Assembly: GCF_902459465.1 (NCBI RefSeq)
Contig: NW_022985694.1
Location: 1-64,000 of the forward strand
Direction of reading: 5' to 3'
Source: Asterias rubens
Taxonomy: Eukaryota
DNA: 64,000 nt
In this document: positions 1 through 64,000 of the stretch, in pieces
How the letters are laid out: the number at the start of each line of letters is the position of its first letter
How positions within the stretch are numbered: the first letter of the stretch is position 1
Notes under the pieces: model-generated
The model's input: the letters and a program-made list of their open reading frames with translations, nothing else
The model's database searches: none
Told to the model about the DNA's origin: nothing
Translations under genes and position numbers: made by a program

Positions 1-186
1 AGGGGGTACTTTAACTGCGGTGTGATCCCTAAAGGCAGTTTTTGTTTTTCAACATTTTTTCTTATTTTTTTTTCTTTACTTTATTTTTTTGGGGGGAGCC
101 CTAAAGCCACATAGTCCCTTCCCCCTAGATCCGCCAAAGGAATGCGAGATACTTGTTTTAATATCATTTTGCAAGACAATACTCAC

Positions 187-3100
187 CAGTTGTACATCAA
201 TAAAGGCTTTCATTGTTTCCTTTGGCCCAAATCTGCCACCAGTTTTCTTTTTGTCGCAGCCATCAAATATCATTGGAATGACAAAGAATGACAGGTTGAT
301 CTTCTCATCTGTTAAAAAAGAGTATGGAAATTTGAGCAAGTTATATCAACACTAGGATAATGGTCCAAAACAGTAATCATCAACCGCCTTAACTTTGCCA
401 TATTAGGATCAACTTCAATAGACCTTTATCATTGTGAGGCCATCTTGTATTTCTCCCATTGAAGTCATGTAACCAAACCGAGGCTGAAAGGACAAATAGT
501 TTGGTTCCTTTTTATATGTAAATAAATATGGGCAATCATTACTTTTATTGGATACTATGGCGCATGGCCAAAATGAATTCAGCATGATAAAGGCCTACAT
601 TCTGTGTGTCTTACCCAAGTTATCACCGTAATGAAGGAAATCATATTTACGTAAGGGAATTAGTCAATGCAGCATTTAATTGGAAATCCTCAGCCACTTC
701 AAATCTGGAGGATGTTGTCTTGAGAACACTCAAAATTATATTCTGAAAATTTACCAACTCTTCCAATGAATTAAGCAATGATCGGACAACCCGACATTCT
801 CAAAATGTGAAAAATACCTTCTGTCAGTTTCTTTACATCAGTACTGGCATCAAGACCTAACACATCCTTCCAAAGGGAAACATCTGTGTGGCATAATCTA
901 TCAGTGAGTCCGACAAGCCGCCCCATTTGTCAGTCAGTCTGTCAGCAACTTTTGGGTACATCAGCTGGAAGTCTTGCTCAATCTTAAGTAAAAGTGATTA
1001 AATGAAACATTCTTGTTGGTTGTGGAGCACTACATTGACTTCCCCAAAGCTAAATTACATGCTGACCAATATTGCAAACTCTTCAGAAACAAAGAAAATC
1101 AAAGTCAGCATTAGCTAGGACTGACTGGTTTTAAGGGTATGTAAAGCATTATGAGTACACAAAGAGTTATGAAAATGATGTATAAAACTTAACTAGTGCG
1201 AAGCAAAGACAATTAGAATTAACCAGGACTTCTGAGTGATAGCTACAGCACTACCAGGATGGTTTCAAGACTGTTATGGTAGCCTCCTAAATAATCATTA
1301 CCAAGTTTCTCACACCCCATAAATGTAATGCAGACAATATTATTCTCACTGCTTTGACAAATAAAGAGCTCGAGAAAAGAAGATATTGACTACCACAGTT
1401 TGAAATGATTTGACTTTGTAGTAACCTACCATCCCAATACCAAGCAGCCTGGGGAACTCCTCCAAGATTTCTGCAACAGTTCTCTCCCTATCTTTCACCC
1501 ATTCTGCCCTGTGCTTTGATGTCAATGACATGTACTCTTTGACTTTGGTAGTAGGTGCACAGTTGTCCTTTAGCCACTGAACCTTTGCAAGTACATCTTC
1601 GGCTGTCTCTTGCTTCTCATCGGGTTCATCAGGAGTTGCTGCACTTGCATTAACTGTTAAAAGTACAAACACATCAATATTATTATAACCTCCAGATAAA
1701 TTATATTAAATAATATCCATTCAGTCCCTTTGTATAGCGATTCATTAAATTTTGTCCTTGCTTCCATGTCCTGAACCAAGTTGGTTGGGTACTCCTGAGG
1801 CAACTCGTGAAGTTGAAAACTATGAGCACACTCTATTTATATGACATGACAATGACTTGTGCATCAGAAATACCACTTTCCTTTTTTTGTCCAGCCCCTA
1901 AAACACAAACTTCCTTGAGTGCTGTTGTTACACATTCCAAGCAAGCAATGCAAACAAGACCTGTGATAAAGAATCCTTTAGTATCTGTGGTGTAACACGG
2001 GCATGGGGCCTTCTAATTAATTTTGTTTTCTATTTATGTGGCATAGTTTTTTTGTTTTTTATGGGGCATTGGGGATTTTGTTATTTTGTTATATTTTTTT
2101 ATATTAGTTTTTGAGTTTTTGTTGTTGTCGTCGATGGTTTTTTTGTTTTTTTTTTTTTTTTTTGGGGGGGGGGGTAATAGGTCAATTACCTTGATGCTTT
2201 CCAACTTCCTCCTTCCTTCCTTGATGCTCTCCAACTTCCTCCTTCCTTATCATATTTTTCCTCACATAACGCAAGTGTTCTTCAAGATAACCACCTGCAG
2301 GGCATCCTTTGGATCCTTTAGTGTAAAAGGCTTCCTTTAGTAAAACAATGACAAAGCATATGTAAATTACACAGACAGGTCTAATTGTTTTTTCACATGC
2401 ACTGACAATTGTGACCATCCACCAGGAATGGGCTAAAAGTTGGGTTTTAGATTATTTGGCAAGTTAAGACTCCTGAAAATAAGTTTTAAAATTGTACATT
2501 GTGTGTTTGTGTTGCTTGGTGGACAGAAAATAAACGTCACCGCTTGTGACTAAATCTTGTGTTTTCTATTGTTGGACATACCTCAATATTATTATACCTA
2601 CTTTAAAGCCCATTTGTGGTGGACAGTCACAATTTGCCATACTTCATATGGAGTTGATTGTCTCATAACCTTCCAAGATGAAAGTATGTACACAAAATTT
2701 TAATAATTATTGAAATTTAATGTAGAATATATGAATATTCATAAGCTAAGTGAACCAAGTGTGCATACTATTTCCAATCTTCAGATAAAAGCTTTAATAG
2801 TCGTGGTGATGACTAGGGCCATTCAATTGTACAAGCCTCTCTGATTCGGATGGGTTGCCCTTCAATAAGGCAAACATTATACTTACATATCCTGTGATTC
2901 CTTGAGGGTCTTTCAGGCTTGGGAATGCAGCAATCACACTCTCAGCCAGAGCACTCTTTTCAAATGCACCAGGGCTGTAACATCAAAGAAAATACTTGCT
3001 TAAAACACAGCCATTTCTATAATGAGCATAAAGTGTGACATGGGAGAGGATTTAACGGAATAGTACCAACAAAATGAAGTACTTAGTACACTGCCATATA

Positions 3101-6100
3101 TTTTGGTCTGTGTTTTCAGGAATTGTATAGTAAGGACAAACATTTTGTCATCAATTTGTAGAAGGTATATGAATTAACAACATTTCAGCAAGCACATTTC
3201 AACAAACAGGAACAAGCATGTTTATGACTTATTGGCTGGCCTTGCTCATGCAAGACTTATTTTACTGTCATGAACATGTAATTTCTTTTAAACCTCATTA
3301 GTTTTTAAGTTTTGACTGCCCCAAAAACACTCTGGGTTGAGAATTTTGATTAAGCAGCATTTGAAAACTTTATTTTGTTATTTCTGTCATCCCTTTCCAG
3401 GCCATTCTGTCATTCTTGGTTACGTAAATCTAACACTTTTCAAATGACACTGTAACTTTTCAAATAAATTTATATTCTTTTCTTTTTATTTTAAAACCTT
3501 TTTGGAGCACGTATCAATCATGAACATCATTCTTGTCATTTGAACATGTTTCTCTTTTTCACAAAATTGGTGTGAAGGTTCCCATATCCATGTTGTCATT
3601 AACAAAATCCAACTTTATATTCGAATGGCCTTATAGACATGTACTTACTTTTTTCCATGATGGGAAATCAAGTAGCTCACTAATATCCTGACTAGTTGAT
3701 GCCTGACTTTTTTCGTCAAGAATCCAGATTGCTCGATGCTCCGAGTGACACTCTTTCCTTCTGGAGATTCACTAAGAATCTTCTTGGTATCCTGTTGAAC
3801 AGTGATATATATGAAGATTGGATATAATTGCTATAGTCTTTTACAGATTGGTATGCAAGGTAAACCGTTGTACACACTGAAAAAGGTGAGGAGTCCTTCA
3901 AATTTATCTTAATTGCTTTCATACATATCATTTCAAAATTGTCCCTTTCCCAAGGCCCCTATGTTTTCCCAATGGAATTCGGTCACCTTTTTAAAACTGA
4001 GAATGTCGGGGGGTTTACCCATACAAGTTGTGCATTGTCCTAAGGAAACTGTGTGTGGTAAAGATGGTAATATGTCTCTTTATACATTATGGGTAAGGAA
4101 GGGATACACAAAATATGCAAATATCAATGTTCAAGTCTACCATTGGTATACTTATAATTCCACACAACGGCATAGATGTAGGGTGATTATTCAATAATTG
4201 GGAACCCTTTCTTGTCTTCACTTTTCTTGTGCGACTTCATGAAGCTCAATCATCTTTTAGCAAAGCTGCTGTAAAACTATTAAAACAAAATCAGCAAACA
4301 ACCATTGAGCTACACACAATGAAAAACAGAAGCTCTATCTGCATAAAAATTAAAGATAATTAAGTTTAAAACAAACGTCTTACTTACAAACAAAAGTCTC
4401 TTCTGTCTTTTCATGGGTGGGGGTGACATCTGTGACAATGGAAAAAGCCCAACTGTCCGAGTCTGACAAAGAGGCTGCACTGGAAACATCCCCTGTTACT
4501 GGTGTGCCTAACACAGGTGCAACTTCACTGAAGTCCGAACTGGAACTCAGCATTGACTGACAATCAAAGAAGCCGTTTCCGGTCCAAAGTCAAGCATATC
4601 CCTTGGTAGCTGAATTGGTATTGCTGTTACCCGAGGTCCAAACTGTACAACAAACAAAAAGGGGCTAGATTAAATATAGATTACTTACTAAATTACCACT
4701 ACTCCTTCTGCCAGATGAAATTGGAATTGTCTCAAAGAAAAGCATAGAAAAGCAAAAATAACCATGCTTCTTACAGTAGTCTGTTTTATGTTTCCTAGTG
4801 AGGAAAAAAAGTAATAATAATGGTTCTGTATTAAACATACCAGTACAGTATCATCATACAAGGTTGAATGGTGTTATGATGTACCACGAAGAGTCGTCCT
4901 TACCACTGCACTTAGTTGCATGGAATGGTCTGCACACGAGAAGTTCTTTGGGCTGTTTGATGAAAACACTTTCAGACTCTTCCACAGCATAAGAGTGTCT
5001 ATGCCTGTTGTAATACTTGGTATGCCATGACCGTAGGACAAAGTAGATACTGCTCTCAACTATTATGATATGCTTTACTTGTGAGAATTGTGGCTCTTTG
5101 GCAGTCCAGTCAACCAGAATCATGCAGTTTGGTTTGTATGTATGTCTGAATGGAAACACTTCCTGACAAAATGACTTGAGCATCTTTTCCACACCCAAGG
5201 AAGGAACACACATCATTCACTTCATCCAGAGAAGAAACCAGAACAGAAATCTGATCCCTTACTTCTAATTCACTGTTCAATGGCTTCCTCAGTAAGAAAG
5301 TATAGCTTTGTTGCTGCTGATGCCTGATACTGACTGTCTTTGCAACATTCTTGTAATTGTTACAAGCTCTAGCCCACCTTTTAAAAGGTTTGTGCTTGCC
5401 CTCTTTGCGCATACTTGAGTACTGTTCCAGAGGTCCAAGAAGTTGTATTACCCGAGGGTAGTGGATTAAAAAATGCTGTTTCGGGATAAGGTGACGGTCT
5501 TGAAAGAGGCTCAGAAAGAGCCGATGATGGTCTGCAATCAAAGCTTTCAAAATGTATACGCCTGCATGGCTAATGCGTGGAGCTACTACGATTTTATATA
5601 TGTCAAGCAGCAACAGGAACATCTCCCACACATCAGATTCCTCATCTACCAAGTCACCAATGATCAAGGGAAGATACAAAGCTAAGATTCTTGTCTGTGC
5701 AGCCTTCTGACCACTTGAACCTGATGGATTCCTGAGTGCTGAATCCTGAATTATACTTGGTTTACTTTTTTTATCCGCAAACCCATAGCCAAATGAAGAA
5801 ATGCGATTGTTTACTTCTTCAAGAGTAAAACATCCTTCCAATGAGCTCACCAAGAGTAAGTTTTATTTCAAGTGGGAAAATACCCTCAAGTAAGTCATGC
5901 ATTACATCATGTTACATGATTGTCGGTGACATGGAAGCCAGTCAACTTATTCAGTTCAGAAGACCGTTTGATCCCTGTCTTTGAGACATTGTCCAACACA
6001 AGGTCCGCTTCAAAGCTGTTTTTGTCTCTTAAAAGTGACACATCTTCTACAAGTTGCTTTTTAGTGATCTCCTTTGGTGCCTTGCAAAACCGACAAGGAT

Positions 6101-7444
6101 AGTTAGCACTGAAGCTACCTACAAAACCGAGTGTTTCATGAAGCCCTAAGTTGTCACCTATCACCTGAAAAACAACTGGTCTTACCAAGCCTGAATAGGA
6201 TTGACAAGAAACTTCTATTCCCTGTCTTTCGATATCATTCAGGTCTTTCACAATCACTGATAGTATGCTGTCAATGCCATATTTGGCAACTTCAGATCTT
6301 TTTGCACACGCTGCCAATAAAATGTTACTAAGAGAAGCCTGGAACTGAGCAGGCAGACAAAGCAGACTAATATAAAGCCAGTGAGTTATTTATTCCTTTT
6401 TTAGAACCGAGGGGGTTCCCTGTTTCATAATCATCACAATACAATAGAATAGGGATGACAACATCGGCACTTGCAGAAAATTTACCCTTAAAGTAACTTC
6501 CATCGCGATAGGACTGTAACACAAGCCATCCTCACAGGGTTTTGATGAAGAATTGCAGCCATCACTCCTGGCTGCTCCAGATGTTTCCTGAGTGTTTTCT
6601 TCATGGGAACATATTGGAAGCTGTCATTTTTTACTTTCTGTTTTACTCCTCCAGTTGAGGTATCACTCTGTGATGTGAATGACTGACCCAGCACCCTTTC
6701 CTCTGGGCTGATGAAATATCCCTTATCTTTGAAGTATTTGTCCTGTTGGTACTGTGATCGAAGGCCTTCAAAGGTTTTTTTTACAACCTCACATTCTTGA
6801 AAAACTGTTTCAAATTTTGAGAGATTTGCCTCCTTGAACTGTGTTTGAACCTCTTCCACAATAGAGGAAAGCTTATGCTGTAGATGATTAGCAATGATCT
6901 CCACCAGCCCTTCAACTTCATATATGATCTGTTGCACATTGGATATGGTATAGCAGTTGCTTTCATGTTCGCTACAAAATAAGAAACTGCTTCAGCAAGG
7001 GTATCTTTGCATGTTTGTCGATCTTCATCCAAACTTTCATTATCTTGCACGTCCATTCCTTCATATCCACCACGCCATGCTCATTTTCTGATTCTTCACC
7101 TTGGGTATGTTCTTGCATGTCTGCATGCTTTGCCAATATGACGTCGATAACGATAATGAGAAAATGCCAAACAGCCATCTTGTCTACATATGACAAATGT
7201 TGATGCACCAGAATGTAAACTATGGATGTATTTTAGGTGATTGAAAAGACCCTTAATTCCCCCATGGACTTCAGATAAGCACTTGTAGCACAACATAGTT
7301 TCTTCTTACAATACTAAAAAGGCAAACAACTCACTTGCTTTTTCCACTTTGCCAAGAACTTAACTCGCAACCCAACTTTTGGAATTAGCGGTGTAATGTC
7401 CTCTTCTCTTAACAGCTCCAAGGCTTCTATATCTATTGCATTAT
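187..7444 (-). pseudogene. Mirror-image copy of the element A SAM-domain accessory gene (exons on the minus strand; last exon falls outside the window)
   Basis: Reverse complement of exons 9713-17011. The SAM exon is at 7335-7444, the EAFYTKGSKGCPAGGYLEEHLRY exon is in ORF 2182..2418, and the DEKINLSFFV exon is at 187-308. Confidence 0.85.
4854..7296 (-). pseudogene. Mirror-image copy of the element A EnSpm-type transposase, broken by several small indels
   Basis: ORFs 7096..7296, 6781..7056, 6488..6937, 5907..6317, 5110..5853 and 4854..5216 are consecutive pieces of the protein encoded from 9861. Confidence 0.93.
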
Positions 7445-8699
7445 CTGTGTGAAAAATGAATAAAACATAACTGATACTAAATTTTCTACTCAGAATGTTT
7501 TACTAGTTACAAAAATGTAAATACATTAAGAAGAGTTTTCTCAAGTGCTGGGGTTATGAAAACAGCTGAATGTTTTTGTGTACTATAACATGTCCTAGTG
7601 ATTTAATTTAATTGTTTTAATTTAGTATGAGGCACTTAAACTTAAAATTGAGCAAAATGATCATGACACACAACTGCTATACAGTGTTAGTAACTATAAT
7701 AAAACAGTGCAGTCAATAGGCCTAAGGCCTAGTAAGTCCTAAATTGTAAATGGTAAAAATTCTATCTCAAAAACACAAAGTCTCAACGACTATGTTGACG
7801 CGGCACCAGACTAACATTTTTCTAGGTAGGTGCTACAATTTTAAGTCCCAAAAGACAGTCACTGCCCATGTTCAGAAAGCCCCAGTAAAAATAACGTAAA
7901 ATATATGCTACATGTACAGTGCAAAACTGCAAGTACATGTACAAAACTACAAGAATACCAGTGCCAATATATTATACCAGTGCCAACACATCTACTGCTA
8001 AGTAAAATAGACACTACACATTAGAAAATGTAAAAACATGGACAGTTCTTTAAAAAGTTTAACTTAAAGTTGCATAAAATAGATGCCATGCAATGTTTTT
8101 TTGCCCAACCAGTAATACTTTTGCAGGAACCCTACTCAAAAGTTGGGCATGACTAAATTTGGCATGTTTAAAATAAATTCACTTAAATTTGCATAAAGAC
8201 ATGTCATGCAATGTTTTTTGCCCAACTATATTACTATTGCAGGAACCCTACTCAAAAGTTGGGCATGATGGGTTTGACAATGCCCAACCTTTATTGGAAG
8301 AAATATCCCACTCAAACATTGGGTATTACGCATATTACAATAACCCAACTAATGAAAGAAACTAGGACTTTTGCCTAAAAGTTGAACGTTAGTAGCTCTA
8401 ACATTGCTCAAAAGTTGGACAGCAAGGCTTAACTTACATGACATGAGTTATGGCAAGTTGTCTGCTGGAAATTGTAAAAAAAAAATTAAAAGCAAAAAAG
8501 CAAAACACAAAGGATGAAACCGACAAAAAATGTATGCGTTTGTTAAAAATATGGTATGGCGTTTTTTTGCTTGTTTGTTTGGTAGATATTTGGTTCAGTT
8601 GTATGTGTGTGTGTGGTTTTTTGTCGGTTTTCATCCTTTTGTTTTTGCTTTTTTGCTTTTAATTTTTTTTTTTACAATTTCCAGCAGACAACTTGCCAT

Positions 8700-9110
8700 A
8701 ACTCATGTCATGTAAGTTAAGCCTTGCTGTCCAACTTTTGAGCAATGTTAGAGCTACTAACGTTCAACTTTTAGGCAAAAGTCCTAGTTTCTTTCATTAG
8801 TTGGGTTATTGTAATATGCGTAATACCCAATGTTTGAGTGGGATATTTCTTCCAATAAAGGTTGGGCATTGTCAACACCCATCATGCCCAACTTTTGAGT
8901 AGGGTTCCTGCAATAGTAATACTAGTTGGGCAAAAAACATTGCATGACATGTCATTTATGCAAATTTAAGTTGAATTTTATTTTAAACATGCCAAATTTA
9001 GTCATGCCCAACTTTTGAGTAGGGTTCCTGCAAAAGTATTACTGGTTGGGCAAAAAACATTGCATGGCATCTATTTTATGCAACTTTAAGTTAAACTTTT
9101 TAAAGAACTG
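8700..9110 (+). repeat. Left subterminal repeats of element A (~120-bp duplicated unit, core catgcccaacttttgagtagggttcctgcaa)
   Basis: The core occurs at ~8883 and ~9003, with further ccaacttt copies at ~8730 and ~8765. Confidence 0.7.
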
Positions 9111-9712
9111 TCCATGTTTTTACATTTTCTAATGTGTAGTGTCTATTTTTACTTAGCAGTAGATGTGTTGGCACTGGTATAATATATTGGCACTGGTATT
9201 CTTGTAGTTTTTGTACATGTACTTGCAGTTTTGCACTGTACATGTAGCATATATTTTACGTTATTTTTACTGGGGCTTTCTGAACATGGGCAGTGACTGT
9301 CTTTTGGGACTTAAAAATTGTAGCACCTACCTAGAAAAATGTTAGTCTGGTGCCGCGTCAACATAGTCGTTGAGACTTTGTGTTTTTGAGATAGAATTTT
9401 TACCATTTTACAATTTAGGACTTACTAGGCCTTAGGCCTATTGACTGCACTGTTTTATTATAGTTACTAACACTGTATAGCAGTTGTGTGTCATGATCAT
9501 TTTGCTCAATTTTAAGTTTAAGTGCCTCATACTAAATTAAAACAATTAAATTAAATCACTAGGACATGTTATAGTACACAAAAACATTCAGCTGTTTTCA
9601 TAACCCCAGCACTTGAGAAAACTCTTCTTAATGTATTTACATTTTTGTAACTAGTAAAACATTCTGAGTAGAAAATTTAGTATCAGTTATGTTTTATTCA
9701 TTTTTCACACAG

Positions 9713-12700
9713 ATAATGCAATAGATATAGAAGCCTTGGAGCTGTTAAGAGAAGAGGACATTACACCGCTAATTCCAAAAGTTGGGTTGCGAGTTAAGTT
9801 CTTGGCAAAGTGGAAAAAGCAAGTGAGTTGTTTGCCTTTTTAGTATTGTAAGAAGAAACTATGTTGTGCTACAAGTGCTTATCTGAAGTCCATGGGGGAA
9901 TTAAGGGTCTTTTCAATCACCTAAAATACATCCATAGTTTACATTCTGGTGCATCAACATTTGTCATATGTAGACAAGATGGCTGTTTGGCATCATTTTC
10001 TCATTTATCGTCATATCGACGTCATATCTTGGCAAAGCATGCAGACATGCAAGAACATACCCAAGGTGAAGAATCAGAAAATGAGCATGGCGCTGGTGGA
10101 TATGAAGGAATGGACGTGCAAGATAATGAAAGTTTGGATGAAGATCGACAAACATGCAAAGATACCCTTGCTGAAGCAGTTTCTTATTTTGTAGCGAACA
10201 TGAAAGCAACTGCTATACCATATTCCAATGTGCAACAGATCATATATGAAGTTGAAGGGCTGGTGGAGATCATTGCTAATCATCTACAGCATAAGCTTTC
10301 CTCTATTGTGGAAGAGGTTCAAACACAGTTCAAGGAGGCAAATCTCTCAAAATTTGAAACAGTTTTTCAAGAATGTGAGGTTGTAAAAAAAACCTTTGAA
10401 GGCCTTCGATCACAGTACCAACAGGACAAATACTTCAAAGATAAGGGATATTTCATCAGCCCAGAGGAAAGGGTGCTGGGTCAGTCATTCACATCACAGA
10501 GTGATACCTCAACTGGAGGAGTAAAACAGAAAGTAAAAAATGACAGCTTCCAATATGTTCCCATGAAGAAAACACTCAGGAAACATCTGGAGCAGCCAGG
10601 AGTGATGGCTGCAATTCTTCATCAACAACCCTGTGAGGATGGCTTGTTGTTACAGTCCTATCGCGATGGAAGTTACTTTAAGGGTAAATTTTCTGCAAGT
10701 GCCGATGTTGTCATCCCTATTCTATTGTATTGTGATGATTATGAAACAGGGAACCCCCTCGGTTCTAAAAAAGGAATAAATAAACTCACTGGCTTTTATA
10801 TTAGTCTGCTTTGTCTGCCTGCTCAGTTCCAGGCTTCTCTTAGTAACATTTTATTGGCAGCGTGTGCAAAAAGATCTGAAGTTGCCAAATATGGCATTGA
10901 CAGCATACTATCAGTGATTGTGAAAGACCTGAATGATATCGAAAGACAGGGAATAGAAGTTTCTTGTCAATCCTATTCAGGCTTGGTAAGACCAGTTGTT
11001 TTTCAGGTGATAGGTGACAACTTAGGGCTTCATGAAACACTCGGTTTTGTAGGTAGCTTCAGTGCTAACTATCCTTGTCGGTTTTGCAAGGCACCAAAGG
11101 AGATCACTAAAAAGCAACTTGTAGAAGATGTGTCACTTTTAAGAGACAAAAACAGCTTTGAAGCGGACCTTGTGTTGGACAATGTCTCAAAGACAGGGAT
11201 CAAACGGTCTTCTGAACTGAATAAGTTGACTGGCTTCCATGTCACCGACAATCATGTAACTGATGTAATGCATGACTTACTTGAGGGTATTTTCCCACTT
11301 GAAATAAAACTTACTCTTGGTGAGCTCATTGATGAAGGATGTTTTACTCTTGAAGAAGTAAACAATCGCATTTCTTCATTTGGCTATGGGTTTGCGGATA
11401 AAAAAAGTAAACCAAGTATAATTCAGGATTCAGCACTCAGGAATCCATCAGGTTCAAGTGGTCAGAAGGCTGCACAGACAAGAATCTTAGCTTTGTATCT
11501 TCCCTTGATCATTGGTGACTTGGTAGATGAGGAATCTGATGTGTGGGAGATGTTCCTGTTGCTGCTTGACATATATAAAATCGTAGTAGCTCCACGCATT
11601 AGCCATGCAGGCGTATACATTTTGAAAGCTTTGATTGCAGACCATCATCGGCTCTTTCTGAGCCTCTTTCAAGACCGTCACCTTATCCCGAAACAGCATT
11701 TTTTAATCCACTACCCTCGGGTAATACAACTTCTTGGACCTCTGGAACAGTACTCAAGTATGCGCAAAGAGGGCAAGCACAAACCTTTTAAAAGGTGGGC
11801 TAGAGCTTGTAACAATTACAAGAATGTTGCAAAGACAGTCAGTATCAGGCATCAGCAGCAACAAAGCTATACTTTCTTACTGAGGAAGCCATTGAACAGT
11901 GAATTAGAAGTAAGGGATCAGATTTCTGTTCTGGTTTCTTCTCTGGATGAAGTGAATGTGTGTTCCTTCCTTGGGTGTGGAAAAGATGCTCAAGTCATTT
12001 TGTCAGGAAGTGTTTCCATTCAGACATACACATACAAACCAAACTGCATGATTCTGGTTGACTGGACTGCCAAAGAGCCACAATTCTCACAAGTAAAGCA
12101 TCATAATAGTTGAGAGCAGTATCTACTTTGTCCTACGGTCATGGCATACCAAGTATTACAACAGGCATAGACACTCTTATGCTGTGGAAGAGTCTGAAAG
12201 TGTTTTCATCAAACAGCCCAAAGAACTTCTCGTGTGCAGACCATTCCATGCAACTAAGTGCAGTGGTAAGGACGACTCTTCGTGGTACATCATAACACCA
12301 TTCAACCTTGTATGATGATACTGTACTGGTATGTTTAATACAGAACCATTATTATTACTTTTTTTCCTCACTAGGAAACATAAAACAGACTACTGTAAGA
12401 AGCATGGTTATTCTTTGCTTTTCTATGCTTTTCTTTGAGACAATTCCAATTTCATCTGGCAGAAGGAGTAGTGGTAATTTAGTAAGTAATCATATATTTA
12501 ATCTAGCCCCTTTTTGTATTTTGTTGTACAGTTTGGACCTCGGGTAACAGCAATACCAATTCAGCTACCAAGGGATATGCTTGACTTTGGACCGGAAACG
12601 GCTTCTTTTGATTGTCAGTCAATGCTGAGTTCCAGTTCGGACTTCAGTGAAGTTGCACCTGTGTTAGGCACACCAGTAACAGGGGATGTTTCCAGTGCAG

Positions 12701-24700: not shown

Positions 24701-27700
24701 GGTCCAATCTGCCTTTCAACTTGCTATATAGTTTTCCAGCTGGTTCTCTTCAATTTATATTTTTATATATGTATTTTCTACAACTGTGTGCTGTTTTTTA
24801 CATTTCCTACAATATTTTGCAATTACAATCAGAATACATGTACGTAACGCTTTGCCTCAATTTACCATTTTTTGTTTGCCTCTAACTACATATTTAAAAT
24901 TACTATTAGACTCATCTAGGTTTCCATGGAATAATTTTCAACTAAGTGGAAACCATTGTGTTAGACCCAACAGGATTCTATTTAGCGGGACCCAACGGGA
25001 TCCCGTTCAGCGGAACCCACATGATCTAATGGGATCCCATTTAGCAGGATCAAACGGGATCCAATTCAGTGAGACGATACGCAATCCCATTCAGCGTGGT
25101 CCAATGGGATCCCATTCAGTGAGACGCAATGGGATCCCATTCAGCGGGGTCCAATGGGATCTCATTCAGTGGGGTCCAATGGGATCTCATTCAGTGGGGT
25201 CCAATGGGATCTCATTCAGTGGGGTCCAATGGGATCCCATTCAGCGGGGTCCAATGGGATCCCATTCAGTGAGAGGCAATGGGATCCCATTCAGCGGGAT
25301 CCAATCAGCGGGGTCCAATGGGATCCCATTCAGTGAGACGCAATGGGATCCCATTCAGCGGGGTCCAATGGGATCCCATTCAGTGAGGTCCAATGGGATC
25401 CCATTCAGTGGGGTCCAATGGGATCCCATTCAGTGAGACGCAATGGGATCCCATTCAGTGGGGTCCAATGGGATCCCATTCAGTGGGGTCCAATGGGATC
25501 CCATTCAGCGGGGTCCAATGGGATCCCATTCAGTGGGGTTCAATGGAATCCCATTCAGTGGAATCCAATGGGATCCCATTCTGCAGGGTACAATGGGATC
25601 CCAGTTAGTGGGGTCCAATGGGATCCCATTCAGTAAGAGACAACGGGATCCCATTCAGCTGGTCCCAATAGGATCCCATTCTGCATGATCCAACGGGATC
25701 CCATTCAGCGGGGACTAATGGGATCCCATTCAGTGAGAGGCAATGGGATCCCATTCATCTGGTCCCAATGGGATCCCATTCTGCAGGATCCAACGGGATC
25801 CCATTCTGCAGGGTCCAATGGGATCCCAGTTAGTGGGGTCCAATCTGCCTTTCAACTTGCTATATAATTTTCCAGCTGGTTCTCTTCAATTTATATTTTT
25901 ATATATGTATTTTCTACAACTGTGCGCTGTATTTTACATTTCCTACAATATTTTGCAATTACAATCAGAATACATGTACGTAACGCTTTGCCTCAATTTA
26001 GGGATCCAGCGGGATCCAATCAGCGGGGTCCAATGGGATCCCATTCAGTGAGACGCAATGGGATCCCATTCAGCGGGGTCCAATGGGATCCCATTCAGTG
26101 AGGTCCAATGGGATTCCATTCAGTGGGGTCCAATGGGATCCCATTCAGTGAGACGCAATGGGATCCCATTCAGTGGGGTCCAATGGGATCCCATTCAGTG
26201 GGGTCCAATGGGATCCCATTCAGCGGGGTCCAATGGGATCCCATTCAGTGGGGTTCAATGGAATCCCATTCAGTGGAATCCAATGGGATCCCATTCTGCA
26301 GGGTACAATGGGATCCCAGTTAGTGGGGTCCAATGGGATCCCATTCAGTAAGAGGCAACGGGATCCCATTCAGCTGGTCCCAATAGGATCCCATTCTGCA
26401 TGATCCAACGGGATCCCATTCAGCGGGGACTAATGGGATCCCATTCAGTGAGAGGCAATGGGATCCCATTCAGCTGGTCCCAATGGGATCCCATTCTGCA
26501 GGATCCAACGGGATCCCATTCTGCAGGGTCCAATGGGATCCCAGTTAGTGGGGTCCAATCTGCCTTTCAACTTGCTATATAGTTTTCCAGCTGGTTCTCT
26601 TCAATTTATATTTTTATATATGTATTTTCTACAACTGTGTGCTGTTTTTTACATTTCCTACAATATTTTGCAATTACAATCAGAATACATGTACGTAACG
26701 CTTTGCCTCAATTTACCATTTTTTGTTTGCCTCTAACTACATATTTAAAATTAATATTAGACTCATCTAGGTTTCCATGGAATAATTTTCAACTAAGTGG
26801 AAACCATTGTGTTAGACCCAACAGGATTCTATTTAGCGGGACCCAACGGGATCCCGTTCAGCGGAACCCACATGATCTAATGGGATCCCATTTAGCAGGA
26901 TCAAACGGGATCCAATTCAGTGAGACGATACGCAATCCCATTCAGCGTGGTCCAATGGGATCCCATTCAGTGAGACGCAATGGGATCCCATTCAGCGGGG
27001 TCCAATGGGATCTCATTCAGTGGGGTCCAATGGGATCTCATTCAGTGGGGTCCAATGGGATCTCATTCAGTGGGGTCCAATGGGATCCCATTCAGCGGGG
27101 TCCAATGGGATCCCATTCAGTGAGAGGCAATGGGATCCCATTCAGCGGGATCCAATCAGCGGGGTCCAATGGGATCCCATTCAGTGAGACGCAATGGGAT
27201 CCCATTCAGCGGGGTCCAATGGGATCCCATTCAGTGAGGTCCAATGGGATCCCATTCAGTGGGGTCCAATGGGATCCCATTCAGTGAGACGCAATGGGAT
27301 CCCATTCAGTGGGGTCCAATGGGATCCCATTCAGTGGGGTCCAATGGGATCCCATTCAGCGGGGTCCAATGGGATCCCATTCAGTGGGGTTCAATGGAAT
27401 CCCATTCAGTGGAATCCAATGGGATCCCATTCTGCAGGGTACAATGGGATCCCAGTTAGTGGGGTCCAATGGGATCCCATTCAGTAAGAGACAACGGGAT
27501 CCCATTCAGCTGGTCCCAATAGGATCCCATTCTGCATGATCCAACGGGATCCCATTCAGCGGGGACTAATGGGATCCCATTCAGTGAGAGGCAATGGGAT
27601 CCCATTCAGCTGGTCCCAATGGGATCCCATTCTGCAGGATCCAACGGGATCCCATTCTGCAGGGTCCAATGGGATCCCAGTTAGTGGGGTCCAATCTGCC

Positions 27701-28823
27701 TTTCAACTTGCTATATAATTTTCCAGCTGGTTCTCTTCAATTTATATTTTTATATATGTATTTTCTACAACTGTGTGCTGTATTTTACATTTCCTACAAT
27801 ATTTTGCAATTACAATCAGAATACATGTACGTAACGCTTTGCCTCAATTTAGGGATCCAGCGGGATCCAATCAGCGGGGTCCAATGGGATCCCATTCAGT
27901 GAGACGCAATGGGATCCCATTCAGCGGGGTCCAATGGGATCCCATTCAGTGAGGTCCAATGGGATCCCATTCAGTGGGGTCCAATGGGATCCCATTCAGT
28001 GAGACGCAATGGGATCCCATTCAGTGGGGTCCAATGGGATCCCATTCAGTGGGGTCCAATGGGATCCCATTCAGCGGGGTCCAATGGGATCCCATTCAGT
28101 GGGGTTCAATGGAATCCCATTCAGTGGAATCCAATGGGATCCCATTCTGCAGGGTACAATGGGATCCCATTCTGCATGATCCAACGGGATCCCATTCAGC
28201 GGGGACTAATGGGATCCCAATCAGTGAGAGGCAATGGGATCCCATTCAGCTGGTCCCAATGGGATCCCATTCTGCAGGATCCAACGGGATCCCATTCTGC
28301 AGGGTCCAATGGGATCCCAGTTAGTGGGGTCCAATGGGATCCCATTCAGTAAGAGGCAACGGGATCCCATTCAGCTGGTCCCAATGGGATCCCATTCTGT
28401 AGGATCCAACGGGATCCCATTCAGCTGGTCCCAATAGGATCCCATTCAGCAGGTACCCAACAGGATCCCATTTAGTGGGGTCCAATGGGATCCCATTCTG
28501 CGGGATCCAACGGGATTCCATTCAGCAGGACCCAACGGGATCCCATTCAGCAGGACCCAACAGGATCCCATTCAGCAGGACCCAACGGGATCCCATTCAG
28601 CAGGATCCCATTGAAGTGGATAGTCTCAATGGAATTTTGGGAGATAGGATCCCGTTAGGTCCCATAGAATCGGATCCCGTTGGGTCCTGTTTAACGGGAT
28701 CCCGTTGGCTCACTTTCAGTTGGACCCAACGGGATCCCATTGTCCCAATTTCCAATGGGATCCAGTTCAATGGGATCCCGTTGGATCTTGTTCAACGGGA
28801 TTCAACTGGATTTTTCTCCTGGG
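21717..28823. repeat. Minisatellite of a 25-bp unit with a palindromic core (AATGGGATCCCATT plus an 11-bp variable segment), organised as higher-order repeats A (1136 bp) and B (715 bp) in the order A-A-B-A-B-A-B'
   Basis: Units such as aatgggatcccattcagtggggtcc, aatgggatcccattcagcggggtcc and aatgggatcccattcagtgagacgc. An AT-rich block (caatctgcctttcaacttgc...) recurs at ~21717, 22853, 23989, 24704, 25840, 26555 and 27691. ORF-track offsets of 1136 and 1851 confirm the periods. Confidence 0.96.
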
Positions 28824-28973
28824 GAAGTACATGTATTGTCAACGCAGCTTGGTGGTGTATCCCTGAAATGCGATAGTTGGACAGCTGTCATACATATCAG
28901 TCACAATATGCTCTTCTTAGCTACCAAAATGACCTTATTTGTTAATGTATTTTTTTACTCTTTTTTTCTCTAG

Positions 28974-30660
28974 ACAATTTTCAGCAGCAGGTTCTGCAGA
29001 AACTGCAGAAACTGGAAGATGTGCAGGCCCAGATAGTTGATATGCTGGCAAACCTGGCAAAATCATCAGCAACTACACGGGTAGGTCCTGCCGACCTGCA
29101 GGAGCCCTTATTGGAACCTGTAAAGACAATGCAGGAATTCGACGTGCTCGAAATGAGACTCGCAGAGTCAGATTTTAAGAAGAGAATGGTAAGTTTAAAA
29201 ATACTTGCATACTAACTTGGCATTATTTAACCATCCATTCAAATGATGTTTGTTTTTCCTTTTTGTCCAGCTTTAATTATATAAACCTTGAATATCCGGA
29301 GTTTTTGATTTATACATGCCTTGATTACTTAATTGCCATGTTTAAAAAAAAAAGGGAAAAGCTGCAAATTGTGCAAATGATAAATTAATATTTACTGCAT
29401 CAGGGTGACTCGGTGAGGTTTTAGTAGGAGAAACATTCATAGTACTGTATGGAAATGAGAAGGTTGACTCCTATTTTTGTGAGAATCTGCAGCATTGTAA
29501 TTGATAATGGTACTTTTAATTTCAGATCAACTACCCGAGTCTAGTCGGCGGTGCCAATATTGCCCAAACAAGTCGGCGTTTCATGAAAAAGCTGGGGTCA
29601 AATAATCTTTGGTCGGATTTCAACGTGTTTGGGCGGAAGGGGAAGCGTGGTCTGAAGTCGACCAGATTTTATCCAGTCATTGTCAGTAAGTGATCAATTA
29701 GTATGATCAATTAGCCAATTTCAATTTCACTTTTATATGTTTCTGGATTCACCTGAAGAGTTACAATGATTGGGGATCAATTGGACATTGATAGTCTCTA
29801 GCAACCTAACTACCTTACACATTTATTCAACCTGTAGTTTGTTATTGTTAACATTCTGCATTATCAAAAACTAGAATTTAAGCATATTCTTTTTATACAA
29901 TTTGTCAATTCCTTATCCCCTTCTTTGATTCTCTTTTAAAAGTACCTTATAACTATTTATTTTCTGTCTTTCAGGAGCCTGCGTAATGACACACAAGGGC
30001 GCCAAAGAGACGGAGACTGAAGAAGTCCTAGGGGACTTTCTCAAGCGAACCCCATATCTTCCAGCAGGGAGGAAATGCAAGGTAAATTTCAAAGTGCATT
30101 CAACCTTTTTTGACAAATTTTTGCTTCGACATTAACCCTAATACCATTGGGCTTTTTTGATCACATGAGTCCATTGGGGGGGGGGGGCACAATGTGCCAC
30201 CCCCCCCCCCCACGGGATTAGGGTTTTAAAAAAAAACGTATATTTCACAGTTATCTTTTAATTGAATGAGTGAAAACTCTGTAGTTACGTGTGAGTGCCC
30301 TTTGAAAGGGATGGACCCATTATCCAGCCAAAATTATCTGTAAAACAATATTGTACATGAAGCACATCATTAGTCCAGTTTTGCCCTTGTTGATGGGGGT
30401 GGCTGGATTCACCTCACTGCCACCCTAACTTATCCAGTCGTCAGTTTTTAGGTTTCGAGACTTCATATTTTTGGGATTTTATGGTATAGTTGAAATGAAC
30501 ATTTAATTTATACATAAGTGTTTGCTCTGATTTGCAGAAACCTGATACCGTTGGGGCTGGAGTTCCAGCTGTCGCTGCCGAAGATGTTGCCGAAGATGTT
30601 GCAACAGATGCTGATGTTGCAGATGCTACTGAAGACGAGGAGGGTGCCATGGATAATTGA
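28974..30660 (+). CDS. 3' exons of a DUF4806-like protein (transposon-associated accessory family); 5' exons not identified
   Basis: Phase-compatible exons 28974-29188, 29526-29685, 29975-30081 and 30538-30660 splice into an open frame: ..PVKTMQEFDVLEMRLAESDFKKRMINYPSLVGGANIAQTSRRFMKKLGSNNLWSDFNVFGRKGKRGLKSTRFYPVIVRAC..ETEEVLGDFLKRTP.. with an acidic tail and a TGA stop. The family call comes from motif recognition, not a search. Confidence 0.7.
30136..30223. mobile_element. Tiny piggyBac-like MITE remnant in an intron
   Basis: TTAA|CCCTAAT...ATTAGGG|ttttaa, with an internal G-run/gcac-aat-gtgc/C-run hairpin. The right TTAA is imperfect. Confidence 0.35.
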
Positions 30661-31730
30661 AAAGGATAAACGCTGATGACATCTGTTCTCGATTCACTTT
30701 GTAGTTACATACACTCAAAAAAATGAATCTCACCTGAAGTAAGTATTAAACAAATTAAATTAGTCGATATTACTTAAAGGTATGTTTTTGTTGACTTTAT
30801 GGAAATCCTTTAGTTAGAAAAACTTAAAATTTGAAAAAGTTTGTAACACTTAGTTACTTTAGTTGTAACGATGCGAAAAAAAGAGTAAAGCCAACATCAT
30901 TCAAAATTTAGTTAATAATTATTAGTTACTTTGATTAATTGTTACTTGAAAAAAACACGCAATCAAATGTACAAGCTTCATTTAAGCACTAAATACTTAG
31001 ATTGTAATACCATATTTTTAACTTGAAATATTTACGTAATCTCAAATTGGGTAAAACTGAAAATATGATTAAGATTGTATTACTTGGTTACTTAAGTTGT
31101 ATTAAATAAAAAATACGAGTAAAGTTAACAACTTATTGTTACACACTTTAATAAATAACTACTTAAAAACAACTCAATTATATGAACTACTTTGATTGAA
31201 ATATCATTTAAATTAAAATAATAATAACGTTATCCAACTCGGGTAAGAGTCTAAAACTTGATTTTGCAAGCTATTATTTGCTCGCTTAAGTTTTAACGAT
31301 TAAAAAATATGTGTTCAGTCAACGATTTTCAAAATGGATTTAATCATTTTAAACTAAAATCATATGAGCTGGATTCTTAAGGTAAGAAACACATAGATTA
31401 TGCTGAATGCTATAGCCTGTGAGTATTGCCTCTAAATTCAGTTCACTCTGCTGCAAAATGCCGGGGGATAAACTTTTGACCTCTCAAGCCCATCAAACAA
31501 TACATGTGCATGTAAATACAGTACATGTATTTTTCTGTGTACATGGTACATAAAATTATACATGAGTTAAACAAGATCCAGGAAAAAGTCAGGTGACCAG
31601 TCTAGCGAAATACAATCACCCAGACACACAGCGTACTTCGTGGTACCACACGTACAGCGTCGTCACACACAAGTCACAACACGTTGCCGAGTGCCACTGT
31701 CAACATCTACCACGTGTATACTCAGTCAAG

Positions 31731-34700
31731 GTAAGAACAATTGATTTTATGTGCATTTTCCCCTGTATTTTGTTACAATAATGTAGTTGTACCTTGTAGC
31801 TCTAGTGTAGATGATTCTTCCTCCGTGACTAGTTTATATTTCTATCTTCTCCATGTTTTTTGTTTCATTTCTGATAAACTAATTCGAATTTAAAACTTGA
31901 CATTGGTGGTTATGGTGGGCCGGACTGAGCAATGACATACACTACGTACAGTTGGCTGCTTGTATAGGATGATACATATACTAAACATGTACTTTTCTTG
32001 TTTTACTGACATTTAAAATTACTTTTAAGACTTACTGAATCTGTTAATTTATCAACATGCCTGTATGATATCGTCAGTCGGATTATTGACCTCTTCATCA
32101 CACTCACATTTCACAAAATTGAACAATAACTAGGCTAAGTATAAGTGAGTTAGTTTTACTTTCACAATTATGAATATGGGTTGAATTTAAATATTTTGAG
32201 TTGTGCTTAATGACAAAGTTAAGTAAAATTAACGTGGACAATAAGTGAGTTAGTTTTACTTTCACACTTTTGTGAATATGGGTTTGAATTTAAGTATTTT
32301 GAGTTGTGCTTAATGACAAAGTTCAGTAAAGTTAATGTTGACAAAAGGTGAGTTAGTTTTACTTTCACACTGTCAAAGTGTGAAAGACAAACTAACTCAT
32401 TGGGCATTGCTCCTATAAATTATGTATTGTAATTCAATGAAGTAGTTTATTCAGTCAGAGAATAGCAATTCTGCATGTCATAATATTTTCAAAGTTTGTG
32501 TGCGCATTCCCACTGACATTTGAGCAGCAAAAAGTTTTTTTTTAATTGTTGGATCTCATGTTTCATAGAATTAGCTAGATTTTTGTAATACGTGTTCTGG
32601 TATTTCATGGTTTTGTTTTCTGCAGTACGTGGTTATGTGGAAATGTAAGGACTGCATCTTTCAAACTCGAAGGAAGTCAACATTATATAAACACTACAAG
32701 CTTCAGCACGGTCATTATGGTCCAAGTAATCCCCAACCATGTTTGTACAATGACTGTCCATGCAGATTTAAAACAAGTGCAGCCTTACAAACACATATGT
32801 CGAGATATCACTTGCAAGATGAATGTATTCAAAAACCCAATTGCTTTTAAATGTCATGTGTGTGAGAAGAATGATATTACCACAGAAAAAACATTCTTTG
32901 ACCATTTACATAAACATTTAAAGAATAATGAAACTGTTGTTTGTGCGTTTCACGGTTGTAGTTTTACAACAAATGTGAGTGGCACATTCAGATCCCATAA
33001 GAGTAGAACACACACACCACACACTCTGGCAGACTTCAAAATTAAGATTGTACAGCATCCAGGATGCCACACTGATGTTGATTCACAAGACACATGCTTT
33101 CCCAGAGAGTTACATGTAGAAGATGTTAAAGAAGGTGAAGACTTGTATGCAGAAGACAATTCTGAAGACCTTCATGTAAATCGATCCACACAAGCCATTG
33201 AACGAACATTTGCAGCGCTTTTACTAAAACTGGAGAACATACTTCATGTATCAAGTAAAGCAGTTGACGAGTTGGTCACTGAGTTGGAATTTATTATCAC
33301 CTCTGTTTCTACGCTTGACATACAAGGCATACTCGAAGAAACCTTGAAAAAACATAACTGTAATATTGACAAAGCTGTCATTGAAGAATTAGCAAATTCA
33401 GTTAATGCGACTAATCCCATCATCACGGCAATTGGAAAGGATGGTCCTCTTGCAACTGCATATAAAAGGAAAGAGTATTATAGAAAACACTTCAGTGTTG
33501 TACAGCCTGTTGAATACATACTCAATGCAAAGGAAAACATTACCTATCAGTATGTTCCGATTCTGCAATCATTGCAACAAGTACTAAATGTAAATGAAAT
33601 CCTCGATAAAGTGCTGAATATTGATGAAAGTGGACAAAATGAAGCTGTTGATGATATGCCACAATATAAATCATTTCGGGATGGAAATTTCTTCAAAGAA
33701 AATAGGCTTTTGTCTGGAGAAGAGTTTCAAATTTTTGTTGGCCTTTATGTAGATGATTTTGAAGTGTGTAATCCCCTGGGCACGTCAAAAAAGAAACACA
33801 AAGTTTGTGCAGTGTATTGGGTCTTGTCAGATTTGCCACTCAAGTACCGTTCTTCTTTGACTTCAATTAATCTAGCCGTTTTGTGTAAAAGTGTCGATGT
33901 GAAGAAGTATGGATTCAGTCAAGTTTTGGAACCACTTATAAAGGATCTTGTCACCTTAGAAACAAATGGTGTCTTTATTTCAAAATTGGGAAAACATATA
34001 AAGGGCACTGTTCAGTGTGTGGCAGCAGACAATCTAGGAGCCCATAGTCTTGCCGGATTTGTTGAAAGCTTTTCTGGTCATTATGTCTGCAGATTTTGCA
34101 CAGGAAAACACAGTGACTTTCAGTCGAAGGAAGTTAGATCTGGTGCCTTCCAGTTGCGAACTAAAGGAGAGCATTCTGAACATGTTAAAACTTCACTGGA
34201 GGATGAAGCCATGAACAATTGCTATGGAGTAAAACGTGACTGTGCCTTGACTAAAAAACTCAGTAACTTCCATGTCTTGACAGGCTATCCTCCTGATGTA
34301 TTACACGATATTTTTGAAGGAATTGTTCCAGTTGAACTTGCACGCTGCCTCCGTGTACTTATCTCCAAGAACTACTTCACACTTGATGAACTGAATGATG
34401 TGATCAAGCACTTCCCCTACAAATGGGCTGATAAAAGAAACTCTCCACAGCTTATTCCTGACAAATTTTTAACCACAATCCATGGTAACGCACATGAGAA
34501 CTGGGCCTTGCTAAGATTACTTCCTTTTTTTGTTGGAACTAGGATACCCCATGGGGAGCCAGCATGGGAGATCTTAATGGATTTGAAAGATATAGTTGAA
34601 CTAGTTGTGGCACCTGTTCACACTGAAGAATCCATTGCATTTCTAGATTGCAAAATTTCTGAGCACCGCCAGAAATTTCAAGTAGTTTTCCCTGATGTAA

Positions 34701-35692
34701 AATTGATTCCCAAACATCACTTCATTGAACACTATCCCCAACTGATTCGCTCATGGGGTCCTCTTGTGGCTTTGTGGACAATGCGATATGAAGCCAAACA
34801 CAGCTTTTTTAAGCAAGTTGCCCGCTACACAAATTGCTTCAAGAACAGATTGTTGTCACTTGCAGTAAAGCATCAGTTTATGTTATCACACCACTTCAAT
34901 TCTTCATGGACCACCAAAACTGCTATAGAAGTGTCTAACGTCTCAAATGTACCCTTAGTTGTGTTAAGGGATGATATCAAACGGGTTGTAAAACAGAAAC
35001 ATCCTCAACTGAGAACCGTACCTCTATCAAAGAGGGCATCCTACTATGGAACAAACTATGTAGTTGGAATGATTCTTACTACAGGGTCTACTGCAGGTCT
35101 CCCAGACTTTGTTGAAATTGTCCATCTTATAATTCTGCAAGATAACCTTAGCTTTGTTGTCAGGAGGCTGAGTGCATGGTACACAGAACACCTCAGATCA
35201 TTTGAGTTAGTATCATCTGTAAATGAACTTGATGTTTTGGACATCAATGAATTGACTGACTACTACCCTTTGGTATCATATACAGTTGGAGGGAAGTGTA
35301 TGGTAACTCTGAAGAGATACAATCCAACAAGCTAATTATTATAGGTACAGTGTAACTAAACAGACAAAATGTGTACATATTTTACTATAGCATGTACAGG
35401 TATAAAAAGATCCATTGTGGATGGTTTTGTTTATGACTGCATAGTTTTACTGTGCCACTCATCTCTGCATATTGGACAATAATTATTCTGGAAATTAAGA
35501 CACTTTTAGATAAAGTATAGGTGATTTTAAAACTAAATTGTTGAGCTTTTCCTTAACAAAAATAACAAAATGGGTGAAGGCAATCAGGAGAAAGTTTAAC
35601 ACATTGAAAAGCCTGCTTTGTGTCATTGCCCCTCAGTTATAACTTTTGAAAGATACACATGTATTTATGGGGTTTTTTTGGGTTTGTTTCAG
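31731..35692 (+). promoter_or_regulatory. Putative alternative intron of element B: donor at 31731 with alternative acceptors at 32625 (transposase) and 35692 (accessory gene)
   Basis: Donor ctcagtcaag|gtaaga; acceptors ttttgttttctgcag|tacgtggttATG and ggtttgtttcag|actcaatcagcATG. Each acceptor lies 9-11 nt upstream of an ATG. Confidence 0.5.
32635..35335 (+). CDS. EnSpm/CACTA-type DDE transposase of element B with several N-terminal C2H2 zinc fingers (~900 aa; one +1 frameshift near 32835)
   Basis: MWKCKDC..H..LQH and CLYNDC..HMSRYH (ORF 32629) join KCHVC..HLHKH and CAFHGC..HKSRTH (ORF 32717). Core motifs LYVDDFEVCNPLG, AADNLGAH..GF.ESF..HYVCRFC, DVLHDIFEG and WTMRYEAKH. Confidence 0.92.
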
Positions 35693-35703
35693 ACTCAATC
35701 AGC

Positions 35704-38700
35704 ATGGCAGATGGACCCTTGACCATTGACCCTTGCTTCAAGCTACGGGTGATCTTAAGTGACAATGATATAAGGAAAATGACCCTTCCTGGGGTAACTC
35801 ATCCGAGTATTCTTGAGCTGCATGAGAAGGTGCAGGCTGCGTTTGGGCTTGTAGGGGACTTCAAGCTTCATTACTTTGATCCGGATTTTCAAGAGTTCTG
35901 CAATTTATCATCTGACGAAGACATATTCAACAAAGGGACAGTAAAAGTCATCTATACTGCAATTCCAGAGTCCGACAGCGACGATTTGACTAACAGTATA
36001 TATGATGACCTTCTAAACTCAACCCAAACTCCAACTCTTCATGTAAAACAACATCTCTGAAGTTCGATGATTCAGCATCAGTATTGTCTTCATCAGATAC
36101 ATCAGTCCTGTCCACACTGGCTGGTAGTGAAACTGATATTGAACAATCACAGAGAACCTGTCCATGGCCTGAACATTTTCCAATTCCTCGCTTCTCCTAT
36201 GACACGGAACTCAAACTTTCAAAGGGGAATATAAACTATGGACATGACAAAACTCTGATGAACCCTGTAGGTGTGAAATCAGACATCCTGGAAAAAATTG
36301 CAGAAACAATTTTCCAGTACAAGGCTTATCCGACAGACTTGCAGTTTTGCTCTGTTGCTCAGGCCTTAGTAACCAAATATCCATGCCTGAAAGAAATGGG
36401 ATCAGTCACTGGATGGTATGGCTGGAAGACAAGTTTGAAGTTTAAAATGGGGAATTATCGAACAAAGCTAAGAAATGTTGGATGCCCAGAGCTCACTGTC
36501 AACTCTTGCAAAAGGAAAGCAGGGAATGAACAGGCAAAAACTGCAAAGAATATCAAAAAGCCGAGGAGAGCCGAGGTTAACTATTTACCTGACTATCCTT
36601 GCAATGAAACAGCAGCCACTCTTGAAAGTGAACGACTAACACTCCTTGAGGATACCAAAAAAAAGGGGAACGAGAAAGAAGTCAATGACAAAATGGCAAG
36701 AACTTTTCCACATAGAAGGCAGGAAGTGGTTCTTCAGAAACCGATGGTGGTGAACTTCAAAGAGCGATGGCCAGTCTTGTTTACAAACTCGCAGGTAAGG
36801 AATTTTTTTTCAAAATAAATTTTGTACTCGTTTCTCAGAAACCACAGCATTTCAGGCAGAAGTTCTTTAAGGAAACGTTTCTACTATCAGCAATTTGAAA
36901 CCATCAAATTTAAGTGTAAATCTGTGAACATTTATGTTTTTTGATCTGATCAATAGTGTACAAGGGCTTCAAAGCCACATTTATCACAACACTGTGCTTT
37001 ACCATAGATTAGCAAATTTACACAGTGCTTCAACCAATCAAATCATCTAAACTGACCAATGAATGAAAATAAACTACCACATTCTGCACTTGATATCAGA
37101 TGAAGTTTTTGTCATAATCCAACACCACAAAGTAAGTGGTCACTAGATTTCAGTTTGAAAACCAAATATGTGCACAAAGCTTATGCACAAAACTGAGTTG
37201 AATGTTTGCGACAGCTTACTAATTAATATCCTCTCTAATGTATACATTTTTGTTGTAGATTTGCGCTGAGTTTAAACGAATAACAACTGTCCCTTTGATG
37301 GCAACGTACACATCGAAAGTGGACAAACACACACCGAAGCTACTGAACCTTTTCCGTGCAAAAGGAGGTGTCAAAGGAAAGAAAATTAAGACATTCCTTG
37401 ATTGTTTAGACCAGGTAATTGTCATTCCTGATATTTCGTTCTTGTGTAAGAGCATACTGTATAGTTTATTGCTCCATGGTAAGGGCAAGGCAATTTGACC
37501 TTGATAAGGAGCAACTCTGTGATGAAACTGTAAATGTGGTACAGGTAGTACATGTACATTTACCACCTTTGCTAGAAATTATACGTTTGTTGTAACCCCA
37601 CTTTAACTTTTAGGTTGAAACCGGAATTTGGTTTGAAACATTTCATTTTAATTGCAACAGGAAATTTAAGAAAACCAAACAAATCTGTTGACATGATCTC
37701 ATCGACCACCTCATTTTTTTTTACAACTAATATTCAATTGTTTAGTTTTTTTATCAGTACAAACATACTGTAAAGTAATGTTTATTTGTTTATTTCACAG
37801 CTAAAATCTCCACTTACTGGTGGAAGGTTAAGACCTGCACAATGTTGATCCTTTGAGAAAGGGCACATGACGGACATGTACATGTAGCATACATAAACCT
37901 CTCTTTATCCATCCTACCCAACAGAACAACAGCATACACATCCGACGGGAGGTAGTGATCAAAGGCCTCTGTGAGTTCCTGAACGAGGACTGCGAAACTT
38001 TATTCAACAATTTTTGGTGAGTATTAAGTGAGTAATATATCTTTCAGCAAATACTTGATTCCTTGATTGTGATTGGTCGACAGATGTGTAATAATAACAT
38101 GCATTCCATGTTGATTTCCATTTTCATTAGTTAAAACACTGTAACGTGGGGTTCGCTAGCAAGGAATAGTGCCTGAACTCTGTGTCTTGCATTAACTGGT
38201 CATAGGGTCAGCTTTGACTGTGCGGATATATATTTTTTTTCTGATTCAAATCAATGTAACTAAACTAAATCTAAAAGGAAAAATATGGTTGGTACCCTTT
38301 GTGTTTAAAGTGAATCAATATTCATTAATGTGACTTCACCTAGGGAACCAGGCAAAGACAGTGAAAGCATGATTGATAAATTGCCACTGAGGCAGATCTG
38401 CCATGGGAGGCATTATTTTTTTGTATTTCCTGCCCCAATAATTCTGAATTCCACAAACCCATAAATAGCAATTTTCATGTATGGTTTTTTGAAGTGATAA
38501 ATGTTTAAATCTTACTGTGTTTCTTCTTTTGACAGGATACCCAAGAAGAGGAAATGATAAAGGCAAAAGAGGAATGTACAATGGGCATCTTTGTAATAAA
38601 GGAGGGGGCTGCAGAGCAGGAGGAACAGGCAGACATCATAGTTGTGCTTGAGGGTGTGGAAGTTCTGAAGGAGGTAACCGATGTGAGCGCAGCATGTATG

Positions 38701-38850
38701 CAGCTATTTGGCTGCATATATGCTATGAATCTATCATACCCGACTAACCTAAAATACTTCTGGGAAGTCATCCAGAAAGTTTTCATGGGTCTCGATGCAA
38801 CTCGCTTATCGCCTAAAGTTCAGGCACTGCAAAACAAACTTTGCATTTAG
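35704..38850 (+). CDS. Spliced accessory protein of element B with an N-terminal PB1/ubiquitin-like domain and a SAMD3-like C-terminal region (two single-base frame breaks)
   Basis: Exons 35704-36794, 37259-37414, 37925-38016 and 38536-38850. N-terminus FKLRVILSDNDIRKMTL..ELHEKVQAAFGLVGDFKLHYFDPDFQEFCNL; middle WPEHFPIPRFS..AYPTD..VAQALVTKYPCL..GWYGWKTSLKFKMGNYRTKL; C-terminus FGCIYAMNLSYP..FWEVIQKVFMGL..LSPKVQALQNKL. Confidence 0.83.
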
Positions 38851-40003
38851 TGTGGAAATATTCCTATACAGTTTGGTCATTTTAAATTTGTGCCTGTTGG
38901 TTTGGGGTTTGCCTTTCGATGTTTACACCAAAACTCCTGAATGTTCGTTTTCAAATCTGGGTCTTTAAGAAGGATTACTTTCAAAATTGTACCACAAGAA
39001 GAACAACACTACAGCTTAATGCATTTTATATAAAGTTTGAAAGTTTTTAGCATTACAAAGTTTATGTTTTATTGTTAAAAGTGTAATGCAAATCTGTCTC
39101 TTGGAGACAAATTATGGAAATATAAGGGATTTTTTTCATCATGCAGCCATCTTGTTTTCATTATTTCAAAGCAGAATAACCAAATCAAGGCTGGAATGGC
39201 AAGTAGTGTGGTACCCTCGCTGATCTCTATTGGACTGACTGGATAGCAGGTTGAGAAATTAAGATAATAAGAAAAACATTGTTTTTTGCAAAAGCACTGA
39301 TGATTTTAACAGTTTCTGGGTGTTTCGAAATTCATGGTCTAGTCATTACAATAGAGATCAGTGGGTACCCTTGGTGTGAGAATTGGTGTCACTGTTAATT
39401 GCAAGCAGCGGCATAGCCAGGCATTTTTTAGTGAGGGGGCACGGGGGGGCGGGCATGGCTTTTCAGTAGGGGGGGGCAAAAGTTGTGTTTTTTAACCAAG
39501 CATTTATTATTTTTTGGGACGCTATCAGGATTTGTTTTATTTATTTGTTTGTATTTATTTATTTTTTGTGGCGGGGGGGTAATGGGAAATTTATGGGGGG
39601 AGGCGAATCATGACGTCATACATGTAAATTTGTTGTGAATTATTCACATTAATTAATCGCTTTCATGTGAAGTATGAACCAGGCTTTACTTATTGGCTTT
39701 AGGGTTGGACCCAAAGTTATTATCTTGTGTTGTTGCATACATACATGCTGAGGCACAGGTAAACACAATAAGTTTCTCAACTTTGGGGTATAAAACTAAA
39801 TTAAAATATGGATGGAGGATTATCTTCCTACTGAAATATTTTGTTGTCAAGGGAAAACTCCAAAAGTGGGCGGGGCATGAATTAGGTTGGCTTCAAAAAT
39901 TCCATGGTCCAACTGCATGCATGCATACAATAATTCAATTATTTAAGAGCATCCAATGATTATTAGAGATATTAGATGTTTTTATTTGCTTCTTGGATAA
40001 AGA

Positions 40004-40345
40004 ATATTATTTGTTTGACCTACCCATACACCAATGTGTGTTAAGTACTAAATATGAAAAGAAAACAAATAATAATCACAGGTGAACTTAGGTGGGATTC
40101 AAACCCACAACCTTTGTGTCTCTAGTGAAACGTCTTACCAGCTAGACCAGCCGCCACTAACAGGATTCAAACTGCCAGGCAATCTCGGTGGTCTAACTGG
40201 TAAGACATTACACTAGAGACACAAAGGTCAGGGGTTCGAATCCCACCCAAGTACAGCTGTGATTTTTTGTTTGTTGACTCGGGAAAGTACTGAGTATACA
40301 GTACTTAACATACATTGGTGTATGGGTAAGTCAAACGAATAATAT
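40004..40345. mobile_element. Two tRNA-derived SINE-like copies head-to-head, forming a ~340-bp inverted repeat inside element B
   Basis: The plus copy has an A box (TGGTCTAACTGG, 40189-40200) and a B box (GGTTCGAATCC, 40233-40243); the minus copy has its B box at 40095-40105. The outer tails are complementary (atattatttgtttgacctacccatacacc / ggtgtatgggtaagtcaaacgaataatat). Confidence 0.75.
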
Positions 40346-42200
40346 CATTAGAGACTTTAAAATGCAGGGTCCCTGCATGATGTTATAGACGGTTTACTAC
40401 ATGTATGTTTCACATCTTTCTGAGCTGAGTATCTCAAAAGATAGAGGTATGTTTCTACCTAACATGTAAATACTTGCCTTTGGTACAAAATATGATCAGG
40501 GGCTTCCCCCATGTTTTTTTTTTTACAAACTATACTGTTGGTTCATCAAAGTGTTTTGTAATTTTTAAAGTAATTTTCCTTCCAAATCAGACAATCGGCT
40601 GCCCCAAATACATATAAATCAATTAATTAATCAATCAGTCAAGAACACAACCGAAATGGAAGGAAGAACACACTTTATCAGAGGTTAAAAACATTTGAAG
40701 GGCAGGTCAAAACATTTCACAATTGCAGAAAAAAGAAGAATATTGTTACCACAATCTATCTCAGTAATGTGTCTGGTTTCATTTAATGGATAAAGAATAC
40801 CTTTTGCACTGAACACGTTCAATGCAGTTTAACAGTGTTTTAGCGTTACAAAGTTTATATGTTTATTGTTAAAAGCCTAATGCTTTTTGAAAGACCTACA
40901 TAGACTAATAGACCTTAATCATGGTGCTTTTACCTTGTTTTGTTTTTTGTTTTTTGATTCAAAGCAGTGTGACTAAATATAAGGCTGAAGGCTGGAAAGG
41001 CAAGTAATGTGGTACTCTTCCAGTGTTGTAAGACATTGCAGGGCATTGCAGGGAGTGTGACAACAAATTATATAGAGTGAAGAAGGTCTGTTGATATTGT
41101 TTACATTGGAATTGCCAAGTTGAAATCATTGCCAACGTTATTGAGGCTTCAGGATTGGACCCAGAGTTGTTATCTTGTGTTGTTGCATACATTTATGCAG
41201 AGGCACAGGTTTTCCCATCCCAACATTCAGTTTTGCTAGGGGTGTGTAAGGGACCAGGCAATTACCCATATCCTCTTAACAGAGTAATGTTATATTTTGT
41301 GAAAATCGGTTTGTTAATAAAGCAAATGTTCTCATTGTTACTGCATAAACATGTTGTTCAGACCTTTTGTTTTGTTCGTTATGTTAATAGGCCCAATTTG
41401 ATGCATACTTTCTATGCATACATGTAACAAATTTGAGTATGATGAAATTGATGAGTTCAAATAAACACTTTTTCTTGTAATAATTAAGTAGAACCATTGA
41501 AACAGAAAATCAGTAAATATGACGTAAATGAAATAACCTTGCAATACTTAAACTAACTGTGTGCTGGAAAAACTGAATTTTTTAAGTGCATTTAAAAAAA
41601 CAAACAATTAAGTTCAATATACTTCAAAATGTAAGTTACAATAACTTAGCCGGATTACAAGTGAAAAATACTTATAAAAATTAAGTCAGTTGGGTTTTCC
41701 TCAACTTATTGAGTATATTCAACGATATGGGATATAAGTAAATCGAACAAAGAAAGTTAAATTACAATAACACATTTTTATTGCAAGTTGAAAGTACTTA
41801 CAAAAATTAAAGCAATTGTGTTGCCTGAATTTGTTTGAGTAATTTCAACGGAGTTGAATATAAGTAAAATACTGTGAGAAGAATAAGTAAAATTAACTTA
41901 ACTTTAATACCAAAGTTACATTAACTTAAATTAATTGCAAGTTAAGGGTACTTAATTAAATTAATTGCAACAAAATTGCCTTATTTTTTTTAAGTAAATC
42001 GAAAGAAATATTTTTTTGAGTGTATGTACTTTGCACAGAAATAAATTAAGTCCAAACAAAACATTTAGTAATAGTTACTCATTTATAGCAAAATTTAGTT
42101 AACTTTGGCTGTAAACTACTGTAATTTAACAAACAAAAGAAACATTAATTTTAATGATTTAATTGTGTTGTTCTCGTTTCTTTTATGACAGATAGTCAAG

Positions 42201-43175
42201 ATGGCAGATGCACTTGTTGAACCATCGTGCATAATGTTGAGAGTCATCATCACCGAAGGAAACATCCAGAAGCTGATTCTACCCCCCTGGGCTGGAAAGT
42301 GTGCAGGATTTGAAGAACCAAGTCAAGGAGAGGTTTGAACTCAAAGGGGAATTCAGTCTCCAATTCATTGATCCGGACTTTGATAATTTCATGAGCTTAT
42401 CATCACTCAAGGATATTAAAGACAGGGGAACTATCAAAGTCGTTCCACTTTCTATTCCTGATTCAGATTCAGACACAGACATTGACAGTCAGTGTGTTTG
42501 ATCCTTTGAGTAATTCATCTCTGCTGTCATCGTCACCGTCGATGTCGGAAGCATCATCCATGTCTACTGCTGTAAGTACATGTAGTACAGATAGAGCACT
42601 TCAGTGGCCTACCGTCTTTCCAATCCCATCCTTCTCAATCGACACAGAGATGAAACTTTCAAACGGGAAAAAAACAGTTTGAGAAGGATGGAATTTTGAC
42701 AAACCCCACAGGAATGAAATCTGATATTTTGGAAAAACTTGCCGAAGCCATGTTAAGCTACAAGGCCTATCCATCAGATGATCAGTTCTGCTCTGTAGCA
42801 CAAGCATTTGTCAAGAAGCACCCATACCTGAAAGAACCAGGTGCTGCCACTGGCTATAACTTGGTTGGAAAATAAACCTTAAACTCAAGATGGGTAACTA
42901 TAGATCAGAATTGCAAAATCACGGATGCACAGAACTAACTGTAAAATCACTCTAAATCAGCCAAGAACATAAAAAAAACCAAGAAAGGCAGAAGGCAGAA
43001 GTTAACTACCTCCCTGAATATCCTGGTGATGAAACAGCTGCAAGCTCTGAAAAGGAACTGACTGCTCTTCTTGATTAATTGAAGAAAACACAATGGAAAA
43101 GTGATTATGGAAACACTGGCAAAGACATTTTTCCCACCGCAGACAAGAAGTAGTTCTTCAAAAACCATATGTTGT
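42201..43175 (+). pseudogene. Degraded, 3'-truncated paralogue of the element B PB1-like/SAMD3-like accessory gene
   Basis: After an acceptor at 42191 it reads MADALVEPSCIMLRVII..QDLKNQVKERFELKGEFSLQFIDPDFDNFMSL..QWPTVFPIPSFS..AYPSDDQFCSVAQAFVKKHPYLKEPG..KMGNYRSEL, with several frameshifts and stops. Confidence 0.85.
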
Positions 43176-43288
43176 TCTAAAGAATAGTGATTGAAACCAG
43201 CTGACCACTTGCCAATGTAATGCTATAATTAATCCTGTACCTTTCTACAAGTTTTACTGAACAATCCTTTTTTCTACTTATTACTTAA

Positions 43289-43633
43289 AGGGACATGTTG
43301 CCTTGGATTGGTCGAGTTGGTCCATGAAAAGTGTTTGAAACCGTTTGATATGAAATGTGTAAAATAATCAAACAAACATGCCTCCAAATTGCGTGGTTTT
43401 TCTTTTACGTTGCGAACAAACACTGTCGGCCATTTTATGGAGTAAACAAAATAGCCGGCCGTGTTTGTTAGCAACGTAAAAGAAAACCACTCACTTTCGA
43501 GGCATGTTTGTTTGGATGTTTGGATTATTTTATTCTACTTTTAAAACATCTTTCCAACCATATACATTTCATATCAAACGGTTTCAAACACTTTTCATTT
43601 ACCAACTCGACCGATCCAATGCAACGTGTCCCA
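43289..43633. mobile_element. 345-bp fold-back MITE with TTAA TSD and RR..YY-like ends (Kolobok-type)
   Basis: TTAA|AGGGACATGTTGCCTTGGATTGGTCGAGTTGG ... CCAACTCGACCGATCCAATGCAACGTGTCCCA|TTAA; the whole element is an imperfect palindrome. Confidence 0.78.
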
Positions 43634-44646
43634 TTAAAGTGATGTAAAATTAAGGTTGAGCAAGCTGGATATCTATACCCAATGCTAGGACCTAAAGTTG
43701 ATTTCTCTGCACTTTTTAAGGATTTTTTTAAAGGTCAACTAAATGGGTCCTTAGCTTAAAGATTATTGTTTGTAAATAGTAACCTGCAATAGGTCTCTTT
43801 GCTAGAGACACCTTATTGCAGTACATTATATTTTATTATTCCACTAATTTTACTCGCTTAACAAAGACTAAAACAAAAATACATCTTTCGGGGGAGGGTG
43901 TGTTAACTTAAAATTTATTTTTTTAAAAGAATAGTCCAAAAAAGTCTGATCTTATAAATGCATCCTAAACCTGTTTGATATAGCTTGTCAGCCAGATGCT
44001 TTTTCTTCATAAGTTCTTTCTGAAAAATCTGTACTTTAGTTATGCTCCACACCGTCAAGAGAATATTGTTTTGAAGATTATGACCACTTGGCAAACAAAT
44101 ACTGTATTTAATAACTTCCGTGTCAGATAATTAAGACGTTAACAAATGAAAGTTGTATCATAAACACAAATAAAAATTGATACAACAAAGCAAGGTGTTT
44201 TTTATGTGATTATGCTATGAAGTTAAAGGGTCTGGGTACTTTTTGTATGATACAAAACACAATCTGATAATGATGAACTGGTCAGTGACTGCAAAGTTGA
44301 CATGAATGACATCTCTGACCACGGTGTTGTAAACTGCAAACTTCACTTCATTAAACCTCAACCCATGCTCATGGCATCAAAGTTCCGTGATTTTCGTAAG
44401 ATTGACCATGATGCTTTTGCTCGTGAACTAACAGAACGTCTCCACGATGTCACCTGCGAAGGCGACGTTGACACGGCAGTCTTGGAATTTAACTCCGCAG
44501 TAAACTGTGCTCTAGACATCCATGCACCGTTGTTGACTCCTAAACCAAAGCCCAAACGTGCTAAACCAAGATGGTACAACAACGATGTTGAGGACGCGAG
44601 ACGCGGACGTCGTCAAGCGGAACGCAAGTGGCGAAAGTCCAGACTA

Positions 44647-47600
44647 CACGGCTGTTTCACGTCTAAAAAAGTACGCCCTCTGTTGGTCAGATTGGGCCAA
44701 CGCCTAAAACCCTATTCGTGACGTCATGATGGCTTTGCGGCTATTCATGAATGAGCGTTTGACCCCTTTTTGTTTGTGGGTTTTTGATTGGACAGTTAAT
44801 AAAATTTGCATAATTTCTGAGGACAATTTAATGAATATTCAATTATAAACATGAATAAACAGTTTTTAAAGACGGTGACCTTTGTTTACTTATAGAACTG
44901 GGTGGGCATTTAGGTACATGTGACCGCGTTGTACGTAAAAGCCGAAACCCGCAATTTCCCACTAATATAATGCCGTTTTTCAACATTGTTCGACAATTCT
45001 ACGAAAAAAATATGTCTACATATGGTTGGATAACGTTTTCAAGAGTCATTTTATCCCAAAGGTAAGAAAGGGCCAACATAAATACCGATGATTACGGATG
45101 ATTGAAAATGGTCATATTATTTTTAGTTTCGTGAATCACATAATAACAACACGTACAAAACGCACGTTTTGTGTGTGTACACAGTGATGCGGTACACGCT
45201 GTACGTAGCTTTTCGTGTATGTACATGTGCAATGTACGTGTAGTTAATACATGGGGTGGGTTTTTAATGCATGGGTTTATGCATGCTTCATGAGCCCAGA
45301 CAGTCACAATACGGGCATGTTTATATTTTCAGAGTCTTTGTCCCTCTCTGCTCTGATCTTTCTTATGACCTTGCCCACATTATATTGATATTCACCTTCA
45401 TTCAACCAACATCGATTTAAATACAGTTTGGATTTATTTTAAAATTATGAATTGCATAGGCCTACTGTACTATTTTATAATTATTATAAAGTTTTCTGAA
45501 TTTAAATAATGTTATGAAATAATAAAGTAGGGTAGGGAGGGTAGGGGCCTAGAAATTGCAATTGATAAGAGGTAATAAAGAAAAGGACACATTGCATTGG
45601 TGAAGGCGGTCAAATTTTATTTTAATTAAGAAAAAAGGGCCTCCGAAAAAAAACATGAATAATTTTTTAGATCATTTAAAAACAACGCTGGTATTTATTT
45701 ATATATATGTACAAACAATTATCTTATGTTTTCATTTTTATGCGAAGGGGCATATAGTGTTTGCCTTGTTAGTGTTATTTATGGCACATTCAATTTCAAT
45801 TCATCATTTGCTTCGAGCATACTACTTTATATATTTCTATTTCTTCATTTCTGCATGCACTTCTGGAAAGGTGGTCGTCAGATGTCGTCGCATGATACTC
45901 ATTAGCTTCTGGAGCTCATCCTTCATGCCGTGCACTGCTCGTCCAGCTCTGTTGAACTCGGTGTGCAAAAGCTCACCGCCTTGCTCATTCAGTAGCCCCA
46001 GACCAACCTTGAATCGCCGCAGCTGCTCCATGGTATGCTCCTCTAGCATATGCAGCTTAGGTGTAATGCTGGCATCAGGGAAGCATCGACGATACACACG
46101 TAAGAAGTGTTTAATGCACACGTCTAATAAAAAAGATGAAAATTGTGTGCATTTGTAAAATAATGCTAAGTGATCTTTTTATTTAGGTGTTTTTTTTGTT
46201 TTATTTTTAATTATTGAAGTGCTATTGAAATTTATAAGCCTGTTGATTCTTACCTGTTCGCTCCATGTCTGATTGCGTGATAGGGTTGCAGTGGTTTATG
46301 GCTTTGTGCACATCTGCGAAACAAGAAAACGCTTCATGGAATTTAACACCAATTTCTGCCGAATTCCTTCTTATTGTGGCAGATGCTTCAAGAGTCAATT
46401 CATCGAGTGGGAGTTGGTCGGTCATCAGTCGAGGTTGAGACGTGAGGGCATCTATAACGGGTATCTGTGAAGGACATGATAGCAGTACATAAGGTTGAAG
46501 CTAAAAGGTACCAAGTTCATTAAAATTGCTTAAAAACGGAAGTTTAATCAAATTTGATTAAAATGATTTTTGCAATTATTTCACTGAGAGGGTTATGGTA
46601 ATACCTGACAACACTTGTTAACGTGGTTTCCCACGAAAGACTTCCCATGGTAAGCCTGTCTGTTCACTTTATGTTTTTTCAGCACACCGTCCAAACTACT
46701 GGCAATTGGCCCTGTACCAAACTCCAGTTCAGTCGTCCCCTGGTTGTTTTCCTAAAAAAATAAAAATAATAATAATTATTATTTATTCATTGGCTCACAA
46801 GTTAAATCACAATGACAGAGAAATATAGATTTACAAACCATTTCAGCAATGTCTGCCCTCAATACGTTGACTCCATGATGGTTGTCTAGAAGGGGAAGGG
46901 GAATGTCCTCTTCGAGGTCTTCAAGTTGATCTCGCTTTTCTTGAAGATCTCTTTTGATTGTCCTCTTCCTGCACAGCTCGTTCTCAACTTTCTTGTCAAA
47001 GTCGGTCGTTGAATCGTCCTCAAAGTCGTCATCAATATCTCTGGCAATGGCTCTCTCTTTCAGGATGGCTACATCTAGCTCATGGCACGCTTGCTCGAAG
47101 AGGTCATACAACCTTTTAAACACTCCAAGGGATATGTGGAGTGTAGGGACGATCACCTATATCAATTTTGGGAAAAAGGGTAAGTGTTTTTTGCAAGTAA
47201 TTAAACAAAAAAAATTCTTAAGCACATTTTGTAAATTGATTTTACATTGAAACTACAAGTATAAACTTACATAATCAAGCTCAACAGGGAGCATAGGAGA
47301 GCTCACTATGCTAAATGACACATCCTTGGCCCTGCTTCTCTTCTGCCCATCTTCAACAAAGAGCTGATGCTGCTCCTTGATCGACTGCAGTGACCTTCTA
47401 AATGACGCTTGTCGCTCGCATAGTGGTCGCTGCATATTACTCTTGCTTATTCTGCAGTAAATGCAGCAATATCGGGCTGAAGAGAAAAATATAATAAAAA
47501 GAAAAGAATGGAATGAATGGATGAATGGAATTGTATGACATTCTGCATGTTTGAAAATTAAATCTTTGTGCTATAGCGTTTACATGTCATGGGCACAGTA

Positions 47601-50417
47601 TACATACCATTAGAGCTGCATACTCCATACAGCTTTGTGAGGAACGCATAATCGCCAAAGCTAAAAAGACGAAATTTATGCCCTCTGGAAATAGATAAAT
47701 CAAACAAAGTTTTGTTAAAAATACTAATTATAAAGGTCACTCTGGTTGAATGAATCCTGTTTTTATAATTATTAGTATCAAATAATTATAACTACCTCCA
47801 TTCCAGATTGGCAAGATCACTGATTTGGTCGATTACACGAGGAAGAGTTTTCATCAGGTTGTAGTAGCTGTCATCTCCACAAAAGCATGCACAAGTGACT
47901 GTGTTCTTTAAGCTGTTGGGATGAACTACATTGATGATTTGGAAGGCCATTTTGAACGATGATCCACCCTTGTCCCCGCCGAACTTCACCCATATTTCAT
48001 TATCCGGGATTACGCCGTTATGCCACGTGAGTGAGTTTGTCCTGTTTAAATTGAAGAAAAAGTCAGTAATTATAGACAATACTAACAGCATCTTATTAAT
48101 AATGATGTTTTTATTTATTTAAATAATACTTACAGATCCAGTCGGTCAAGGTAGTCGAAGATCATGGTGCAAACATCATTTATTCTGAAAAAAGGGTGCA
48201 TCTTGAAGAATATAACCAGCAATTGCATCTGCTTTGGAGCTCGAAAATTGCAGAGCAACCATTTCACCCTCAACATAATTCTTCAGAAGTTCTTTCTGGC
48301 TACGTCGCATGGCTCTTTCGGAAGAAATTGTTGGAGTCGGCATGTAGCTGAAAAAAGGGTAATATAACATATGGCATGATGAAATACATGTACTGAACAA
48401 CTTTTTATGATATATTAAATATTGCCATTTGTTTTCAAAGTTAGTTCTGATATGTACATACCGTCGTATTTTCCGCACTTGGTCCCATGCCAAATGAGCA
48501 TCTCGCATCATAGCTAGGGCCTTGTTGGGTGGCATTGGGGAAGTTTCCTTTTCACATGAACTTTGCGTTTCATCTTGTTTCGTGCTAGAAACCTGGCGTA
48601 TTTGAGCAGGCTGTGTAAAAAGGAATAAATATTAGTTTTCATTATCTATCGTAGCATTGTTTCATTGACATTAAAACAATTCCTTGACAGTGACACCAAT
48701 TTATAAAACGCTGAGGATTTGTTAATGTAAATACTTACCCTGCCTCCTGTTTCTAACGTGGCAACCTTTCCTCTCTGGTTCAACTTGATCCAGGTCCAGC
48801 GATCAGCTGCCTTCTCAACTGCCAGGGGAATTGGCCGCCCAGGGGGATGCGACAGGGCACTCTTGCGGAGGATAGCAGCAGCTTCAGCGAGACTATCCTC
48901 GGGACTAGTTGGGGCGACACTCTCTACGACAGTGCATCGTCGGTGTTTACTTTGTGGGTCATTCAACTTCGGTGATGCATGACACGAATGGGCTGCTAGG
49001 CTTTGCAGTCGACCAATGACCCCACAGAGACCACAAGCTACATCCAAGTTTTGAAGCTGTACGTTCAAAATTCGTGGACTTTCTCGAATATCAGTGAACT
49101 GAATTTGTGACATGCAAGATGGACATTTGAGTAGAGTTGATCGATTAAATTTGAAATATGAGGACAAACAAACTGCACAAAAATAATGCTCACAGGGTGT
49201 TTGCACTGAGGGTTTTGAAATAATACACTGACAAATTGAGCAAATAAAGACAGAATGTTCATCAGCTTTCCTTCCAAATACTTCTAAATTTGGAGAACTT
49301 TCGAGCAGAACGTCTTGGGTTGTCTGGGATAGGTGCTCAAATATGTTGCTCGAAGAGATGTTAAAAGGAAGTTCTACCACGGCAGATATCGGCTTGGTAG
49401 CAGCCCTACTTTTAGGTTGCGGTCCAGTTTTAGAATTAGTGTGGTACAAATCGCAGATTTTACACCGTTTATTTCTTGTATGTTTTGTCCAGTCAACTGC
49501 TGGTGTATCTGGAGTTTTGTAGTCCCTAGTCCCTGCCTGTAAATGTCTTACTTTTCTCGAACAGTTTAAACAAATATACCTTGGGTGCGTATCACTACTG
49601 TCCTCCCAAGTGTTTACTCCAAAAATCAGAGAAATTTCTTTTCTACAGCTTGAAGCCTCTACTAGTTTCCTAGTATCCTGGGCTTTGTGTGTTAGCCTTT
49701 TTCCACAACAACGGCACAATTTACGAAGAATATTTAAATGGAAATCATAGCTGCTCATTATTCAACGTGTATAAAACATGCATAGACGGCTGCTGTGAAG
49801 CACCTCAAATAATGCCTATTCGTTTGTACACGGAAAACTTTTTTTCATTTCCGCGGGCTTTCTGTGACGTCACTCGTATTGACTAACACACAACGTTCAC
49901 ACAGCCCGTACGTTCATTTCAGAAGCCGGCGTACAAAGTTCCCCAAAACAAATGCCTATAAGTCTCTAAAACTTTCTGGCCCAGATTTGTAACCTAAATT
50001 TTAATAAAGATATGATTGTAAATATTTGTAATCACGTTTGTGTATATCTGTATAATTGGAGAGGAATTTGTTTTCGACGTTTTTCTGAAGTGTTTATGTA
50101 ATGAGAGAATACAATAAAATAACACAAAAAGTTACACAAAAGACGTAAGATTTTCCGTTTATTTTATTTAAAACATTTTAATCATCAGAAACTTATCAAA
50201 TATAATATAACTAAGAAAAAACATTATATTCCTGGTGATGAAAGTTACACAGTATTTGAAAAAAAATGGTGAAAAACGATCGTCCGATCGTGTAATTTTT
50301 CACGTTTATGGGGGCCGCCATCTTGGTTTTGGTTCGTGCGTTACTGGAGTAAACAAACACCACCGTGCGTTTGTTAATACTTTTTTACGCACGGTCTATG
50401 GGAGCGGAACAGCCGTG
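44647..50417 (-). mobile_element. Chapaev-type DNA transposon (RAG1/Transib-related transposase), 5,771 bp, with a 4-bp TSD
   Basis: ACTA|CACGGCTGTT at 44647 and AACAGCCGTG|ACTA at 50417 give a 10-bp perfect TIR and an ACTA TSD. Removing the element and one TSD copy restores the LINE reading frame. Confidence 0.92.
45837..49758 (-). CDS. 10-exon Chapaev/RAG1-like transposase (~957 aa): Chapa zinc module, RING finger, GGRP motif and RAG1-core-like DDE domain; one extra T near 48190
   Basis: Minus-strand exons 49758-48739, 48610-48462, 48347-48134, 48041-47796, 47684-47608, 47476-47271, 47156-46839, 46751-46605, 46464-46254 and 46123-45837, all GT-AG and phase-compatible. Motifs H-x7-CRCCG..D-x4-H-x4-C-x2-C..W..C-x2-C; RING CSICQC..PCEHYFCAVC..CPSC; GGR|PAQ; KFGGDKGG; FGDY; CCIYC; LHISLG; FVGNH; TPKLHMLEEH..LNEQGGELLH. 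Confidence 0.88.
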
Positions 50418-51975
50418 ACTACCCAGTGACCACACGAACTACGAACAATCCAAACGCAAACTTGCAGAAGTGCTTGTCAAAGCTAAATCTGTCTTCTATA
50501 GAGAGTCGTTGATAGGATCCAGTCCAAATGAAGTCTTCCGAATCGTCAATAACCTCACTGGTAAACCCCGGTTAACCCCATCAATCCAGGACTCGCCCAC
50601 AGTTCTTGCTCAAGCTTTCAGTACATTTTTCACTGACAGAATTAAAAATATCCGAGCTCATATGGATGACGTTCAACTTGATCCAACTTCATCGGCTAAT
50701 ATGCATACATGCCCCCCAAGTGCTCAGTTCATGCATTTCATGCCGATCACCGAAGATTACCTTCATAAAGTGATCAATAACTCAGCGACAAAATCATGCC
50801 AGCTCGACATAGTTCCAACTTGGACATTCAAAAAGCATACGGCTACATTCTTACCGAAGCTAACGGAGATTGTAAATACCTCACTGACATCAGGTGTTTT
50901 CCCAGAACTATTCAAACAGGCCGTCATCACTCCTAGCCTGAAAAAACAATCTCTTACTAAAGAAGTACTCAAAAATTATCGCCCCATTTCTAATCTCCAG
51001 TACCTAGCCAAACTTTTGGAAAAGATCGCCTGTGAACAACTATCCCGACATATTGTTCAACATCAGCTAGCAGAGCCTCTACAGTCAGCATACAGGCCCA
51101 ATCACAGCACCGAGACTGCTCTGCTTCATGTACAAAATGACATCCTTAGAGCAATCAACAAAAACAATGCCATTTTCATGGTCATGCTGGACCTCTCCGC
51201 CGCCTTCGATACCCTAGACCACCAAACCCTCCTGCAACGCTTCCATGACAGATTTGGTATAACCAACACAGCGCTCGACTGGTTCACGTCATACTTCAAC
51301 AATCGCAAGAGTCGGGTTATCCTACCTGGCGGTGTCACCTCCGATGAAACTGTTCTTCGTTTCGGTGTCCCACAAGGATCTGTTATAGGTCCTCAGGCTT
51401 TCACCATGTACCTGTCCCCAATCGGTCATCTTCTTCGTCAGCATGAGGTCAAGTTTCACATGTATGCAGATGACATCCAAATCTACGTAGAATTTGACCC
51501 CAAAATCCCCAATGATGCAGAATGTGGGCTGTTCAAGCTCTCGAAGTGCATCAGTGACGTTCAACACTGGATGTCAAGCAACAAGCTTCAGCTAAATGGA
51601 GAGAAAACTGAATTTTTCATTGCCTCTTCAAGCTGTAACTACAAACATCTTGCCCATCTGACTCTCACTATAAACAACAGCACACTCCACCCATCAACTT
51701 CCATCCGGAATCTTGGTGTTGTCTTTGACAATACTATGTCGATGAGTGATCATTTCACATCAGTCTGCAAATCAGCTAACTACCACCTCCGTAATATCGG
51801 TAGAATCCGAAAGTACATTGACGCTGAAGCCTGTCACGCCACTGTTAGGGCACTTGTACTCTCCAGATTGGACTACTGCAACTCTTTGTTAAGTGGTTTC
51901 AAGCAATCTGATTTAGGCAAGTTACAAAAGATACAAAACAGAGCATCCCGTATCATCTTCTCCTACCCATTGTAG

Positions 51976-52798
51976 CTGTAATTCAGTTTAATTTCATGTG
52001 CAATCTGAATAAATACCTTGTGGAATCTACCTCAATCAATTAAACTTGCCCGGATCATTTTATTTTTGTGATTGTCTAAATTAAATGTGAGTAGCACAAA
52101 CTTAAATTATTTGCGCCTATTTACCTTGCAAATTCAAGTTACATACAATAATATAATTTTGTTGGGTTAATAACCAAATTCAATTAAATCAAACAAACCC
52201 ATACTGAGTAAAATTGAATTGATTTAATCAAGTTTTTAGTTAATTTTACTTCAAATGAAAAGTAGCGCCCACTTCGAATTGTAAGTTAATTCAACTTGCC
52301 ATAGGAAGTAATATTAGTTGCATCACAATGAGTAAATCAAGCTGTGATATTTTAAGTTTAACAAACTTGGGGAATACAAGTACAAAGAACTTATATTCTT
52401 GTCCAGTTCAAATTACTCAATTATATCGAGTCAACAAACTTGCCTTAATACAATTAAGTAATTCGAAGAAAACGCGTTTTGAGTTTATTTTACTTACAAT
52501 TAAACGTAGCGCCTACTTCTAGCCTCAAGTTATTTCAACTTGCCTTAGATTTGAGTAATAGTAAATGAATCGTAATATGTCATCCCAACTCATTTCAAAT
52601 CAGTAAAGCTAACTTGAAAAAGCGAGGAACACATAATTTTTAAGTTAACTGGACTTTGACATTTTAAGTTTAAATAACTTGAGAAATAAAAGTACCAAGA
52701 ACTTAAATTCTTATCCCGTTCAATCTACTCAATAAAATTGAGGCAACAAACTTGCCTTAATAAAATTAAGTAAGTTGAACAAAACATTTTTTTGAGTG
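51976..52798. mobile_element. Orphan EnSpm right end of the element B family (subterminal repeats plus TIR)
   Basis: Ends ...acatttttttgagtg|TA at 52798. Its reverse complement (cactcaaaaaaatgttttgttcaacttacttaattttattaaggcaagtttgttgc) resembles the element B right end (cactcaaaaaaatatttctttcgatttacttaaaaaaaataaggcaattttgttgc). Confidence 0.75.
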
Positions 52799-53111
52799 TA
52801 GTAATGACCGCGTAATAGTAAAACAGTCATCTCAGAAGAGCTCATTATATAGTAATTACTAAATGGCAAATGGCAAGTAGCAAAAACATGGAACGCGAAA
52901 AACTAACAATAACTTGGATAAACATGACGGGAAAGACTGTCATGGGGGTGGACTACCCTCGAGCATTTGGGGATTATTCTGCCCCAAACGAAGTAGGGAA
53001 CAACTAGAAATTTACAAGTCAACAATAAAGTCTTTCGACCAGGGAGGCAGCGCCGACGACTGGAGCGTCTGGGTTGAGTTTGAGATACGTAGGGCAAATC
53101 CAGTGCAGCAC

Positions 53112-53402
53112 TAGTCTAGGTTCCTAGACCATTGGTGTTGCGTGGTCACACACAACCAACGTTCCGATTATGTACACGCTTGTAATGAACGAACGCTAGC
53201 GGGCGCTCTGTTTCTCTGATTTCCTATGTCCTAGACCATTGGTGTTGCGTGGTCACACACAACCAACGTTCCGATTATGTACACGCTTGTAATGAACGAA
53301 CGCTAGCGGGCGGGCGCTCTGTTTCTCTGATTTCCGGATCTCCCCATGTCCTGTGCTCACCAAGGTCTAGGACATTTGCAAATTGAAGGCGTGGCCAGAC
53401 TA
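53112..53402. mobile_element. Short element with TAGTCT ends (Academ-like) containing a 107-bp tandem duplication
   Basis: Starts TAGTCTAGGTTCCTAGACC and ends GGTCTAGG...GGCCAGACTA. The duplicated unit tcctagaccattggtgttgcg... starts at 53122 and 53229. No clear TSD. Confidence 0.4.
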
Positions 53403-53548
53403 TGCAAATGACTCGTAATGCATGTAATATTCATATCACCTGACGGGTTGAAGGTGACTATTCAAACTGGATGGAGTCAAAGGTCACGCGTTGCTGTGTT
53501 ACGACATGTAGTAGTGTGCACGTGTACACACATATCATCACAATCATC

Positions 53549-53989
53549 ATGGCGGCGTCCGTGAAACTAAGTGAGGCCGATATATTTCAAGCTAAAGAAC
53601 ATGCCTGCAGTCGCTTGGGCTTGAATGCTCTCAAGAAACAACAATCTGAAGCTCTTGATGCCTATCTCCGCGGGCACGACGTATTTATTTGCCTCCCTAC
53701 TGGCTTTGGAAAGAGTGTTGTATTCCAAGCAGCACCGATGTGTTGGGACTTCCTAAACGGCAACAATGTTGTCCCAGACGATTCGAACATTCCAAAATCT
53801 CTGGCCATAGTTGTTGTCCCCTTGAAGTCCTTAGCCATGAACCAATTGGAACGATGTCAGGCGATTGGTCTGGAAGCTGCCATTGCAATTGCAGAGATTT
53901 TAGATGAGGTTTGAGTTGCTGCAACTTCAATCTGTGTACAGTAGGGTGTGTGGCTTGTTCATCGACGAAAGCCATTGTGTTACTAAATG
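53549..53989 (+). pseudogene. N-terminal fragment of a RecQ-like SF2 helicase (possibly AcademH-type), internally deleted
   Basis: LKKQQSEAL (Q motif), DVFICLPTGFGKS (motif I) and AIVVVPLKSLAMNQ (motif Ia). After a stop and frame break it reads RVCGLFIDESHCVTKW (motif II), followed by a gtaagt donor; no downstream exons found. Confidence 0.75.
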
Positions 53990-54427
53990 GTAAGTCCAAA
54001 GCATACACTGGCTTGTATAGCACCATTCCATTCATTATTATATAGACCACACAGTGCTTTAAATAGTATAAACAGACAATAGGGCCCTACTACTATTTAC
54101 TAACTATAAAGTATAAGTATAATATAAATATAGTCTATACTAAATAATAATACTCAAATCAATAGTATTATTATTAAAAAAATTAAACATGTTCAAAAAT
54201 AGGTACTGGACACTTGTCAGTTTGTAATTGTAAAGCCAAAAATTGTCTCACTAAAGACCAGTCTTCTCACTTCGCGCACTTGGTGTAGGCCTATCTCAAC
54301 ATAGGTATGCATGATGCCATAAAATAACACTGACACGCAGACCTGTCTGTGAAAGTTTGAACTCAATTTGTCGTAAAATTTGCATGAATAAAACATTGGG
54401 CGACGAACTGCATAAAATACTGGTACA

Positions 54428-57400
54428 CAGGCCTCGATCTTTACCGCGGCCACCGCGGCAAATGGCCGCATGCCCTTCCAACTTTGCCGCATGCCCCTTA
54501 AAAAAATACACACGTTGCGGCCAACTTGGCCAGCGTGCCCTTTTGTATTTTACCGAGCTACCGTCATGACAATATGACAATCATACAAGTACAAATCAAG
54601 AACATTGTGTAGAGTTTCCGTGCATACAAAACACCATTCAACAAATGTTTGCGGTGAATATACTCCACGTCTGTATCGATATAACGTGTGTCGTAGCTAA
54701 ATATTAAAGTAAATATTTTAAAGGGACTCCACATTTCATTAAAAAGGAACACATTTTAAGTGTTTATATCAAAGGTATTACAATGTTTTAAGGTTTTTTA
54801 TAATAATCATTTCTACTGGATCCATATTTTAAAGAGACCATACATATAAATTGTTTAAATCTACATTTTAAAGGGACACTATACATTCTATTAAAATCAA
54901 AGGGTTCACATATTTAAGTTTTGTCTAAATTTTAAAAAGTATCATACATTTTTAAGTTAGTTAAATGATTCAAAGTTGTAGATGGGAATTAAATATTTTC
55001 TAGGCCTACATGGGATCATATATATATATATGTATTTTATTAAGCAGTAGCATCTTACAATTAATGCATTCTCAATTTAAAAGGTAATTATGTATTTTCC
55101 CTCTTTGCTTTTTCACAGGTAATCAACGAGTGTTGGTGGAGATACACCTAATACCGTGCCCGTACCACTGCCCCCTGCTGTCAATGATGCAGACACTGAT
55201 GAGATTGTCAATGATGAGCCTAGCAGTAGCACCCTTGTTACTCCAATGCCAGCATCAAACAAGCCTAAGAAGAGGAAACCTCGATGCGACACTGTAAAAG
55301 GATGGAATTTCAAATTGCTTGCATTTGAAGAAGATAATGGCTTCGTCCAAAAGGTTTGGTGTACCTTGTGCAGAAAGCATTCATATTCTGATGTTACATG
55401 TAAATCGTGGTCAGAAACAGCTGTGTGAGGTCGAGGCCTTTGTAGCTGGTACGCAAAATGTGAAAAAAGATACGGCAATGGGGCACCAATGGTCAAAGCT
55501 CCACTCAAGATGCGAGGACCTTGAGTATGAAGCATCCCAGCAGAACAAAATGACGGTCAAGGAGCGCCTTACAACCATAGATGTGTCAACAAAGACAAAG
55601 ATGTGCAAACTGTTTGACATCGCATATACAGTGGCAAAACGGGAACTTCCCTTCACAGTCTATCCAACATTAGTCAACATGGAAAAGAAACACGGAGTGC
55701 GTCTTGAGGAGACATATATTAATGACAAAGCTTGCAGAAGCTTCATCGACACCATTGGTGAGACCATGGTTGACAACTTGGACACAGACATCCTGGGCCA
55801 ACACAAGCGACCGCTCTACTTTTCACTACTGTTTGATGGTAGCGCTGATAAAGCATTTTCAGAGAAAGAAATTGTTACAGTTAAAGTTCTTAACAATGGC
55901 CTACCGGAGATGAGATTACTGGGAATTGCAGAACCTGCCAGCCATGCCGAAGCTGTTTACCAATCCATCATCACGAAATGCCAGGAACATAGATTGAAAC
56001 CTGAAGATTCGTTAGTTGCAGCAGCCGCTGATGGAGCATCTATCAACACAGGCCAGTATAATGGCGTATTTACGAAACTCACACAGACTGGTTCAGATGA
56101 TGGATGTCCATGGATGCTCAAAATTCACTGTGTTCCACATCGTATGGAGTTGGGTATCAAAGATGCATTCCACAAGTCATACTTCAACCAGATTGATAAA
56201 GTATTGGTCGATCTCTACTACATGTTTAAGAGATCTCCCAAGAAGTGGAGAGAACTGAAACGGCTTGGAACAACACTTGGAGTGCGGGTTACCAAGTTAG
56301 CAAGAGGTCATGGGACACGGTGGGTTGCACACAGGAAGAGTGCAGTACAGGCTCTTGACCACAACTATGAAGTCCTTGTGAGTCTCCTTGAAGACATGGC
56401 ATCAGGGCAGCGCAAAGACATCAAGGCTGATGACCAAGGAAAGATGAAGGGCTACTTGAAGATCATCAAGTCAGTTAAGTTTGTTTTCTGTTTGGCCTTC
56501 TATGCTGATATTCTTGATGATCTATCTCAGTTATCCCTGATATTTCAGTCGAATGAAACACCAATCTTCAAAGTTCGGGCAAGCACAGAGGCCACTCTAA
56601 ATTCCATCAGGGAACAACAGACCAAACCAGGCAAGATGCGGCAGCAGGTGATTGGAGAGCTCAGCACGGGCGAATTCAGAGGACACACATTGAGCAAGCA
56701 AGGTGATGATCCCGACCACAAAGGCTTCCACAAACTTGCTGCAGATACCATTAGCAATATTGTCAGATGTGTAGATTCACGACTTCGCTCATTTGCAGAG
56801 GATGATGTTTTTGTTGCAGCCGACATTCTTGACCCAACCAACTACCCTTCTAGAATTGACAAAGAAGGCCTCATGGAGTATGGTAATGATCATGTGCAGA
56901 TACTCACTGATCATTTCCAATCGCTTCTCATCAAACAGGGTTGTGAAATCAACAAAATTCATTCAGAGTGGACTCAAATTAAACTACACATCAGCAGAAA
57001 CCACACTCATCTACCGGCACATAAATTGTGGCAAAAGATGATCGTGCACAAATCAGCCGAGTTTTCCAATTTTCTGCACTTGGTTCACATCCTGCTCGTG
57101 TGCCCAATAGCCAGCGCACAAGTGGAGCGACAGTTCTCTGCAGTCAAGAGAATTCTAGGAGACTGGCGCCTGACCCTTGGACTGAAGACTATAGAAACTT
57201 TGCTGAGAATTTCTACTGAGGGACCAGACCCAGATGACTTCGCTCCTGAGTCATCAGTTGACAAGTGGTGGCATAATAGCACCAGAAGCAGACGACCACA
57301 TACTAAACCCCTCCACAAAATGGCATCTACCTCATCAGACATCTTGGAAAGCGATGGCTCCACAGACTCCGACTCAGATAGTGAAGCAGACATTGCTAGT

Positions 57401-58007
57401 GACAGTCCTGGCAAAGACTCTGATGGGGAAGACTTGCCAGACAGTGACTTTTAGATGACAAAGCAATAACATTAAATTTAAGATTAACAACACAGAATGC
57501 ATGCAGATTTCAGCTAATCGGCTGATTTCCTTGTTTTTTGTTTCTCAGCTAAATGAACAAACACAGTACAAAGTCTTGCTGTGCTTGGCACTTTCCTTTT
57601 TTGACAAACTGCAGTTGCATGCCTGTGTAATAAATAACAAATAATACACCTTTACCATGGTGCAGCCATCTTGTTTTTTACCATTCAAAACAATGTAAAA
57701 AAACTAAGGCTGGAAGGAAAAATAGTCTGGTACCATTTTATGTTATTATTTTAATTTACTATCAACATTTTCATTTGGTATAAAGGGAATGTGACCAATG
57801 GCTACATTGGCTCTTTGAATACGGTGTTACACATGTGACCTAGAAAATAGGCATTTATACACTGGCTGTAAATAAAGGTTACTTAAATTAAAGGTTTTGA
57901 AATGAATGGCCTTGGTGCCCCCTTGAGTTGGCCTTGGTGCCCTGTTAAATTTTGATGAGGGCAAGGCCAAAGTGGCCTGCCCCTTTTTTGCCCAAGATCG
58001 AGGCCTG
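54428..58007 (+). mobile_element. hAT DNA transposon (ZNF862/Tip100-like), 3,580 bp, with a 13-bp TIR and an apparent 6-bp TSD
   Basis: GGTACA|CAGGCCTCGATCT ... AGATCGAGGCCTG|GGTACA. Subterminal repeats gccgcatgccc on the left and ggccttggtgccc on the right. Confidence 0.9.
55156..57454 (+). CDS. hAT transposase with TTF-type zinc finger and dimerisation domain; one +1 frame break near 55385; 5' start uncertain
   Basis: W..KLL..VWCTLC in ORF 55156 joins FVAGTQNVKK..HQWSKLH in ORF 55319. Catalytic-region motifs SLLFDGSAD, AADGASIN, IHCVPHRMEL, TRW and PIASAQVERQFS, then R..L..IETLLRIS and an acidic tail. Confidence 0.9.
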
Positions 58008-58745
58008 GGTACAGTACTGCAAGACTTGATATGCACAGTATGAGATGGGGTTGAAATATTGTTTTTCAACCTGGTACAATGAAGCTTAAGCCTGTTTTGG
58101 TTCGTAAACGAGGTTGACAAATTTTTCTTTAACACCCATGGTTACGGTATATCAGTGGTACCGTGCCAGTATTGTTGTTCATGCTAAGTAGTGAGTTCAA
58201 AGTGGGTGCTTGCATAAAGTAAAGAGCCTCGGGACAAGCCTAGCAATGAACAAATTTAATGGCCCGAAGGACAAGGTTAACATTCAGTTTCAAAGTTTTA
58301 ACATTGCACATTGCATTGTTTATGTGAGGTGGACTACAACAATGAAATGAATTCTTCAATTGTATATTACAATGCACAATTGGATTATTACTACAAACTA
58401 CGATCCACTAAATATAAAATCCTCCTGTCGGTGAATGTATCGGAAACTTGCACGTTTTCTAATTGGTATTTTACAGGGGCCAATCTGCAGGGAAAACAGC
58501 AGCATTCCGAAAGTTATATGGGAACATTGGACAACTGCGGAGTCACCTCCAAACAGTGTGCTAGCTAGCGAGCTGTGCTGGCCGTGTTAGCACGGCCAGT
58601 TGGGCTGAAATCACGGGAAAAATTTTGATGCACGGCTTGGTGATGTTGGTTCAAGCCGTGCTGTCTAAATTTCAATAGTTCAATGAAACTGACCTTTTTT
58701 GTTAAGAGTCAGTTCAGGTAAATAAATGACATAGTTGCTCACGGT

Positions 58746-59760
58746 CAACAAATAAATTTGTTTAATACTTTGTGGGTGGAAGGGCCTTGGGGTGCAAGTA
58801 AACAAAATTGCATTTTCAATTCTATATATAGCCCGTTGCCATGGTTACGGCTCATTTTGTTTTTTGGCCATTTTATGCCGATTTTGGGGTCTGAAAAACT
58901 GGTTTTTAGCTCACATTTACAACTCCACCCCACCAAAATGCAAAATTATTTCAAAAAACCTTTTATATCACTACAAAGTATCATCCTTGGCCTTCCTTGA
59001 GAAAAAGAATTATTGCTTTAAATATCACCCTTGTGCTATTTTTGCATCATGCATTACAGTATGTTTTTAGAACTTGCAAAATCGACATTTTTACCCTATT
59101 TTTGGACCCCAAAATGTCAACTTGCCAGGGGTCTCAGAAAATTTTCCTTTCGGCTGTGATTAGGGCCAACATTGGTCTTTCCATATCTGGTGTCAAACAC
59201 ATGGGCAATTGTATCTTGTTGTGACAGTAGTGCCTCAAAACTATACTTTTTTCCCCAAACGTGATAAATGACTTTTTAAGGGTCTTTTCACATAATATCG
59301 ACATACGTGTCCACGGTAAAAAAAAAAGGAATATTTTTCTTATACTTTGTGGATGGTAGGGACTTGGGGTCCAAATAAACAACATTTACATTTCTAATCA
59401 TAATATAACACGTTGCCATGGTAACAGTTCATTTGTGTTTAGGCCACTTTAGGCCGATTTTGGGGTCTGAAAAACTGTTTTTTTAGTTAATATTTACAAC
59501 TCCACCCAACCAAAAAACAAAAATATTTCTTGAAACCTTTTCCATCACTACAAATTATCATCCTTGGCTTTACTTGAGACAAACAAATATTGCTATATAT
59601 TTCACCCATGTGCTATTTTTAGAACGTGCATTAGCGTATGTTTTTAGAACTTGCAAAATCAACATTTTTACCCCTTTTTTTGGCCTCAAAATTGTTTTTT
59701 TTCAGGGGTCTCAGAATATTTTCCTTTCGATTTTGATCAGGGCCAAAATTTGCTTCATTT
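58746..59760. repeat. Diverged ~577-bp tandem duplication, probably from an unclassified repeat family
   Basis: Anchors atactttgtgg (58765/59342), ccgattttggggtctgaaaaactg (58878/59454) and gttgccatgg; a partial third copy lies near 60000. Confidence 0.75.
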
Positions 59761-62289
59761 TGAATTTATAACATTAAGGAGTTAGTAATAATTCCATCAA
59801 TCTGGCAGCTTTTCATAAGCACTCTGTAGGCTTAGTGCATTACCAAACATTGATCAGGACTTTTTGATGACCTAAATCTTAGAATTTGCCCCGCCCCGGC
59901 CCCACCCCAGTTTTGTGAACAGCGCCTCTCTTTTGAAAGTCACATTTTTTAATTCCCCTTGCACATCAATAAAGTTTGTATTGTCTTAGTTTTTTATTGG
60001 TTCTCAGAATATTTCCCTTTTGGTTGTGATTGGGCTATCATTATGGTTTGCATGTCTGCTGGGGAGAAACACTTTGGTTTATTGTATCCTGTTGTGACAC
60101 TTCTGTTTAAAACATGGTAATTTTTCCAAAAACAATAAAAATGCATTTTGAAGTTATCCCTTAGTTTGATTTGATAAAAAAACAAAAACGAGCATGCTTG
60201 TTAAAAAAATATGGCACTGTTTCCATGCTCTTTAAGTAACAAATAAAAAGTTTATAACCATGCTTTGCCACTGAGAGTTCTTGTTTTGTCATGACTACTT
60301 TACCTAGTTGTACAGGTATGATTCACATTGCAAGAAGAGAAGTAGTGCGATGAGCATTCTTTACTATTCTTGTCTATACATGGCCTTTTAACAGTCTTCT
60401 GGGTCCCCTGCCCGCTACCAAACTAAACATGTTCATCCCTATCAGAACAAAGAGGCTCTAAAAGTGAGCAAGTACTGTATCCAAAGTATCTAAATGGCCC
60501 TGCACCTGCTTTGGCCTTCTGTAAGCAGTTCCCCCACCCATGGTAGTGTTCCTTTCAATTGTACTGTTGCAAACATTAAAAGAGTTGGTTTATTTAGTTA
60601 GGGAAAATAGTTATCGCTGGCAGGAGTTCGTTGGCCCAGCAGTGGTTAGGAAAAACTATCAGCATCGGTGATGTGCTGACGGACACTGACGGACGACATC
60701 ATCTCATGACATGTGAAATGTGTATCAATATTCAATATCAATCATGCTTGGACGCCATGGATGATAACATGACAGCGACCTACAAAAGACAAGACCTTCC
60801 GATCCAATTTCACTAGAAAGCACAGCGGCAGCTGCTGGTTGGAGTACCGTGGATGTACTAGTGGAAGTTGAAGGTATTTAGGCAACATTTCTTTCCAGAA
60901 TAAGTTGTGCTTCATTTCGAAGCAAAGCAGTTAATCATTATTTTATTTTTATTTTGTCAAGCTAAACAAAATGAAATGCTCTCAATTAAATGAAACGAAA
61001 TCAGAGTCACGATCACATGATGAGGATACACATTTTGTTGATGAATCATGATGATGACACACATCTGTTTTAGTTATTTACTAAATACTTAAAAACAAAA
61101 AACATACATGCACTGTTACAATTAGTAATTACATGTACAGACTACAGTATGAAAAATCAATAAGCATTAAATATTTAATGCACTAGGCCGATTAAAAATG
61201 TACACGATTCAGGAAAAATTAAATTGGCCCATACTTACTAAACTAAAACACTGAAGTGGAGGAAGGGCAAGGGTACATACACGTACCCCAAGAGTCCCAT
61301 ACTAATCACGTGATGAAGTTTGCTTGAATAATAATAAATAACATCCCCATCTTTATTCTTAAAATTCTAGAGGCAAACAACCAGCTTTCTTTGAGATGTG
61401 GTATTAAAATTAAAATTTTGTATTTAAACTAAGGGGAACAAGCCTAATTTTGTTTTCAAATAACATGAGTAAACTAGGGCCTCATTTATTTGTATTTCTT
61501 TTCTTTTCAGTAAGACATGTCCGCTCTTGTCAACACTTTTCGCTGACAATGAAGCAAGCAGGTAGTAGGAGAAACAAAGAAAGGCAGAAACTAATCTGAG
61601 AAAGCTAGAGAAGAACAAAAATTTAAGGTAAAAATAAAAAACTTGTTCATTACTCTCGTCCACCAAAAGAAATACTGTGCGTAACCTTCTAACCTTCTTT
61701 TCTTTTGTTTTAAGGAAAACGAGAGAAAACTGTTGGTATTTGTGAACAGGACCAGTATCCCCATTAAATAAAAAATCTGTGTAAATTTTGGCAAGAATTT
61801 GCTACAAGATAATGAAAAGTTCAAAGTATTGGGTAAAAAATGTCCTCTTTATATCAAAAGCTTTCCAGTGCTCTTTATCATACGTTTTGTATGGATTGAC
61901 CTTTAATAATCGGGCACAAGTTGACTAGGGTATGAGGTCATGCTACTTGGATATGAGAAATTCATACTGCCTAAATAAACTTTGGATTGGATGTGTACTG
62001 CAATTAAGGAACAATGAGTTGATCTGACTGCTTTTCTATTTTATTGTAATATTGTACCTACACCAAAACTGGACATGTTTGCTTTTCCTACAAATTTTTT
62101 TTATTTTGTGTACTGTCTGTTCAGTCATCGAGTATGCTTTTCTAATTCGCTTGCAGAACGCGAGAATAGTGATGCCATTAGCAACGAGACAACTGAAGGT
62201 GAACCACTATCAAAAGGTTGCTACGCTCTGACACTGGTGATTCTGAAACGCCTCAGCTGAACGTGCTCCCCGTACAGTGTATCATGCAG

Positions 62290-62420
62290 ATTGACGAAGA
62301 AAGTATGTAAAGGAAAATATCACACAGAAGATGTTCCTGTCAACAAATCAATTTTCCCTGCACAGACTTATGCTTTTGTGCCAGTTGTGGAGTGGCTTCA
62401 AAGGACTCGGACGGGGATGT
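62290..62420 (+). pseudogene. Possible decayed Cys-rich (CXC/Cys8-type) C-terminal finger of a large transposase
   Basis: Across one frameshift it reads VCKGK..H.RRCSCQQINFPCTDLCFCASCG; no upstream domain is recognisable. Confidence 0.3.
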
Positions 62421-62695
62421 TTATTCTGATGATAACTAATTTAAACAAAATGTTGTCTGAATCATCGTTTTCAATAGAAAAGTAAAAAAAAAGAAGAGAA
62501 TTCTGCACAAGTACAATGTGTAAAAAGTAAGCTTTTGGCTTACCAAAAAATAAACCTTAAAATAAATGTGCAACAGTTTATTTGAGAATTGAATTAACCC
62601 ATCAGTTACTGTGGTACCAGAAAGACAGTTTGGGAACTAGATTTATATTATTTTCATTCAATTTTGTAAAATCTTTATATCTTTGAAATTGTTAA

Positions 62696-63254
62696 AGGCC
62701 CTGTCGCACCATGGCGTATCGCCTTAACGTATGCCGGCGTATAGGCCTACAGAAACTAGTTCGAGCATTTTAAAAGTCCAAGAGTGCCCAACCTCCCAGA
62801 ATCGCATCCATAGCGTACTGAACGTATACAAAGCGTATGACTAATGAATTGATAGCGTATCACTAACTTAAAATGAAGTTATGTATGTTACAGGTGGATA
62901 CTTCAGAATACGTCAAGACTTTTTGGGGATACGCCAGGCATAGGTTATACGGCACATAAACGTATTTATTTCGTCAGCCAAAGTACATCACAGAGCCCTA
63001 TACCAGCCAACAAGTAACGTACCGCTGACGTATGTCTAACGTACCACGGGAAACGAGAAATTTTGAACATGCTCAATATTTTGTTGCGGGCTCTACATGC
63101 TCCTAATTTTAATAGCGTATCACAGCGTGCTCTAATAACATTAGCGACATATTACCCCTAACCTATATCAGCGTACACCAACGTAATGATATTTCACAAA
63201 CGTTCGCAAACGTTAGCATACAAGCAGGTGATACGCCATGGTGTGGCAAGCCCT
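62696..63254. mobile_element. PIF/Harbinger-type non-autonomous element (559 bp) with a TAA TSD
   Basis: TAA|AGGCCCTGTCGCACCATGGCGTATCGCC ... GGTGATACGCCATGGTGTGGCAAGCCCT|TAA; many internal AGCGTA/AACGTA motifs. Confidence 0.72.
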
Positions 63255-63740
63255 TAAATAAAACAACTCTGTGTTTTGAGAGACTAAATACATGATCATC
63301 AATTTGTAAATTGCAAAGAAGATCCAATGGGCATAATTTCTTGGTTAGCTTTTTGTGTTCCAAACCAATGATGACTAGTGGACACAATTGGGAGAACAAA
63401 CGATGAGTGTTCAGCTGTTAAATTTGAATTTGAATTGTTTAAAATGGAATTGTTTGGGGGAATTTAAAAAGGGCCTTTTCAAGAAAGTAACATAATTCAT
63501 CATGAGGGTAATATTAACTTTCAATGTTTATAATAACAATGAGTATTGTACCAGAAATGTGTCATGATATGAAGAGAAGAAATACAAAAAATCTAAATGT
63601 GTGTCTCTTGTCAACAATATCCTTTTTTTGTCAAGTTTATTCATTCATGCGATTAAAATTTAATTAAGGCCTGTCTAAGATGTGTAACCTGGTATTCATA
63701 AGTACTTGAAAAAGTTTACTTCATATTTTGTTCAATTTGA

Positions 63741-63797
63741 AACATTTCCAAAACTCTGAAGCGAACATTTCCAAAACTCTGAAGCGAACATTTCCAC
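63741..63797 (+). repeat. Short 24-bp tandem repeat (~2.3 copies)
   Basis: aacatttccaaaactctgaagcg repeated. Confidence 0.7.
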
Positions 63798-64000
63798 GCA
63801 GGATAATCCCTAAAGGAATACACAATTTATACAGTCAATTGTGGCCTCTTGGTTAGAAATTATCACCGGGTCATTTGTAAGTGTAGATACGTTGTAAAGG
63901 CGAACTTTCCAATTTACAGTGACACTGATTCGTTGACTTGTGCTAGCAAAGGACAAACCCTAGCGACAGATGTTAGGAATCGTCTGGTACGGAGTCAAGT

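Follow-up and report, generated by a model that had tools for sequence, protein, structure and literature searches.

A transposase gene nested in an intron of a SAM-domain accessory gene within a probable CMC transposon of the sea star Asterias rubens

Can an animal DNA transposon encode a transposase and an accessory protein in one pre-mRNA, with splice choice setting the balance between the two? This question is raised by a locus in the genome of the sea star Asterias rubens (contig NW_022985694.1, positions 1 to 64,000; hereinafter, the window, that is, the whole stretch of 64,000 nucleotides analysed), where a transposase open reading frame (ORF) lies between a SAM-domain exon and the downstream exons of an accessory gene on the same strand. 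We refer to the putative transposon that contains both genes as element A. The components of the locus are as follows.

1 to 8539, no strand assigned: fold-back copy that mirrors 8640-17197, most likely an artefact of the assembly
8830 to 8860, + strand: tentative candidate for exon a of the accessory gene, with the start codon and the first SAM helix (MFEWDISSNK), in phase 1 and with a weak donor, GTTGGG
9713 to 9822, + strand: SAM exon b, phase-0 donor CAA/GTGAGT; homologous exon in loci L002-L006 and L009
9823 to 12531, + strand: intron with the entire transposase ORF; equivalent intron in the NCBI annotation of A. planci, A. amurensis and S. purpuratus
9841 to 9843, + strand: in-frame TAG that ends read-through from the SAM exon; its AG is the second acceptor of an earlier note on this DNA
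9861 to 12315, + strand: transposase ORF, with an N-terminal C2H2-like zinc finger and a DDE core
12532 to 12789, + strand: accessory exon 3, a low-complexity linker rich in Ser that includes a nuclear-localisation-like motif (KRQKR); phase 0 on either side
13391 to 13533, + strand: accessory exon 4
14212 to 14299, + strand: accessory exon 5, opening the most conserved block (FPxLKDP..GY)
14849 to 14991, + strand: accessory exon 6, with 2 nt missing in the right arm of the fold-back (an apparent frameshift)
15533 to 15756, + strand: accessory exon 7
16208 to 16373, + strand: accessory exon 8
16890 to 17011, + strand: accessory exon 9
17565 to 17900, + strand: last accessory exon, stop codon TGA at 17898-17900, with 54-55% identity to the corresponding final exons of L002 and L003

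Exon b, which encodes the second half of the SAM domain only, translates as (x)NAIDIEALELLREEDITPLIPKVGLRVKFLAKWKKQ and ends in phase 0. At the other end of the intron, ttttgtattttgttgtacag, a strong acceptor, directly precedes the phase-0 exon at 12532 (FGPRV...). The intron between these sites is 2709 nt long; 38 nt lie 5' of the transposase ATG at 9861, and 91% of its length is the transposase ORF. Thus, the arrangement described in the earlier note, a phase-0 donor at 9822 and a phase-0 acceptor at 12532 with the transposase between them, is borne out by the sequence. The additional acceptor that the note placed at 9843 is there in part: an AG does lie 17 nt upstream of the ATG, but the tract that precedes it (cctttttag) contains five T, not six. 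This acceptor is not conserved among the relatives and is missing from loci L003 and L005, so we dropped it as a family trait.

The accessory gene consists of about ten exons and encodes a protein of roughly 540 aa that comprises a SAM domain, a disordered linker and a body of ~390 aa. The candidate exon a was picked by position and phase alone; in both respects it agrees with exon a of L003 (8851-8908), L002 and L004, with weak sequence similarity (EW..S..K), and a tblastx comparison of 8540-9720 with the other loci gave no match at E <= 1e-3. We ran the searches for the accessory protein with the database proteins P0121 (A. planci, orthologue-like) and P0124 (S. purpuratus). The N-terminal domain of P0121, to the second half of which the window SAM exon aligns, has a SAM fold (Z 9.1-8.1, rmsd 1.8-3.4 A over 60-66 residues, against EphA2, tankyrase, BICC1 and Scm), with Foldseek TM values of 0.7-0.8; the closest domains are the polymerising SAM domains of tankyrase, BICC1 and ANKS3. 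In Pfam, the accessory protein yielded only a weak match to SAM_1 (E 3.6e-4, below the cut-off). The body (about 390-396 aa) is modelled at pLDDT 91, and a fold search with it against the PDB retrieved nothing above noise (best Z 5.2); three-helix resemblances to the capicua C1 domain and homeodomains (Z 3.8-4.8) are too weak to count as evidence. By itself, the body is strongly conserved, with 2709 cluster representatives; among the best 150 of these 2709 matches, the relatives come from echinoderms, teleosts, insects and a springtail. The label 'SAMD3-like', which the earlier note gave to this protein, finds no counterpart among these best 150 matches, where none of the ~30 clusters of relatives is so named and all are 'uncharacterized'; a search of the literature on SAMD3 or SAM domains together with transposons found nothing relevant. 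The proposed analogy with TnpA is a likeness of position rather than homology, given the weak SAM_1 match and a body without a match in the PDB.

As assembled, the transposase ORF appears disrupted: it stops at 12113 and continues in another frame at 12100-12312, and the window lacks ATG behind 11955 and AT behind 12099. These bases are present in the JGI contig of the same locus (L001, 99.8%), in the mirror arm and in an Illumina DNA contig. Because independent contigs of the same locus give an intact ORF, the breaks are assembly indels, and the intact transposase consists of 819 aa with no introns. Altogether, five transposase ORFs are intact (four sea-star loci and L005), at 818-828 aa. The protein has a C2H2-like zinc finger at its N-terminus and, in addition, a DDE core (D292, D386, E475) with C406xxC409; the three catalytic residues, both cysteines and H471 are invariant in 17 sequences. 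DDE enzymes of the Transposase_21/Plavaka type are marked by a CxxC that follows the second D and by H..E at the third acidic residue. Pfam searches with the window transposase and with single exons gave nothing useful, and a PDB sequence search with the transposase returned noise only. Two relatives match Transposase_21 at E of about 1e-3, and a relative, P0104 (31% identical), passes the Pfam threshold for Plavaka over the DDE core (31.5 bits, cut-off 26.3; profile positions 52-317 of 325), a likeness to the Plavaka and Mirage branches of the CACTA-Mirage-Chapaev (CMC) transposons. Plavaka is defined in fungi, and the protein of the window gives no Pfam match on its own.

The apparent second copy of the genes is most likely an assembly artefact, too. 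The two inverted arms are 98-100% identical, reach position 1 of the window and differ by 73 small indels, with essentially zero true substitutions; accessory exon 6, frameshifted in the right arm, is in frame throughout in the mirror arm (2190-2334). An Illumina DNA contig departs from the window at 8540, and 90 nt of it are absent from the whole window. We considered the copy at 5070-7296 as a real paralogue and rejected this possibility, given that the arms differ by indels only and the Illumina contig exits at 8540; since window positions 1 to ~8540 mirror 8640-17197, the second copy does not represent another element. The artefacts are limited to the mirror copy and the indels. Without the independent contigs, this copy would seem dead and duplicated; the fold-back and the indel errors are relevant for the assembly itself.

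The following repeats and termini accompany the genes.

8882 to 9099, + strand: two 98-nt direct repeats with TTGGGCAA / GCCCAAC motifs, inside intron a (motif positions 8926 and 9046)
19656 to 20030, + strand: 75-nt tandem subterminal repeats with ACCAAT..TGGTGGG motifs
20131 to 20264, + strand: 3' subterminal block and 3' terminal inverted repeat (...GTTGGGTAAAAAGTTGGGTAATTTTTACCC T10 ACAGTG), followed by TA at 20265-20266

At the DNA level, the 3' block of the window is 75-78% identical to the termini of L002 and L003, and the flanks beyond it diverge. Its terminal repeat, when reverse-complemented, matches the 5' end of the A. amurensis locus L003 at 20/21 positions. The ends of L003, CACTGTAAAAA..TTGGGTAA, lie at 8494 and 20115 (complement, 20/21) and are flanked by TA; the terminal sequence of L002 is CACTGTTA, with CA / TG flanks. 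The sea urchin copies have sharp ends with CACTC / CACAC termini (TA/CACTC...GTGTG/TA). Inverted ends of the CAC(T)(A/G) type are thus present at the window 3' end and in L002, L003 and the urchin copies. TA is found on both sides of three urchin copies and L003, and after the window 3' end, which fits either a duplication of 2 bp (TA) or a repeat whose outermost bases are TA; these flanks do not correspond to the 3-bp target-site duplication of EnSpm proper. Mirage has 2-bp flanks, with which element A agrees. A search of the window for the 5' inverted repeat, expected near 8450, past the fold-back, did not find it; the window lacks the element's own 5' end because of the fold-back misassembly. 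Short subterminal repeat arrays occur both in the window and in the urchin element, which carries ~67-nt arrays at both ends. The motif TTGGGYAA occurs four times in 20133-20239 (107 nt) and twice in 8926-9053; over the entire window it is not enriched (14 versus 9.6 expected), so that only the local clustering is meaningful. Taken together, element A is probably a young and autonomous CMC (EnSpm-like) DNA transposon of about 11.5-12 kb.

SAM exon b, the transposase and the accessory exons recur in the same order at eight further loci, namely, three from sea stars (L002-L004), a Logan contig (L005), three from S. purpuratus (L006-L008) and a holothurian-like one (L009), that is, in at least five species including that of the window. 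Amino acid identity to the window is 66% for L002, 60% for L003, 56% for L005, 48% for the A. planci locus L004, 35-43% for the urchin loci and 34% for L009. The three urchin copies, in which the transposase is frameshifted, are located on different chromosomes and share 99.87% identity over 15.86 kb. The nested layout on a single strand is real, resides inside one transposon with CACTG-type inverted ends and is kept across echinoderm classes. The junction between the two genes is conserved as well. The transposase ATG is located 18-53 nt past the exon b donor (about 90 nt in L009); in all six loci compared, an in-frame stop lies 3-6 codons past the donor, whereas the acceptor-like tract is not a constant feature; and among the SAM-type elements compared, the transposase AUG follows the stop by 2-41 nt. 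In L009, all downstream accessory introns are lost and the transposase-containing intron is retained. Another element in the same window, element B (transposase 31% identical), has a strong acceptor 9 nt upstream of its transposase ATG and accessory ORFs that come after the transposase instead of being split by it; hence nesting is not universal in the wider family. In view of the element B acceptor, element A may use a spliced leader as well.

Splicing across the transposase is predicted by the NCBI gene models of A. planci, A. amurensis and S. purpuratus, all of which join the SAM exon to the post-transposase exon. The predicted A. planci model X1 reads ...GWRRE/FQQDK... across intron 2273-5278 of L004; in A. 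amurensis, the predicted 530-aa gene spans a separately annotated 825-aa transposase gene; and the predicted S. purpuratus protein P0124 is derived by removal of intron 9072-12399 of L006. In three RNA libraries (metatranscriptomic runs), no spliced joint was found: all contigs, at a depth of 2-8, are colinear with the DNA. Contigs 9727-9956, 9493-9850 and 9392-9888 cross the 9822 donor unspliced, contigs 12449-12599, 12472-12700 and 12428-12720 similarly cross the 12532 acceptor, and others cover other introns. These contigs may represent DNA carry-over or unspliced RNA and lend no support to the switch.

The arrangement suggests the following scheme. One promoter near the 5' end of the element would drive a single pre-mRNA for both genes, and use of the 9822 donor with the 12532 acceptor would remove the transposase ORF and yield the accessory mRNA. 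If the intron were kept, the SAM frame would stop 3-6 codons past the donor, with the transposase AUG 2-41 nt after that stop, so that the retained-intron RNA could give low-level transposase by reinitiation or leaky scanning; in some elements, splicing of the leader to an acceptor just 5' of the AUG could provide another route to the transposase. Splice choice would then set the accessory-to-transposase ratio, as in maize En/Spm. Given its fold and the way in which other CMC elements are arranged, the accessory protein might oligomerise via the SAM domain and act at the subterminal TTGGGYAA repeats.

In En/Spm, according to the accounts in PMC1636069 (on Masson et al. 1989) and PMC4158355, the transposase-specific ORF is located in an early intron of the tnpA transcript, and splicing it out produces the accessory mRNA. 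Element A shares with En/Spm the CAC-type inverted ends, the subterminal repeat arrays, the two proteins and the position of the transposase ORF in an early accessory intron. There are also clear differences: element A has one intronless transposase ORF in place of ORF1 and ORF2; the intron in question is the second one and separates the coding SAM domain from the rest of the protein, whereas that of En/Spm follows a non-coding leader; similarity between the accessory protein and TnpA is not detectable; 2-bp TA flanks take the place of a 3-bp duplication; and alternative splicing is, for element A, a proposal. The earlier note's suggestion that an animal element uses the same switch would not be a first, as En/Spm-like splicing was published in 2006 for SmTRC1, a CACTA relative from Schistosoma mansoni (DeMarco et al. 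2006; PMC1636069). SmTRC1 produces several alternatively spliced transcripts, among them a shorter, more abundant one without the transposase domain, which the authors paralleled with Spm (PMC1636069). Like element A, SmTRC1 is an animal element with a Transposase_21-type enzyme; unlike element A, it has ends with a CCC core, no SAM domain has been described in its products, and nesting with an exon donor 18-53 nt 5' of the transposase ATG has not been described for it. In the Drosophila P element, retention or removal of one intron decides whether active transposase is made (PMC4158355). Splice control of transposase output, in element A a proposal, is common to both; in the P element, however, the retained intron truncates the same protein, whereas here the intron contains the entire transposase and its removal yields a different protein.

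Other explanations of the locus have to be considered. The region lies within a 17-kb fold-back palindrome and contains numerous indel errors, as would be expected if the entire feature were an assembly artefact; the JGI contig, however, reproduces the right arm 8896-14911 at 99.8%, an Illumina contig matches 9004-12686 with no substitution, and fifteen DNA runs contain at least 90% of the region's words, which makes this explanation vanishingly improbable. The possibility that a transposase-only transposon landed by chance in an intron of a host SAM-domain gene is suggested by the intronless ORF that fills the intron, and is extremely improbable: the intron has no inverted ends of its own and just 38 nt 5' of the ATG, the inverted ends enclose the SAM exons, and both genes are present in three urchin copies at unrelated sites. 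That the layout recurs at eight loci beyond the window, nine in all, in at least five species, excludes chance.

A more serious contender, albeit an unlikely one, is that the two genes are independent transcription units, the transposase having a promoter of its own within intron a or exon b and the accessory gene being spliced around it, with no regulation of dose. Such independence accords with the RNA contigs over the transposase, which are unspliced and continuous with exon b, with the annotation of the A. amurensis transposase as a separate gene, and with element B, where the strong acceptor 9 nt 5' of the ATG has no upstream accessory exon, so that the nested form is not needed for transposase expression in the wider family. 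It is harder to reconcile with the donor-stop-ATG spacing of 18-53 nt, kept in six loci across 34-66% protein identity, which is too tight for a core promoter to fit between exon b and the ATG, and with L009, which kept the transposase intron alone among its accessory introns. Alternatively, the functional second product could be a SAM-transposase fusion made through an acceptor inside the transposase ORF, as in the A. planci model X2, with the long accessory protein being secondary; the fusion would act either as a truncated regulator or as a nuclease tethered through the SAM domain. In this model (P0018, 515 aa), ...GWRRE is joined in frame to VVGDNLGLHE, at the second catalytic D, and the urchin P0079 and Holothuria P0020 models combine transposase and accessory parts. 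However, these are single, computed models, the first catalytic D is absent from a product that begins at the second one, and the accessory body is strongly conserved alone (2709 cluster representatives); we consider the fusion quite improbable as the functional product.

The nested anatomy, an accessory gene with the transposase in its intron, is very likely correct. For the single-transcript splicing switch, the chances appear about even, and the combined explanation, a nested CMC element with such a switch, is the one that we somewhat favour. A broader and rather doubtful extension is that these elements form a widespread but unnamed animal CMC clade (echinoderms, teleosts, insects), with a transposase, a polymerising SAM partner and, in the SAM-type members, an invariant donor-stop-AUG junction that couples splicing to translation, and that vertebrate SAMD3, of the same length and with an N-terminal SAM domain, is perhaps a domesticated copy.

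If both proteins are indeed produced from one pre-mRNA, element A would be a clear animal counterpart of En/Spm dose control, with an unusually compact and conserved junction. The accessory family is large, multi-copy and unnamed, with 2709 cluster representatives in echinoderms, fishes and insects, a confidently predicted fold and no solved relative. Recognising the accessory protein as a transposon gene would aid the annotation of thousands of 'uncharacterized' animal proteins.

In element A, the second half of a SAM domain is encoded by the + strand exon 9713-9822, which closes with a phase-0 donor (CAA|GTGAGT). The transposase ATG is at 9861, 38 nt past this donor, and the next coding exon of the accessory gene starts in phase 0 at 12532, after a long pyrimidine tract. 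Thus, the intron spans 9823-12531 (2709 nt), and the window sequence bears out the claim of the earlier note that two phase-0 exon boundaries enclose the transposase. The AG that was proposed as a second acceptor, at 9843, is present as well and doubles as the end of an in-frame TAG that stops read-through from the SAM exon. The rest of the accessory gene was traced as follows, for a product of ~540 aa with the tentative first exon included:

8830-8860, + strand, candidate first accessory exon (tentative)
13391-13533, + strand, accessory exon downstream of the transposase
14212-14299, + strand, accessory exon downstream of the transposase
14849-14991, + strand, accessory exon with an apparent frameshift that is absent from the mirror arm (see below)
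15533-15756, + strand, accessory exon downstream of the transposase
16208-16373, + strand, accessory exon downstream of the transposase
16890-17011, + strand, accessory exon downstream of the transposase
17565-17900, + strand, accessory exon downstream of the transposase

Within element A, 500 nt downstream of the original, positions 18276-18400 repeat at 92% identity the final 85 nt of accessory coding sequence and the start of the 3' UTR.

This region contains a 17-kb near-perfect palindrome reaching the window start, in which positions 1 to ~8511-8540 are the reverse complement of ~8638-17197. The arms are 73 small indels apart, with many 1-3 nt indel errors on both. Because these differences are indels, mostly in short homopolymer runs, with zero real substitutions, they point to uncorrected long-read error and away from diverged paralogues. 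An Illumina contig of DNA run X3 agrees with the window between 8911 and 8540, read leftward, and then runs on into 90 nt absent from the whole window. Given this departure and the indel-only arms, we conclude that a fold-back misassembly of long reads most likely produced the left 8.5 kb and removed the true 5' end of element A from the window. The transposase ORF is broken by a missing ATG behind 11955 and a missing AT behind 12099; these bases are present in the mirror arm, the X3 contig (0 substitutions over 3689 nt) and L001, a JGI contig of the same locus (99.8% over 6027 nt). By these comparisons, the breaks are assembly errors like those between the arms, and the corrected ORF encodes 819 aa.

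Many proteins of about 810-835 aa are related to the transposase, and DNA was fetched around several of them. The same gene order recurs in an ENA contig (L002; 66% amino acid identity), Asterias amurensis (L003; 60%), a Logan contig (L005; 56%), Acanthaster planci (L004; 48%), three copies from Strongylocentrotus purpuratus (L006-L008; 35-43%) and a holothurian-like Logan contig (L009; 34%). In six loci where the donor region was compared base by base, the phase-0 donor of SAM exon b is GT(A/G)AGT or GTAGGA, read-through meets an in-frame stop within 3-6 codons of it, and the transposase ATG lies 18-53 nt past it. In L009 (Logan SRR27871386, 1-4488), SAM exon b ends about 90-95 nt upstream of the ATG of an 835-aa transposase ORF, and the accessory body starts 11 nt past the transposase stop as one intronless 445-aa ORF; thus, the transposase-containing intron is the one that is kept. 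Either this contig is genomic and a compact variant, or it derives from partly processed RNA.

A 110-nt 3' block is common to the window, L002 and L003 (75-78% DNA identity); its last bases are ...ACAGTG, and the flanks differ beyond this point. The reverse complement of this end is found in L003, 357 nt upstream of exon a (CACTGTAAAAATATTGGGTAA, 20/21), and the inverted ends delimit an 11.6-kb element flanked by TA. The three urchin copies, on different chromosomes, are 99.87% identical over 15.86 kb, with sharp limits at TA|CACTC...GTGTG|TA. In the family, subterminal repeat arrays occur at both element ends. By these limits, both genes are part of the transposon. Chance is ruled out as the source of the nesting by its recurrence in L002-L009, and insertion of a transposase into a host gene by this recurrence together with the position of both genes within the transposon ends. 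In the urchin copies, a shared frameshift (L006 10256-10284) leaves the transposase as two ORFs of 399 and 469 aa, so that the copies were either moved in trans or are recoded at this point.

In the transposase alignment, D292, D386, E475, C406xxC409 and H471 are invariant; one relative scores above the Pfam Plavaka threshold across the DDE core, and Transposase_21 is marginally matched by two more. Judged by these residues and matches, the CAC-type ends and the subterminal repeats, element A belongs to the CMC (CACTA-Mirage-Chapaev) superfamily. The 2-bp TA flanks do not fit EnSpm proper. Directly adjoining element A on its 3' side, a tandem repeat of ~390-400 nt begins (20265-20970; two units, 88-94% identical), and positions 21718-29000 are occupied by a GC-rich (47-51%) satellite with about 180-200 copies of 25-nt units and higher-order blocks at 1136 and 715 nt spacing (sum 1851 nt).

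The junction proposed in the earlier note is carried by the NCBI model of A. planci isoform X1 (P0121, 535 aa; ...GWRRE|FQQDK...), the N-terminus of which adopts a SAM fold (Z 8-9, rmsd about 2 A) closest to polymerising SAMs. Residues 140-535 yield a confident structure model (pLDDT 91, pTM 0.88) with no match above noise in the PDB. A profile search retrieved 2709 cluster representatives; those named (about 30, among the best 150 of the 2709) come from crinoids, brittle stars, urchins, sea cucumbers, sea stars, many teleosts, insects and a springtail, are often multi-copy and are all 'uncharacterized'. None is called SAMD3, so the earlier label 'SAMD3-like' is not upheld among them.

Both the En/Spm arrangement, which is classical, and alternative splicing in an animal CACTA relative are already known. 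The latter, reported in 2006, involves a shorter transcript without the transposase domain (PMC1636069). Neither a SAM-domain partner nor the present nesting turned up in our literature searches.

Three metatranscriptomic libraries contain parts of the region. Their contigs there are all of low depth, follow the DNA colinearly without splice joints, run unspliced through splice sites that include the 9822 donor and the 12532 acceptor, and cover introns as well, which is compatible with DNA carry-over. The 'organism E' RNA contigs from runs X16 and X19 (window 8700-14400) match the window at only 95-99% identity, against 100% for run X18, suggesting a second allele, population or sister species with the same element. 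Splicing across the transposase is predicted only in NCBI models, from three other species. In the model of A. planci isoform X2, the SAM exons are spliced to an acceptor within the transposase ORF; S. purpuratus and Holothuria leucospilota models P0079, P0020 and P0016 (895-1226 aa) fuse transposase and accessory parts, which may reflect either faulty prediction or genuine products of read-through or splicing.

On two indirect arguments, the conserved donor-stop-ATG spacing and the survival of the intron in L009, the most likely mechanism is a splice choice within a single pre-mRNA, which would start from one promoter near the 5' end of element A. Removal of intron 2 would yield the accessory mRNA, and its retention would leave a short SAM reading frame ending just before the transposase AUG, with low transposase output. 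The main rival is an independent promoter driving the transposase.

A fragmentary third accessory copy, of the element B type, lies at 42301-42875 as three short ORFs, with no transposase detected beside it. Element B itself encodes a second CMC transposase (32635-35335), 31% identical to that of element A, with an N-terminal frame break near 32717 and a strong acceptor 9 nt upstream of the ATG. Element B (32629-36818) contains no SAM exon; its accessory ORFs, one of 133 aa (35659-36060) with no Pfam match and one of 244 aa (36084-36818) homologous to the accessory core, lie downstream of the transposase instead of flanking it. Therefore, nesting is confined to the SAM-type clade.

What the first reader, a model, noticed from the sequence alone, without database searches (positions are those of the whole stretch)
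44647..50417. RSS-like asymmetric bipartite ends (heptamer, 10/23-bp spacer, A-tract 10-mer) on a RAG1-related Chapaev transposon
Seen: both ends start CACGGCT and both carry the identical 10-mer TAAAAAAGTA further in. It lies 10 bp after the heptamer at the left end (44664-44673) and 23 bp after it at the right end (50378-50387, reverse strand). Beyond the first 10 bp the two ends are otherwise dissimilar. Established: V(D)J RSSs are a CAC heptamer, a 12/23 spacer and an A-tract nonamer bound by the GGRP-containing nonamer-binding domain of RAG1; Transib and ProtoRAG TIRs are also bipartite and asymmetric. Inference: this element's transposase has GGRP at the matching position and may enforce a 10/23-type pairing rule without RAG2. 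I do not know whether this has been described for Chapaev ends.
Basis: partly seen in the sequence, partly recalled or inferred. Interest (0 to 1): 0.85.

Follow-up and report, generated by a model that had tools for sequence, protein, structure and literature searches.

The report
Chapaev transposon with unequal bipartite ends
A young sea-star jumping gene of the RAG1-related Chapaev group carries the same two recognition blocks at both ends, set 13 bases further apart at the end next to the gene's start; a second sea-star species keeps this layout, which resembles the 12/23 signals of antibody-gene assembly but is not shown to follow their rule.

Summary
Element 44647-50417 (5,771 bp) has a 4-bp target duplication (ACTA). 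Both ends start CACGGCT and carry TAAAAAAGTA, 10 bp in at the left end and 23 bp in at the right end. Removing the element restores a LINE reading frame. Other contigs show the same ends in different flanks, so the family moved recently.

A complete related element in Patiria miniata has an 11/24 layout with the same polarity: the long spacer lies at the transposase 5' end. Only its exons and terminal 40-44 bp align with this element. Four further families keep heptamer, 22-23 bp, TAAWAAAGTW-like block at the gene-proximal end.

The protein argument is weaker. GG(R/Q)P is conserved, but in a modelled relative RAG1's GGRPR superposes about 10 residues further on, on a KPRK motif. This family lacks that stretch. 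The window copy also has a frameshift in exon 3.

No pairing rule is shown. Asymmetric heptamer/A-rich ends without RAG2 are already published for some Transibs and for PflRAGL-A, so this is a new member of a known kind. Two other stretches of this genome were given the same reading earlier in this scan (s1-150105, s1-150155).

The parts
44643..44646 (.). Left copy of the 4-bp target-site duplication, ACTA
   Evidence: Removing the element plus one ACTA restores the LINE ORF. Empty-site joint skipping 5,775 bases.
44647..50417 (-). Whole Chapaev-type DNA transposon, 5,771 bp, with the transposase on the minus strand
44647..44653 (+). Heptamer CACGGCT of the gene-distal (3') end, the presumed cleavage site
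   Evidence: Loose ends with other flanks begin exactly at 44647 in runs X1 and X18.
44654..44663 (+). Short spacer, 10 bp
   Evidence: The Patiria relative has 11 bp here.
44664..44673 (+). Subterminal 10-mer TAAAAAAGTA at the distal end
   Evidence: Patiria has TAATAAAGTG at the matching place.
44674..44685 (+). Block CGCCCTCTGTTG after the distal 10-mer, identical in the Patiria element. It is the inner part of the 44-bp conserved distal terminus.
   Evidence: Derivatives in X1 and X18 share the end only up to 44681.
50411..50417 (-). Heptamer CACGGCT of the gene-proximal (5') end
   Evidence: Three other copies have different flanks at this base.
50388..50410 (-). Long spacer, 23 bp
   Evidence: Spacers of 22-24 bp in five other families.
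50378..50387 (-). Subterminal 10-mer TAAAAAAGTA at the proximal end
50418..50421 (.). Right copy of the target-site duplication, ACTA
45840..49758 (-). Transposase gene of 10 exons: 49758-48739, 48610-48462, 48347-48134, 48041-47796, 47684-47608, 47476-47271, 47156-46839, 46751-46605, 46464-46254 and 46123-45840. In the window copy it is broken by one frameshift in exon 3, near 48187.
   Evidence: Spliced contig in run X18. Splice sites. Frames. Copies L001 and L002 lack the extra base.
48608..48747 (-). GGRP motif formed by splicing: GGR is encoded by 48747-48739 and P by 48610-48608, with intron 1 between them
   Evidence: The exon 1 end T-G-G-(R/Q) is conserved in 12 relatives.
50314..50349 (-). 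Further blocks at the proximal end that recur in several relatives: CTCCAGTAACG (50349-50339) and AAGATGGCGGC (50324-50314). They look like promoter elements.
   Evidence: alignment of ends read by eye. Function inferred only.
44302..51975 (+). Host LINE ORF interrupted by the insertion (44302-44646 and 50422-51975)

Best explanation
This is a recently mobile Chapaev-clade cut-and-paste transposon. The clade belongs to the Transib/RAG1 superfamily. Each end has two parts: the terminal heptamer CACGGCT, where the RAG1-fold DDE transposase cuts, and an A-rich block TAAWAAAGTW. The block lies 10-11 bp from the heptamer at the gene-distal end and 22-24 bp from it at the gene-proximal end. The A-rich block is most likely a second contact point for the transposase. 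The unequal spacing probably marks the two ends as different, so that a complex of one short and one long end is the normal substrate. Shown here: the anatomy, the exact boundaries, recent mobility, conservation of block and spacing across families, and the RAG1-like fold of a relative. Inferred: binding of the block by the transposase, which part of the protein does it, and any preference for a short/long pair.
For: Boundaries and 4-bp duplication. Recent mobility: copies 99.6-99.7% identical in three other flanks, loose ends at both termini, a spliced transcript contig, and RNA runs that hold exon 1. Conservation: the Patiria miniata element L035:5075-12423 has the duplication AGCT, CACGGCT-11-TAATAAAGTG at the distal end and CACGGCT-24-TTATAAAGTC at the proximal end. 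Between the two elements only the exons and the terminal 40 and 44 bp align, at 84-85% identity. The proximal ends of L004, L006, L007 and L032 carry a CACGG heptamer, 22-23 bp, then TATAGAAAGTA, TAATAAAGTT, TAATAAAGTA or TATCGAAGTT. Their spacer sequences differ, and exon 1 is only 35-37% identical in L006, L007 and the L032 family. The strict two-block pattern matched nowhere else in the window or in 31 loci. Derivative elements share only the outer 34-60 bp of the ends. Fold: a model of relative P0031 matches the RAG1 core at Z 25-26, ahead of HzTransib (Z 24.2) and BbRAGL (Z 23.7).
Against: Both ends are known for only two families, and their termini are 84-85% identical, so these are not independent samples of the short-spacer end. 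A candidate distal end in a more distant family (L036:3930) has no clear 10-mer. No distal end was found in L032 or L007. The proximal block also resembles a TATA box. The spacing difference is 13 bp, not a clean helical turn. The window family lacks the stretch that superposes on the start of RAG1's nonamer-binding domain. No binding or cleavage data exist.
Confidence: 0.55

Rival explanations
1. The A-rich block is a core-promoter element (TATA-like) for the transposase gene. It is conserved at the proximal end for transcription, not for transposition. The distal copy is a by-product or drives an inward antisense transcript.
For: The proximal versions read like TATA boxes (TTATAAAGT in Patiria, TATAGAAAG in L004). 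The block faces into the element on the transposase sense strand. Other blocks that look like promoter elements follow it in several relatives (CTCCAGTAAYG, AAGATGGCGGC).
Against: The same block lies in inverted orientation in the distal end of both families with known distal ends. There it sits inside the only conserved non-coding stretch of that end. Its distance from the terminus is fixed to within 1 bp in six families: the AAAGT/GAAGT core starts at base 34-36. A promoter element would not need that. The distance to the next conserved block varies (block start at base 69-75).
Confidence: 0.15
2. The asymmetry is a tolerated historical accident. A 13-bp insertion entered one arm of a once symmetric inverted repeat and was inherited by the sea-star families. 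The transposase is indifferent to spacer length.
For: The two ends align over about 17 bp and again at the 10-mer, with 13 extra bases at the right end. The two families with both ends known share ancestry in their termini.
Against: The long spacing (22-24 bp) is kept in six families whose spacer sequences have diverged. The short spacing and its polarity are kept between two elements whose other non-coding DNA no longer aligns. Two other reports of this scan describe 10-bp asymmetries in further families of this genome. I did not check them.
Confidence: 0.15
3. The shared 10-mer is a chance match in A/T-rich DNA.
For: A/T-rich 10-mers are not rare. A dinucleotide-shuffled window holds the 10-mer at least twice in 13 of 100 shuffles.
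Against: Both copies sit within 40 bp of the termini. The chance that two such ends share a 10-mer is about 0.3%. The block recurs at the same offset in five other families.
Confidence: 0.03

Closest known systems
Transib terminal inverted repeats and V(D)J recombination signal sequences (Kapitonov & Jurka 2005, PMC1131882; Yakovenko et al. 2021, PMC8355894)
   Same: A CAC-initiated heptamer (CACGG as in many Transibs), a spacer, and an A-rich block. Total lengths are 40 bp (7+23+10) and 27 bp (7+10+10), against 39 and 28 for RSS23 and RSS12. Some Transibs (Transib5 of D. melanogaster; Transib2 and N1-N3 of A. gambiae) have 12/23 ends without any RAG2.
   Different: The duplication is 4 bp, not 5 bp. 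The block is TAAWAAAGTW, not AAAAAAATC or ACAAAAACC. The spacer difference is 13 bp. The transposase carries the Chapa and RING N-terminal region and has many introns. Its core is only remotely similar in sequence.
PflRAGL-A transposon of Ptychodera flava (bioRxiv 10.1101/2023.08.20.553239)
   Same: The ends have a heptamer, a conserved stretch next to it, an asymmetric spacer (10 bp difference) and an A/T-rich nonamer-like block. The authors link this to a GRPR/K-type nonamer-binding domain.
   Different: PflRAGL-A encodes RAG2L and makes 5-bp duplications. Here there is no RAG2-like gene, and the stretch that corresponds to the GRPR position is missing from this family's transposase.
Chapaev transposons (Kapitonov & Jurka 2007, Repbase Reports; Kapitonov & Koonin 2015, PMC4411706)
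   Same: Chapa zinc domain plus RING, a DUF1280/RAG1-like core, CAC termini and short duplications. This element is a member.
   Different: I found no open paper that describes Chapaev ends as two blocks with unequal spacers. The Repbase Reports could not be read here.
Drosophila P element ends (PMC7776569)
   Same: A 10-bp internal transposase-binding site lies at unequal distances (9 and 21 bp) from the terminal repeat at the two ends. Its authors note that this is reminiscent of 12/23.
   Different: The transposase is unrelated in its DNA-binding part (THAP domain). The terminal repeats are 31 bp and the duplication is 8 bp. The P transposase core matches the model only weakly (Z 11.9).
Amphioxus ProtoRAG (BbRAGL-B)
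   Same: RAG1-fold transposase (Z 23.7), a CAC heptamer, and 5' and 3' ends that are not identical.
   Different: According to the papers read, ProtoRAG ends are nearly equal in length, have no A-rich nonamer-like block, and rely on TR2 and a C-terminal clamp.

Membership tests
Chapaev clade of the Transib/CMC transposon superfamily | [quoted passage not shown] | tested here: met
   zf-C3HC4 at E 2e-5 and RAG1_imp_bd at E 1.7e-3 (below Pfam's cut-off) in exon 1. Relative P0031 aligns to mouse RAG1 residues 141-374 at E 4e-6.
Chapaev clade of the Transib/CMC transposon superfamily | DDE transposase core of the DUF1280 / RAG1-like fold | tested here: met
   PF06918 at E 3e-18 on the exon at 48118-47795. 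The motifs GGDKGG, FGDYAF and NEQGGE are present in the reading frames. A model of relative P0031 matches the RAG1 core at Z 25-26. The window protein itself was not modelled.
Chapaev clade of the Transib/CMC transposon superfamily | Termini starting with CAC and a short target duplication (2-4 bp in CMC) | tested here: met
   CACGGCT at both ends. 4-bp duplication ACTA here and AGCT in Patiria. The 2-4 bp range is taken from bioRxiv 10.64898/2026.08.26.747230.
RSS-like 12/23 signal pair | CAC heptamer at the cleavage site plus an A-rich second block conserved in relatives | tested here: met
   CACGG plus a TAAWAAAGTW-like block in six families.
RSS-like 12/23 signal pair | Two spacer classes, one at each end, differing by about one helical turn | tested here: met
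   10/23 here and 11/24 in Patiria, with the same polarity. The difference is 13 bp rather than 11. Both ends are known for only two related families.
RSS-like 12/23 signal pair | Spacer length conserved while spacer sequence is free | tested here: inconclusive
   The long spacer is 20 of 23 identical between the window and Patiria. It is largely different in L006, L007 and L032 although its length stays 22-23 bp.
RSS-like 12/23 signal pair | Cleavage or synapsis requires one short and one long signal (the rule itself) | not testable with these tools
   Needs cleavage or excision assays, or a census of mobilised derivatives with both ends.
RAG1-type nonamer-binding domain with a GRPR/K motif | GRPR/K motif at the start of a three-helix domain immediately before the DDBD/core | tested here: not met
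   In the relative's model RAG1 389 superposes on residue 350, on a KPRK motif, not on TGGQP at 339-343. The window and L005 families lack about 37 residues that include this motif and the first basic helix. GGRP itself is present just before the gap.
RAG1-type nonamer-binding domain with a GRPR/K motif | Sequence or fold similarity of the domain itself to the RAG1 nonamer-binding domain | tested here: inconclusive
   A profile of the region finds no RAG1 chain at E up to 10. The isolated-domain model (pLDDT 84.5) has no Foldseek match below E 3. Whole-protein alignments do run through RAG1 389-460 in order. The RAG1 domain is an intertwined dimer, so a monomer model may not match it.

The most novel reading that the evidence does not exclude
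Chapaev transposases, which have no RAG2 partner and in this family have a much reduced nonamer-binding region, nevertheless require one short-spacer and one long-spacer end for synapsis. A 12/23-type rule would then be an ancestral property of the whole RAG1/Transib/Chapaev superfamily, and not something added with RAG2 or with the GRPR-type domain.
Probability: 0.25. Interest if true: 0.8.

Novelty: new member of a known kind. Interest (0 to 1): 0.5.

Why it matters
How the 12/23 asymmetry of antibody-gene signals arose is still debated. The competing views are the Transib-seed and RAGL-A hypotheses (PMC8355894; bioRxiv 10.1101/2023.08.20.553239). This finding adds a third clade of the same superfamily whose ends have a conserved, polar short/long layout. 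It sits in a family that is young, transcribed and multi-copy in sea stars, so the rule can be tested in a natural system without RAG2. If the asymmetry is functional, it is older or arises more readily than thought. If it is not, it warns against reading RSS-like spacing as evidence of a pairing rule.

Tried and rejected
1. Five of twelve contig look-ups for relatives (P0002, P0004, P0151, P0088; P0170; P0175) returned no DNA because the sample files were too large. P0234 was not on record.
2. L007 (7.3 kb) ends before the gene does. L032 (11.3 kb) has 2.3 kb after the last exon, but no second end was found by heptamer, repeat or motif searches.
3. L036 gave a candidate distal end, CACGGGTGTTTCA at 3930(-). 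It has no clear 10-mer and no second copy to confirm the boundary. I left it as inconclusive.
4. L037 (Amphiura filiformis, 102 kb) holds only N-terminal Chapa/RING fragments and no full element.
5. Scans of viral contigs and of prokaryote genome contigs found no relatives.
6. Sequence profile and isolated-domain fold searches for a RAG1-type nonamer-binding domain found nothing.
7. I considered that L004's block structure was a spliced retro-copy. I rejected this because its block edges do not coincide with the exon edges seen in run X18. It is an internally deleted copy.
8. I read the X19 joint 44645 to 50426 with CGCCC between the two sides as a diverged LINE copy, not as an excision footprint.
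Full report
**Observation.** The coordinates are exact. CACGGCT lies at 44647-44653 on the plus strand and at 50417-50411 on the minus strand. TAAAAAAGTA follows after 10 bp at the left end (44664-44673) and after 23 bp at the right end (50387-50378). The 10-mer occurs nowhere else in the window. Two 80-bp ends share a 10-mer beyond their first 10 nt in 0.3% of shuffles. The right end then has 13 extra bases before the 10-mer.

**Boundaries and mobility.**
- The element is flanked by a duplicated ACTA. Deleting the element and one ACTA restores an uninterrupted LINE reading frame (…RKWRKSRLPSDHTNYEQ…).
- Contigs of three public runs join 44641 to 50417, skipping 5,775 bases. That is the element plus the 4-bp duplication.
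- Three metagenome contigs carry copies 99.6-99.7% identical to the window. Their similarity to the window stops exactly at 50417, and two of them (L002, L003) continue into different flanks.
- Loose ends with other flanks begin at 44647 and at 50417.
- The family therefore moved recently, making 4-bp duplications with no obvious target consensus.

**The gene.**
- The transposase lies on the minus strand in ten exons. A contig of run X18 matches six of them with no mismatches and with the introns removed. GT-AG sites fix the junctions.
- Exon 1 has a C3HC4 RING and a weak match to the RAG1 N-terminal family. A later exon matches DUF1280.
- RNA-labelled runs, including starfish RNA-seq, hold exon 1.
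- The window copy has one extra base and two substitutions near 48187 in exon 3, compared with L001, L002 and the contigs of X1 and X18. This gives a stop at codon 447.
- Exons 4-10 stay open in the shifted frame, and the summed exon length is 3n+1.
- This copy is therefore defective but has intact ends. Other copies are intact at that site.

**Conservation of the ends.** A search of 1.8 billion representative proteins with exon 1 gave many relatives, and DNA could be fetched for some.
- The most useful is L035 from the Patiria miniata assembly (GCA_015706575.1). It holds a complete 7,349-bp element (5075-12423) flanked by AGCT on both sides.
- Its gene-proximal end reads CACGGCT, 24 bp, TTATAAAGTC. 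Its gene-distal end reads CACGGCT, 11 bp, TAATAAAGTG, then CGCCCTCTGTTG.
- The polarity is the same as in the window, and the AAAGT core is again 13 bp further in at the proximal end.
- Between the two elements only the exons (70-81% identity) and the terminal 40 bp (proximal) and 44 bp (distal) align, at 84-85%. The 660-bp leader, the introns and the 1.2-1.8 kb trailer do not align. So the termini are under constraint, and at the proximal end the constrained stretch stops right after the A-rich block.
- Four further families supply proximal ends: L004 (83% identical in exon 1), L006 and L007 (35%), and L032-L034 (about 37%, with the boundary confirmed by different flanks).
- These ends read CACGGCT-23-TATAGAAAGTA, CACGGCA-23-TAATAAAGTT, CACGGTA-22-TAATAAAGTA and CACGGCG-22-TATCGAAGTT. 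Their spacers are largely different, and all lie 525-771 bp upstream of the start codon, as here.
- The AAAGT/GAAGT core starts at base 34-36 from the terminus in all six families.
- The strict two-block pattern matched nowhere else in the window or in 31 loci.
- Derivative elements seen as loose ends share only the outer 35 bp of the left end and 34-60 bp of the right end.

**Limits of the conservation evidence.**
- The short-spacer end is documented in only two families, and their termini are clearly related.
- L007 ends before the gene does. L032 shows no second end within 2.3 kb.
- A candidate distal end in the more distant L036 shares CACGGnTGTTTCA but has no clear block.
- Two other reports of this scan describe 12/22 and 9/19 layouts in other Chapaev families of this genome, one of them across seven families. 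They agree with this reading, but I could not check them.

**The protein argument.**
- GGRP is real but is created by splicing: exon 1 ends …TGGR and exon 2 begins P….
- T-G-G-(R/Q) at the exon end is conserved in twelve relatives. The consensus of 32 full-length intron-less relatives is KTGGQP. The arginine is therefore specific to the sea-star subgroup.
- An AlphaFold model of relative P0031 (pLDDT 86) matches RAG1 core structures best (Foldseek E 6e-15; Z 25-26). HzTransib (Z 24.2) and BbRAGL (Z 23.7) come next.
- Model residues 414-984 lie on RAG1 460-1007. Chains that include the nonamer-binding domain extend the alignment, with model residue 350 paired to RAG1 residue 389.
- TGGQP is at 339-343. 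RAG1's GGRPR therefore superposes about ten residues further on, on a conserved KPRK motif that precedes a basic helix with invariant arginines.
- Patiria, L007 and L032 encode that stretch. The window family and the 51%-identical L005 family do not: their exon 2 runs from PAQIRQV / PVHIRQV almost straight to the ALAMMRD helix, which corresponds to the start of RAG1's next domain. About 37 residues are missing.
- A profile of the region finds no RAG1 chain. The isolated-domain model is a hairpin with GGQP in the turn plus three helices, and it has no significant structural match.
- In short, "GGRP at the matching position" holds only approximately, and a RAG1-type nonamer-binding domain is not demonstrated for this family. 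An AT-hook-like role of GGRP at the A-tract remains possible but is pure inference.

**Interpretation.**
- The best-supported reading is a bipartite end. The heptamer is the cleavage site. The A-rich block is a second recognition point whose distance from the tip differs between the ends in a conserved, polar way.
- The main rival is a TATA-like promoter element at the proximal end. It is weakened by the inverted copy in the conserved distal terminus and by the fixed distance from the tip. It is not excluded.
- A neutral 13-bp insertion is made unlikely by the maintenance of both spacings while surrounding DNA diverged.
- Whether a short/long pair is required cannot be told from sequence.

**Comparison with known systems.**
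- Kapitonov and Jurka (PMC1131882) described Transib ends as heptamer, 23-bp spacer and A-rich nonamer, with some families 12/23-like.
- Yakovenko et al. (PMC8355894) list those families.
- Martin et al. (bioRxiv 10.1101/2023.08.20.553239) describe PflRAGL-A ends with a 10-bp asymmetry and an A/T-rich block, together with a GRPR/K domain.
- Kapitonov and Koonin (PMC4411706) place Chapaev inside the Transib superfamily and describe its Chapa and RING domains.
- P elements show an analogous 9/21 spacing of a 10-bp binding site (PMC7776569).
- I found no open paper that describes Chapaev ends in this way. The Repbase Reports were not readable here.
- The finding is thus a new member of a known kind: expected in outline, new in detail, and useful because the family looks active.

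Noticed in passing
window 48180-48195 (exon 3, minus strand): The window copy differs from L001, L002 and the contigs of X1 and X18 by one extra base and two substitutions. This shifts the frame and gives a stop at codon 447. The rest of the gene stays open in the shifted frame.
   Followed up: yes
window 48462-48610 (exon 2); L005:1380-1510; L035:7270-7530: The window family and the 51%-identical L005 family share a short exon 2. It lacks about 37 residues (a KPxK motif plus a basic helix) that Patiria, L007, L032 and the intron-less relatives have. At least one short-form family is recently mobile, so either the stretch is dispensable or these elements are moved by a relative's enzyme.
   Followed up: partly
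window 50339-50349 and 50314-50324 (minus strand); window 44719-44726: The proximal end carries the blocks CTCCAGTAACG and AAGATGGCGGC (YY1-like), which recur in several relatives. The distal end carries a TGACGTCA palindrome (CRE-like), also present in Patiria's distal end. Both ends may hold promoter elements.
   Followed up: no
window 50361-50376 and 50350-50360 (minus strand): Just inside the proximal 10-mer lie AACAAAC and GTTTGTT, a small inverted repeat, around a second heptamer-like CACGGTG. A TTTGTTTG-like block recurs after the 10-mer in L006, L007 and L032.
   Followed up: no
L004:198-2728: This copy of a sister family (82% DNA identity) has several internal deletions relative to the window element, and its 10-mer is altered to TATAGAAAGTA. 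It is a non-autonomous derivative that keeps the 23-bp spacing.
   Followed up: partly
L037:28329-28508 and 31970-32150 (Amphiura filiformis): A 180-bp unit, present twice, has near-symmetric inverted ends: CACAG(C/T)A, 25-26 bp, TTAAAA(A)GTT. It lies in a locus with three Chapa/RING gene fragments and no transposase core. Its boundaries and any link to Chapaev are unverified.
   Followed up: no
proteins P0002, P0005, P0006 and the consensus of alignment A2, about residue 115: Most relatives have a canonical AT-hook/NLS-like GGRPxKR motif after the Chapa zinc domain. In the window protein it has decayed to TGPQPK. It is a second candidate for A-tract contact or nuclear import.
   Followed up: no
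window 44302-44646 and 50422-51975: The host is a LINE with an open ORF across the restored empty site. Empty copies of it are abundant in the runs examined.
   Followed up: partly
run X6 (organism B), contig on window 44647-45006: A diverged copy has no difference in the first 119 bp of the left end and 13 differences in the next 241 bp. This fits constraint on the terminus, but it is a single contig.
   Followed up: no

What the first reader, a model, noticed from the sequence alone, without database searches (positions are those of the whole stretch)
45837..49758. Near-intact 10-exon transposase with a RAG1-like domain order, inserted cleanly into a LINE
Seen: the exons splice to ~957 aa with a single extra T in a T-run near 48190. 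The domain order is Chapa Cys/His module, RING finger, GGRP, then DDE core (GGDK, FGDY, EQGGE) with candidate zinc ligands CCIYC and KLHMLEEH. The TIRs and ACTA TSD are perfect, and excision restores the LINE frame KSRL-PSDH. Established: RAG1 has the same order, with core zinc ligands from a CxxC and an HxxxxH pair. No kelch/RAG2-like ORF is visible in the element. Inference: a young, possibly still active RAG1-only relative that is useful for studying RAG origins.
Basis: partly seen in the sequence, partly recalled or inferred. Interest (0 to 1): 0.7.

Follow-up and report, generated by a model that had tools for sequence, protein, structure and literature searches.

The report
Young Chapaev transposon, RAG1-like transposase
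This is a recently inserted copy of a Chapaev-type jumping gene whose ten-exon enzyme resembles the antibody-gene recombinase RAG1 from its first zinc finger to the end of its catalytic core. The family is already known, and this copy carries a frame-breaking lesion that its sister copies lack.

Summary
Window 44647-50417 is a 5,771-bp DNA transposon with 10-bp perfect CAC...GTG inverted ends and a 4-bp ACTA duplication. It sits in a LINE whose reading frame closes on excision.

The minus strand carries a 10-exon gene. All nine introns are GT-AG, 87-140 nt. The CDS is 2,875 nt, which is 958 codons plus 1.

The break is not a simple extra T. Sister copies read TTTGTG where the window reads TTTTTTC. 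Contigs of all four public runs laid carry the in-frame form.

Three metagenome contigs are 99.6-99.7% identical. All three begin at the same terminal base as the window; two carry flank there, and both flanks differ. An internally deleted form also exists. The family is therefore young and probably active, but this copy is broken.

Exon 1's family profile matches mouse RAG1 residues 100-392 (NZD, RING, zinc finger, GGRP) at E 1.5e-32. A high-confidence model of a 27%-identical natural relative's core superposes on RAG1 394-1007 at Z 27.7. The next fold scores Z 12.

By sequence the core is DUF1280/Chapaev, not Pfam RAG1. The duplication is 4 bp, and there is no RAG2-like gene.

This is a new member of a known kind. 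Earlier notes of this scan report several sister elements elsewhere in this sea-star genome. Use of the splice junctions in RNA was not shown.

The parts
44302..44646 (+). Upstream part of the interrupted LINE ORF, ending ..RKWRKSRL
44643..44646 (.). Target-site duplication ACTA, left copy
44647..50417 (-). Whole Chapaev-type transposon, 5,771 bp
   Evidence: Sister contigs L001-L003 begin exactly at 50417.
44647..44656 (+). Terminal inverted repeat CACGGCTGTT at the gene-distal end
44664..44673 (+). Subterminal 10-mer TAAAAAAGTA, 10 nt after the CACGGCT heptamer
   Evidence: This 10-mer occurs only twice in the 64-kb window.
45837..46123 (-). Exon 10, with HMLEEH (46052-46035), EQGGE (45986-45972) and the stop codon
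46254..46464 (-). Exon 9
46605..46751 (-). Exon 8
46839..47156 (-). Exon 7, including a variable acidic, helical insert
47271..47476 (-). Exon 6, with the CxxC pair (C at 47465-63 and 47456-54), 20 and 23 residues after the second D
47608..47684 (-). Exon 5, with the second catalytic D (FGDY, 47653-47651)
47796..48041 (-). Exon 4, with the first catalytic D (GGDK, 47974-47972); Pfam DUF1280 E 2.7e-18
48134..48347 (-). Exon 3, carrying the frame-breaking lesion
48187..48193 (-). Lesion: TTTTTTC here versus TTTGTG in sister copies (net +1). A premature TGA follows at 48178-48176.
48462..48610 (-). Exon 2, which starts with the P of GGR|P and carries NBD-like helices
48739..49758 (-). Exon 1 (340 aa): NZD/Chapa-like zinc module 49746-49429, RING 49242-49114, zinc finger 49035-48979, GGR 48747-48739
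50378..50387 (-). Subterminal 10-mer TAAAAAAGTA, 23 nt after the heptamer
50408..50417 (-). Terminal inverted repeat CACGGCTGTT at the gene-proximal end
50418..50421 (.). Target-site duplication ACTA, right copy
50422..51975 (+). Downstream part of the LINE ORF (PSDH...), with the reverse transcriptase domain

Best explanation
The stretch is one copy of a young autonomous-type Chapaev DNA transposon (CMC/'CMCT' clade) in an echinoderm genome, inserted into a LINE.

Its single ten-exon gene encodes a transposase of about 957 aa. The parts, in order, are:
- a Chapa/NZD double zinc module;
- a C3HC4 RING;
- a zinc finger;
- a KTGG(R/Q)P motif with NBD-like helices;
This is the RAG1 architecture, without a RAG2 partner.

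Mechanism, inferred by analogy with RAG1 and Transib:
- A transposase dimer binds the CAC-tipped ends, probably reading the subterminal TAAAAAAGTA block as a second site.
- It cuts at the CAC border.
- It integrates with a 4-bp stagger.

This copy has a 7-for-6-nt lesion in exon 3. The lesion stops translation after the N-terminal zinc and NBD-like part, so this copy cannot make the catalytic core. It could still be moved in trans by sister copies, whose exons 1-9 are open.
For: Shown:
- Ends, TSD and closure of the LINE frame.
- Ten exons with GT-AG introns; the CDS is 3n+1.
- Six of nine junctions are exactly contiguous on the sea-urchin homolog P0237. Two are within 1-3 residues, and one lies in a variable insert.
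- Exon 4 matches DUF1280 at E 2.7e-18. Full-length relatives carry PF12560 and/or a RING, all with PF06918.
- D, D, CxxC, HxxxxH and E-Q-x-x-E fall on invariant family columns.
- The exon-1 profile matches RAG1 100-392 at E 1.5e-32 and the RAG1 NZD at 3.1e-15.
- The model of P0031:330-984 has pLDDT 93.2.
  - Foldseek's top 43 hits are all RAG1 (best E 8.6e-16), then BbRAGL and HzTransib; Hermes scores E 0.028.
  - VIA-align gives Z 27.7 over RAG1 394-1007 and 26.2 for Transib, against 12.1 for P element transposase.
- Sister contigs are 99.6-99.7% identical and all begin at the same tip; the two that extend past it have different flanks.
- Exons 1-9 are open in L001.
- The in-frame form is present in all four runs laid, and a deletion derivative is present in two DNA runs.

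From the literature:
- Chapaev hallmarks are a 3-4-bp TSD and CAC..GTG tips (PMC4079192).
- A Chapa domain followed by a RING occurs in two Chapaev subgroups and in no other known TE (PMC4411706).
Against: - No sense-strand splice junction was seen in the runs laid. The only two RNA-like joints are GT..AG on the opposite strand.
- No annotated full-length protein of this family from the host was found.
- The core fold was tested on a 27%-identical natural relative, not on the window's own joined protein.
- No direct comparison with Repbase Chapaev sequences was possible.
- The left end rests on the TIR, the TSD and the LINE frame only. No sister contig reaches it, and empty-site and left-end scans found nothing.
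- Contigs cannot show whether the window's lesion is real or an assembly error.
Confidence: 0.85

Rival explanations
1. The copy is in fact intact. The exon-3 lesion is an assembly or polishing error at a T-rich spot, so the window holds a potentially autonomous, active element.
For: Every contig laid from four runs carries the in-frame form, including the run holding 93% of the stretch's words. None shows the window's form. All other exons are open, and they differ from L001 by two bases in all (exons 1 and 9).
Against: The difference is two substitutions plus one base, not a simple homopolymer length error. Contigs collapse a multi-copy family and drop rare variants, so absence of the window's form proves nothing (notes). 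The window copy has other private changes as well: 49883, 49787, 48836, 48444.
Confidence: 0.3
2. It is a true member of the RAG1L/Transib lineage (a RAG2-less ProtoRAG-type transposon) rather than a Chapaev.
For: - RAG1 is the best structural match along the whole core including the NBD: Z 27.7, Foldseek E 8.6e-16.
- The N-terminus is homologous to RAG1 100-392.
- The tips are CAC.
- The subterminal 10-mers are unequally spaced, 10 versus 23 nt.
Against: - No exon and no full-length relative hits the Pfam RAG1 core. All hit DUF1280.
- A family profile finds RAG1's core only at non-significant score.
- The TSD is 4 bp, whereas Transib and RAG give 5 bp (PMC8355894).
- There is no RAG2-like ORF.
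- The closest named relatives are uncharacterised DUF1280 proteins of urchin, Hydra, molluscs and amphioxus.
Confidence: 0.07
3. It is a host-retained (domesticated) RAG1-like gene rather than a mobile element.
For: The gene is spliced and multi-exon, with open exons in sister copies. Earlier notes of the scan report end-less Chapaev genes elsewhere in this genome (not tested here).
Against: - It has perfect inverted tips with a TSD, inside a LINE.
- Near-identical copies sit at two other flanks.
- An internal-deletion derivative exists.
- This copy carries a frame-breaking lesion.
Confidence: 0.03

Closest known systems
Chapaev transposons with Chapa domain plus RING (Kapitonov & Jurka 2007; Kapitonov & Koonin 2015, PMC4411706; hallmarks in PMC4079192)
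   Same: - 4-bp TSD and CAC...GTG tips.
- A single transposase with an N-terminal Chapa/NZD zinc module followed by a RING.
- A DDE core with C(2)C and H(4)H motifs.
- No second gene.
   Different: - This family is from an echinoderm and has nine short introns, whereas many relatives in the protein search are single long ORFs.
- No direct sequence comparison with the Repbase entries was possible.
- The unequal 10/23 spacing of a subterminal A-rich 10-mer is not mentioned in the passages of the papers read.
Vertebrate RAG1 (mouse, e.g. PDB 6oem, 5zdz, NZD 21wb)
   Same: - Same order of parts: NZD, RING, zinc finger, GGRP/NBD, then core with D, D, CxxC, HxxxxH, E.
- The N-terminal profile match is E 1.5e-32.
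- Core fold Z 27.7, rmsd 3.4-3.9 A over about 460 residues (via a natural relative).
- The CxxC lies 20 and 23 residues after the second D here, and +19/+22 in the relative P0031 as in RAG1 D708/C727/C730.
   Different: - Core sequence similarity is not significant (12-15% identity in the structural alignments).
- It has no RAG2 partner.
- It is still flanked by transposon ends.
- The TSD is 4 bp rather than 5 bp.
Transib (HzTransib, PDB 6pqx) and amphioxus ProtoRAG (BbRAGL, PDB 6b40)
   Same: The core fold matches (Z 26.2 and 25.5). The tips are CAC. They are cut-and-paste elements.
   Different: - Transib lacks the NZD and RING.
- ProtoRAG carries a RAG2-like gene.
- Both make 5-bp duplications.
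- Both belong to the Pfam RAG1 family by sequence, which this protein does not.
N-RAG-TP of Aplysia (Panchin & Moroz 2008, as cited in PMC8355894)
   Same: A mobile-element protein with similarity to the RAG1 N-terminal region.
   Different: [quoted passage not shown] Here the N-terminal module is joined to a full RAG1-fold core in one gene. No sequence comparison was made.

Membership tests
Chapaev (CMC/CMCT) DNA transposons | 3- to 4-bp target-site duplication (PMC4079192) | tested here: met
   ACTA flanks both tips, and the LINE frame closes when the element plus one ACTA is removed. No empty site was found to confirm this independently.
Chapaev (CMC/CMCT) DNA transposons | Inverted ends with invariable 5'-CAC ... 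GTG-3' (PMC4079192) | tested here: met
   CACGGCTGTT at 44647-56 and its reverse complement at 50408-17.
Chapaev (CMC/CMCT) DNA transposons | [quoted passage not shown] | tested here: met
   D, D, C-x2-C, H-x4-H and E-Q-G-G-E fall on invariant columns of a 47-protein family alignment.
Chapaev (CMC/CMCT) DNA transposons | N-terminal Chapa domain, in some subgroups followed by a RING; not known in other TEs (PMC4411706) | tested here: met
   - The exon-1 profile matches the RAG1 NZD at E 3.1e-15 and RAG1 100-392 at E 1.5e-32.
- Pfam RING E 2.1e-5, above its cut-off.
- In the exon-1 model the RING plus zinc finger matches 1rmd at E 2.2e-5.
Chapaev (CMC/CMCT) DNA transposons | Transposase groups with reference (Repbase) Chapaev sequences | not testable with these tools
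   No Repbase sequences were on hand. As a proxy only, all 110 relatives carry PF06918 DUF1280, some with PF12560.
Chapaev3 subgroup | TWA 3-bp duplication (PMC4079192) | tested here: not met
   The duplication is the 4-bp ACTA.
RAG1 / RAG1L / Transib | Core recognisable by sequence as the RAG1 family | tested here: not met
   No Pfam RAG1-core hit for any exon or full-length relative. The family profile aligns RAG1 715-740 only at -3.2 bits.
RAG1 / RAG1L / Transib | Core fold: NBD, DDBD, RNase H, ZnC2/ZnH2, CTD | tested here: met
   Tested by proxy, on P0031:330-984 (27% identical, colinear with the exons):
- RAG1 394-1007: Z 27.7.
- HzTransib: Z 26.2.
- BbRAGL: Z 25.5.
- The next fold scores Z 12.1.
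RAG1 / RAG1L / Transib | 5-bp target-site duplication (PMC8355894) | tested here: not met
   4 bp.
RAG-like transposons (ProtoRAG type) | Adjacent RAG2-like (kelch) gene inside the element | tested here: not met
   No open frame over 78 aa outside the transposase gene, and no Pfam hit on the frames scanned there.

The most novel reading that the evidence does not exclude
- This RAG2-less family recognises its ends in two parts, as RAG does. The CAC heptamer would be read by the core, and the A-rich 10-mer by the GGRP/NBD-like segment, with the 10-mer set 10 nt in at one end and 23 nt in at the other.
- If so, a 12/23-like pairing rule and the whole RAG1 architecture (NZD-RING-NBD-core) would predate the split of Chapaev from Transib/RAG.
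- RAG1 would then not have arisen by fusing an N-RAG-TP element to a Transib.
Probability: 0.15. Interest if true: 0.8.

Novelty: new member of a known kind. Interest (0 to 1): 0.4.

Why it matters
- Reviews still describe RAG1 as a fusion of a Transib core with a separate N-terminal element (PMC8355894).
- A recent preprint (10.64898/2026.01.24.700457) treats the NZD as acquired separately by RAG1 and Chapaev.
- Here one mobile-element protein has both. Its N-terminus is RAG1-homologous by sequence. By fold, on a natural relative, its core is RAG1/Transib-like from the NBD to the C-terminal domain.
- That fits the older proposal that the modules were already joined in a common ancestor (PMC4411706).
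- The family is young, multi-copy and RAG2-free in a deuterostome, and its sister copies have open exons. This gives a natural system for asking what a RAG1-type enzyme does without RAG2, and what its unequal bipartite ends are for.
- It adds a member and supporting structure-level evidence, not a new kind of element. Earlier notes of this scan report several sister elements in the same genome.

Tried and rejected
- PDB sequence search with exon 1 alone gave only generic RING hits. RAG1's RING scored no better than PCGF5 or BRCA1. Only the family profile separated RAG1 from other RINGs.
- The Foldseek search of the exon-1 model was dominated by the RING-zinc-finger part (LNX2, RAG1 1rmd, TRAF6). 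The NZD part was not resolved that way.
- A second word search (alignment A4) looked for an annotated full-length spliced protein of this family from the host. None was found.
- Two metagenome-contig scans, one for the LINE empty site and one for the left end, gave 0 hits.
- Exact-protein look-ups for the exon-10 ORF and for a 71-aa frame in the 3' region found nothing on record.
- I searched for ends on a distant intronless relative (L004, P0261). No convincing CAC..GTG pair with a TSD was found, so recurrence of unequal ends was not tested here.
- There are no other copies of the element or of the LINE in the 64-kb window.
- I rejected the idea that the T-run is a cryptic 3' splice site of a 32-nt micro-intron. 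Sister copies read straight through in frame there.
- I rejected using the all-synonymous differences in exon 1 among L001-L003 as evidence of selection. Those contigs were retrieved by exact identity of the exon-1 protein.
- Depth in the runs was not used as a copy number.


Full report
**What is there**

The LINE peptides KSRL and PSDH lie at 44635 and 50422.

The sequence at those places reads ..CCAG ACTA|CACGGCTGTT.. and ..AACAGCCGTG|ACTA CCCAG... The element is therefore 44647-50417, 5,771 bp. It has 10-bp perfect inverted tips beginning CAC and ending GTG, and a 4-bp ACTA duplication.

Removing the element and one ACTA (5,775 bp, a multiple of three) joins ..RKWRKSRL to PSDHTNYEQ.. in frame. 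The downstream ORF carries a reverse transcriptase domain (PF00078, E 2.6e-34). The exact 10-mer CACGGCTGTT occurs only at the two tips in the window.

**Gene model**

On the minus strand I placed ten exons by frame and splice signals:

| Exon | Window coordinates |
|---|---|
| 1 | 49758-48739 |
| 2 | 48610-48462 |
| 3 | 48347-48134 |
| 4 | 48041-47796 |
| 5 | 47684-47608 |
| 6 | 47476-47271 |
| 7 | 47156-46839 |
| 8 | 46751-46605 |
| 9 | 46464-46254 |
| 10 | 46123-45837 |

All nine introns are GT-AG and 87-140 nt long. The exons sum to 2,875 nt, that is 958 codons plus one base.

Each was aligned on its own to natural full-length relatives:
- On the sea-urchin protein P0237 (36% identical, the closest full-length relative), junctions 3|4, 4|5, 5|6, 6|7, 8|9 and 9|10 are exactly contiguous in the homolog's numbering.
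- Junctions 1|2 and 2|3 are within 3 and 1 residues.
- Junction 7|8 lies in a variable helical insert.

This is good indirect support for the splice model, but it is not RNA evidence.

**The frameshift**

Three metagenome contigs encode the identical exon-1 protein. They align to the window at 99.6-99.7% identity.

Where the window reads (minus strand) GCACCC TTTTTTC AGAAT, L001 and L002 read GCACCC TTTGTG AGAAT. That is two substitutions plus one base, not a lone extra T.
- With the sister form, exon 3 is 213 nt and reads ..QDAPFVRINDVCTMIFDYLDRLD in frame.
- In L001, exons 1-9 are all open with their splice sites kept.
- In the window the lesion leads to TGA at 48178-48176. The product would end after the zinc modules and the NBD-like segment.

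Contigs of four public runs all carry the in-frame form at this place. Contigs collapse a repeat family and drop rare variants. So this shows that the family majority is intact there. It does not show whether the window's lesion is real.

**Young and multi-copy**

All three contigs begin their match exactly at 50417. L002 and L003 continue into unrelated flanks (..GGTA|CACGG and ..TGCC|CACGG), so these are other insertions.

Two DNA runs share a form that skips 46389-47982, a 1,592-bp internal deletion typical of non-autonomous derivatives. The stretch or parts of it were found in 20 runs from 11 studies. These include marine metagenomes and, at 90-95% identity, a 'starfish metagenome' RNA library.

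**What the protein is: N-terminus**

- Exon 1 alone hits Pfam RING (E 2.1e-5), and weakly RAG1_imp_bd (E 0.0017, below its cut-off).
- The exhaustive search found 131 relatives at E <= 1e-10.
- A profile of 52 of them, with the window's exon 1 as first row, finds full-length mouse RAG1 as its best solved match. The match is E 1.5e-32, one alignment of profile 5-266 on RAG1 100-392.
- The isolated RAG1 NZD (21wb) scores E 3.1e-15. RING-only proteins start at 1.6e-15.
- The AF2 model of exon 1 (pLDDT 88.1) matches RAG1's RING-zinc-finger dimerisation domain 1rmd (E 2.2e-5, rmsd 3.0 A). It matches LNX and TRAF6 RING-finger modules about equally well.
- Exon 1 ends ..ETGGR and exon 2 begins P. GGRP therefore exists only after splicing.
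- In relatives this is a conserved KTGG(R/Q)P. HMMER aligns it to RAG1's GGRP at 389-392.

**What the protein is: core**

- Exon 4 hits DUF1280 (PF06918, E 2.7e-18). No exon hits the Pfam RAG1 core.
- Full-length relatives P0031, P0089 and P0060 combine PF12560 and/or a RING with PF06918. They align colinearly to the exons.
- All 110 relatives of the core carry PF06918. The named ones are uncharacterised proteins of *Lytechinus*, *Hydra*, *Littorina*, *Nucella*, *Ephydatia*, *Amphiura* and *Branchiostoma*.
- In a 47-protein alignment the invariant residues are D207, D277, C296, C299, H588, E605, Q606 and E609.
- They map onto the window's GGDK, FGDY, CCIYC, HMLEEH and EQGGE.
- In P0031 the cysteines lie 19 and 22 residues after the second D, as in mouse RAG1 (D708, C727, C730; RAG1 numbering checked in the alignment). 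In the window copy the same columns fall at +20 and +23.
- This CxxC/HxxxxH pair is a published shared trait of EnSpm, Mirage, Chapaev, Transib and RAG1 (PMC12730594).

**Fold test**

The joined window protein has no reference. I therefore folded the natural relative P0031:330-984 with the family alignment (pLDDT 93.2, pTM 0.85).

Foldseek against the PDB:
- Ranks 1-43 are all RAG1 core chains (best E 8.6e-16, TM 0.5-0.67 over about 700 columns).
- BbRAGL follows at 1.6e-10 and HzTransib at 8.4e-9.
- The next fold, Hermes, scores only E 0.028.

VIA-align:

| Target | Z | Detail |
|---|---|---|
| RAG1 394-1007 | 27.7 | model residues 25-655; NBD included |
| RAG1 459-1007 | about 27 | model residues 83-655; rmsd 3.4-3.9 A over about 460 residues |
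| HzTransib | 26.2 | |
| BbRAGL | 25.5 | |
| P element transposase | 12.1 | |
| Hermes | 8.1 | |

The caveat is that the model is of a 27%-identical homolog.

**Filing**

The published Chapaev hallmarks are all present:
- a 3-4-bp TSD and CAC..GTG tips (PMC4079192);
- a Chapa domain followed by a RING, stated to occur in no other known TE (PMC4411706);
- a DDE core with C(2)C and H(4)H.

It is not Chapaev3, which makes a TWA 3-bp TSD. It fails three RAG1L/Transib criteria: sequence membership of the core, a 5-bp TSD and, for ProtoRAG-type elements, a RAG2-like gene. It works like RAG1 or Transib and is a distant full-length relative of them, but it is a Chapaev.

**Ends**

TAAAAAAGTA occurs exactly twice in 64 kb: at 44664-73 (+) and 50378-87 (-). 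Both lie inside the ends in inverted orientation (0.61 expected in the whole window).

Read inward, the ends are CACGGCT + 10 nt + 10-mer and CACGGCT + 23 nt + 10-mer. This confirms what another first-stage note on the same stretch describes (s1-150189).

Whether it acts like a 12/23 rule is untested. My one attempt to look at a distant relative's ends failed.

**RNA**

No sense-strand junction was seen.
- One run guessed to be RNA has two low-depth joints with GT..AG on the plus strand (46508-46976 and 48027-48135), antisense to the gene.
- The starfish RNA library's contigs run unspliced across intron 8 and across the intron 3 region.

Expression of the transposase is therefore open.

**Left out**

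- A phylogeny with RAG1, Transib and Repbase Chapaev was not possible, because no reference sequences were on hand.

**Earlier notes**

Earlier notes of the scan call the genome a sea star. They report several other Chapaev copies in it: intact, transcribed, end-less, or with unequal ends. I did not test those. They mean that this is a repeat finding for the scan.

Noticed in passing
window 46508-46976 and 48027-48135: One run guessed to be RNA (X15) has contigs that skip these two stretches. Both stretches are bounded by GT..AG on the plus strand, that is antisense to the transposase gene. This suggests spliced antisense or read-through transcripts across some copy of the element. The depth is low.
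   Followed up: partly
window 46389-47982: Contigs of two DNA runs (X1, X4) join these two points and lose 1,592 bp (part of exon 4 to part of exon 9). This is an internally deleted, non-autonomous derivative of the family.
   Followed up: partly
window 44664-44673 and 50378-50387: The only two copies of TAAAAAAGTA in the window lie 10 and 23 nt inside the CACGGCT heptamers of the two ends. This gives bipartite ends with unequal spacers. It is the subject of another first-stage note on this stretch.
   Followed up: partly
protein P0005, not in the window: A 1,239-aa protein carries five CXXC zinc fingers, three RINGs and two RAG1_imp_bd (Chapa/NZD-like) stretches, but no DUF1280 core. Chapa-plus-RING modules therefore seem to occur outside a transposase.
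   Followed up: no
runs X1-X20: The element is held at high identity by runs under several coded organism labels and by marine metagenomes, and at 90-95% by a 'starfish metagenome' RNA library. Because the names are coded, I could not tell whether more than one species carries near-identical copies. Horizontal transfer is documented for Chapaevs (PMC4079192).
   Followed up: no
window 9713-12532: Another first-stage note on this window describes a transposase gene nested in an intron of a SAM-domain gene. I did not examine it.
   Followed up: no
L004:705-1835 (ENA contig with relative P0261): A hAT-type transposase ORF (Dimer_Tnp_hAT) lies 3 kb upstream of the intronless 1,031-aa Chapaev-type ORF. 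No clear ends were found for the latter.
   Followed up: partly
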